DNA of 57,080 nt, filler included, from Sphacelaria rigidula (GCA_964200075.2; 5 parts of 5 records of this genome joined end to end with filler, not necessarily neighbours in it); one strand, 5' to 3'. Shown: positions 1-57,080, counted from the whole stretch's first letter. Numbers and translations are program-made. Notes: generated from the sequence alone by a model not told the origin.

Positions 1-22
1 CCCAGCCCCCCATGCCCCCCTC

Positions 23-90
23 CGAAAGGGGTGCGTGGTCAATGGTCAAACGACTAAGGCAAGCAACAAATGAGTACGCCCCCCCCCCCC
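23..90 (+). mobile_element. Very short 5'-truncated LINE 3' end (family A) with oligo(C)
   Basis: cgaaaggggtgcgtggtcaatggtcaaacgactaaggcaagcaacaaatgagtacg followed by a C-run; the same sequence recurs at 1879, 13450 (-), 44485 and 52322. Confidence 0.8.
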
Positions 91-104
91 ATCCCCCCAT
101 CAGG

Positions 105-380
105 CAGTGTAGCGAGCTGTGTCTGGAAGAGGCAATAACTGAAAATGAAGCAACTCATTGAAGGCTACCATTCATATGCAAGATAATCAATACGCTCCGG
201 GCCGAACGATCTTAGCAGGATGCAGATCATCTCTCATGCAACCATCGAACACATCGCACTTGGTGATTGCGAGCCTGGTCCCGCGAAATCCCAGTGTGCT
301 CCGTTCCGGCGTTGTAGAGATGCGAGGTCAATGATTATATGACTATGGCCTGCATGATGATGAGTACACCCCCCTCCCCC
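105..380 (+). mobile_element. Family B interspersed repeat (SINE-like, LINE-related 3' end)
   Basis: Aligns with 5612-5950 (-), 12465-12750 (-), 24155-24265, 36165-36365 and 56945-57022; ends atgagtac followed by a C-run. Confidence 0.7.
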
Positions 381-469
381 GCCAAACCCCGAGTGGCAAC
401 AACAAGATCGTGTATTGTGACGGCAATCAAAGCTGCAATGTGCAATGCACGTACCTGTTATGTGTGCAG

Positions 470-1558
470 GAGTACTTCAACGGCGTCAGCAAGCCATGGG
501 TAGACAAGATTCGCGACAACGATGTCGTTAACAGCAAGTACAACAACGCTATCGAAGCAGAACACGGCACCTGGGAAAGAAGCTTTCGCAGCAACGGAAG
601 CGGTCAAAGCCGCCCGTTGTTGAAGAGAAATCAGCAGCTGAACTTGAGCGTAATGCACGGCGGCAGCAGCAACCGGGTCGCGAACAACAGAAGCAGCAGC
701 AGTAGGTCCGTGTCGTCCGCGCCGATGCCGCGAGACAAGCCCCGCTCATCAGCAAGCACGGGAATGATAGATAAGGCGGCCGGCCGCGGAAGACCCACCG
801 CGATGACGATGAGATGGCTGGGTGTGGCCACTAGCAACGTGTCGTCGAACACGGCCACGACGGCGACCGCGACCGCGAGGACGCCAGGAGCGATGTGGAG
901 CAGCGGCAGCGGCGACGAGGGTGGGGGGGGTATGGAGCACAGTCGCAGGAATTCCCCGAGAGACGGTCCAGGAGGGGGATTAGACATGGGCCACTCGTTC
1001 TCTGCGCTCAGCGCCACTTCTCCGAGCACATTCAACAATAAAAGCAATCCTCCCACGGGGATACCGCCGCCGCTGTCTCCGCTCAAGCGCGATGAATCTA
1101 CAAGGTCGCGCAGCCGGAGCCGTTCGCGCAGCGGTAGCGTTCATACCAGTGTCTACGGCAGCAACGGCGGCGGCGCTGGCGGCGGCGGCGCCAGTAGCGG
1201 TAGCGCTGCTCGGCAACAACAATTGCACAACGAAACAAAACACGCACCGATGGACAACAGTTCCCTCCCCGTACCGTCTCCGGTCATGGATCGACGGCGG
1301 CGGGGCAGTATCCGGAGCAACAGCGGGGCTCCATTTTGGTCGAAGGAGCCGGCGGATGAGGTGGCGCAACACGGGTCGCGTGCACGACGACGACCGGGTG
1401 ATGGTGATGATGATACCGAGGATGAACGGGAGTCGTCTTCGGCGGCGGCGGCGGCGGCGGCGGCGGCGGATGCGCCAAGAAAGAGGTCCTCGCGCCGATC
1501 GGCGTCATTACGGTCACCGGCACCTTCCGTCCGGGAGGAGTCGGCCATGTTTTGGGAG
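470..1558 (+). CDS. Gene A internal exon 1 (unknown protein, low-complexity S/G/R-rich insert; possibly CLU-central/TPR-like)
   Basis: Acceptor tgtgcag|GAG at 469/470 and donor GAG|gtgagc at 1558/1559; 363 open codons (EYFNGVSKPW...SAMFWE); phase 0 joins the next exon. The 5' part of the gene is off the contig. Confidence 0.8.
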
Positions 1559-1878
1559 GTGAGCACTGTTTAGGTGGTGAATAATGTTTCTGTTTGTTCT
1601 TTGTGTTCTGTGAGTGTGCGCGGGTGTCTTTTTCTTTCGTGCGCTGTGGGGTCGGCCGGCAGCACTACCGGGAAAAGAATGAAAAGGCGGGTGAGAGAGA
1701 AAAATGGGGTAAGTACGTGGCCCGACGATGCTTTGAGAAGTACGCTGCCGTCTTCTGTGCCCGATCGACCTTGATGCTTCTGGCCGTGTGTTGTCACTTC
1801 GAGGGAGTGTTCACGATTTCAGTCACTACAATTCCCCTCTTGAGGGGCCTATGCTCCCCCCCCTCCCCCCCTCCCCGG

Positions 1879-1944
1879 TGCTCCGTCTCGAAAGGGATGC
1901 GTGGTCAATGGTCAAACGACTAAGGCAAGCAACAAATGAGTACG
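1879..1944 (+). mobile_element. 66-bp LINE 3' end retrocopy (family A) with 14-bp TSD
   Basis: Flanked by ccccccctccccgg at 1865-1878 and 1946-1959. Confidence 0.8.
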
Positions 1945-1959
1945 CCCCCCCCTCCCCGG

Positions 1960-2436
1960 CTTGAAGATATACGGGGGGTTGAGAGCGGGGATAGGGATGA
2001 AAACATATCTGCATGGCCCCATGGATGCGGCGAAAATAATGAAACTGCGATTTCGGGTGGGGGACCCGGACCTGCCAGAAAAAAGAAAGAGATATACCAG
2101 TTGCCGTGTGGAGGAGGAAGTAGATCGACAGACTTGCCCCTGTGGCAAAGCAGTAGAGAGCAGGAGTCATATAGTGGCAGTATGTGAACTATACAAGGAG
2201 ATGGGACGTGCTAGAGGGAGAATTACGGGACGTGAACGAAGGTGGCATGGAATCGATTGATTTATTAGACAGTAGGGAGAAAACGATGGCTATACTAGGA
2301 GATAGATGGCCACAGACGGCGAAACAGGACGGGGATAAGATATGTAGGCGGTTGTTGTGCAATGCATGGAAGAAACGTAATGAGCGCCGGAATGTTGTAG
2401 GTGTCTCTATCAGAAGCAGGAACGGTGCTCCATCGT
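1960..2436 (+). mobile_element. LINE ORF2 C-terminal fragment (decayed)
   Basis: LKIYGGL...KLRFRVGDPDLPE...CPCGKAVESRSHIVAVC (CCHC knuckle) then, after a frameshift, ...WKKRNE...RSRNGAPS; homologous to 13450-13990 (-). Confidence 0.85.
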
Positions 2437-2624
2437 GAAGAGTTGACTGTAACCACTCTCCATTATTATCTGTGCATGACCCCCCCCCTCCTCGCATGGG
2501 ATAAGGGGCACATAGGGGTACGTATGGATGAGAGTAATAAAATGAAGCAGGGTCCAAAAATCAAGTCACTTTCTCGTTACCAGTCTTCCCCTCCCGACCG
2601 CACACCAAAACTCACAAAATATAG

Positions 2625-2839
2625 GTGGAATCTCGATTGTGGCTTCTGCTGGGACCCTTCGGATCTGTCGGTGGAATGAGTCTGGAGGAGCCGGCAGCGG
2701 AGGGCGAAGCATACTCAACCCTGCACATCTGCCGCGGCATGTCCGGGGTACACCTGCTTCCCGCCCTCATGCGAAACCTTGGCGTATTGCTCTCGCCCGT
2801 GTCGCTGAGGAGGATGCAGGAGGACGGTTGCCTGGGAAG
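2625..2839 (+). CDS. Gene A exon 2
   Basis: atag|GTG acceptor, AG|gtattg donor; VESRLWLLLGPFG...LLPALMRNLGVLLSP; phase 0 in, phase 2 out. Confidence 0.75.
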
Positions 2840-3466
2840 GTATTGCGAGCGGGGAGGGGGGGAGGGGTGATTTTTTGTCTCCCAATCTCAAAGATGGATA
2901 TTGGCAGTGAACCTTCCTATTTCTCGCCCAAGAGGTGGATACCGTATGTGATGCGGTATCACACACGCACCCTGCACTGACACGCTTGGATAATGACGTT
3001 CTGTCTATTTTTTGCATTTCAGGAATACGTGGAGTACGGTACGGGGGTATGCGGTATGACAGATACCACCCCTTCAATATCTTCCCCGCGGGTTATACAA
3101 ATATAAATACATGGATTTTCGGAATCCCGAAGTCTCATCACCCGCAGGCAGGTATATGTTTTTGCCCTGTGTCCGCCTTGGAGTACTATGTATTGCACAT
3201 TTTCTAAAATTAGAAAAAGAGGTGTCGTCAGCAATGTAGCACAGACAGTAACTCCCATCTATATATATCGACTGTATAGATATCGCACAGCATACATGGA
3301 AGTCTATCCTGCCGTTTTTTTTCTCTTCACTTTTTGGAGAGCTGTAAGATGGATAACATTGTGGACGACATACCGTCGCTTCTTGATGTATGATCTCACA
3401 TCGTCTCCCCATTGCCTTCCCCGCCCCCGTCCCCCGTACCCTCATTACTGTTGGTCGTTCACACAG

Positions 3467-3793
3467 CTTAACCGCATCCGATATTGATTCCCGAACCGGA
3501 GCACCCGCTGCCCTCGGCAGCGCCAGGTTCAAGGGCCTGGGGGAGGAGGCCAATGCTGTGAAAAGGAGGCTACGGGAGAAGTGCCGCCGCCGGTGGGTGG
3601 CGGACGTGAAGATGGAGTCGCGCAGCGGCAGCGCTACGAGCATTGATAATAGCGCAACCGGCGGCGGGCCGGGAAGGATAGGGTGGACGGGCGTCTCGGC
3701 AAAGGAACGGGCGCACTATGCGACCATCACGCAGAGTATTTTGGGGCAGTTCGTGGATTGCGGGGGTCGCGACGATGTGGCGTTTGCGCGCAG
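3467..3793 (+). CDS. Gene A exon 3
   Basis: acacag|C acceptor, AG|gtgagg donor; phase 2 in and out; (S)LTASDIDSRTG...DDVAFAR. Confidence 0.75.
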
Positions 3794-4120
3794 GTGAGGA
3801 CAACATATTCGTGTGTGTGTTTCGTTTTTTGTGTACGGAATGAGTGTTCCGGGTTCGTATTTCGTCCACGGCATGTGCGTAGTACCTGTATATGGTGTTG
3901 TTTGCTAGGTTTGTCCCATGTGCTCAGCCCCCAATTTTCGCTGTCGGAATTTGTTTGTGGATCGCTATATAAGACGTTCTTGTTTAGGACGTGCGCGCGC
4001 CCGGGGGGGCGGGGGAGGAGGGGCGGAGTTTACTGACAGGCCGCCAAGGTTGGTATATCTCAAGGAGTGGCTGCGCTTATGGCGTCCTTGGTAGGATATA
4101 TATATATATATATATATATA

Positions 4121-4643
4121 CTTCCTCTGTCCCATAAGTAAAGCTACCTAAATTTGTACGGGCCCTTCACGATGTCCGATCGTTTTTTCTCTTTTTTCAT
4201 TGAACTCTACGGTGTTTTTTTTGGGTGAAGAAAATGTGTTCAAAAATTTGCAGCTCGTGCTTAAACCATGCCGCCGAACGAAAAAAATAGTCGGCCCAAA
4301 AATGGCCGTTTTTTGCCCCTTTCCGAGGGGAAAAAGTGTTTTTTTTTTTTTTCAATTGCGTGGGACTTTCTGGCAGCTTGCAAGCACTAGTGAAGGCGGG
4401 GGCGATTAAAAATATTGAAAAAAACGACATTTTTCTTCCCCTCGAAAAGGGGCAAAAACGGCCATTTTTGGGCCGACTATTTTTTGTGCAGCCGTTTGGC
4501 GGCATGGTTCAAGCACGAGCTGTAAATTTTAAACACATTTTTTTACCCCAAAAAACACCGTAGAGTTCATTAAAAAAAAAACGATCGGGCATCGTTAAGG
4601 GCCCGCACATGTTTAGGTACCCTTACTTATGGGACAGAGAAAG
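4121..4643. mobile_element. Stowaway-like (Tc1/mariner) MITE, long foldback
   Basis: TA|cttcctctgtcccataagta ... tacttatgggacagagaaag|TA; the inverted arms extend about 230 bp; inserted next to a (TA)n tract. Confidence 0.85.
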
Positions 4644-4689
4644 TATATGTAAATATGTCGAACTTTGAACCTCTCCACTTCCTCGGGAT

Positions 4690-4916
4690 GACTCTGTGGT
4701 CTCAAGAGATCAACCCATCTCTCCCCGGTACATGACTTGCATTTTAATATCGCGGACTGGGTCAGCACTGCCGCACCGCGTCAACTCTCGTCAAACAAAT
4801 TCAATCAACTACTGTTTGTTTACTCGCGCACTCACGCTTGCCACCGTGAAAATTAGACGCTGAAAGAAGAAATTGCGCGCATCGGGAATTGAACCCCTGT
4901 TTTCTCCACCCTAACG
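4690..4916 (-). mobile_element. tRNA-derived SINE copy (same family as 23392-23671), 5' end eroded
   Basis: Reverse complement aligns with 23440-23660 (ggttcaattccc B-box, gagtaaacaa.cagtagttgattga, tgacgcggtgcgg). Confidence 0.75.
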
Positions 4917-5611
4917 GTATATATATATATATATATATGTGTGTATGATGCCATTTGTTACTACACGCGATATTCCTCTGACTCACCTTGAGTGCTGACA
5001 ACCTCGGCGCACCAGCTGAAAGCTCTTTTCTGCTGGCGAGCCCCCCCGTCACTCATCCCCGATGGCAACCGATGGCAATGCGCCGTGTGGTTCATGGTTC
5101 CCAAAAACTCTGGGCCTATATGATGCTGCTCACCAAAGACATTTGCTTCCGACGCGTTTTCTGATCGGCCTGGCGCCCACGTAGTTAAGGATTGAAATGA
5201 CGGAGCGAGAGCACGATCAAGAAGCAGTACTGTATGGAATGAGTCTGGCGTTTTTTGTTTCTTTCCCTTTCTTTCTCTTTCCCCCTTCCCGTTTTCTCCT
5301 CTCTCCTCTTCTTTCTTCCCCTTCTATTCTCTTCTATTCTCTTCTATTATCTTTCATCCAGTTTTCCCGACTGTCTCAACCCTTTAAAAGTTGAAATCTT
5401 TACTTCAGTCGGTCCCAAGTAAGTCGTGGATTGCCACACACACGGAGTAAAAGGATAGAATGATTGTTCCCGTATTTTCCACCATAGGTATGCGTTTATG
5501 TGTCTTGTCACCACAGCTAGAATCGTGGCGAATGACTTGTCGCGCAACTATAAAATAAAAATAAACAAATAGATAAACCAAACTATTAATTTTTGATTCG
5601 GCGACGAGGGT

Positions 5612-5950
5612 TGGAGGGAGAGGGGAGTGTACTCATAATCGTGCATGCCATAGTCGGAAGACCATTGACCTCGCATCCCTACGAAGCCGGGATGGAGCAC
5701 GCCGGGTTTTTGCCAGACCAGGCTCGCACTCAATCACCAAGCACGAAGCACCGTGGTGTGTTCGGCGAGTCGCATGAGGGGTGGTGATTTGCACCCCGCT
5801 AAGCTTGTTCGGCCCGCAGCATACTTGTTCACTCGTTGGTGGCTTGTTATATGAATATGTGAGTGAAAACGTTTCTATCAAGCGGCCTTGTCTCCATGAC
5901 ACGAAGAGTATTCAAACAAAATTTGCTGCTCGAAATGCCACTTCAAAGTA
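5612..5950 (-). mobile_element. Family B repeat copy
   Basis: gtactcat...accattgacctcgcatcc...ggagcacgccgggttttt...gtgtgttcggcgagtcgcatgagggg, the reverse complement of 105-380. Confidence 0.7.
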
Positions 5951-6073
5951 CCCTTCAAGTGATCCCCCCCCCGCCCTCCCCCCTCTCTCTCGCTCCTCCT
6001 CCCCACCTTCCATTGAAACGTCAACGGTGTTGTCGTGCAATTAACCACACAACGCAACCTCGCAACACGGCAG

Positions 6074-6496
6074 AGAGATCGCTGAGTCGCGACTGGCCCT
6101 AGCCGTGACGCATTGGTATGAAGGCAACAGCAAAGCCGCCAAGGACGGAGTAGAGGCGGCGATGCAGGTGCTGCTGGAAGGCAAAGTGACATCGCCATCG
6201 CCATCGTCATGTCGGTCGTCGTGGCCGCCATCGTCGCTGTCCGTCGCTGCTTCTGCTCAGGCTGATGCCGACGATAGCTTTGAGGCGGGCCTCGGTCTGG
6301 ATGAGGTTGGGGGCGGGGTAGCAGCGGCGACGGCCCGGGGGGCGGAGGAGGGTGAATCGGTTGTTGGTGGTGTGCCCGTACCGCTTGTGCTTTGCGTGGT
6401 CGGCGCGTTGATGTTCCTTATCACCGCGGGTGACAAGCAACATGAGTCTGACGATGATGGTGATGGTGTCGGTGATGCCGAAAACGGCAACACCAG
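6074..6496 (+). CDS. Gene A exon 4
   Basis: ggcag|A acceptor, AG|gtgcgt donor; phase 2 in and out; (R)EIAESRLALAVTHWYEGNSKAAKDGVEAAMQVLL, a TPR-like helix pair. Confidence 0.75.
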
Positions 6497-6718
6497 GTGC
6501 GTGTGTTATACTCAAGGGGCATACTGCTCTTTCATATTCCATTGAGTCATTCTCCCATGTCTATTGAAGTCGAGTGTGTAAAAATCCGACGGTTGTCATC
6601 GTCCACCGTGTCACACTCCACTGAGTTTTTTCTGGCATTTGTGTTATCGTACGCCGCACGAGGGGCCCCATGTCGGGAAATGGTTGCACCACCGCCCCCC
6701 AGGCCGCAAAAACCAGTA

Positions 6719-7631
6719 CAACGCCCATACATGGGGATAAAATTTTGTAGTGAAATGAGGAATTGAACGGATCAGAGGCCCTCCAATGAGGAATCGGCGG
6801 AATCTAGCGCCAATAAAATGCTACCTTCGTGGTGAATTATGTAGTCAAAAATGCTTGTAATTGGCTCGTAGGCTCAAGTCACACCGCTAGTGTACGCCGA
6901 GATGGATAGAACAACAGCAGAGAAACGGAGCTGCAAGCAGACAGGCAGACAGCGAGTGGTACATTGCCGCTGCAGTGGGTCATTGCGACGCTCGTGTATC
7001 AGTATGCCCTCATCTTCGTACTCGTATGGCTAGTTGTGTCTTTTCGTGGCCGCGAGCGCTGGCACCGATGCCAACGGCAGCAGCCGTCACGCTGACGGGT
7101 GAAAGCAGTACCCTGACCCTGGCGGTGCAGTATATCCGCACTGTGCTGTGCGTTGCTCCTTTCATTGGAGCATAGGGTCTGGCCCAGCCGGTCGAGCGGT
7201 CTATACTGGTGCTGGTTGTGTGCCTTTACCCAGCCATGTTCGTTATCGCGCGAGTGATATGGGTCCGGGTAACATGAAGTTTTCAACAGACAGTCAAGTG
7301 TGTAGACAGCATTGCGTCCCGACTGATACTTTAGATTACAGACAGACGAACACAACAATACAGCACATGAGCAATCTCGGCGGAGACCAAACCGTCTTCG
7401 CAAGGTCTAAACACACCACAGAACAGTGATATCTACAGCACATAAGAGCGGACGTGAGTGTGTTTGTGCTGCAGTACATTGAAACAAGACATGTCCCATG
7501 TTTTAGTTCTTCGGCTGATTTCAAACGGGTCCTCAGTGTTTGCACGGTGCCGATCTTGAACGCTCCGACATGACCGCGCTTCGCGCAAATAATTTAATTT
7601 ACTACAAAATTATCCCCATGTATGGGCGTTG
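6719..7631. mobile_element. Non-autonomous TIR element (Tc1/mariner-type MITE)
   Basis: TIR caacgcccatacatggggataa(aa)ttttgtagt at 6719 and its reverse complement ending at 7631; flanks TA/TG; appears nested in an older small inverted-repeat element (about 6657-7707). Confidence 0.75.
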
Positions 7632-8631
7632 TGCCCAAAAACCTCATTCTGAGGTTGGAGGAGGGGGGATGGGGGGTACCCGATTTCGTGTGGGGGGGTA
7701 CCCCGTGATCGCTGGATGATGGCGACAGTAGTTGCTGCACTGCACCGCACGTGTACAGATATTTATCTCTTAATTACATTCCATAACGGCCGCTACCTCG
7801 ATATTGGATACTCCTTTCGCCACACCACGTCCACAGCATTCCCCTTTGCAACGTCTCCCTGTATTGTGTCGCACTGCGGTATGAATCGCGATGTGTAGAT
7901 ACACGCGTTGTATGAACACGGCTGTCTGCCCAAACGCGGCCGAAGTACGTGATCATCTGCAATTCACAGTGTGCACGTCTGTATAATCAGAACATTTTCG
8001 TGTCGGCTAGTAACACTGCACAGTCAAGTTACTGCATGTACACTTCAGTCATTCAGTAGCAGTGCAGAACTGTTCGTCGCACACCGCCCCCCTCAGCATG
8101 GCGGCCGTATCACTGCGATAGTGCCACGTTGGTAACAACCGATCCTGCAAAAGCCAGCGGGAGTCAATATTCATTATCCAGTGATCACCGCGACTCAGAA
8201 GTCATTTTCAAGCCGACAAATTTGCTCCCCCATGACCACAAGAACAACTGACACACCTAAACTCCTCGGTTTTGGGGTGGTCACGTTGAGGCGAACTCGG
8301 AGATATCTAAATGATCGTTCAATTCCGTATACTAGTGGAGAAATAGGAAGAAAAAGGTTTCTCCCAATTGAATTTTGGTCTTTTCCTCATTCTCGACCAC
8401 GGGGGGGGGGGGGGGGGGGGGGGTTAACCCACTATTTGGGTTCCCGAACGGCGCGGGGGGGGGGGCCGGGTCGGCTCCCGGGCGTCCACNNNNNNNNNNC
8501 TGGACGTAGCGGGCTGGGGGCGGGGGTAGCGTGGGTCGTGGGGGCGCTTGTTTTTTGTCTGCTGGGCGGGCCGGGGGGGGGGGGGGAGGAGGTGGCGGTG
8601 GTGCAGCCATTTACCGATATGCGGCCCCTTG

Positions 8632-8830
8632 CGCCGCACCCTGGTTGCCTAACCTGTGAACAGTACCCGCATCTGGAAACTGGTAAGGGCGCAAGGTTGC
8701 GGGCTCGAATCCCGATAGATATTGTACCTTTTTCTGTTCTGAGAAATTTATGTGTTTTTCCCCTTGAAAATGTGGGGTAGTAAGTAGCAAAGAAAATTTG
8801 GGCAGAGTCGACGCGGGACGGGAGACAAAT
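8632..8830 (+). mobile_element. Decayed tRNA-derived SINE-like sequence
   Basis: Degenerate A-box-like tggttgcctaac and B-box-like gggctcgaatccc; downstream gtcgacg.ggga resembles the body of the SINE at 39628-39990. Confidence 0.35.
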
Positions 8831-8839
8831 ATGGTTGGC

Positions 8840-8956
8840 CTGGGAAGCATTCGCTGACGGTCGGGGAACCTGCGCGCCCTCTTGTCAGAAACATTGAAAC
8901 CTCTGGACTGTCAGGGCGTGATACTATTCCGAAATGGTGCTGGAGGCTACACGGGT
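8840..8956 (-). repeat. Interspersed repeat shared with 28940-29072 (possible piggyBac-type end)
   Basis: Reverse complement acccgtg.agcctccagc...ttcggaa...ctgacagtccag...caatgttt...ccccga...gaatgct matches 28943-29072, which begins TTAA|CCC. Confidence 0.5.
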
Positions 8957-9299
8957 ATTTTTTTTATTGTTTTTCAAGACACGCTTGATTCGGAAGAATA
9001 TTTTGGGGTGTACAAAGTCATGATATCAGCTGCGGGGTATAAAGGTGTTGTTTATCCTTGACATATCAGGTTGTCCAGAACCCAGACGCTGAAGCTTTAC
9101 AGTGGCTCGCAATAGAACATTTAGTGTGCAAGACGGGCGTCAACATATTGTCGGGAATGTTTTTCTATTTAACCCCTCATACACAGTAAAGTGTAACAAT
9201 CCATCAACTCATACGTATCTGTATTTATTCGTTCATATTGGTATCGACTTTTAGTTTGTTCTGTTCGTGTATCTGTGTGTGCGTGTTCGCGACCAACAG

Positions 9300-9432
9300 A
9301 GACAACGCCTCCGACCGCGACAGACACAGACAAACGCCCAAACGCAGGCATAGTGGTTGGGCGGCGAGGAAGCCGGTTGCTAAGGACAGCGAGACGGAGA
9401 AGGGCTTGGTTTGGCTGTGGCGAATTTTACAG
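9300..9432 (+). CDS. Gene A exon 5 (ends at a GC donor)
   Basis: aacag|A acceptor after a pyrimidine/GT-rich tract; phase 2 in; (R)DNASDRDR...EKGLVWLWRILQ; donor CAG|gcaagg gives phase 0, matching exon 6. Confidence 0.6.
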
Positions 9433-11128
9433 GCAAGGCAGAAGTCACATGATGAAATAGAGTAGAAGTACTGCATGTTGTAGGGTATTCACCCCTCCTC
9501 GGGTGGAATATTTTGTGGGCTGAAAAACCATCTTCACCCGGAGGTCATAGTAGCGATAGATGACAAAATATTGGTACAGTGGTACCTCTGCTACCCCTTT
9601 ATCAGTACATCGCAATTGATTGATCGATTGATCGATTATCTCACATTAGCTGACTGCAACAATCCAGCCTGTGGTCAGGAGCAGCAAAAATAAAACCGAA
9701 TAATGAAAAATAAACAAATAAAGAAAGCAACAGAAAACGACAGAAGCAACGGCCTCAAAAAGGAAAGAAAGGGGGCAGCGATAACAACAAAAAACACGCA
9801 ATATGTTGGTATTGTACCCATTTCTCAACTCTACCGATGGGTAATAATAGTATCGCAAACGTGGTCGGGTGCCGTCATTCGTAGTGGTATGTGTGGAAAG
9901 GGTGCCTACAAATCGGTGCATTCTAGGAGCAGTACAGACACACACGGCAGTACAATGCAACACAGTACAGTCTCGACACGCCTCCTCGTGAAGTACAGAA
10001 TATTGTACAATACGTGAGGTTGCAGCCCCCTGCATCTTGAAAGAGTATGTTGTGCTCGTGTCCGTCATTATCCAGGAGAAGGATTTATGGGTTCCTGAGC
10101 ATATACCCGAAGTTTTTACGGAAGCGGCACTTTGTTTCAAAACTTCATGCTTACCTCCCTCTGCAGTTTTTCACACGAAAACTCCGTTCAAAATTTCGTG
10201 TTTCTCTTATTTCTTCCCTTCCCCCCATCCTTCCACCCCCTCTCTCACCCATAACCCTTGAACCGTTTTCGAAATGAAAAAAACAGTCGTATTTCCCAGG
10301 ACCATCATCCACCGCGCAGGTGCCGTCATCCGGAATGAAGGACTCGTCGATGTGGGGATCTCATCCTCTGATCCCGGCCATAGCATGTCTATTGAGCGGG
10401 AAAACTCTCCGCGAGGCAACATCCGCGTCCGCGGAAGATCCCTCCGGGATGAGTAAAGGACGAGGCGATGTCGGCGTGGCTCAGTGGCTGTCGAGATTGA
10501 TGGATATCACCAAGGTCCCGGGGCATCATGTGGGTCTTGTTATTTCGTGCCGTGTATCATTTTTTTGTTTTGTTTTAGTTCATTCGATTCGATTCGATTC
10601 GATTCGCGTGATTTAATTGAATTCAATTTAATTAAATTTCATGTAGTTTTTCATTTGTTTTGTGTGTTTCGAGCTTTGACTGTGCTTGCCCCCTTTTTTT
10701 GGCTCGCCACCATCGCGCTGCTCTCGTGATGTCCTGTTCCCCCTCCCCTTTATCTTGCTCCGTTTCAAAAACAATCAATTCGAGCACGAAACGAAGCCGT
10801 GGTGGGTCGTTCTGATCTGATTGTTCGCCCGATCGGACGGGATCCGTCCAACCGCCAATTCAGCTCGACTGGAGTCGATCCAGTCCGGTCCGATCCGGTC
10901 CGATCCGATCCGCATCATCACCCTTGCTTCTTCCTGGCCCAATTTGTCTGGGCGGATTCACCTGTTGTTCCCGGATCTGTACTGCTCAACTCGGCCCCTC
11001 TAGATTTGGTCCGGTCGTCCAGTCCGTCTCGTGTGTATGCGTGTTTTTGTTTTTTTCCTCGTGCTTCTGTGTTTCACTCTGATTTCTGTTTTTGTTTGTG
11101 TGTGTGTTTTCCTCGTTTGTTGACGTAG

Positions 11129-11236
11129 CTTGCTGCACTGGTGGGAAGAAGATCGCTCGGTCCGGCTGATGTGGCCGCTCGAATGGTGTACATGCTCCTC
11201 AAGGGCGAAAGGGGTTTTGTGGACAAGGCTTTCAAG
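11129..11236 (+). CDS. Gene A exon 6
   Basis: T-rich tract then gtag|CTT; 36 codons LAALVGRRSLGPADVAARMVYMLLKGERGFVDKAFK; AAG|gtaggg donor; the gene continues past the contig end. Confidence 0.65.
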
Positions 11237-11340
11237 GTAGGGAAATATGTCTTGAAATGACAACTAGAAATAACAGTGTTTTCGTGAGATTGAGAGTAGA
11301 TGATACGATTGAGAGTGGCTTTGATCATTCGCTTTAAGTG

Positions 11341-11440
11341 NNNNNNNNNNNNNNNNNNNNNNNNNNNNNNNNNNNNNNNNNNNNTTAATTAATTAANNNN
11401 NNNNNNNNNNNNNNNNNNNNNNNNNNNNNNNNNNNNNNNN
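11341..11440. other. Artificial contig spacer (N44-TTAATTAATTAA-N44); same spacer at 22779-22878, 34214-34313, 45648-45747
   Basis: Identical 100-nt six-frame-stop linker; the segments it separates have descending lengths 11340/11338/11335/11334/11333. Confidence 0.97.
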
Positions 11441-11799
11441 CCCGTGGTCACAGAGTGCAAGGAGCATACCACCAATATACCCATAACCCAAACAGCCCGC
11501 AGAAGAAGTCAGGGCGTACTCGAGACAAACGCAAAACCGTGGTAATGTCTAACGATGATGTTGTTTATAGTGGCAATAACAACGTTACTATCACTGTGAC
11601 CCTCACCTCTCTCATCCAAAACGCCTGAAAACAGTACTGCCCGGCTTGAAAGTCGTCATGTCTATCCCTGTCTGGGAGATTGCTGTACTTTTTTGTGGGT
11701 GAACGTAACCCTCCACCCCCGTCTGTCAGTCAACCTCACAACCCAGCGTCACCGTCCCGTAACACCGGACCGGTTTCGTTCCTACCCATGACACGTGTC

Positions 11800-12150
11800 A
11801 CGCATCCCGTGGGTCCCCCCAGTGAGATATGCTTTTCCCTACAACATATAGTATTCTAGTCTTCATCTTTTTCGGAAAACTCAAAATTTTGAATCCTTCT
11901 AGAATCCGCATCAACCGTGTTTTGATTCTCGAGGTGTCGATGTTCTCGGCGAAGTATATTTCGACGGCTCGGAAGAAGCGGCGGGTTGTACCCGCAGGGT
12001 CATGGGCCATGATATCTGCAAGTACACCGCTCGCGCGAGCTCGCGTGTGAAGGAGAACGTGTTTGTCCGTACGCCCATCGTTCTGGGTGATGGTGGAACG
12101 TACCCGTTGCCCGTCTGTCTCTTCCACACTGCTAGTATTATTGGCCATGG
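11800..12150 (-). pseudogene. Possible decayed Helitron Rep (HUH) fragment
   Basis: STITQND resembles Rep motif 1 (FxTxTxN); IMAHDPAGTTRRFFRAVEIYFAE resembles the DPV..AR.F helix; a frameshifted RLEY...THG lies where motif 2 is expected. Pattern recognition only. Confidence 0.35.
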
Positions 12151-12464
12151 TAACGATGTTTGTTGGAGTGATGCTTATGCTCTGGATTGCAGTGATGGTC
12201 AAGTAGCAGCGGTGACTGTTATGGCAGCACTAGAAGTGCCATGACCGAAATATGTATGTATGATGGCGATGATGGCCTTCAAAATCGATGGGTATAACAC
12301 GAATATGTCTACGCGAGAGATGACTACTGCAACGCATCCACATCGCCCCCCGGTTCCCCGTTTAGTGTACCCACACGCGAAATGATTCACAGCCACACCC
12401 TTTCCCGAGTTTCCTTCAGCGGGTGTTTCCGTTATTTCACCCGACTAACCCCGACGGTGTTGAG

Positions 12465-12750
12465 GGTGGGGGGTGTCATGATTTTGCATGCCGTGGTCGT
12501 TGAACCATTGACCTCGCATCCCTGCAAAGTGATGGGGCATACCGGGTTTCACCAGACCATGTGCGCGATCACCAAGCACGAAGCGCCGTGATGTGTTCGG
12601 CGAATCGAACGAGGGGTGGCCTGCATCCTGCTAATATTGTCCGGCTCGAAGCATACTAATTATCTCGCTGATGGATGACAGCCTTGAATTACTTGCCTCA
12701 TTTTCCGGTATCGCTACTCCCAGAGATAGCCACTGGTCAACTGCCTCATG
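12465..12750 (-). mobile_element. Family B repeat copy
   Basis: G-run then catgattttgcatgcc...accattgacctcgcatcc...caagcacgaagcgccgtgatgtgttcggcgaatc. Confidence 0.7.
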
Positions 12751-13232
12751 AATGTCTCACCACGGGGGGGGGTATTCTATTATGTTTTTGTGACTTCTCT
12801 GTTTTTCTCGATATGTTTTGGAGTCTCAGACGAAGGCTCCATGGGCGCTTCTATCTCATCAAAAGGAAAAGTAGTGACGGTACTGGGAAGGCGAGCCTAC
12901 GTGTGTGACCCCGGGTTGGACAGATCGGGCTCATGTGCAGAAATATTGGTGAAGTATTAGTAATATTATTATGAATGAGACGCGTTGGATACGTCTATCT
13001 CGTGTGACCTCGGCTGGATTTGTGAAGGATCAGTTGGTCTCAACGTGCGACTTTCAATCCAATCCATTCATCAAGCCAACCAGTCAGTTAGGGTAGGCTC
13101 CCCTGTCCTACTTGGAGACAGTGCTGTGTACACCACTCCAGAAAACCTTATTCTTCCTCCTTCTGCCACTCCTCGTCCTCCTCCTCTTTTGTGTGCACGC
13201 CCCTCGTCATTGTTCTCGCCGTGAACGCACAG

Positions 13233-13412
13233 AGCACTAGCCGAACTTGGCAGCATCAGCAGCAACAAGCACAGCAACAAGCATCCCTCAACAGTGGCGG
13301 CGGCGCCGGAGGTCTTTACGGTCGGACACCCTACGTTGCCGCGAGCCCTGTCCCCGTCATACCCACTGGCACACCCTCTGGTCTTCCATACTCCGTTCTC
13401 CTGCAGCAACAG
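13233..13412 (+). CDS. Gene B (PAM2/GW-repeat protein) upstream Q-rich exon, ends at a GC donor
   Basis: gcacag|AGC acceptor; 60 codons STSRTWQHQQQQAQQQ...SVLLQQQ; donor CAG|gcgagt; phase 0 joins 19627. Confidence 0.65.
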
Positions 13413-14828
13413 GCGAGTGATTGATTATCAGTGGATGTGGGGGGGGGGGCATACTTATTTGTTGCTGGCCTTCGCTGTTTGACCATTGACCACGAATCCA
13501 TTTCGAGACGGAGCACCGTTCCTACTCCTAGTAGAGACACCTTCAACATTCCGGCGCTCATTACGTTTCTTCCTTACATTTCACAAAAAACCCTTCATGT
13601 ATCTTATCCCCGTCCTGTTTCGCCGCCTCTGGCCCTCATCTATCTCCTAGTGTAGCCATCGTTTTCTCGCCGCTGTCTACTGCAACAAACAATTTCATGC
13701 CACCTTTGTTCACGTCCCGCATTTTCTCCTCTAGCACGTCCCGTTCCTCGTTGTGTGTTGTTCACATTCTGCCACTAAATGACTTCTGCTCTCTATTGCT
13801 TTGTCACAGGGGCAGTTCTGTCCATCTGCTCTCTCCTCCATACGACTACTGGTGAATATATTTCTTCCTGGCAGGTTCAGGTCGCCCACCCGAGATCGCA
13901 GTTTCACTTTTTTCGCTGTGTTCATTAGGCCATGCAGAGATGTTTTCTTCCCGATTCTCCCTCTTAACCCCCGTATATCTTCAGGTGTTCTTCCTCGTCT
14001 AGTTCACGTCTGAGGGCTCATTTTCCCCTTATTTCTATAATGTCCCTCACTCTTGTCTTGTACCCCGCGCCTTCATCTATGGACAGTATTTCGTCTTGGT
14101 TTCCTCCTATCTCCTTCCGTACTTTCTCACGACTCTTTCATCCCACCTATTCCAGCATGCCCTTCCGCACTTTTCTTCCATATAATACAGCCCCATCAAC
14201 TATAGCTAGCAATCTCTTTCTCTGCATGTTCTTCAAGCTATATTGCCACCTCAATTTCCTCATGTCTGTTTGGTTATAAGTGCGTACATTCCCAACTCTA
14301 CTCTCAATGCTGTATGTACTCGTCATTTTCGAGCATTCCAGTATCTCCTTAGCTGCTGCCATCTGTTCTGTGTCCAACTTCTTCACCAACTCCACGTTCC
14401 CCTCCCTTACTTCTTCTGCATATTCCAGCTTTGGTACGATTGCGTTCATCAGGATACATGTCTTGATCCTAGTGTCTACGTGCGAGTCTCTGAGGACCAC
14501 GTCCATCATTCCTATCTGTGCCTTACCCTGTTCTATTAATTTATTTATGTGTGCATCCCAAGAACAGTACAATGTTTCGAGACCTGTACACCGAGGTATT
14601 TATACTGGTTTACAATCGGCAGTTCCTCTCTTCCCCACTTGAATTTGAACTTGACCGGATTTTTCTTATCTTCGTCACATACGAGTACCGCGCATTTGTT
14701 GACGTTCGCTGTCACTTTTCATTTCCTAGTGTATTCCAGAGCCTTTTTTATTTGTTTTTGCAATCCTTCTGCGGTTCCTGAAATCCCCTCAAAATCATCT
14801 GCGAAAATAGAACCTGGTGTCACATCTT

Positions 14829-17028
14829 CACAGGCACCGTAGGTAAGGTAGGTACCCGGTACCAGTATTTGGGACATCTCATACCATACCAATGCCGGTC
14901 CAATTGGGTATTTTCAAATGGCAAACCTACGATACCCACAATACCGTGGTATTTCGAGATTTCAATATCTACCGTACCCGCACGATCGGGTATTTCATAT
15001 GTCGTACGATACCTACGATACCACGGTATTTTGTGATTCCAGTACCTACCGTACCCGCTCGATCGGGTATTTTCAAAACTCATACCTACGATACCCCGGT
15101 AAATGCCGGGGGTATACCCGGTAATACCGGACGCGATGCACTCCCCCCCGGTGTAGCAGCTGATCCCAACTTGTTATGCAAAAGCCAGAAGTTGTCGGAG
15201 CAGGTAAGTCTTGTTCTCACAAGTAATATACACCCGGGTTCCCCCTGATTCGCGTGTTTGTATCAATTTGAATGAACTCATGATTGCGTAGTCTGAAAAG
15301 CAGTCGTTTTCTTTCTCGATCAGATAGAGTCACCGCATTTCTGCCCTTCGAAGGCTCTAACTCCTATTTGTTTAGCTCGGAAATGGTACCAGTTATAACT
15401 GGCCATTATCATTAAAATGGTAATAATGGTAATGGACTGTTGCCGAGATAGCCCCCCCCCCCCAAACCGGCCGAAAACGTGCACGGAGGCGATGATCATA
15501 ACTGCCGTTGAAGCTGGTATCGTGCTGTACGACGCGATTGATTTGGGCGTTATAGCTGATTTTGGACTGCTACGCGCCTCTCATGTGGGCTATCTCGGCA
15601 TTAGTCAATGGTTCTATGAAAGTTTTGGATAATGGTTTCAAAACCATTTTTTTGCCGTTACCGGCCACGTGTGCTACATACAGCCGTTGAAAACTGGCCC
15701 AAATCGAACGTATTTTTAAGCTCTCGTGAAGCCTAATCGTGTAAAAACGTGCTTCCCGCACGGCGGGGCCCCCTCTACCGGGGATATTTTTGGCTGGCGG
15801 CTGCGCCGCTCGATGACCAAACCATTATGTACCATTTAACTGGTTTTTGAGTGCGCTACGCGTAACCATTCAACTGGCTAATGGTTAGACGAACCATTTC
15901 CGAGCTCTACCAATTTGTAATTAGTGGCGCGCGGAGAAAAGTACAAAACAAGGAATCTAAGCTTCTTACGATCGAAAACATGCGGTCGAAAGGCACGGAG
16001 CGGCACTTGACTCCTATCTTACGGACCACCACGCCAGATAACACCCGTTCACAGAACCATGCTAACTCCATCCAACTCGTTCTCAGCTACCATCCCAACC
16101 CTGCAGCATCGAGTACGATTTGAGCACAGGGATAAAAACGCTGCAGTAGTTGGATATGCTTTGTTTATTTTTCATGGGCGAAAACTTGCGCATCTTCTTT
16201 CATGGCGGGATCAGCGACGGAACTGCGTGGTACGGTGGGCAACCGATTAAGGTGGACGCTCATAGACAGCGCAGACAGTACAAAAGCTGCACGTTGTTGA
16301 AGTCCTTTTCACGTCGCATTGTCAGCAGAGAGAACTGATAGTCCTGGACTGTCTGTACTGCACGTTGCCCGCTCCTCTTGAAAATCTTACTGTACGAAAC
16401 ACGCACACACGCACTCGAGACACGCTGCGTGTAAGCAGTGCAGACAGCACAGACTGTCTGTACTGTACAAGAGTGACCATGTACCCGTTTCATGAATTTC
16501 ACCGCTTTTTTTCGGTCGAAAGCTTGAAAGTTCGATTGGACCCAACTCGATAAAAACGTGCGATTTTCGCTCAAATCAAGTCCACCGCCACATTCTTTCG
16601 ATATATATATATATATATATATATATTTGCCGACACCGCCCTGGAACGCTTCTCCGCACTGCCGGATGATAGTTTTGAATTCGGTATAGAGGGTAAGGTG
16701 GGTACCCGGTACTGGTATTTGGGACATCTCATACCCTATCGATACCGACCCAATCGTATATTTTCAAATGCCATACCTACGATACCCACGATACCACGGT
16801 ATTTCGAGATTTCAATGCCTACGGTCCCCGCTCGATCGGGTATTTTCATATTTCATACCTACGATACCTACGATACCACGGTATTTCGAGATGGCAATAC
16901 CTACCGTACCCGCTCAATCAGGTATTCTCAAAACGCATACTTACGATACCCACGCATACCACGGTATGGGATACCCCGGTAAATACCGGGGGTACGCTCG
17001 GTACGGTACCTTACCTGCGGTTCCTGTG
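14829..17028. mobile_element. 2.2-kb non-autonomous hAT-like element inserted in the LINE
   Basis: TIR cacagg(c/a)accg(t/c)aggtaaggta; TSD cacatctt/cttatctt (6/8 match). Removing the element and one 8-bp TSD restores the RT frame VGEDVTPGSIFADD. Confidence 0.85.
15371..15909. mobile_element. 539-bp hAT-like MITE nested in the 2.2-kb element
   Basis: TIR core agctcggaaatggt (15374-15387) / accatttccgagct (15893-15906); TSD cctatttg/ccaatttg (7/8 match); internal aatggt/accatt motifs. Confidence 0.75.
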
Positions 17029-17875
17029 CTTATCTTCACCCACCTTGACTCCTTGGTTTACTTCTTCTATCGCCAATATCAGGCCATTAATGAATACCTC
17101 GAACAAAGTGGGTGATAACGTATATCCCTGTGCAACTCCTTGTAAAATATAAAAATAGCTCGATATTTCCCCGTCTAGTATCGTAGCACTTTTGGCACAT
17201 TCTCTCATCTTCTTCACCATTCTCCACATCTTTCCTCTGATCCCAGTTTCCCACAACTTTTTCCACAGCCCATTTCTTCATACTGTATCATAGGCCTTTT
17301 GCACGTCCAGAGTGGCTGTCAGCCCGGCGTCTTTCCTACCTTGAATACTCTTACCTAGTGTGTACACACGGTCTACGCAACTACGGTTTGGCGTAAAACC
17401 TGCTTGTCCCTCGCTGATTCTCTCTTCCTGGTCTAGCATCGTTCCTACCCCATCATTCAGAATCTTACACAACGGTTTCCATACCGTGCTCAGTAGGGTT
17501 GTCCCTCTGTAGTTCCCTGGGTCAGCCTTGTCTCCTTTTTTGAAAAGGTTGACGACTACTCTTTATTTCCACCTCTTGGGTGTGTACTCGTCTCCCCATA
17601 TCCAGTTGTTTTGTATAACCATCCTGGTAACCATCCCTTCCCCCCCGTACTTCAGAAAATCATTCACTATTCCGTCTGCCCCTGCTGGCTTTTTGTTCTC
17701 GGCTTTAGCTGCACACTCCTCTACTTCATCTCTGGTGAACTTTCTCTGCAATTCGTTCGGGCCACTATCCTCCCGTTTTGTCGTCTCTACATTTTTCTCC
17801 TGCCCACGCGTTGATTTCTTTTTCGAATTCCATGTTGAAGTCCGTGGTTGTTTTTGGAGTTCCTAGTTTACGGTA

Positions 17876-18777
17876 CAGTAGTTAGCGTCAGAAGTATGCA
17901 TCATTCGTCTTCTCTTAGTTTATCAAGGATTTTCCAAATTCGTTTCGCTGGCCACCGCTCATCAATAGGACTGTTGGATGCCAAAAAATGGGCATCCGGA
18001 GATTTTTCATTCATCTTCACAAATATTATAAAAAGAAGATCTGCAATCAATATTGATCGACTTACGGGCTTGACGGATCTTCGGGGGTCCTGCGAAAGTG
18101 CAACCCCAGATTCTGGCTTTTCGATATTTTCGGTGGACCGACTCCATCCCGATCATATAAGTGAAGACTCAAATATGATTATTTTTTTGAAGTTCCGTCT
18201 ATTCACTGCGCTAAAGCCGGAAAGCCATGTTTTTTTACCAATTACGGTCACTAACACCCTCCTGATAAATGGGGTCTATACTCCGTATAGTCCCCACAAC
18301 ACCAACTTGGGCATTGTGATTCGAGCAGGGCCTGCGTATTTTGCCGAAACTATCGACGCCAGCACTTTCGAGTGCTCATGGAAAATGTCATGCGAAAAAA
18401 GCCGAAAAGAGGCCATCCGCAGAAAATGCTAGACTCAGGTCTGTGCGGTATAGGAGGGAACCACGATCTCAATCGTTATTGTGAAGAATTGTATACGTAT
18501 TCATTTATCCGAATATTTACCGTTTTGTTGCGCAAAAGCCGGAAAACTGTTCTTATTGGACCAAAAACGGTCAATTGCACCCTCCTGATAAATAGGGTAT
18601 ATAGTCCGTATCGCCCCAAAAACACCAATTTGGGCATTGCAGTTTGAGCGCAGCCTACGCTTTCCCTCTAAGTCTTCCGGCGCTAGCACTTTCAAGTAGT
18701 AGTGAAAAATAGTACTCGAGGAAAACGCAAGAGCTACAACAAGTACGAATCCTGAAGACTTCTGATGCTGACTACTA
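17876..18777. mobile_element. 902-bp Tc1/mariner (pogo-like) MITE inserted in the LINE
   Basis: TIR cagtagttagcgtcagaagt / acttctgatgctgactacta; TA TSD; excision restores LINE frame LVEHYRKLG; internal direct repeat of about 110 bp (about 18213-18326 and 18536-18649). Confidence 0.85.
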
Positions 18778-19626
18778 TAGTGCTCGACTAGCACTTCTCT
18801 CTTCCCCTTCGAACTACTGACCATTTTACCGTTCTGTCCCTTGAGTGTGGTTGTCCTCTTGTCCGTCTTTCCTGCCTGGTTTCCCATAATCCGTTTTATC
18901 TCTGCCCACATTCTTTTCATCCCGCCACCGAAATCTTCCTTTGCTTCAATCACGACATCTTCCCATACTTCCTCTTTTTTCTGCTGTACCGTATTTTTCA
19001 CTTCCTTTCGAGCTGTAGTATACTCCTCCCATCCTACCGCACCTTTGCTTGATATCCACCTCGCTGGGTCTCTCTCCTTACTCTCTAAGCCTCTTTCACT
19101 TCCTCATCCCACCATTTTACTTCATGGGTGGTGGTGGGGGAGGGGGGAGGGGGGAGGGGGGGGGAGTCGTGGACCTCCTACATCGACGGCAGATCGCAAC
19201 ATATCACCAAATGTACTGGACGTTGCTGTGCCGTTCTTGGGAACGCTCCAGACCGTTCTGCGGACCTCACTAAAGATGCGAGTACCTCAGGTGGCTGCTA
19301 GAACCACGTTTTGTGTTGGAGGGAATTGCGATTAAAACCCCCCCGATGAAAACGAAGCGCGTGGTAAGTCATGCGTCGTTACCATGCGGGCTTCAGTACG
19401 TCTCCGAAGCGTGGATAAAAATTTCGTTTTCGCTCTCGCGCCCCTATTCAGGTGTCGCACTAGTTCTCGTGGGGCTGTACTGTATTGCTACAGAAGAAGC
19501 AAGTCGTTCGCAAACGCTTCGAAGACGAGATATGAAGTACCATCTCTTCGTGCTCGCAGTTTTATGGCTGTGCTAACGAAGGGCCACATGTTTCGACCCC
19601 CGCCTCCCTGTTCTTGATTCACTCAG

Positions 19627-21129
19627 GCCGCGTACAACGCTTTAGCAGGGATCGGGGCAAACACCGCGAATTTGATGGCCACAGCAGGCGGCGGCGGCGG
19701 TCCGAGACACAGCCCGGTCCTATCCCCCGCTGCACCGGCTTTTAATGCGCACGCAACGGCCGCCGGTGTGGTAAGCTCCGGGATGGGGGTCGGTGCCGGC
19801 TACGGTAGCAGTGCGATCAGTGGTACTGACGCAACCAGCACCACCAGATCTACCCCGCCTCTTTCTTCTACAGCTCCGGAGTTCAACGTGAACGGTACTG
19901 TCGCCACCACCGCCGCCGTCGGCCGGAGCGTTGAGTTACGGCCGAACCCTCCGCCAGGAGTTCAGGTAGATGGCGTCCCCGCCGCCCCTGGACTGTCGTC
20001 GCAAGCACAGCCTTACCAGCCCTCTGGCATGGTGCCAGCGCCGACAAACAACGCGCAGCCACCGCCGCCACCGCCGCCGCAGCAGCAGCGACAGCCTCCC
20101 CCGCCTGCCGCGATGCCAGCCAGCTTACACGCACAATCGCAGCCGCTGCCGCCGCCGCCGCCACCACCACCGCCGCCGCCGTCGGGGCCGCCACCCACAG
20201 TCACCGCCGCTCCCCCCCAGCAATCATCGACGTCAGGTGGATGGGGTGACGGCAGCAACTCTCCTCCTCCGCAGCACCAACAGGCACCAGCTCCTTCGCC
20301 GGCAGCATCAGGGTGGGACGCAGAGCCACAGCCGAAGACGGTGGCAACAAGTGAACCTTCGGGTTCTGGGTGGGAGGACAGTGGGGGTATCCCTGCCGCC
20401 GGTGGTGACGGCGCCCGCGCAACTCCTTCGCAGTCCGGGTGGGGAGACTCGGAACATTCTGGTGAGGTCGCCACGGCGGTTGCTCCCTCCGCAACTCCTT
20501 CGCAATCGGGATGGGGGGATTCGGAACAGTCTGCTGCGGCCTCTACGGTAGCTGCTGCCCCCGCTGCTGCCCAGTCGTCCTCTGGGTGGGGCTCTCCGGA
20601 GAATCCTCCCACTGCCGCCGCCGCGCCCGCGGCCATCCAGTCATCCTCTGGTTGGGGATCTCCGGAGAACCCCTCTGCTGTCGCCGCCGCGCCGGCGGCC
20701 GTGCAATCATCCTCTGGTTGGGGATCTCCGGAGAACCCCTCTGCTGTCGCCGCCGCGCCCGCGGCCGTGCAATCATCCTCTGGGTGGGGTTCTCCGGAGA
20801 ATCCCCCTAGTGCCGCCGCCGCGCCCGAGGCCGTCCAGTCATCCTCTGGGTGGGGATCTCCGGAGAATCTTCCCCCTGCCGCCGCCTCGTCTGCGCCAGG
20901 CGGCGGGTGGGGCGCACCCGAGCACCACAATGACGCGAGTGCCAGTAGCGGCGCCGGCAGGGGCGATATGGCGGAGAGATCTGGGTGGGGAGATGATACC
21001 GGCAACGGGAGTGCGCGGGGCGTTGGTGGGTCCTCGGGAAGGGGGTGGGGTGGGGACGATGGGGGCGGGCAGGCGACAGAACAGGGGACAGCAGACGGGG
21101 AATCGGGCTGGGGTAACGCCGATGACCAT
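19627..21129 (+). CDS. Gene B main exon: three PAM2-like motifs, Pro/Gln tract, 14 GW motifs (putative Argonaute-hook protein)
   Basis: actcag|GCC acceptor; 501 open codons; CAT|gtgagg donor; LSPAAPAF, LSSTAPEF, LSSQAQPYQP; repeated SGWG in S/G/A/P/E-rich context. Confidence 0.88.
20572..20880 (+). repeat. Coding tandem repeat, 66-nt (22-aa) unit QSSSGWGSPENPSAVAAAPAAV, about 5 copies
   Basis: Five SSSGWGSPEN units at 66-nt spacing with synonymous variation. Confidence 0.9.
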
Positions 21130-21463
21130 GTGAGGAGGGTAGGGTCAAGCGTTTTGTTTTGGTCGGCTCGTGGCTGTGGTGCTCGTGATTTCGATGTCAG
21201 TGGACAATCATAGTTGCAGCACTTGAGTTTTTGTTTGATTCATCTCATCATTTTTTGAAGTCATTCTGGTGTTTTTTTTTTTTATGGCAGTGGGCGTAGG
21301 AGCCAACTTCGAAACTGCCAGCTGTTTTGTGAAGAATATTCGGTCAACTGTTGACACATCCAAGATAAGGACACAGAGACTGTGGCGCCCCTCTTGAGAA
21401 ACGTCTTTTCCGTCAAACTTCTCGATCCTTTCGACCCCTACGGACTGGTGCTCTCATCATCAG

Positions 21464-21678
21464 GCCCCCGCCGCAGCACCAGCTAGTTCTGGGTGGGGAG
21501 AAACTGCTACCAGCAATAACGACGACAGTTCTTTTGGCGGTTGGAACACATCGACTGCCGCTAACACCAGCAACAGCGATGCTTCTGCGGGGTGGACCAC
21601 CGTGGGTACAGGTGGGAACAGAACGAGCGAAAAGCCGAAAACTGCCTTTGTTGATTGGTTGCCATCTCTCTTGGCTAC
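21464..21678 (+). CDS. Gene B next exon (3 more GW motifs, then a hydrophobic segment)
   Basis: catcag|GCC acceptor, phase 0; APAAAPASSGWGET...FGGWNT...AGWTT...FVDWLPSLLA; AC|gtatgt donor; not in the ORF track; the gene continues off the contig. Confidence 0.8.
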
Positions 21679-22466
21679 GTATGTTCGCGGTGGCTTTGTT
21701 GCCATCGCATTTTTTGTTGTACTACTACGATGATGCAGCAATTGGAGAGATGAAACATTTTCCCCTACGTGATTGATTCGCAATAGAATGATGTGCCCCC
21801 TTTTGCGATACCAATTTTGAGAATTTAAACGTGTGGCGAATTTTTAGCAACTGATGCGGACCTAAAAACACCGTCTCCGAAGTGAAGCAAGACGGAGATC
21901 GCCATTCCTCGATCCGTTGTTCCCAAAAGCATTCCAGAACATTTTTGTTTCTACAGGGCACAACATTGCCCCGAAAAAACACACTAGAATACACGGTATA
22001 TGATGGATCGCGAACTTCGGACAGTAATGTGCCCTCCGACAATCAGAGCGTTTTGATGAAGGTGGGTTAATCTGAACATGCCCGCCCTCGTCTTGGTGTA
22101 CCCCCGGCGCGAACTCGCACCCGAGGCATACCGAGAACCCTCGAGCAAGGGTGTCCAGAAGATATCCCTGCGAATGTGGGCGTTGGTGGAGCTGAAATGA
22201 GTGCGCCGCCGCAGGGGCAAAATCAACTAGTACTCATGCCGCGTTTTTTGTTTTTTCTCATGCTGGCGAGTAGTTTGGACTGCAAGCCCCCCCCCCCCAC
22301 ACACATGAGAACGCCCCCCACCCACTTCAAAAGATCCAGGTGTGGTCATACCGCAGAACCAAGAGGGTTACAACAACGGATTTTGGCCATATGTGGGGAT
22401 TACTTGTACTGACTTATTTTCTTCGCATACGTGGTGGAATCATCCGTATGTCCACTCAGGGTGTGA

Positions 22467-22660
22467 GAAGGGCAGGTCGGGTGGAGTATACCCGATTTTT
22501 TGCTATTTTGATGCGTGGAGAATCCGACCCATGCACAGCAGCAGCCAACCCAGTGCTGATGTCTAAAGCCCATCCAAGGCATTGTGGCTGACTCGGGCAG
22601 CTGATGTGCGACGTATCAAAACACCAAAGTGTCGGGTACACCCAACCCGACCTGCCCTTT
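22467..22660. mobile_element. Short hAT-type MITE sharing TIRs with 43291-44388
   Basis: aagggcaggtcgggt ... acccgacctgccctt; TSD poorly preserved. Confidence 0.7.
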
Positions 22661-22674
22661 CAGTGTTGAGTCTG

Positions 22675-22738
<64 letters not shown>

Positions 22739-23391
22739 ACCCAATATACACTCGTGCAAATAGAAAAGCCTGTATTTTNNNNNNNNNNNNNNNNNNNNNN
22801 NNNNNNNNNNNNNNNNNNNNNNTTAATTAATTAANNNNNNNNNNNNNNNNNNNNNNNNNNNNNNNNNNNNNNNNNNNNCACGGTCAGAGCTGGGATCGAT
22901 GTGGGGGTTGGGTGGCGTCCCGGGGGGGGGCGGGGGGGGGCGGGGGGGGGGGGGGGGGTGTTAGCCTCCGAAAGTGTTCGGGTTGTTGTAAGACCATATA
23001 CAACTTATCTTCATTTATTTTTTTCCCATCGGGATAGACTTCATTTATGTATAGACAGTACGGTCGTGAGCAATGCACCGGAGTAGAGTGTGTGTCATGC
23101 GCGGAGAAGGCCTTCTAGGGTTCTCTTCGAACCGACGGGACGGGTCCTCGACGTCTCTGACTAGCTAGACTGACTAGCTTCATTTTTACATCACGAAGAA
23201 TCGGCGCACCTCTTGGAGAAATCATTTTCTTGATGCCTTTCCAGCGATTCGCTCATCCAATTTCTTCTTGGCTTTCCTTGAGATGAAAAAAGCAACGTTG
23301 GAAAAAGATCGCTCTCGAGAGACGGTTGATGAGTACCTCCCTCCCCCCCCCCCTCTCTCGAGATTGCTGCGATATTACGTCACTATGTTTT

Positions 23392-23671
23392 GCCGCCTCG
23401 CCCTGGTGGTGTAATGGTCCAACTGTCGCCATCAAGATGGAGGGGACGAGGGTTCGATTCTCGATGCGTTTTTTTTTTCTTCACAATATTTGATTTCCAC
23501 CGTGGAAAGCGTGAGAACATGAGTAAACAAAGTAGTTGATTGAGTTCGTTTGACGTGAGCTGACGCGGTGCGGGAGGGCTGACCCAATCCGCGAGACCCA
23601 AATGCAAGGCGAGTACCGGGGGAGAGATGATGATCGTTTGAGACGGCGGAGTCTTGCGATCAACAAAAAAA
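23392..23671 (+). mobile_element. tRNA-derived SINE
   Basis: Pol III A-box tggtgtaatgg (23407-23417), B-box ggttcgattc (23451-23460), A-rich tail; second copy at 4690-4916. Confidence 0.8.
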
Positions 23672-23906
23672 TTATTGTGCACGCTACGCACACAGGGTGG
23701 CGAAAAAGTGGATTCATTTCGCGGCACGCTGTTGTTGTGATTTCCTTTGATCGGGCGCTTGACTTGGGTTTGAGATGAAGGTGTTCACTCACTGAAGCAC
23801 GAGAGACCGGATCCATTTACGCTTGAAGTGCCAAAACCAAACCAAAACCGTGAGCTTATGCGTCGACACGTTCGTGTTGGAAACGCAAACGACCGGCACC
23901 CTGCAG

Positions 23907-24069
23907 GAAAGAGGTCGGGGTCATCCACCGGCATCGGATCGACCGCATCCTGGATCACTTCTTCATCTCCAGGATCAGCCTTCGGTTTCTGGTGGAGACA
24001 TACATCAGCAGCAAGAAAAACAAGCCTGGCTTTTCCGGCGTGATCGAGTCCGAGTGCTCTCCTGTCCTG
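23907..24069 (+). CDS. PDK: Pyruvate dehydrogenase kinase family gene (PDK/BCKDK), internal exon
   Basis: ctgcag|G acceptor, CTG|gtacgt donor; RIDRILDHFFISRISLRFLVETY...GVIESECSPVL matches the family pattern FLDRFYxSRIxIRML...GxI...CxP. Confidence 0.88.
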
Positions 24070-24154
24070 GTACGTACAAGTATTCACGATATCCAATCGT
24101 GTGCCGAGAAACGTTGGAGGAATGTAACTCCCCCTCCTTCCCCCCCCAAGAAGA

Positions 24155-24265
24155 TGACGAGCCTGGTCCGGCGAAAACCCGGCGTGCTCCGTCTCGGCTT
24201 TGTGGGGATGTGAAGTCAATGGTCTTACGACTGTGGCATGCAAAATCATGAGTACCCCCCCCCCC
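24155..24265 (+). mobile_element. Family B repeat 3' end
   Basis: gagcctggtccggcgaaaacccggcgtgctccgtctcgg...tcaatggtc...atgagtac followed by a C-run; a C-run also precedes it (TSD-like cccccccaa). Confidence 0.75.
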
Positions 24266-25084
24266 AAAAAAAAAAAGAGAAGAAAATAATGCCGGTAGAA
24301 AGTGTGGTACCGTACATGATGTGCGTAGTGTACAGTGAACATTATGTGGTGAAAAAGCGATGAGTTTCCCGGCACAGCCTTTCGTTTTGTGGGTGATACA
24401 TCTATGTTGATGTGACCATTTCGCGTTTTTATTGTGTGTGTGTGTTTCCATCTCGTTTCTCACCGTCGAACACAAACGGTAGCCGCTGCTGATTTTCCCA
24501 AGGATGTGTTTCGTTCGGCATATACCCGAAATCGGGGGATTTTTGGTTGGGATATCATCATTAATCATGACGAAATGTGTACCGATACCGAAACGTGTAC
24601 CGAACATTCCGGAGTGGTCCGGCAGTATATCGAGCCTCGTTCCGAACAACCCGGTAACACACCGCTTTCATACTTCGGTAAATACCCTAGTTTCAGCCGG
24701 TATACCCTGCAAACCACAACCTTGGAACTTCCCGCCCGCACCTCTCGTCCTCGTAACATCCGTGACATCGGTGACATCCGTCCCGCATGCAATCGTCTTA
24801 CCTGTTAGACACCTCTTGGACTCTGGTCATTCGGCAAAAGCCGGGCTGAGATCTACTCGGCTTTTTTATTCGTCTTGCGGTTTTTCCGCTCGTGGTTTGT
24901 TGTGGGCTAAATATACTCCATACCGTGTTCCTTTTCAAAAATATATTGCACGAAGTCTGTTGTCGGAGCGGTTTTTTACGGTCCCAAACGTTCGTCACCC
25001 CAGGTTCGCAGTTTTTCATGTTTTTTTTGCTTCTTTTTCGTGTATTCTTCCTCATGTTGTGTTTTGTCATTTCGTTGCATGAAG

Positions 25085-25156
25085 GTGGCGTGGAGAGCGG
25101 CCGCGGACGTTGACCGCTTGTGTCGGGTTCACATGGGTACCGCACCAGCGATCGAG
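25085..25156 (+). CDS. PDK: PDK exon
   Basis: gaag|GTG...GAG|gtaggt; VAWRAAADVDRLCRVHMGTAPAIE; phase 0 at both ends. Confidence 0.85.
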
Positions 25157-25763
25157 GTAGGTTCCCGTGCACTGCTTTTAGCCGCAGAGCGCGTGAGGAT
25201 AGTCCCGGAGTGCGTTGTTCGTGTTATCCCGGGGCGAATTTTGCTCTTGAGCTACACCGTCGTCGGCAGCAGTATGAACGCAGTACTGCCCCCGCGCCTT
25301 CACCCGTCAACATCAAAGGGGGGTTGGCCGCGTTGACGCACGTTTATGCGCGCCGTTTGTGCGGTGCTGCAGACGCAAGAATGGGCTGGGGGTATGTACG
25401 CCGTGGATACAGATGAAGAAAGCAGCCCAAGATACATTTCTGTCCCGCCACTGAAGAACCCCTTCGACACATGTCTCGCGTTTGCAGTGTACACTTCCGA
25501 GCTCATGTCTCCTCGTTTGCCTGCATTTTTTTTGTACTTTGATAGTATGCCTTCCGCTCTATATCATCCAGCTGCTTTATGAGCGGGCGTCCCCGACCCC
25601 ACACGTCTCTGTTGCTACACTTGTTTTTTGTTCCTGTGATCGTAATACGTCCCACGCTCTGATTGATCATTCTACATGATGAGCGGGTGATCCGCTTTTT
25701 TTCTCGCTCTCTTGGTTTATAACCTTTTTTGAATTGTTGCTGCTGTTGATGTTGAATTCCCAG

Positions 25764-25910
25764 GTGTACGGTCGGGAGCGGGACACCTTCACGGCTGTTC
25801 CAAGTCACCTGTACTACATCATCCGCGAGGTGCTCAAGAATAGCTGCAGGGCGACTGTACAGCATCACAGCCGAACCGCCAAACCCGGATCCAGATTGCC
25901 GCCCGTTAAG
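25764..25910 (+). CDS. PDK: PDK exon (N-box)
   Basis: cccag|GTG...AAG|gtgagc; VPSHLYYIIREVLKNSCRATVQHH...LPPVK. Confidence 0.93.
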
Positions 25911-25957
25911 GTGAGCAGTAACAACGCCCTGCCGCTCGCAGCACGTACCTCGAGCTA

Positions 25958-26624
25958 CGAGCTGGGCCAGCCTAAAGGCAGATTTGAAGGTTACAGGCTC
26001 ACGCGCAGGCCAATATTTTAGAGTTGTAGCGTAAAATTCGGTATGGACAAGCATACGGCATGATTTGTCTTCACCAGTGTACCGTTTTTTTCCCCCCATG
26101 AGTTGAGGGCATTCTACTAACACCTTGAAACTAATTATTGCCCCAACTCATATGAAGAAGAAAACTTTTGGTACACTTGTTATCTTTTTTTCATGCGGTG
26201 TGCATTATCCATACCAAATTTTATGCTATATTGGCCGGTGCATTCGCCTTTTAAAAACCGAGTCAGTAGAAATTCGAAACAGTATGCGCCATGTCTCGAG
26301 ATGAATTACGAAATAGGTGAAGGGGAGGGTATCTATCGTCCCCCCGTGCTCCAGGGAATGTCCACCAAAAGGCGTCATCATCCGCTGAATGTATGGTTCG
26401 GGGTTTCATATAGATTTTAGTGTGGACGCTATCTCCGTTAGGTATGGTAATTACTAGACATGAGCATTAATCAAGGAGAAATTATAGGCTCAGATTTTTG
26501 AGCAGACGAGGACCTTCCCCTTGATGAGATTAATGATGCGATATGCGGATCATGGCCCAACTCCTCTTTGTCAATGAGATATTGCGTTGAGAACTTAAAT
26601 CCGTTTCTAGGCTGGCCCAGCTCG
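25958..26624. mobile_element. Tc1/mariner-type MITE in a PDK intron
   Basis: TIR of about 30 bp, TA|cgagctgggccagccta ... taggctggcccagctcg|TG; a second, contig-truncated copy starts at 45434. Confidence 0.8.
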
Positions 26625-27250
26625 TGAGGAATATGTAAACCAGGGCGATGAAACACCCCAGGGTCAGTTTTATGCATGCATGAACAACACCCTGCACTGC
26701 CATAGGATATATCTAAAAAAAATCAGTCAACGCAACGTTTACAATTACCTACATGCATGAGCAACATCATGCACTGCCATAGGATATCTTTTCCTGAAAT
26801 ATCTCAACGAGACGTGTCCAATTATCTACATCTCAGCGGCGTGTGGCCGCTGCGCTTTTTGTCGCCGAGGTTGATGCAGATTCCGCGGAGTTCGATGGTT
26901 GGCCGAGTTGCGATACGGCAGTGTGGTTTCGTTTTGTCTTGTGTGCATTTGAGGTGCCTGCGACGTGATGTTATTTGTGCGTACACCTCACGCTGTGCAA
27001 TGTAAACCTCTTGGCACTTGTGCGGTCCTGCGCGCGACGAAGTGTCGCCTTGGTTTCGATTGTTTCGTCGTTTTGACTGCGTAGTCGCATTCGTAGCAAC
27101 CCCTCTCTTTGTCGGAATATTTGTCTCTTTCTCTTTTTTTTTGTAGTCTGCGTCGAAGTTTTGAGTTAATGATGCGCTGATTGCATGTTCCCTTCGCACG
27201 CACCCTGCAAACGAATACGACGTTTTTATTTTTATTTTTATCGAGTGAAG

Positions 27251-27413
27251 GTTATTGTGGCTAGAGGCAAGGAAGACATGACTATCAAGATCATGGACGA
27301 GGGTGGAGGAATCCGTAGATCTGACTTGCAGCACGTGTGGTCGTACATGTACTCAACCGCGCCGAAGCCCAGCCCGTCTCAGCTTGGAGGCGTGCCTCTG
27401 GATCACATGTCGG
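27251..27413 (+). CDS. PDK: PDK exon (G1 box)
   Basis: VIVARGKEDMTIKIMDEGGGIRRSDLQHVWSYMYSTAPKP; G|gtaagc donor, phase 1. Confidence 0.93.
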
Positions 27414-28939
27414 GTAAGCCCTAACTTTAGCCCCTGTCGCCGTACTACGGCCCGCGATCGTGAATGTCTGATGCAGGTTTCGCGCTGTGCACTTGTAGGT
27501 GTGATGCTGCGGTGCGTTTTGAACCATGCTAGCCATTTCCGTTTCCGTATCTTGTATTTTGCGGGATATCGTTTTTTTTGGTGCAGATAGTCCTTTCGGC
27601 AATATTTTTGTGGATGGTCGTTTATGCTGTGTTCACAATGTTTTTTGGCTGATACAGGCAGAGTGTGCGTTTGTAACCTACAGGGGGCATACACCTCGCC
27701 ACGTTCTAGACCTCAAGTATAAGTGCGTTTTTAAATACCTTGCAAGTTTGGTGCTGACCGATGAAAACGATTTGCCCTTCAGTTACCACGGAGCAAATGA
27801 CCACATGTGTGCACCCAGGTATCATTTTATAATATACATCATTATTGTTCCTATTTTGATGAAATTTAACCGATCACACGCGTATTGCTCACCGACCGGC
27901 GTAGAACAACCAAAAAGTAGCGTCAACGTATGAAATATTGAGAAAGGAAAAGCACCCTCCCAGGTGATGTACTCGATTATTTCGAACCGTGTAATCGGTG
28001 TGAAATGGATGAAGCATCGAGAGAGGAAAAACGTCCGCCCAGGTGATGCAATTAGTTGTTTTGAACTGTGTAATCCGTGTGTAACACGCGGGTAGGAGCA
28101 CATTATTAGCCAGCAGGGTTTTGAGTGGATTAATTGTAGTACACAAAAAAATAGCTAGCGGACGGCCTCTCCTGAGAACAAACTCTTCGAGGGCCGTCGA
28201 ATATGCACATGATGATATTTTGCGCTCACATAGACGGATATATTCACTGTGTGACCAAAGCAACACTTACACCAGCTGGGGAACGGACTAGCAAGCACGC
28301 AGAGGCTAGCTAGCTAACACAGCCATGGTTTGATGTAGAACATCCTCTTGTACCTATTAGCCAGTGGCGGATTTGCCCGTGAGATGAGCGCTGTGTACCG
28401 TACTCAAGTGTACTACATTTGCCTTCAAGTACAAAGAAGGCATGGAGCGGCGGCGCCTTTGTTGAACAGGCATGCCCATTGATGACAACAGCGCTGTTAC
28501 TGCCCACACACAGGGCTATCTCGCCCTGTGTGGCCAGCGCATGACAGGAGCAATATGTCATGGTCACGAACGAGATCATTGCTGTGGACTACATACAGTG
28601 TTCCCAATACACGTCACCCTTGCACTCGCATAATGCCGGGCGCATCCGCTGATTGTGACGAGCTTGATGCAGGAGGGGGGTTTTGTGTCGCACGGCAACT
28701 GTATTGTACTGTATGTACTATGGGTAAATGTTCGGGATAAAATTCTTCCGATTGTTCCGCCGGGACTGTGGAACTGAAACTGCACGACTCTACTACCGTA
28801 CCGCATTATTTGTTGTAGACCAGCACATACGTGTCGTATGTGTACGTTCTGAGTGTCATGCTCGTCATATGACGCTATGTCCTAACCACCACCTGTGACA
28901 GATGTTTACGGTCGTTAGCAGGCCATGGCAGTTGAAGGG

Positions 28940-29072
28940 TTAACCCGTTGACCTCCAGCGTTGTTTCGGAACAGGTCAATCGGCTGACAGTCCAGGGGCT
29001 CCAATGTTTTAGACCAGGGAGAGGACGGGGGGGGCAGGGGTACACATCCCCCGATCTTCAGTGAATGCTCCC
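28940..29072 (+). repeat. Interspersed repeat (possible piggyBac-type terminus)
   Basis: Starts TTAA|CCCGTT; homologous to 8840-8956 (-); no opposite terminus found. Confidence 0.45.
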
Positions 29073-30374
29073 GAAATCAACCATGCATGTTTCCAGGAAA
29101 TTTCTAGCTCTGGCATCAGGCCTGGAGAGGAGTGGGGTGACCATTTCGATGATTCTTATTGATGCAATGAACCCCCGAGTTTCCATTCAAATCGCCCGAT
29201 ATCGTCCACCCGGAGATGAAGCTGTATTTCACCATCAACCATAGTTCTACACGACAGATGGAGGGCGCATTTTGCTCTTTCCACAATCTTTTGCCACCTG
29301 CCTGTCTACCCTCTCTTGTGTGAAATGCGTTCAGTAATTATGTAAGACGGAGTGGAGATAGATCCAGTGTGTGCTGTTCACTCTGTGCAGTTGAAAGCAA
29401 GAGTATTGTACTACTGTGATGTTTGCTCCATTCAGGCGCTAGCGGAATGAGTCTGTACAGTACAGTACAGGAGCAGCGCGGCAGGGTACAGTTGAGATGT
29501 TACGGCATTCAAAACATGCAGGAGGTACGCTGACAACGCCTCGAGTGTGCCGAGACTGGTGAAGCGAGGATGAGAGTATGTTGCCTGAGTAGATCGCAGC
29601 AGATGTGATGGCCAGCGTGCTCTACTTGCTGGTGTTTCACAGCGTGTGTTCCGCTCTCGCAGCACACCGAAACATACTCCCAAATGGCTTGACCAGAGAA
29701 GGCGACCAGGGGTCCTCCTTGACACAAGCACTCAACAGTCATCTGTACAGAATCATAGACATCATGTGCCGCTTCAAGAATAACTCCGAAAGCCAAATTT
29801 GACCCATGATCGACATGGGGCGATCAGCGAGGTTTAGAGGAGAGGGTTGAACAACTCAAAATTTCCTACTCTTTTTTTTGGCTTCATTCTGCTTTCATTC
29901 AGCTTCCTCCCCCTCCTCCTCCCCCTCCCCCCCTCCCCCCCCCCCCCCCCCCCTCCCATACCTCCCTCCTCCACCCGTTCATCCNNNNNNNNNNGGTTCA
30001 ATACACCACTATTTTCTTCCTCGTTTTTTTTTTTCATCTCTCATTCTCACCTTCCTTCCACCCCTCCCCCCCCCCCCCCCTCCCCCCCTTCTTTCCCCGG
30101 CTATATCTTGTTCACATTTCCCCAGTTTTTTAATGACTCGAACTTGCACCCCTCTCCGACTTGAAAATATTTTTGTTGTTGGCATTCCTAGCCTAGATGT
30201 TCATTTCCTGGTTCATTCCCGAGCAAACCGCAATTGCAAGCAGGCCGCAAATGGTACTCGGAACGTGTTCGTAATGCTGTTCTTGGGCTACTTGTCTCTA
30301 CACTGAAATCGATGCCTCTGTTGAGTCTGATTCCTTCCCTTTCCCTCCCCCGCCCTGCCCGCCCCGCAATGCAG

Positions 30375-30561
30375 GGATGAGACTGAAGGAAGAAGCGTCG
30401 CTCTTGAGCGCACCATCGGCGGCGAATAACACCACGTTCGCATTCGCCGGATATGGGATGGGCCTTCCGCTGAGCAGACTGTACGCCAGATACTTCGGCG
30501 GGAGCCTGAAGCTCAGACCCATGGAGGGTTACGGGACTGATGCTTACATTCACCTACACAG
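30375..30561 (+). CDS. PDK: PDK exon (G2 box)
   Basis: gcag|GG, phase 1; FAGYGMGLPLSRLYARYFGGSLKLRPMEGYGTDAYIHL; AG|gtgatg donor. Confidence 0.95.
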
Positions 30562-30919
30562 GTGATGGCCACAGCTGGGAAGGGTAGCGATCGATGGAAG
30601 TCGGGTGCGGGGTGGTTGTTCACGACAGCTTGCACGTGCAAGCGACACTACACGTTCAATAAGCAGCAGGAGCGCTGGGATGTGCAGCGGGGGATCGGGC
30701 ATGTTTTGGCTGTGTGCCACGCTCCGAAACCTTTTCATGTGCTTCGATTGTCGACATTTTGTACCGACTCAGCTAAGTGGCTGAAGTCGGTCAGCCTCCT
30801 CTTGTGTATTCTGTCGCCTTTGCCTCCTCCTTTTTTTACCCCGCTCATCCCGCCGACGATTTTTTCTTATTTTCGTTGTACCGTCTCTCCTCACGTTCCG
30901 GTGCTGTGTCGTATCACAG

Positions 30920-31015
30920 GCTGAAGACGAACTCAGAAGAGAGGCTTCCCACGTCCCTCTCGGAAACTCTGAGGGTCATGGCGGACGATGGGCGCGTGCA
31001 TGTCGTGAAGACTAG
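30920..31015 (+). CDS. PDK: PDK exon
   Basis: cacag|G, phase 2; (R)LKTNSEERLPTSLSETLRVMADDGRVHVVKT; AG|gtgcgt donor (read-through would stop at 31028). Confidence 0.8.
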   Translation, partial: AEDELRREASHVPLGNSEGHGGRWARACRED

Positions 31016-31927
31016 GTGCGTTTCATGATTACAACCATCACGTGGCAGCAAAACAGTTTTGAGGCAACAAATGGAACATTACTCTCAACAGCCAAGAAAG
31101 ACCCCCGGCATGATGTGGGTGATAGCGGTAACTTGTGCTGGGATTGCTGTCCACGGCAAGCCCTCGGTCTGTAATGACGTTGCCCTAGATGGCCTGGGTG
31201 GGCAGCCCAAACATGTTTGTCGTCAGAGGGTATGTCGGCTCCGCCGCGTGATTTTTTTTCGGAGCGGATACAGAAGACATTCTGCGGCAGAAATGATTTC
31301 TCGCGTCAGCGCAGAGTCGTTACTGGCATCTGTTGTAAAGTAGATGGACCATCACGTCACCTAGTGCGCGCGGGGGCCACCGTCGTCGGCCGATCAACAC
31401 AGGGGCATGTACTATATGTCGCCGTTGCCGCTTGAGTTGGTGCACGCGTGCTTGCCCACAGTAGCCCTTTCCTTTTCTGGTGTAGGTGTTGATTTGGTTC
31501 GACATCATGTTGGTGCGAGATCCCTGGGGGCTTGGGTCTGCGCCGGTGATTCAGCGGATCTACTCTGCACGATAATCAAATGACACTCCCAAAAGTTTAT
31601 TGGGCCAGCAGCGAAGGCGCTCTTCACCATACACACGTGCCGGGTAGCGTAGAGTCGTATTATCGGAATAGCACGTTTTAACCTTGCTTATTTATCAACC
31701 ATTGGTGCTCCCATTTTATTAGTCGAGTTCTTTCCTATATGCACATGCGGCTGACTCAGCCTCAGCGAAAATGACAAGTGCCGTGTGTGCACCATTCCCA
31801 TACTGCTTGCCCGCTTGCTCGCGCACTGGTTGCAGAAGCACTGTTTTTTTTCTTTCTCGTGCCATACAGTCGAATCACTTGTGTTTTCCAGCGACATGAC
31901 TCTTGGTCGTCTTTTGTGTCCTCTCAG

Positions 31928-32000
31928 GTCATGGAAAACTCCCAAGGACGACAGTGACGCGAGAGCCCTCATTCGTAGCTTCGACGTTCAGGCAAAGTGA
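31928..32000 (+). CDS. PDK: PDK probable last coding exon
   Basis: ctctcag|G, phase 2; (R)SWKTPKDDSDARALIRSFDVQAK*. Confidence 0.6.
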
Positions 32001-34365
32001 GCTCAACTCTCCCTCGCCACGTGCGTGTCTAGTGATGATAGCCGCACTGGATGGTTGGCGAATCAGGATAGGGCACTTACTGGTGGCCAGCCGGCACGGC
32101 AGCAGGAAAGGACACAGATGTCTGATGCTGCAACGATTTGTGAATAGCGATGAAGGAAGGTTCTTGAACGTTTTTCTGAAACGATGCTACACACGACGGA
32201 GGACTGCGTTGCCCAAAGCAGATGCGACACTGTCGTGATTAGAGTTGTGGTGGTTCTGTAGACTATTTAGGGTAATATCGCTGGGCTCAAAATAGAAGGG
32301 TGAACACTTGCCCATATTTACTGGGAATGGCGTGGAGGTATGGTGGACGCCATGTTCGCGCGTGTGTGCGGTAACTTTGGCACAACATTTTCGCTGGTCG
32401 ATTCGTTGTCCCGAGTACCATGCTGGCGTTTTCTGTAATCCTCTTGTTTTGTCTCGGGTCGGCATGGACTCGTGACTTGGCCCTATGGCGAACACTGCGT
32501 TGGTCGGTTGCCTGTTGGGCTGCGGTGTAGGTAGTTCAACACGTGCATTACCGCCGGGATGCGGTTGCGCACGTTTGTGCGGTTTTGATATGTATATAAT
32601 ACTTCCGCGACGTTGGGCTACGTTACGATCGTACTGCGTCGTGAGCGCATAAACTTGATGCCTTGGAGGTGAAGGTGGGGGCGCGGTGCAGTACAGTCGG
32701 TACTTTAAACGTTGTACATGATTTATCACAAAGAAGTTGACTGCTCGTCAGCTTCATGTCACCCCATTAGATATACTCTATGTCCTTGGCTCCTGGTCCT
32801 TTCCCAGGGTTTTAATTTCTCATTCCAACAGTAGACGCCATCTTTTGAAGCAGAAGGCAGAGAGGCGAAGAAAGAATACCTGCATGTGAAACGTTTTGTT
32901 ATCATGAGGTGGGAGGTAAATTCCGTAGCAGTGCTAGGCTGCGATGTATTGCACGGCACGGGGGGTATGACCTAAGTTGTGGAACAATACAGTGGTCGGG
33001 GGAGATCGCTGTTTCTTTGACGGAAAGCAGTGACACACGAAGAGCAAGTGGCGGCTGAGGAAAGAAGAAGTTCTTGCGCGTCGACGTGTTGGTTAGGAAT
33101 GGCAGAGGGATCGCGGTAGAGTGTATCTTGGTTGCCGCTGCCGTTTGTCGCTACGGTCTGTTTGAAATGTTTCGCTGGGTTTGTAATCGGGTACGTACGT
33201 GTGGCTTAGAACGGTGATGCGTGTGATTTCCCACACGATGCTTGTACGTGCCATGGCGCGCGCGCATAAAGGGGCGAATCTTGTGTATTTCATTGCACCG
33301 CTGCTGGAGGCTGTTGTGTTGCAGTCGGGGTGAGCCGGTGGCTGAAAGTTTCCGACGTGTTGGGCGCACGTTGAGCTGGTGGTGGTGGTGGTTTTTGGCG
33401 CGTCGATGCTTTCTTCTGCTTCCGCTCAGCCTCTGCTGCTTGTTGGTACTGTACAAATCAGAGTTATTTTTTTTCTCAATATTACGGAGGTGAGTCACAC
33501 AATTTTATTTCAGAAATCCCGGGTGACATTTGAAATGATCGTGATCCGCGCCGTGAATTGTGTGGAGGTTAGAGGGGCGCACGTCCTCGGACGCAGTGTC
33601 GGCGTCAGCACGGAAAGCGGTCGGTACACAACACGCCCTTGGCTGATGCGCCCGGATTGCAAAATATTTAGTCACTACGGAGGGACGAAGCGCTTAAAAC
33701 AAAAGTTAGATGTGTGCAAAAGTGCAAGGCAAAGTTGGTACGGGGTGCTTTGACCGGCAGTACCGTTCTGACTGCGGGACGTGAACCACGCCACGGCAGG
33801 GCTGGAGTACCCACGACCCATCCGTGGAACTTTTAGATTGCTCTGTCACATTTTGAGCGCAAAACACCGTTCTCGTGATATTGAGAGTAAAGCACTGACT
33901 AAGAGTGACTTTGACCATTCGCTTTAGCTCAGCCATTTTTTATTCCATGTGTGCTCCTCTTTGCCTCCATCAATGGCGTGTGCATACAGCACAGGTCGAT
34001 ATCCTACTCAAGGAAATCGACGGTCTCAGTGGCGAGCTACTACACAAAGCATATCGGGCCTCGTGCGGAGGGTGATTTCGAAACTGAAACGATTAATGCA
34101 CTACTTGACCGTTTTTCGCTCTAAATCGTATCCTTTACCTTCAATCACACAAAATCGTATCCTCTAAACAGCCAATCATCTATATTGAGGATGGTGCTAT
34201 TGATTGAGGATGANNNNNNNNNNNNNNNNNNNNNNNNNNNNNNNNNNNNNNNNNNNNTTAATTAATTAANNNNNNNNNNNNNNNNNNNNNNNNNNNNNNN
34301 NNNNNNNNNNNNNCGTGAGGAATGGTGCACAAAAAAATGCCAGATTATGTGCAAAAACAAAATTG

Positions 34366-34434
34366 CCGTGTCGGGATTTGAACTCGTGACCTCTGTAAGA
34401 AGAGGCGGTTCTACCACTTTGACCACCGGGTGCC
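34366..34434 (-). mobile_element. tRNA-like SINE head
   Basis: Reverse complement ggcacccggtggtcaaagtggtagaa...gaggtcacgagttcaaatcccgac has A and B boxes but no complete cloverleaf. Confidence 0.55.
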
Positions 34435-34758
34435 AGACTAAAAAGTGGATGCTGTGGGTAATTCGGAGAGTTAGGCGCTGAAATGTTGACAGAACATGTT
34501 TATTATCACTGCGCACAACATTTCACGAGGTGCATCCGTGTTTTGTTTTTTTTCACGGTGTAATAGCATTTTTCTAGGTTTTAAAGAAACTTCAAATCGC
34601 ACTAACTTCCTGTTTGTTTGTTTTTTGCGAATGCACTCCGAGAAATGTTGTGCGTAGTGATGACACAAATCTTGTGTCAAACCTTCAGTGCCCAACTCTT
34701 CAAAATTACCCACAGCATCGCCAAAATACATTCTGAAATCACTGTCAGTTGCCCCAGC

Positions 34759-35760
34759 CTGTACACATTTCCCAGCTTCCACTCATACAAAATGGATCAA
34801 GTGTATATGTTTTCCACTTTTCGTTTATGCAGCGCGAATCACGCGTACATGTTCTCCACCTTGTGTCCATGCGATATAAATCGCGTTAACATGTTGCTTC
34901 CCACCTGTCATTTCATGGAGCGCGACTCTTCGATGGCGCGGCCGTTTGCAGGTGGGGTAGGCAAATAAGAGCGTACAGGTCGCGAACCCCTCAAGAGCCA
35001 AACCCGCAATAAACCCAATTTCATATTTTTTACTCACACGTAACACATCAACTAAAGTACAACACACGCGTCTGCGTGCCCAGAGCGGTTTTCTAGCCAG
35101 ATTCCCCGCCCCCGAGCTATGCTATTGACAAGACGTCGTGATTTCATGTGTCCTATGGTACAGGTGACCTGAACATACTGTATATGATACCACGAACACA
35201 TGCGAAGGACACAGCACCAGCACGAGTTGTCCTCGCATGCTCGCGGGAGTTTTCAGGACAATTCCGGCAGTGTACTCTGCACTCCGCGGACAATACGGTA
35301 CAGGATGGCGCAGCACGCATCTGCGCGTCTAGAGTGATTCTTCTAGCTGTTATCTTCGTATCATTCACACAGCATGAATCGCGTGATTCGTGTACATTGT
35401 GTACATGTTTTCCACCTTGCGTTCGTGAGCATGAATCATAGATATATGTTTTCTGCCGTTCATTCATTCGAGGTGAATCACACGTGCATGTTTCCCAATT
35501 TCCGTTCATGCAGTATGAATCGTACATACATGTTCTCCACAATCGATTCAAACGAGATGAATCAAGTATACGTGATTCCCACCCAAGACTCATACAGCAA
35601 GTGTTAATTCATACATAATTTGCACTCTTGATTCGTCTGATACTACTTGGACTGTACACATTTCCCAGTCCGTGATTCGTACCGGATGACTCATTGGTAC
35701 ATGATTCGCATTCAACATTCATGGTGTGTCAACCCGTATGAACTCTGATTCGTCCGATCC
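34759..35760 (+). repeat. Degenerate 42-nt periodic array in two clusters (about 34759-34920 and 35370-35760)
   Basis: Unit starts at 34792/34834/34876 and 35431/35473/35515/35557; consensus ATGAATCnnnnnTACATGTTyTCCAC...rTTCA; ctgtacacatttcccag occurs at 34759 and 35652. Confidence 0.75.
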
Positions 35761-36164
35761 GTGAAACTATAGCAGGTGGAGACTCATCGATCGTGATAAT
35801 GTTTTTAATATACCTCATGGCGAAAGACAAAGTATTTTCAACACTTTGAAGGAAGATGAGCTATCGTGCGACGAGAGAAGGCGTAGATTTGTCGCTGCTT
35901 TGATGTTTACCCCCCCCCCCCCCCCCCGGCGCGGACCCCTTTCGAGGGCTGGTGTTGGCTGACAACGGCGCTGTTAAACACGCCTCTCACTACGTGAGCG
36001 ATGGAAGCAGGTGACCGTTTTTCTTCGCTGAGTCTCTTGCGGTAGCCGTGATGGGCGGTCAAGCTAGATTAAAGTGTGCAGGGTCGAGAGCCTAAACTCC
36101 CCGCAAAGGGGTTGATCGTACTACGTGGTGTTCCATTCGTCAGACGCCCACGAGGCCGTGTGTA

Positions 36165-36365
36165 GCCCGTGGCTGTCTCTGGAAGTGTCGATACCAGAAA
36201 ATGAAGCAACTCATTGGAGGCTGCCATCCATACGCGGGAAAATCAGTTCGCTTCGGGCCGAAAAATCTGAGTAGGATGCAGCTCACCCTTCATGCGACTC
36301 GCGGAACACATCACGGCACTGGCAATATGATTACGGCATGCAAGATCATGTATACTTTCCACCCC
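36165..36365 (+). mobile_element. Family B repeat copy with an internal deletion
   Basis: gaaaatgaagcaactcattggaggct...cgggccga...aggatgcag...gaacacatc matches 120-260. Confidence 0.7.
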
Positions 36366-38350
36366 CGGTGAGAACCAGCTTCATAGTGTTGCAAGAGACT
36401 ACTGCTCTCGTAGTAGATCGCTTCTTGGGTGTTTAGGTGACGCCTGAGACCTTGGCGTCTATCAGTGTTCAATTGTAAATTTTTCGGGAGGTTCGTACAT
36501 TCTTCAATATAAGCCACAGTTGGAGTAGGAGACCTAGCTTGGGCTCCCCAGCAAGAGCCATGTTTGGCGAAACTGCCATACTTGCTACGTTGCTTTCAGT
36601 GGGCATTTTGACTGCACCTTCCATACTCAAACACCCCGCACAGGGGTGGCGATAGCTCAATCCACACCGTACGTACTCAGAAAAATGAACTTGCTCTAGA
36701 TAGCCCAGAACCGTATTCATATGTTCACCAATTCTCAACGCGATATCCTGTTGTTGCAAAGGATAAAAAACCTATGGTGGAGACGAAACCACGAAGGGCA
36801 ATAATCATGCTGTTGCTTAGAAGCACAACTTTGAACTTCAATGATGGCTGCATGTGTGTCCTAGTCCTGTATGCAGCCGCAGCTAGCCGTTTGGCAGTAC
36901 ATGATTTCTCTGTGAATGCGTATCAGATGTCGAAATGGGAAATGACCAGTACGTTTGCCAAATGTGCGTCGTACCTGTTCTACTAGCTTCTGGGCACTAT
37001 CCATCGTCGGGATTTGGGCTTGTGGGTAGAAATGAGCTGGTGTTTTTGCATGAGGTGCCTATGGAGTCATCCTGCGGATTTATGTGAGCAGAATTTATTA
37101 TTAGACGCTTAATCGATTCTTCTGACTTCACCGTTTCTTGTTCCTGGAGGGGTGGTTTAAAACGTGATACTATATCAGGCACGTTGGTGTCTGATGCCCT
37201 CACGGGAAAACCTCTACACGCCTCTTTAGAGAGTTTCTATCGAGTTGTACGGAGTCGTCGGATCGAAGCACGGCACCGAACTCGACAACTTGAGCAACAA
37301 AATCCCTCCCTTACATCACTTGATATAAGCGCGCGTTTCTTGGTATTAGAGTTTACGCACCACTTGCTACTCCAGGCCGACATTTTGAGCTGCCAGGTTG
37401 ACGGTAGTGCGGCGTGGCTGTGACAACGTGCCTTACCGAGCACATGGATCCATCCGTTTATCATCCCCCGGTCTTGCTGTTCACCTCTTCAGAGCGACGG
37501 TGCATCGCATGTTGACTACGGTAGCCTGGGACAGAACGGCACCCGTGAGCAACAAGTCCGTATCTCATTAATACTCCGGAGTACACGAATCTGGGCCTAT
37601 TTTTTGGCTGTCCAACTTGCGTTTGGGTCCACTGCAACAGGCAGTATCGCGGTGTTGAATTTTGCGTTACCATGCATCCCGAGAGAAACGGTATCATGTG
37701 TCGTGTGCGCCGGACAACTCGTAGTAGTAGTAGTAGTGTGGCCGCAAGAATCAAGTCCGGCTGGTGCCAGGGTGACTAAAATGCGATTTTTATTTTTTGG
37801 AAACTCACCAAGTATTCGTAACGGAAAGACTGACGTAGAGCAGCACCACGTAGGCCGGTTGAAAATAAAGCCAACCTCATCTCTCACAACGTCCAAGAAC
37901 CCGAGGCAGTACCTTCACGCGACGAGTGAGAAAAGCGAACTGGCACAGGACGGACTAGATCGTGCTGTTGCTCCACAGCTAGCTGTACACCGCACCTCCC
38001 CCATGAGTTACTTTCCAATATTGTACACGGCTATTGTCATAATCCATTACTTGGGTTGCCAGAGTGGCCGTGTGCCAGATCGCAAGCGGGGCGTCGCTGT
38101 GCACGGCCCCGGGAAAACTAGGGGAATGTACTAGAGTATCATTTGAAGCACACGCACATCAAGCGCATATGTTTGTTTCGGTATGATGTCTTCTTTAGAT
38201 CCAGTGCAAAAGTTCAAAAGTTATGCCATAGTCAACCCGTTGTGGATCGATGTAACGGGTATTTGCGAACGTCTCGTAGTGTCGGCGGGTGACTTCTTGT
38301 AGAGCACCTCCGTGGCTTCGTGGACTTGAACTCATTCACTCAATAGCATT

Positions 38351-38431
38351 ATGAATCACGCGAGTGGAAAAGATTATGACCCCTCAGCATGGGCGAGGCA
38401 GAGGCAAGAGCGCATCAAGCGAGCATCCCAG
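38351..38431 (+). CDS. Gene D first coding exon (unknown protein)
   Basis: ATG...CAG|gtcagt; MNHASGKDYDPSAWARQRQERIKRASQ; phase 0 continues as LREKR in the next exon. Confidence 0.7.
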
Positions 38432-39627
38432 GTCAGTCAGTATGATCGGCTGAGAAGACAGAGCGGAAAATCTCTCATGTACTCTGTAGGTAAGTAAGTA
38501 CCGTAAAATAAGGCAACATCAGGGGCTGCCCGTCATCTGGAATTTGGGACATGTCGCCCCCGTGCACCCGCTCCCCTTGGAGGGGGCGGGGAATTCCAGC
38601 TTTTGGGCCCACAAAAGTTGATTTTTTCAAGACCCACAACAGTTGGGATCTCGGTTGGTGTATAACCTTCTTGCGTCGCTTTGCATGGTACCGTGCGCCC
38701 TCTGCTTTCATTGCCCGACACTATACTCTACTGGCTACTGTACTGTACCCTGCCTTGTAGTCCTGTCTAATAAGTGAAGGAAGGATACGGACAGGTACCA
38801 CAAAAGATAAACCCCCGCATGGTTCAGGACTATTTATATATGTAGGAGTCGGCACCACATGAAACGGCCCACATCCATGACGTTAGTTCCCATCACTGTG
38901 GCGTGGGGGTCCCCGCATAGTGCGGTGGGTCGCGAGCCCGCGATGACCGCATTATGCTTGAGCCTTGCAGTGCAGTACACTATTACAGTGAAATTACTTG
39001 ATATTAGTATAGCACATCGAACTTGTGACAAGTGATTCGACCGCACTTTGTTGGGGGCCCCGTTGTACCGCGGATGCTCATTTCCCGCTGGAGCAAAACC
39101 GCGGATATAATCCCCCCCCCCCCTCCCGACATCCCCCGCGATTCAAGTTTAGGGACCTATATGCCTGAAAAATGAGATGGACGTTGGTGCCGTCCTGGAT
39201 GCATGGTGCTGCCGTCGGAGTCCTCTGCAAACCCATCTTTTCATTACAGAGTACCGCTGTCTGCTTCTTCCAGGCAATCTCAGCCTCCCACCAATGAACA
39301 ACTAATGATTGAACAATCAAATACAAGCAACATGGCCACATCTACGACTGGCGCGGTTCCTCCTGTAATTATCGGTTGTGAGAACATGCGCTGCAGCGAT
39401 ATTTCAATACCTTTGCTGCACCTGTAGTGAAATTTGGAAACAAAATCCAAGTATATTTCATGAAACGGCATTTGCGTTTCGTTTCTTACAGTTAGGCAAT
39501 GCACCTTTTTTATCGCTGTGCGGCTTGTGCCAATGATCCAAGTAACGCACAAGTACACGTGCGCTACACCGTCACACTGCATCCTTTCCAAGCGGACGGC
39601 AGCGCGGTGCTGTATGGGACCGTGATG

Positions 39628-39990
39628 TGTGTTGTGTTGTGTTTTCATCCCATCTATTCTGGACGCCTGTCTATACCTTTCGGTATAAGTGGGCGCACCA
39701 GCCGGGGACATACAGGAGGCAGGCCAACACAGGAGTTTTCTTTATTATCATTTGTTTCAGTTCTCCACCTTCCTTCTGCGGTGCTTGCGTATATTTTTTA
39801 TCGCGAGAGGGGTTCAGCAGTCTCTTTCCCTCGTCGACCGTTAAGTCGAATTTTGCGTACCCACGACATAGTCGCTCTCCGCTGTTGGGCATTGGTTTAG
39901 AAAAATTCCCAGATCGCTCCGAGATTTGAACCCACGACCCAACCACCAGAAGGTTTCGAGGTTATCAAGTGAGCCACCGGGGCGATGGGC
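39628..39990 (-). mobile_element. tRNA-derived SINE (second family)
   Basis: Reverse complement starts gcccatcgccccggtggctcacttg (A-box) and contains ggttcaaatc (B-box, 39923-39932); ends in an (aacac)n tail. Confidence 0.8.
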
Positions 39991-41649
39991 TCGTTGAAAC
40001 ATTGGATATTTAGTGAAGCAAATGCTCCGTTCTCAACATGCTAGTTCTTAGGCGCAAACAAGCACAAAAGTCCGCCCGCTCATTTCCAACCTCCAAACCC
40101 AACTTGTCAGCCAAGAGACGAGCACTTGCGGTATTGTTGAAACTGGACGACCCTAACGCGCTGGCATGGGAACATCGCTCATGCCACGGAGCTGATACAC
40201 GGCACGTGGTGGGTTGCCTTACGCAGTTGTACCGCTGATGTTGTTCTCGCCGGTGACAGTGAGAGAGTGCCGATGCATTCTTGACTCTAAATACAAAACG
40301 GCACCTCGCAGCAGGTTGTAAACTGAAACACTCAACCGTTGCATGTCTTACGACTTGTGCAGGCAGTGAAAGGCACCCGCCGATTATAATCTCATGGGTA
40401 CAACATCGCTGTTGCGAGCGCCACAAACAGTCTGACCGCTTTTGCAAACCTGAACCTGCACTACTAGACTAGGATCATTGACAGTCCTTTTGTTCGCCCT
40501 GGCGGTAGTGGAAGAACCTGCCTTGCTCTACCGCTCGTGTGGTACTCGCCGGTGATACGAAAAGTGCGATCAACGCACTATTGCAGTCAAGGCGGCAGGT
40601 GGCAGCAGGTTCCGAAAACACAGCTCATGTCAAGTCACAGTACAGCGTAGCACAGTCAGCAAGAAACAGCAAATTCTACGTGAAGCGGCATATCAGCTAT
40701 TTGCTCACGCTGCAAAGCGAGCATTGACCTGTCGCCTTCACCGTTGGCTAAGCGGTATCACTACGCCACATAGCACTCCCTAACACGATGGGGTGGCGTA
40801 TGCCGCGCTGTACTGATGTCTTTCGCAGTCAAAGCAACGCCAAGGTTGTGTGGGGGGCTTTTTTTGGTACGTCATGGTTCCCCCCGTACATCTGTGAAAG
40901 ACCCTTGAGCACTAGATTTCGCCCCCGGGGACATGAATTCCCCACAATTGCCACGGTGTTCAATTTTTTGTCTAAGCGTGGACTTACAGGGTGGTCCAAA
41001 TCAATGCATACGTATAGGGATCCTGCATCACTACATAAGTATCGCCTCCGAGCGAGCGGTGAAATGGTGCCATGTGTTCACGGAGCGGGTTATTGTACAT
41101 CCAAGCTCGCGTACTCCAGTCCGCTTTTGCATGGATGTTTCGAAAGAGAAGAAAAAAACAATATATTGCACCCCGCTCAATTGATGCAATTTCGAGCTTT
41201 ACAGCGGATTCGAATACCAGTGAACCTCCGTGATGATGTTTGCTATTATGCACCAGTATCCTTGGCTCTCGTGGCAGGCTATCGCCGGAGCCGAAAACAG
41301 GGGCATGTGCGGAGGTGTATGGGCGGGTAGTTGTTGTCACATCTCGCCGCTGTGCGATTATTCTTGGTCGAAAAAAAAAAAGCCTCAGGGTTGGATTGAC
41401 TCTCATTCAGGGGTCGAAAGTTGTCTGTATCATCGTCCGTTACCTCGATTGCTACGCAGGTGAGATCGCCATATCCATGTAGCCGCTCCGCTGGTGCGCT
41501 GGTCAGCTTACCTTCGTCTTTTTTTTGCTTCTAGTTGACTCAATTCGTGATACTGCTATTCCTTTGTCGTCGTCTCTCCGGCACGTGCACCCTCGCGCCA
41601 AATCCGCGCCCTTGCGCAATGCACACAATCGGATCTCTACGCACGACAG

Positions 41650-41780
41650 CTGCGAGAGAAGCGACAGTCAGGCACTCCAGATAGGAACCACACATTCAAG
41701 CCTCAGCTACAGGCCAATCTAGATGGCGCTGTTTCTAAGTTACCGCTCGGGGCCAAAGTCGGCGATGCTGCCGGGTTAAG
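41650..41780 (+). CDS. Gene D exon 2
   Basis: gacag|CTG...AG|gtacgg; LREKRQSGTPDRNHTFKPQL...; phase 0 in, phase 2 out. Confidence 0.7.
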
Positions 41781-42556
41781 GTACGGAACCGGTCACCGAC
41801 GTACGCCGGTGTATATTATCTAGGGCACACGTTCTTTAGAAGTTGCGAAATAATGCCACTTCTTGTTTTGAAACACTTCCAAAGTATATTATACGGAGAA
41901 GATACATGTAGTTCACCTTCGGTAGTCAGCATAGCCCGTCGAATAAATCCCGTATATTTCAGTTCCGGTACCGTACCCCCAAGCCGACTCAAGTGATGTG
42001 AATAAAATGTGTTACTACTCTCGGAGTGAGTATGTGCACTGTCTTGATGCATTGGTAAAAGTATGTCGCGAGTCAGAGAATCGCAGTAATGCAGTGACAT
42101 GAAGAAAAAAAGATCGGCTGAGATGCATAGTTGGCTGAAGACCACTCCGCACCCCATCGGAAGAGGGAACAAAAAGTATCGCGTTACCCAACGACAGTCT
42201 TCGTACATTCAGTCGCTCCTGCATTTGCTAAACTTAAATTCAAGGCGCTCTACAGGTGTATGCTTTCTTACGGCCAACACCGAAAATGTATCGTCTTCTA
42301 TCCACCAAACGGGGGTGGGAGAGCGGGGTGGGCTGGACTGCGGGTACCGCCTCCCTGAGTAAAATTGCGACTATTTCCGACCTGACTTTACAAGGTGTAT
42401 GGTGCATCTTATCTTGCTGACAATTGTTTTCTTGCAAATCGCGAGCGCTGTCGTTTTTGTCGATGTATCGGCTAATTTCTCGATTAATACGCCATCTGCG
42501 AGTCCGGCGAGCTGGGCAGCAATATCCGTAGTTACTATTTTCTTTGGCTGTCTCAG

Positions 42557-42772
42557 GCAGGGCGCATACGACTTGACGCGGCTGGACAGCATGCACGCGT
42601 TTCCTCGGGGGGTGAGTGCCAACGGAGGGAGTAATAGCCGTACCTTCGGCTACGGCGACGGCGACGATCCTGACGGAGACGCTGTCAGTGACAGCAATCG
42701 ACGACTGGGGGAGCACAAAGATTCGCTGGACCGCTTGCAAGTTTCCACCTCCGAGAGACAAGGAGTAATCAG
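42557..42772 (+). CDS. Gene D exon 3
   Basis: tctcag|G...AG|gtgagc; phase 2 in and out; QGAYDLTRLDSMHAFPRG...DSLDRLQVSTSERQGVI. Confidence 0.7.
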
Positions 42773-43290
42773 GTGAGCGCAAAATGTCCCTCATGGCAAT
42801 AAGGCGGAGCGACATGACGTTAAAGCGAATGCAAGGAGCATGTTTGTGTTGCCATTCGCCTTGTTTTTACCATCTACGCGTAGTGCGCCGATTGCAGGCA
42901 CAGGGAGGTAGGTGTAAGCGAAGGATGCTGGCCTGTGACCACCCAAGTTCAAAGGGTAGTATGTGGGCAGTGTCTAAACCACCGCGTCCTTATCCCCCTG
43001 GAGTTGTATATACAGTACGAAACATGCAACTGTCTTGATCTTCACACACGCTCATGATCAGAGCAAGACACGCGGGGTACGGCGTATTGCAGGAGTTCCA
43101 TTTCCCAGGGAAGAAAATTCCCATACCTCGCACGTGGATTATCCGTGATGCCGTGATACAGAGAACAACGACGACCTCTAACTGTTCTTCACAAACATGT
43201 TAGCACGCCCTTGGTGTGAACGAGCACCATCCTTCCGCCAAGTACAATCTCAACGTTGGGCGATGATACTCGTAGTTGAGTGCAGTTTTC

Positions 43291-44388
43291 CAAGGGCAGG
43301 TCGGGTAGGGTACACCCAATACTCGGTATTTTTTTTTAAGTTATACTCTTAGCACCCAACATTTGGGTAGAGTATTTGAGATCGTATCCAATCTACCCAA
43401 CATTTGGGTAGATTATTTGAGGTCATACTCAATCTACCCACAATTTGGGTAGAGTATTGAGGTCATACCCAAGTGATGATATATACTCAAGTATTCCTGA
43501 GAATATTTACTCATTACTGGGTAGAATATTTGAGGTCGTACCCAATCTACCCACAGTTTAGGTATAGTATTTGAGGTCATACTCAATTAACCCAAACGTT
43601 GGGCAGAGTATCTGAGGCCGGAAGCAATATACCAAAACCTTAGGTATTTCATACCCAAGATACCTAAACCGCCTGTACAACGCGGACCACCGGAGCTTGT
43701 TTTGGGATCAGCTCCATCACTCCTGACCCCGTCGCGCCTTTTTCTGTTGTTTCCCCTCGCGACTGTTGCGGTGTTGCTACATCTTCCACCGTTTCCACCG
43801 CTGGGTCTTCCATGGAGGAGTTAGATGTACGGCTCGTAGAGTTTCTTATTTTTACAATATCTACCCGACTACCCGTGTACTCGGTTACCCAATGACGATG
43901 AGCAGCGCTTTGTACTAAAACTGATATTGAAGAGTATGCGAAGTATGAAGTATGGGTATGGGTATGGGTATGGGTATGTACTGCCGGGGAAGGGGCAGGT
44001 GGGTTCATGCACCTGCAAGCTTTTTTTGTTTTTTTATGGCCACCGTTCGCTCATACTCCTTGTAGCCTGTGACGTGACGTCACGAAGTCGCCAACGGTCA
44101 CGGTTACTCATCATACCCAAGTGATACTCTACACCTGAGTATTACGGAGATGACACACCCAATATTGGGTAGAGTATTTGAGGTCATACCCAACTCCCCA
44201 ATTTTTGGGTAAATTATTGACGTCACACCCAAGTGATACTCTATACCCAGGTATTGCTAATAATGCTTGCCCAATATTTGGTAGAGTACATGAGGCCGTA
44301 CCCAATTTACCCAAACGTTGGGTAGAGCAAATACCGGAGTATTTTACCGGAGTATTCAAGAGTACGCACCCTACCCAACCTGCCCTTG
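43291..44388. mobile_element. 1.1-kb non-autonomous hAT element with 41-bp subterminal arrays
   Basis: 21-bp TIR caagggcaggt(c/t)gggtagggt; perfect 8-bp TSD cagttttc (43283-43290, 44389-44396); tandem 41-bp units tacccaacatttgggtagagtatttgaggtcatacycaatc. Confidence 0.92.
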
Positions 44389-44484
44389 CAGTTTTCTTTC
44401 ATACCCGTAAGAATCTTGGTAATGTTGTGTACGTTACTGTGTTCACCACCCAACAACGCTGAATGCCGTTCCCGTGCGTCGCGC

Positions 44485-44549
44485 CATGGTCAATGGTCAA
44501 ACGACTAAGGCAAGCAACAAATGAGTACGCCCTTCCCCCCCCCCCCCCC
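44485..44549 (+). mobile_element. Family A LINE 3' end with oligo(C) tail and TSD
   Basis: TSD cccgtgcgtcgcgc (44471-44484) / cccttgcgtcgcgc (44547-44560). Confidence 0.8.
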
Positions 44550-44571
44550 TTGCGTCGCGCTGTGCCTGCAG

Positions 44572-45265
44572 ATCGGGCGGAAACGGTAACAACCACGCTT
44601 CAGCTGGACCGGCACCACCTCCGCCGCCCGTTCTGCGGCCACCGGATGAAAATGACGGTGTCAACGACGAATATCGGGACGACAGCCGCGCCAATGGCTA
44701 CACAGACTACTCCGACAATCACCGGCGTGGACATCAGCGTAAAAGCAGTTTACCGGTAGGTCAAGGCACCGGCGGTACCAACGGCAACGGGCGAAGCAGG
44801 CAGAACGGCAGCGGGGTCGGGGGGGACGCTCTAAGTCACGAGATAGATCAGAGACCCAATGTCCGGGGGTCGTTGAGCGAAGCGGTTTCGCCCACACCTT
44901 CTTCGTTCCCGATTACCTCTCCCACAGCTACAGCAGCGGTTAGACGAGCTCCGCGCATGTCGCACCCGAACAATAGAGCAGACGATCACGCACGCCAGCA
45001 GTATGCTCTGAGAAGCCCCAGTGATGGGAGCGATGCCCGATTACAGGCCCCGGATGAACACGATGTTTTCTGTGCGTCTCTTAGGGGTGGGGGTGTGGAA
45101 GGAGGCGTTTCGAGACGGGGCTCAGGGGGCGGCGGGGGAGGGAGAGGTGGGGGCAGGAAGCAAGCGGTGAAGAGACCGGAGTGGAATAACGACACGGCTA
45201 CAGCTGGTTCACTGGGAGACCCTCGGATGGCGATCGTAACGGATAATTCCCCCGGGGCGATACAG
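44572..45265 (+). CDS. Gene D exon 4 (G/S/R-rich low complexity)
   Basis: ctgcag|A, phase 2; open through SGGNGNNHASAG...RKQAVKRPEWNNDT...GAIQ; CAG|gtgctt donor; the gene continues off the contig. Confidence 0.75.
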
Positions 45266-45433
45266 GTGCTTTTTTTGTACGTCGGGGGACGTGTGTGCGG
45301 CAGGTCGCTACATATCTCACTGTTTCGATGAGAGTGATTAACGGACTGAAAATAAAACACAGGTCAAGCTGCCTTTGGTTTGCTATTTGTTGGATTTCTC
45401 TGCCAGCAGACGTTCAGGGGCGAAAGTCCTATA

Positions 45434-45647
45434 CGAGCTGGGCCAGCCGAGAAGCGATTCTGCGGTTTGCATTTTACCGATATCTGAAAACTGATTATTG
45501 CCCTTAACTCATGAAAAAAAAACCCTTGAGTGCGCCAGTAATTTTTTTTATTATGCCCAACTCATTGTCCATACCAAATTTCAGGGTCCAACTCCAAGTA
45601 TTGGCCGTATCATGGGCCGTTTAGTGACAGGGTCAGAAGAGATTCGG
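45434..45647 (+). mobile_element. Left end of the MITE family at 25958-26624 (truncated by contig end)
   Basis: TA|cgagctgggccagcc; shares attattgccc..aactca and tccataccaaatt. Confidence 0.7.
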
Positions 45648-48600
45648 NNNNNNNNNNNNNNNNNNNNNNNNNNNNNNNNNNNNNNNNNNNNTTAATTAAT
45701 TAANNNNNNNNNNNNNNNNNNNNNNNNNNNNNNNNNNNNNNNNNNNNGCCCGCGAGGCGGGGGGGCGGCGGGGTGGGGGTGGTGGAGGGGGGGGGGGGGG
45801 GGAGTGGTGGGGGGGGGGGGGGGGGGGGGGGGGGGGCGGTTGGTAAAACCACCGTAGAGTCTGGGCGAGAAAATAGCGTGTGTCCCGCCCATCAACTCAC
45901 CTTTCACCAAAACTTATACTGATGAAGAAATGTTTAGTGCGGTGCACGGATTGAGATTTATGTCACCCCTTGCTCACGGCATGAAAATATATATATATAT
46001 ATATATATCAGGTACCACGGCTGGCACAGCTACGGAGATACTTCCGTAGGTACGGGTAGGTACGGGTCAAATTATCTAGTTCAAACACTAGTTTCAAACC
46101 GCGAAAATATTTCACACATCACTCTGCCGTACGCTAGACATTGCATAGTGCAAACGTTTTTTGTAGTATAGACTCCCCCACACCAATTTCTGCCGGCCTT
46201 CTCGGGCCCGCAGTCGCAGCACAGTACAGTGCGGCGGTGGAATGATATCCAGGACAACATCGGCACAATGAGTAATGCTCTGTCTTAGTGTTCGCTTCAA
46301 GTGTCGCTGTGCCCCCAGTATAGTTGCCGTAGACAGGGTTGGCGTTGCAGCCTCCATTTGCGCTCAACTTGCTGTATCTTGCACGGCTTTGGATCCCCGG
46401 CATAACATAAAAAATAATTGTATCGTCGTTGCGTGTTGTTACATGCTGCCCGGATGGACCGTACCCCAAGAGAAAGACTGTACCCGCATCGATACTGCTG
46501 GTTCTCCTTTGTCGGTTGTCGTGCTGCTGTTCTGAATGGCTCGTGTTGATCGGTGCAGTACAGACAGTACCCACACGATGCCCAACGGGTGGCCAGGGCT
46601 GGTGCATCTTGCGGTATACTCCGGAGTATATGCAATCGGTACCGCGACGGAGAGTAAACGGAACAAAAGAAGGCAGACGACAAAGGGCTCCATACGCTGG
46701 CCATCACGCAGCCAACGTTGACCTGTATCCGTCATGCGTGTGTGATCCCGTGTGTCAGAGCGCCCCTTTCTTCCAGGGGTGAAGAGTATGCTTGCTTCAT
46801 GACGCGGTGCGTGGAAAATAATCCATCAGTGTTGGCTGCGTATCTTTTTTCTGGCTCCCCTGCCGCTACTGCCCTGTGCTTTAGCAAGCTAATGATAGGA
46901 AGTGACGTCCAGACCAGGGACGGTTGAGCTCTCCGCGTCATTTAGGTCCTGAGTAGAGCACATGTATGCACCAACAATCCCGAGTGAATTCACCCAATTA
47001 TCATGGCAAACATCGGCGAATAGCTGATTTGAGTTCAACTCTTGTCATCACAACCCGACCGACGAAGTCGATGGCACACCTGCTGGCCACCAGTGTGTCC
47101 TTTTCGGTGACACGAAAGCAGTGTTTTTGCAGGTAAGGCGTCAAGATAATGCGCACCTCGCATGTGATGACGTCGAAACTTGGAGGATGTGTAGATCGGT
47201 ACTACAGCAAAGTGTCAGTCACGGCCGTGGCCGTGCAAGGCGCTGAGGGCCCGTCTGCGTTGATACGGTGGATACCAGCATCAGAGCATTAGTTTCCAAC
47301 ACTTCCTGTCTGATGATGATTATACTGAGATACGGTATCGGTCGGGCTCGCAAGCCGCAGTGGATCCTGCCGGCCTCATCATCAATCTTCGCTCAGATAT
47401 GGATGAACACTCGCAGAAAACAAGCGAAGAACCAAGAAGAACATCCAGGCTCCGTATATCTAAGGGGTGGGGGCTGAACGCTCCCGGTCTTCGTTGCTCG
47501 ACAGTCCACGGTTGAGCTCCGCACGCGCGATCACTGCGTTTTGACACGGACCGTTGCCGGCGTACCCAGCGAGAGGGGTGATGTGCCCGTACAGGCAATA
47601 CCAATGCTAGCGCATGCTGCGTGTTGACAGCCTAGCGGCCTGGAAGGTGGTCATAGTGGTATTCTTTCAGCGATATATCCTTACAGTGCGCTGGGGAAGG
47701 AGTTTTCACGTGAATATTGTGGCGATTCCCCCACTTACACTTCACCCATATGTCGTGGATGTTTTTACGATCTCATCGCGTAAGTTTGGATGTGGAAATA
47801 TACCAGGCCCTGGGCAGAAGGTATCTACAGTCAGTATACAACACCAAAATGTGTGCTGCACACTGGAATCTTTTGCCTGCTGCAACTTGCGGGATACACG
47901 TACTTGTAGTCGGTACTACACGCGGTACGCTTTGAGACTGTGCAAATATCTCGACGGTGTGAAATGTTACAGGCGGCTTTCGTGCCATAGCTGCTGTTAC
48001 CATGGAGGTTCGCCCAAAATACGGGCAGCTTTTATAGCGGCGAGGGCGGCCTTTCACTCCTGCGTGCGCCACCTAGGGCAAGCTTAGCTGCAACACGGAC
48101 AGCTGTTCAAACTGTGGCGTAACGAGGGGTGGTATTCCTCGTGCACGTGGGCCCCAGCATAGAGCGTCTGCGCTCATGTTGTGGCTAAGAGCTCACGACT
48201 GCGAGAAGTCAACCCAACACAGGGATAACGTAAGGATGTGACAAGCTGCGCTTCGCTACGTCACCCTAAACCCTGCCGCTGATCGGTGATGAGGTACAGT
48301 CACCCAACGTGCCAATTCTGCGATTGGTACGCAGTGTCAAACACGGACTGCGTGCAGTATATACGATACATGCGTGTTTTAAGACGATGCACAGGGTGGG
48401 GCTCACATCTCGAGAACCCTGCACCAAGTTCGCCTTTGTCTAGCGGATCCTGATACCTCTTCAGTAGCAAGCGCTTGCGATATGTGCTGTGACGGATCCC
48501 GTGCGCGATGTGGCTTTCTCCACCGTGGGGTAGCCCGTGATTCCGGCTGTTGGTGCTGACAGTGCCCATCCCTCTTCCCACGACGACCTCCTCTCTGAGC

Positions 48601-50177
48601 ACAAGAGAATTGGCACTGCGGAACATGACTAAATCTACTGGAAGGTACATGTATCCGAGTGAAATGCCTCCATACTTGAATATCAAAAAGGAATAACACT
48701 GGCCACTCCTGACACGAGAGGAAATACTATGTGTTATTTATGTTTATCTTCCACTCTCAGCGTGTATCACAGTTCAGTGATGTAAGGTACAGTTTGTAGT
48801 ACATCGCGCGTGAATGACAGTACCAATGTACTGTAGCAGATGACTCTCAGCCGGGCCGTCAGTTTGTTGGCCATGTATGACGTTTTGGAGTCGAACGGAT
48901 TGAACTTTTTCACAGCCATGAGTGGGTCACCTGTTGAATCGGCACACATGTTCACTCAGAAAATGATCCGAAGACCAACATGACCCACTCCGGCAGTCCA
49001 AGGGTCAAAACATGACAGAATGGAAACCAGAAAAAGACAGACATCGCAAGGAAGTAGCACCTTTACGGCGAACAGCTCATCCCAGCGAAGAACTGCTACA
49101 TGATAAAACACAGAACCACATATTAGACTCTCTATGACAACACAGCCAGGTCTATGCCCGTCCTCCACACCCCAACACGGCACGAAACCCGGTACCTGGT
49201 GTGACACCCCGTCCCTCACGTCCAATACTCCAATTCACACCAGCCAGCTTCTTGAACATCACACCAAAAGCTTTATGCGCCACTAAACTCCGAGATAAGC
49301 TTCCATCGCCACCACCATCCCCACAAGAGTCCTAGACGTCGCACACAGGCTACTTCTGTCGCTCTTCCAAATGTGATGAGTTTTTTTTGTGTCCAGCTTT
49401 GGGGTTGATCAAATTTGTTGAGGTTCACCGGTTATACGCGAGATAGCACCCCTCTACCGGAAGATTCACGTACGTCCAACATTACTGAAACCGTCGTATG
49501 CGGCGCAATCTGCGCCCAAAACGAATCGCCCTTCTGTACGAAGACGTCTCTATAAAATACCTTCACTATCTGCGCTGCGTTACTGAAACAAGGGACTGAT
49601 GTACGTCTCGACACCGTGCTTTTGAAGGCTGTTTCGAAGCCGTATCGAATAACCGAACGTTCGTGTTAAGAAACCGCCAGTTACATTTGAAGTGAAAAAG
49701 TGACAGTCAACTTGATTGTGAACCTGCCGCATCCCCTGGCTCAAACTCGATCCAGCTCGTCACCCGTCCCTCAATCTGCGGACCTGGGAGGGTCACTACA
49801 CTACAGCCGCCTACATCCCTCCCGTGCCTTTGAGTTGGGGCTGTTCCTGCTCGCCCTTCCCTATGCATCTCATCCATCGACTGCAACAGCTTCGTCGGTG
49901 ACGGTCAGCGACCCTGCAGAGACTCGGTGACGAAGATATAACCACACGCCGCAGGACCGTCCAGCAAAATAAAGGCAAGAGTCAGCTGTGACGAAGAAGC
50001 ATGCCGCCGATCATGGTTGAGGTCGATCCCGTGACTGTTGCCTATGATCTATACTGGAGCAAGAATCAGTAAATATTGATGTCTACAGAACAACGGTGTC
50101 AAACGCATGACAAGCAGGGAGATCAAACAGCCAGCAAAAACGAGCTGGGGGTCAAACGAGCCGCTTCTCGACAGATC

Positions 50178-50926
50178 AACACGGGATTTTCCAAATTGGG
50201 GGTGGGCTTTTCATTTAGGATAAACCTTGGGAAGCTTTGTCCGCATCGCAGTACTTTCGAAAAAGGAACGCAAATGCACTCTCTGGCCGTGATGTGCAGC
50301 CTCGTTCATCCCTCACGAGAGAAACACCCGCGATTTGAAATATCCCGTGTTTTTAGTGGATTTAGATAAATAAGAACAGTTTTTGTGCCGGAATGACCGG
50401 AGGACGCCATTGTTCGGTATAAAAAAACAGGATTTCACCAATTTCAGACTGTTTTTAGGATGAGAGAGACCACACATCACGGGAGGCGACCTGAGGATTT
50501 GTACGTAAACAATGGTTGGTACTATGGGGATGCTTCCAACCCTAACGCTAACCCTAACCCTCACCCCGACCAAGGCATACCGAGAACCCTCGGGCAAGGG
50601 GTGCAGAGTGTTCCCTGGGCAAAGTGTGCGTTGCCAGAGCTCAAATCGACGCCTTTCAGCCGATTTTGGACCAAAACACGTTCTGGACGAGCTGGGTCCA
50701 CTGCTCACCTGCCCCAGACCATGAATTTTCTCAGAATTTTGTTCAGTCTAAAATCAAGTAAAATCGAGTACCAACCATTGTTTGTGTACAAATCCTCAGC
50801 TCTACTGCATCACGGGCGGACAGTGCATTTGTATTTCTTGTCCGAAAATATTTCGATCCGTACGAAGCTTCCCAATACTCATCTTCAATAAAAAAAGTCC
50901 ACCCCCAATTTGTAAAACCCCGTGTT
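50178..50926. mobile_element. MITE/foldback element with an inner inverted repeat and a short telomere-like tract
   Basis: TIR aacacggg.tttt.caaattgggggtgg.ctttt, extending about 120 bp; inner IR 50491-50523/50767-50799; CCCTAA-like units at 50538-50567; TSD ambiguous. Confidence 0.8.
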
Positions 50927-51036
50927 AGATTGGGTATAAGGTCTACCTGGGAGGCATGACCGAGAAGAATGAGTGAGTAGCGGCGGTCAACGAGGGAGAG
51001 ACGACGGAGCTACCGACCGCGTGGTCACCAGAGAAG

Positions 51037-51163
51037 ATGTCCTCTCCCGATGCTGTGAAGCCAAGGGAAAGCCTTTTTTCCTCGTCGTCGGCGACCTCTT
51101 ATTCTGACCCTGCAGCAGGAGCCCACAAGCTGGCGGGCCAGCAGCAAAGTCAACGAAGCAACG
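51037..51163 (+). CDS. Possible exon of an unidentified gene or lncRNA
   Basis: ATG-initiated GC-rich frame MSSPDAVKPRES...QRSN ending at a strong G|gtgagt donor; no convincing downstream partner exon. Confidence 0.25.
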
Positions 51164-52321
51164 GTGAGTTTGACAGATTTCAGCCATCCGGCGGTCGGAC
51201 AAGCATGTTGTATCTCGTATGATGATGGCGCTACCACAGTACTAGTTTGAATGTAATTACCTATAGTAGGTGCACATGAAGGGCTAGACTACAGTAGGTG
51301 TACGTAATACATAAAGGGGGCTTGCTACTAAAGAGGCTCGCGAGAACCTCGTGAACAAATGTTCTGATACACAAAAGCAGATGCTTCGATCGGGTTGCGC
51401 GTCTTGTGTGGGCTGGCCGCCACAGCAATGTGGTGAGTGTATTTGATAGACAAAAATGACTCGGAGCGAGTGGGAATCGAATATATGACACAAAGCATAT
51501 GTGGAGACCGTCGCCCACAACCAAAGTTCATCCGTACGGACTCGGCTAGCCCGTAGCAGTAGGAGAAGTCGTGGTGTCCCAGGACCAGTTATTGTTAGCT
51601 AGGTGGCCTGAGAAGTGGCTATTCAACGGAAACCGGCCCAAGCCGGAGTGAGAAAGGGCGGGGGTGACACCCTCCTGCCTTAACAACCAAGACTTGCTTT
51701 TCACAATGTATGGTCATCGGCCAATTCCAACGGAAACGTTTAACCACGTGAAGATCCGGTGCAATCCTGATTTGTTTATTCATTTGTTTCGTTTCTTCTG
51801 TCCCGCATCGTGCAGAGCACGTTCCCGACGATACTGGGATCCCGTATTTTTGGCCCCCTAGACAACATCCGCGGGGATCATTTTATACGACCAGCAGCTG
51901 GCTAGCTACCTAGCTCTCGCGAGAGACTCACTCTCCCGAGAACTATCAGCCTGTGTGTGCTCCACAATGCCTTCACGAACCTAGACTCTACAACTAGAGC
52001 GCGAGCGCAGCGCTCACGATTGTCAGTCTTCCGCGGGAGCATTGTGTTATCGGCACTAGCGTTTGTGTCTCGCTTCTGTAGAGCTCGTGAGCGATAATGC
52101 CTCTTCATATGATGTCGTGCCGAGACAGTTGAACGGCAACCTGCCTCCACGGTCTTGCTCGTTCTGTTTCGTTTTGTTTTATATACGCTATCCTTGCCTG
52201 CGGCCATGCGGTGGGGGCCTGTCGGGGTTCGCGTTTTCCGGGATTGGAAGTAAATCTTAGACTGGCGGTTTCCACGACGAGTTTCCCTTTTTTCTGTTTA
52301 ACCCCCCCCTTCTTCCCTTCC

Positions 52322-52388
52322 GTGCTCCGTCTCGAAAGGGATGCGTGGTCAATGGTCAAACGACTAAGGCAAGCAACAAAAGAGTACG
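52322..52388 (+). mobile_element. 67-bp family A LINE 3' end with perfect 19-bp TSD
   Basis: cccccccttcttcccttcc at 52303-52321 and 52389-52407; no poly(A). Confidence 0.9.
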
Positions 52389-54487
52389 CCCCCCCTTCTT
52401 CCCTTCCATTCCCAATCCTCCCCTTCCCTCTCTCCTGTTTTTGCGTCGTCTTCAGTCTATCCTGCTCGTTGTTCCCTCATTATTTCGTACACCCCCGTCC
52501 TCCAGTGCGATTCACGGCGGACCGGCTAGTGTACGGCCTCCAGCTAATATCAAATCAAATCAGAAGTCACGGTTACGAGCACTTTGCTTACTTGTCAGCG
52601 ACGATCTTCTAGTAAATCATTTGTTTTGAGGACGTAGTAGCAACACCAAAACCAAGGGCACCAGCTCGAGTCGTTCCTGGAGCCCGTCAGCCCGCACACA
52701 AATATACTGCACAACCAAATCATTATCTATGCTAGTGAGGGCCCGGGCTAAGCCACCACGTCTCCTGTCCCAATCACCCGGCGGTGGCAGCGTATGCAGG
52801 AGGCGACGTGATGGCCACCTACCTTCGTAGTGGTAGCCAGTGACACTCTGCATGCGCGCAAGAATTCGGCGCATTGTCTTTATCTGTCTCCACGGTAATC
52901 AAGGGGCGGAACGGTACTCGGCATACATGACCCCCCGCACACCCCAATCATTCGGCCTGTGTGGCCAGCACATGACCCCGCAGCAATAGGCATTGTCACT
53001 ACCGACAAAGTGCTTGTTTTGGGGGCTCAGTATTCCCAACACACGTGGTTGATGAGCCCGCATGATGCGGGGCCCTCTGGCTGTGAAAGGTTGTGCGCAA
53101 GAAAACTATTGCTGTTGTGTACGTTTTGAAAAAATTATTCATTCTGCATTTGTAGAATATTTTCCCAACAGGTGGTGAGACTGTCCTACTGTGAGACTGA
53201 AGGGTTCTGTGACTCAAGGTATCTCCTTCGTCTTGTATATATGTTTGGTTGTTTGTTTTTAAGCAACAGCCTTACATGATATAGGGGAAATATCGACGGT
53301 AGGCTGGAGGGGGGGGCGAGGACGGCCATGGAGAAGCACGTTCATCCGAAAGCCGAGAAGCGTTCGACGGGCACTAATCCGCACTCCCTGGACGAGTCCC
53401 GTAGCTGCCTACCACCTGGCTGCGATGGAGGTACGCTTTCACCTGAAACTTGCAAAGTCTGGTGCATGTCAGAGTGGTTTCATCAGGCCTCAACAGTACC
53501 GTGTCAGTCTTGACTCCTGATGCACCAACCAAGCACCACGTATTTTGGATTTTAAACTACAGGACCAAACAGTCACATTTTACTTTGCCGTACTACGAAA
53601 TCCCTCCTTTTTTCGGGACAAGGTCGTACTCTGAAGGGATCGACCCATCTCTCCTCCGAGAGGTGCCTTTCACTTTTTCCGCCCGGCGTTGGCACCGTCA
53701 TGTTGAAAAAAAACAAAATGTGGTTTGCCCGCAATTTCCATCATTTTTTCTGGCCAACAAAACTTCAGGACAGTCTTTTGTCGATATTCGAATTCACTCT
53801 GTGCACGCAGAGTCAGTCGTTCAAAACCAACGGTTTAATCACTGAAATGACGACTCAAAATCGCTTCTCCCTTGGTTTCGCGTCCACTCTAATCCGTTAT
53901 CTCTTCCCCTCGGGACGGACGAGGCCGCGCTCTCAAAAGAGATTATAACCGACCTCTCCCGCTGTGGCGTTTTACACCCAACATTTGGATCTACTCTCTT
54001 ACAATAACCCATCGGCTTTCCATTGAATTTTGATATTTTGGTACTCGCACACTCCAGTATCCGACAATAGAAACGAGTTTATGTATGCAATGCTTTCGTT
54101 AAATGTCAACGGCACATTGTTCAACCATGGGCGCGGACCACAAGATCGCGAACTACTAGTAGTGTACAGGGGATACTTGAAAGAGGGGCCCGCATCAACG
54201 CCCGTCGGTAGCAAGCGCGATGTGTGGCTCATGAAGTGTTTTGTTTTGGGGGAGAGGAGTGGGGGGAGGGATACAGAAGTGATCAGGTCCCAGCCGGGGC
54301 TCACATGGACTAAAAGCCTTCAAAATAGAGTCTGCGCTTTTGATATACTTGATGTGTATCATGGGACACAACATATCGTTGCGGAGATGAGTAGCCCGAA
54401 CCGAGTTTTTTTGTTCAATTTTTACTCACGACGTACAGGCTGGTATACACGTTCGACCCAACATTCACTGATACGCAAATGTTGACG

Positions 54488-54740
54488 ATTCTTGGAGTTG
54501 GACTCTGTTAAATTTGCACACATACACTAGAATGAAAGTTCAAAACTTTCACTACTTCTATTTTTCCCCTCTTTTTTGGCAGTCATCGGAGTTCCTAGGG
54601 TTTAGGGAAATATGGGAGAATCTCATGCCGTTCTTGGACCATTGACAACCGGCTGAAAACCAAAATATACTCATCCCCGGAGAAATTCGGGATGACCTTT
54701 AGCACATGTATGCAATTTTTGAGAGTCTAACTCCAAGAAT
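54488..54740. repeat. Inverted repeat pair of about 40 bp (MITE-like remnant)
   Basis: attcttggagttggactc...ttgcacacat versus atgtatgcaa...gagtctaactccaagaat. Confidence 0.6.
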
Positions 54741-56791
54741 TTACGTGACCAGTTGGGCTTTTGTGCAACATTGTTTGCTTGCAATATGCAAACTCTTAAC
54801 TACTTCGTTTTAATATCGAGACGACTTTCCTGCCGAAATTGTCCTTAAACATCAGCTTTTGCAGGTACGCAACGGCCCTTGGTACAAATGCTCCTTGGAC
54901 AAGTTGCGGTTGGAGCTTTATTACGATAGGTATTAGGAAAAACGTCGGGAACCTCCCTGGGTCTTTGGCGGATATCATCAGAAGAAATCCGGCGACGCCA
55001 ATACCCCGCATGACCGAAAATACCACGGTTTTGGTTACACTTCGATCTTATGGAAGCCGGTTTCAAATATGTGTTTTCCCCTTAGGTTCCCGAGCTGATG
55101 GAGGTTACTACAATGTGAAGCACGTGGAGATAAGGCGGAACAATTGCAAAGCCGCTGTTCGGTCGAGTTACGTTCCTCTCTTTTATCGCCCTTCGCGCCA
55201 CTATTATGGTCTTGGACAAAAATGCGGCTAACATCGACCTCCTCACTTGTCCATAGCGGTCAGTATGATACCCCTTCTGACTCTCTAATTACCCCTTTCG
55301 ACTCTCTAGTTACGACTCAGCGAAAGGTCGGAGAGCTCGGTGTTTCGAAAGCGGGAAAACATAATACCCTGGACAACAGAATACACAATCAAAACGTGTA
55401 GTTCGTACAGTATCGACTTTTGCGCCTATTGCAACAGACAATAGATTCCATACTGAACGCAGTACTTTTTTTATATAAAAGAATTTGTTGTCCAGGGTGT
55501 GGAAAGCATGCATGATATAAATGAAATGTCAATAATTAGGACTATCCCGCGGACGGAACCATGCTCTCGGAAGCGGGGTAAGACATACCATGCATATCTC
55601 CTGCACAGGGTATAACTAGTTGGAACTGCATTTCATTTCGAGGAAGCGGAAGATCTACTGAGGTTCAGGCCGCTGTTACGTCCAACACTCGTACGCGCGA
55701 TGTTTTTTGTCGCTTGTGTTGCTGTTTCGTCCCCTGAATGTGGGCAAGACCTGTGCAGTGCTTCTCTCGCGCCTGTATTGTTCCGAATTGGCGAAACTCG
55801 GAGTTTGGGATTCTTCGAATATAGATATATATATATATTTTTCTCCACAAATCTCGAGTCGTCGAGGCCCGAGGGTCGGGGGATGTCTAATCGCACGCTC
55901 TGAGCGCTTCCTAATACCCGTATGCAACGCTCTGGGCGTGTTCCGAGGCGATATATAGGTTTATATCCTGTCAAATTGTCTGCCGTACGGGTAACTGTGT
56001 TGACGAGCTACCTCCACAGCAGCACTGCATGCTGCGGATAAGAAATAGGGGACTTACCGATCGTGTGTCCGCATCATGTAGTGCCAAACTTGGACACGCA
56101 TGTATTTAACCTGAGGAGTGATCTCATGACAAGGTGTGCATGTGTGTGTATGTGTATGTGTGTGTGGATGTTTCACTCGAGGCAAAAGAGTTCACGTTAT
56201 GATGTATGACGACGCATGTCATTGCGTGACTTTTCCCGCCAATTTGCGTCGAGTACAACGTCGGTAAAAGTTACCGATATGTCGAAAATATATCGGCATA
56301 ATCAACAGTACCTTAACCCATCCTTCCGTCACTGCCTTGGATAGCACCTGAGGAGAACCTTCCCAACTATTTGGTCGAAACATCCCCCCAAGCAACAAAT
56401 GAGTACGCTCTTCCCAGGGTTCGGATGACCCTGTGATGGGTGAACAGCTCCACCCCTTTTCAAGTTGGTTTCGCTACTAGCAGTCACCCAGATATCGGGA
56501 TCTTGTTGGACTACAAGCAAACACACTGCATGAACATTACTCGGAATCCCTTGGTTGAAATGTTCGGGCTCGGGCTCCTCGTCTCTGCATTGATGTAATT
56601 TACCTTCGTCACATCCATGTCAAGATAGCGGTTACTCCCTGTGCTGGAGGTCATTGGTACATGGGGTAAGCCCCCTTGCCTACAGGTTTGTAAGTCATCG
56701 CTGCGAGAAGTGTTAAACCTTAGCCTCGTTGAATATTAGGCGAAGAGAAAATCTTGGCACTCACTGATGAACCGTCTACACGAACGCATGG

Positions 56792-56865
56792 GGTGTAGAT
56801 GATCGCGTGCTCAGCCAATCCAGGAAGCGGTGTAGATAATCGCGTGCTCAGCCAATCCAGCAAGG
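56792..56865 (+). repeat. 37-bp tandem duplication
   Basis: ggtgtagat(g/a)atcgcgtgctcagccaatccag, two copies. Confidence 0.85.
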
Positions 56866-56944
56866 GTTGCTGCGTCTCCCACGCCCAGTATACTCAAACC
56901 AGGCGGAAGCCCAACGTCTAATAACACCTCCCCCCATCCCCCCT

Positions 56945-57022
56945 CGAGGTCAATGGTCTTATGACTATGGCATGCATCATCACGAGTACACGCCCCTCCC
57001 CCCCCCCCCTCCTCCCCCCCCC
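56945..57022 (+). mobile_element. Family B 3' end, short retrocopy between C-runs
   Basis: cgaggtcaatggtcttatgactatggcatgcatcatcacgagtac followed by a long C-rich tract; C-rich flank upstream. Confidence 0.75.
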
Positions 57023-57080
57023 ACAGGGTTCCCGGTGAAGTGTCCCCCGCACAATGCACGCCACAAAAGACAAAACCCCC

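Follow-up and report, generated by a model that had tools for sequence, protein, structure and literature searches.

The locus examined here in Sphacelaria rigidula is a single-copy, expressed and spliced gene, of which at least 650 aa of coding sequence are seen. Judged from its sequence, the product appears to be an intrinsically disordered, lineage-restricted scaffold whose function would lie in short linear motifs rather than in folded domains. It is not a GW182 family member. The preferred reading is that the protein acts as a GW-type adaptor between Argonaute (AGO) and poly(A)-binding protein (PABP). The exon structure, the expression and the content and conservation of the motifs are established; we infer all of its binding partners and its role in silencing, and the probability of this reading is put at about 35%.

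Gene structure

The window is the whole stretch of DNA that was analysed, 57,080 nt with filler included, in which five records of assembly GCA_964200075.2 are joined. Contigs were placed on positions 11441–22778 and come from runs X1 to X4, which are guessed to be RNA-like, and from runs X5 and X7, which are DNA-like. The main features of the gene are as follows.

13233..13412, plus strand: exon E1, 60 aa, Q-rich (joints in X1 record 1 and X2 record 6)
13413..19626, plus strand: GC-AG intron of 6.2 kb, removed in X1 and X2
19627..21129, plus strand: exon E2, 501 aa, with 14 GW after three PAM2-like motifs and a P/Q linker
20041..20223, plus strand: poly-Pro/Gln linker, from the translation
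21130..21463, plus strand: GT-AG intron of 334 nt, joint in X1 and X2 only
21464..21733, plus strand: coding part of exon E3, 89 aa and TGA at 21731–21733, with 3 GW, VDWL and a hydrophobic tail
21734..22049, plus strand: 3' UTR of at least this length (X1 record 5 ends at 22049, X2 record 11 at 22048)

The three exon stretches proposed in the first-pass annotation are phase-compatible and translate as it had claimed. Both joints are present in the X1 and X2 contigs, which link 13231–13409 straight to 19624–20126 and 21129 to 21464 (GT..AG). In the DNA-like X5 and X7 contigs, both introns are unspliced and read through; the second is crossed by X5 record 19 and X7 record 26. Exon E1 is bordered by an acceptor AG at 13231–2 and a GC donor past 13412, and is in phase 0 on both sides. 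Over the E1/E2 junction, the orthologue P0004 (see below) reads ...LLQQQAAY..., the same as here. The 6.2-kb intron contains high-copy repeats, with repeat-level depth, and minus-strand reverse-transcriptase fragments with RVT_1 matches at 17278–17562 (minus strand, E=2.4e-8) and 17011–17277 (minus strand, E=7.4e-5). A CGC-type 3-nt repeat lies at 20138–20192, inside the poly-Pro/Gln linker.

The first-pass annotation ended the third exon at 21678 and placed the 3' end of the gene off the contig. Neither placement is congruent with the contigs. X1 record 5 spans the 21129/21464 joint and is continuous over 21464–22049 with no further joint, so the frame continues to the stop at 21731–21733, which lies in the window. 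The donor at 21678 is not used in X1 record 5, and beyond the joints listed a minor isoform that uses it is possible. The contig ends at 22048 and 22049 were dropped as a poly(A) site because a repeat begins there and X1 and X2 belong to one study. Depth is at repeat level in the 22025–22402 bin, and the repeat begins near 22050.

The 5' end had also been placed off the contig. The window itself reaches 13 kb upstream, and the RNA-like contigs hold 710 and 685 nt that fall before 11441, which corresponds to about 700 nt of 5' exons. The contig match to the genome begins at 13231 and not at 13230. The upstream exon would therefore end in AG preceded by a base other than C, a deduction that hinges on the placement of ambiguous bases by the tool. 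Two models of the upstream exons, C and A+B', were drawn up.

335..1558, plus strand: candidate exon of model C, an S/R/G-rich ORF with the end GGGAG/GTGAGC, phase 0
3387..3793, plus strand: candidate exon A of model A+B', with in-frame ATGs at 3390 and 3612 and donor CAG/GTGAGG, phase 2
6074..6305, plus strand: candidate exon B' of model A+B', with acceptor AG at 6072–3, in phase with exon A, and donor GATGAG/GTTGGG, phase 0

The model C exon agrees with an exon end of not-C, A, G. Exon A combined with an exon B that uses the donor at 6167 (GCAG/) was set aside, since its CAG end conflicts with this rule. Profiles of GC3 and GC islands gave no discrimination of exons. No Pfam domain was found in 84 plus-strand ORFs of at least 50 aa upstream, where a domain split over exons could escape. 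A PDB sequence search returned no match for ORF A, and for ORF 335–1558 the best E value was 0.25, which is not meaningful. Judged by eye only, a UBA-like reading is conceivable for ORF A together with ORF B. The N-terminal part might carry a domain that alters the whole picture.

GW tract

The maximum-scoring segment of the partial protein lies in E2 and E3, on both sides of the 21130–21463 intron, and contains a young repeat array.

20224..21628, plus strand: GW tract, residues 260–616 of the 650-aa partial protein, 17 GW
20560..20886, plus strand: young tandem array of five 66-bp units (86% matches), source of 5 GW

The count of 17 GW is the same as in the first-pass annotation. These dipeptides account for 17 of the 19 W (14 in E2 and 3 in E3); 13 occur as GWG and 10 as SGWG. 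In 5000 shuffles of the same composition, the mean count is 2.66 and the maximum is 9. The GW are spaced 16–26 residues apart (about 21, CV 0.14), and none of 100000 random placements is equally regular. Outside the young repeat array, the spacing is as regular as within it, at 16–26 residues. Position −1 of the W is G in 17/17 and position +1 is G in 13 and otherwise D, E, N or T. Within five residues on either side of the 17 W, G and S make up 51% of residues.

The GW/WG scoring that the first-pass annotation had proposed gives a high value. With the matrix of Karlowski 2010 (PMC2910046, Table 1), the tract scores 178.6 half-bits as a maximum-segment sum, which differs from the exact decay algorithm of the authors. 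The available text of PMC2910046 calls a score above 150 'strong', so the tract falls in the 'strong' band of this plant matrix. By itself, the exon-2 ORF reaches 140.8; the runner-up among the 487 window ORFs of at least 60 aa has 48.2. The same available text reports G/S-rich false positives, and the matrix is purely compositional. The Pfam Ago_hook model (PF10427) reaches 7.3 bits with E=8.3, below its cut-off of 25 bits. WG/GW platforms favour W, G, N, S, A and D and avoid L, I, M, Y and C, a composition that the tract shares by its matrix score. A composition like that of experimentally defined WG/GW AGO-binding platforms is thereby supported at the sequence level.

Tryptophan pockets are described in the available text of PMC12477606 as well conserved in metazoan AGOs and 'remarkably variable' in fungal AGO-clade and in PIWI-clade proteins. 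Because the pockets vary across Argonautes, GW binding by a stramenopile AGO cannot be assumed.

PAM2-like motifs

Three L-x3-A-x2-[FY] motifs are found exactly where the first-pass annotation had placed them.

19720..19749, plus strand: motif 1, LSPAAPAFNA, 9/9 core residues identical in P0004
19861..19890, plus strand: motif 2, LSSTAPEFNV, 8/9 identical in P0004 (E to V)
19993..20022, plus strand: motif 3, LSSQAQPYQP, with Y for F and Pro12 present, 9/10 identical in P0004

The PAM2 core is LNxxAxx[F/W] (consensus LNxxAxEFxP), and its conserved Asn stabilises a turn, according to the available text of PMC7356810. The L, the A and the aromatic residue of this core are correctly spaced in 3/3 motifs. 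Relative to the consensus, N4 is replaced by S in 3/3 and F10 by Y in 1/3; E9 is kept in 1/3, as is P12. The regular expression L[NS]..A..[FY], defined post hoc after the data had been seen, has three matches; of 20000 shuffles, 1.2% contain at least one match and none has as many as three. The Pfam PAM2 scan (PF07145) recommended in the first-pass annotation did not bear out a canonical assignment, with no match at E<=10 to the exon or to the three isolated 26-aa peptides (run with no positive control). In a PDB sequence search, the best E value for the PAM2-like region is 0.66, which is not meaningful. The three-motif region co-folded with a PABP MLLE domain (metagenome L036, Pfam MLLE 1e-33) scores 0.00, which is not evidence either way.

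In the Ustilago maydis protein Upa1, L and F are crucial for binding to the MLLE domain of Pab1. Networks of MLLE domains with PAM2 and PAM2-like motifs extend beyond PABP and include Rrm4, UBR5 and MKRN1 (both points from the available text of PMC11572963).

Conservation in an orthologue

An exhaustive search of 1.84e9 protein representatives returned 26 matches, among which P0004 is the sole relative. The other 25 are long SGEAWGTP-type repeat proteins and were rejected as unrelated (by eye on 7 of them). When the search was limited to residues 4–140, P0004 alone was returned. Word-index searches with the whole exon returned nothing and missed P0004, though it lies within the searched length range, evidently because low-complexity words swamp the search. 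An ESM Atlas search gave no usable match.

Identity to P0004 is 45% over residues 1–260 and 23% across the GW tract, with many indels. Only four identical runs of at least 5 residues are present (LLQQQAAY, LSPAAPAFN, LSSTAP and AQPYQP), and the last three of these fall in the PAM2-like motifs. In a MAFFT alignment, 12/12 W of P0004 align to W here, a figure that is partly fitted because MAFFT favours W–W pairing. The WG/GW matrix score of P0004 is 56.8 half-bits. The conservation of W residues and PAM2-like motifs, named in the first-pass annotation as a check, is thus borne out in a single orthologue of unknown divergence. Retention of the W and of the three motifs while the spacers diverge shows, as far as this alignment goes, constraint that does not name the partner.

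Proposed mechanism and alternative readings

In the preferred reading, the roughly 17 W, about 21 residues apart and flanked by small, polar or acidic residues (G/S/D/E), would form a multivalent W-motif platform. Argonaute PIWI domains would receive this platform in their tryptophan pockets. The W motifs of GW182 bind CCR4-NOT and PAN3 as well. The three L-S-x-x-A-x-x-[F/Y] peptides would bind the MLLE domain of PABP. Together, the two modules would connect AGO loaded with small RNA to the poly(A)/deadenylation machinery, doing the work of GW182 without being homologous to it. The scaffold may be held at a membrane by its short hydrophobic C-terminal tail. The most specific form of this reading is a stramenopile GW182-like effector that was built independently, with the GW tract on the single AGO (perhaps also on CCR4-NOT), the triple S-variant PAM2 on PABP and the tail bringing miRNA-guided translational repression to a membrane. 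Such an effector would be the third independent coupling of AGO to mRNA fate, after animals and plants. In this complete form the reading is improbable.

A possible, if doubtful, alternative is that the protein is a SLiM-based scaffold of an mRNP or condensate and works without Argonaute. The W motifs would then bind another W-pocket partner, for example a trafficking adaptor or a module of CCR4-NOT or PAN3 type. The L-S-x-x-A-x-x-F peptides would bind MLLE or another peptide-binding domain, and the Q/P-rich parts would drive assembly. The constraint on the motifs is consistent with such a scaffold, as it comes without a named partner. The W pockets of AGO are not universally conserved and MLLE/PAM2-like networks reach past PABP, which is also consistent with it (available text of PMC12477606 and PMC11572963, respectively). 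However, the composition and the G-W-G core are close to those of AGO-binding platforms, and nothing found points to another partner.

The C-terminal end of the protein bears on the preferred reading and on two of the alternatives.

21656..21730, plus strand: hydrophobic C-terminal tail WLPSLLATYVRGGFVAIAFFVVLLR (Kyte-Doolittle)

The first-pass annotation suggested that a folded domain might begin at FVDWLPSLLA. This is contradicted by the stop codon, which leaves room for only 17 further residues, in the hydrophobic tail. In 23 ORFs of at least 28 aa downstream to 24.3 kb, no Pfam domain was found except that of the neighbouring kinase. Over 19 residues, the Kyte-Doolittle mean is highest, at 2.06, in the windows LLATYVRGGFVAIAFFVVL and LATYVRGGFVAIAFFVVLL, which end 1–2 residues before the C-terminus. 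Small residues (GGN) and a polar spacer come before the hydrophobic C-terminus. The DNA of the tail is T-rich and lies just beyond a possible donor.

These windows would fit a membrane-anchored mRNA tether, in which the tail would sit in an organelle membrane and the PAM2-like motifs would recruit PABP-bound mRNAs, with the GW tract in an auxiliary role. The C-terminus of P0004 has a similar V-x-W-L and hydrophobic segment, and Upa1 offers a parallel, since it pairs PAM2 and PAM2L with a membrane-binding FYVE domain (PMC4466420 and PMC11572963, available text). However, the tails of the two orthologues diverge past about 12 residues, and the tail here is interrupted mid-way by Arg and Gly-Gly (R-G-G). 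It is also encoded by the T-rich DNA past the possible donor. The X7 variant T>C at 21720 changes V to A in the tail, whereas no X7 variant is present in E1–E3 up to 21678. A tether of this kind is considered unlikely.

The protein might instead be a fast-evolving, low-complexity protein without motif function. The GW periodicity would then be no more than what is left of an old tandem repeat, with the conservation due to a short divergence time. Five units do derive from the young 66-bp repeat, and the divergence time of the single orthologue is unknown. However, neither the W nor the three motifs were lost while the spacers fell to 23% identity with many indels, and the 16–26-residue spacing also occurs outside the young array. 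This explanation, too, has a low probability.

Very unlikely is a secreted, HRGP/arabinogalactan-like and possibly GPI-anchored wall glycoprotein, with P/A/S/T-rich repeats as glycomodules, the C-terminal hydrophobic stretch as the GPI signal, and GW and PAM2-like motifs unrelated to RNA. Arabinogalactan proteins have a PAST>50% criterion; P, A, S and T make up 51% of this protein, which also has a long poly-Pro run, AP/SP-rich repeats and a hydrophobic C-terminus after GGN and the polar spacer, but no candidate 5' exon opens with a hydrophobic, signal-peptide-like stretch (by eye), strict 21-residue W spacing is not an arabinogalactan-protein feature, and a disordered chain with Q-rich parts and conserved short peptides is more typical of intracellular regulators.

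Comparison with known systems

Brown algae have miRNAs and complex multicellularity that evolved independently. In Ectocarpus, no TNRC6/GW182 homologue was found by BLAST, according to the available text of PMC4513859. Ectocarpus has a single AGO, and the effect of its miRNA targeting on transcript abundance is described as a 'limited impact' (PMC12867755, available text). This leaves room for an effector that acts downstream of AGO. PMC12867755 makes no mention of mass spectrometry, immunoprecipitation or tryptophan. In the literature, no paper was found that joins a brown alga with a GW repeat, and the sources on GW182 and Ectocarpus, in their available text, describe no such protein. The gene is a concrete and cheaply testable candidate AGO effector in a lineage with none known. 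Should the adaptor role fail, the gene would still clearly illustrate how short motifs can stay conserved within fast-evolving disorder.

The protein resembles animal GW182/TNRC6 in its disorder, its multiple GW in a G/S-rich context, its PAM2-like peptides and its Q-rich segments. The GW182/TNRC6 logic, an AGO hook with a link to poly(A)/deadenylation, is the same as that proposed here. Unlike GW182/TNRC6, the protein has neither sequence homology to that family nor a Pfam Ago_hook match, and no RRM or UBA was found by Pfam in the 650 aa or the upstream ORFs, although a split domain could escape. The modules come in the opposite order: here the GW tract follows the PAM2-like motifs. The PAM2-like motif is present in three copies with S at position 4, and a hydrophobic C-terminal tail is added.

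The reiterated GW/WG is shared with the C-terminal domain of plant NRPE1 and with SPT5L/KTF1, where only W/G and overall composition are conserved. In NRPE1 and SPT5L/KTF1, these repeats are joined to a folded nuclear polymerase or elongation-factor core, whereas none is seen here. In contrast to the plant platforms, the PAM2-like motifs here point to cytoplasmic mRNA.

The likeness to Upa1 consists of several short motifs, predicted here to bind MLLE, long disorder and a membrane-targeting element, here a putative one (available text of PMC11572963). Upa1 differs in its FYVE domain, in the FxY core of its PAM2L, in its lack of a GW tract and in its unrelated sequence.

GW dipeptides and PAM2-like motifs

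In the 650-residue partial protein (the GW protein), 17 of the 19 tryptophans are in GW dipeptides (13 GWG, 10 SGWG), as the first-pass annotation claimed. Shuffles of the same composition (5000) have a mean of 2.66 GW and a maximum of 9, and the 17 GW observed here are not produced by composition alone. They are spaced 16-26 residues apart (CV 0.14), and equally regular spacing occurs in 0 of 100000 random placements. A young 66-bp x5 tandem repeat supplies five GW; the spacing is equally regular outside it. The pattern L[NS]..A..[FY], picked post hoc, has three matches (LSPAAPAFNA, LSSTAPEFNV, and LSSQAQPYQP). At least one match is found in 1.2% of 20000 shuffles and three are never found. 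The observation of the GW dipeptides and motifs is largely right and clearly non-random.

Conservation

Searching 1.84 billion representatives exhaustively with phmmer returns 26 matches at E<=1e-3. One of these is P0004 (525 aa, E=5e-24), an orthologue of the GW protein encoded by an unnamed ORF on one assembled contig. The remaining matches are SGEAWGTP-type repeat proteins and were rejected as unrelated after inspection of seven of them. Word-index protein searches find nothing beyond P0004.

In a MAFFT alignment with P0004, identity is 45% at residues 1-260 of the partial protein and 23% in the GW tract. The only identical runs of at least five residues are LLQQQAAY, which spans the exon 1/2 junction, LSPAAPAFN, LSSTAP, and AQPYQP. 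Three of these four islands are the PAM2-like motifs, and 12 of 12 tryptophans in P0004 align with a tryptophan, in a comparison with a single orthologue by a method that rewards W-W pairing. Short linear motifs kept by selection amid drifting disorder leave this kind of signature.

Gene structure and splicing

The three stretches proposed as exons translate exactly as described:

13233-13412 (+): exon 1
19627-21129 (+): exon 2, with all three PAM2-like motifs
from 21464 (+): exon 3

AG acceptors at 13231-2, 19625-6, and 21462-3 bound these exons, and the donors are GT after 21129 and GC after 13412. Contigs from four coded public runs were placed on 11441-22778. X1 and X2 come from one study and are RNA by the guess of the tool; X5 and X7 come from another study and are DNA-like. 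In the X1 and X2 contigs, 13231-13409 is spliced straight to 19624-20126, and a GT..AG joint connects 21129 to 21464. In X5 and X7, both introns are read through unbroken. A 3-nt CAG ambiguity at the exon 1/2 junction can be resolved near-canonically in one way, as a GC-AG intron spanning 13413-19626. Unique-depth bins show single-copy coding exons. The intron itself is packed with high-copy repeats. Retroelement-related pieces of the window are as follows:

17011-17562 (-): reverse-transcriptase (RVT_1) fragments inside the 6.2-kb intron (best E=2.4e-8)
13731-14003 (-) and 1940-2257 (+): two mutually similar ORFs elsewhere that, by eye, resemble a C-terminal portion from this retroelement family

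The 3' end and C-terminal tail

The first-pass annotation placed a donor at 21678 and the 3' end of the gene off the contig. Neither is borne out. X1 record 5, which spans the 21129/21464 joint, continues unbroken to 22049. Because it passes 21678 uninterrupted, the frame reads ...FVDWLPSLLATYVRGGFVAIAFFVVLLR to a stop at 21731-21733, so that coding finishes within the window. A minor isoform with donor 21678 may exist among joints and loose ends beyond those listed. The contig ends at 22048/22049 were dropped as a poly(A) site, as they coincide with a repeat start. Little space is left for further exons because a same-strand kinase gene starts by ~23.9 kb:

23854-24210 (+): mitochondrial BCKDK/PDK-type protein kinase gene (Pfam BCDHK_Adom3, E=5.5e-5)
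25683-26018, 27173-27421, and 30275-30562 (+): later kinase-like ORFs, recognised by eye

The first ~110 residues of the kinase domain were not located.

The best 19-residue windows of the C-terminal tail average 2.06 on the Kyte-Doolittle scale; the tail is broken by R-G-G and is coded by T-rich DNA. The GW protein and P0004 alike end in V-x-W-L, followed by a hydrophobic stretch. The tail holds the sole non-synonymous variant seen in X7 (V to A at 21720). Across 11776-22202 in X7, none of the 11 listed substitutions falls in the coding exons as far as 21678, nor does either of the two single-copy-region indels (12763 and 21287). The remaining indels are in the large intron's high-copy repeats, and five substitutions are grouped in 21720-22009.

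Comparison with known classes

The motifs had been called PAM2, and a Pfam scan for PAM2 gives no match, isolated 26-aa peptides included. Pfam Ago_hook reaches 7.3 bits, below its cut-off of 25, and Pfam assigns the protein no domain at all. Because the Pfam models give no match, the GW protein is outside the GW182/TNRC6 family. PMC2910046 defines the functional class of WG/GW AGO-binding platforms through their reiterated GW/WG and their composition, not through alignment. With the matrix in Table 1 of that paper, residues 260-616 sum to 178.6 half-bits, in the 'strong' band (>150 half-bits). The authors caution about G/S-rich false positives. P0004 sums to 56.8 half-bits, and the runner-up among the window's 487 ORFs to 48.2.

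The published PAM2 core is LNxxAxx[F/W] within LNxxAxEFxP. Its Leu and Phe occupy the two MLLE pockets, the turn is held by Asn4, and there is a steric requirement for Ala7 (PMC7356810 and PMC11572963). L, A, and an aromatic residue stand at the correct spacing in all three motifs. S replaces N in all three, Y replaces F in one, and Pro12 is present in one. 'PAM2-like' is the defensible name.

A KITGMLLE signature is found in ORFs of ~1000 aa on two metagenome contigs, L025 (1476-4631, +) and L067 (3747-6671, +). The surrounding sequence is unlike the PABP type, and these ORFs possibly encode a non-PABP MLLE protein.

Predicted mechanism and ALTERNATIVES

The GW protein may be a multivalent disordered GW-type adaptor, predicted to bind AGO and/or a deadenylase together with the MLLE of PABP; this tentative reading, the favoured one, has a probability of roughly 35%. 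The W motifs would engage the W pockets of AGO and/or the deadenylase, and the PAM2-like motifs the MLLE. The GW182-like adaptor of the first-pass annotation is better grounded in expression, conservation, and composition, but it fails the formal family models. The adaptor interpretation is plausible, and the protein is a good candidate for bench tests.

The biological context fits this reading if the organism is a brown alga. In PMC4513859, a TNRC6 homologue was not found in Ectocarpus. In PMC12867755, a 2026 study of the single Ectocarpus AGO without partner proteomics, miRNA targeting is reported to have limited impact on transcript abundance. The variability of tryptophan pockets beyond metazoan AGOs (PMC12477606) counts against the reading. 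The same scaffold could serve partners other than AGO, a possible though doubtful alternative. An Upa1-like PABP-mRNA tether, anchored in a membrane, is unlikely, and a low-complexity protein without motif function is just as unlikely. A secreted glycoprotein of HRGP/GPI type would suit the 51% P+A+S+T and hydrophobic C-terminus and is quite improbable.

Candidate upstream exons

Upstream of 13231, the two RNA-like contigs extend by a further 710 and 685 nt. Because this sequence is found nowhere in 11441-13230, the missing exons sit further upstream. The exon 1 piece in these contigs begins at 13231. If ambiguous bases are placed leftmost, as they are at the 13409/19624 joint, the upstream exon is inferred to finish with AG and to have a base other than C before it. 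This ending is shared by 18 phase-0 candidates, of which the best are:

335-1558 (+): GGGAG/GTGAGC; S/R-rich, disordered
3387-3793 plus 6074-6305 (+): chain, phase-compatible at both junctions
11129-11236: phase-0, with the AG ending

The best candidates have no match in Pfam or PDB. The open frame at 335-1570 (+; 412 aa) is S/R/G/A-rich, contains an RSRSRSRSRS run and a poly-Ala run, and closes with a strong donor in phase 0 at 1558. It belongs either to the GW gene, as its upstream exon, or to another gene, as its final exon. The ORFs at 3387-3794 (+) and 6045-6542 (+) are GC-rich, exon-like, and mutually phase-compatible, and give no family match. In the former, the ATG at 3612 stands in a strong context and the donor at 3793 is perfect; joined, the two ORFs would code a helical-looking segment.

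Other features

A disordered, G/S/N/R-rich ORF of 268 aa at 44525-45328 (+) has no match in Pfam and is possibly an exon of another gene. N-run assembly gaps are found within 8250-8650, 22600-23000, and 29850-30100. Long homopolymer-like runs of G or C border these gaps and give poly-Gly/poly-Pro in several frames.
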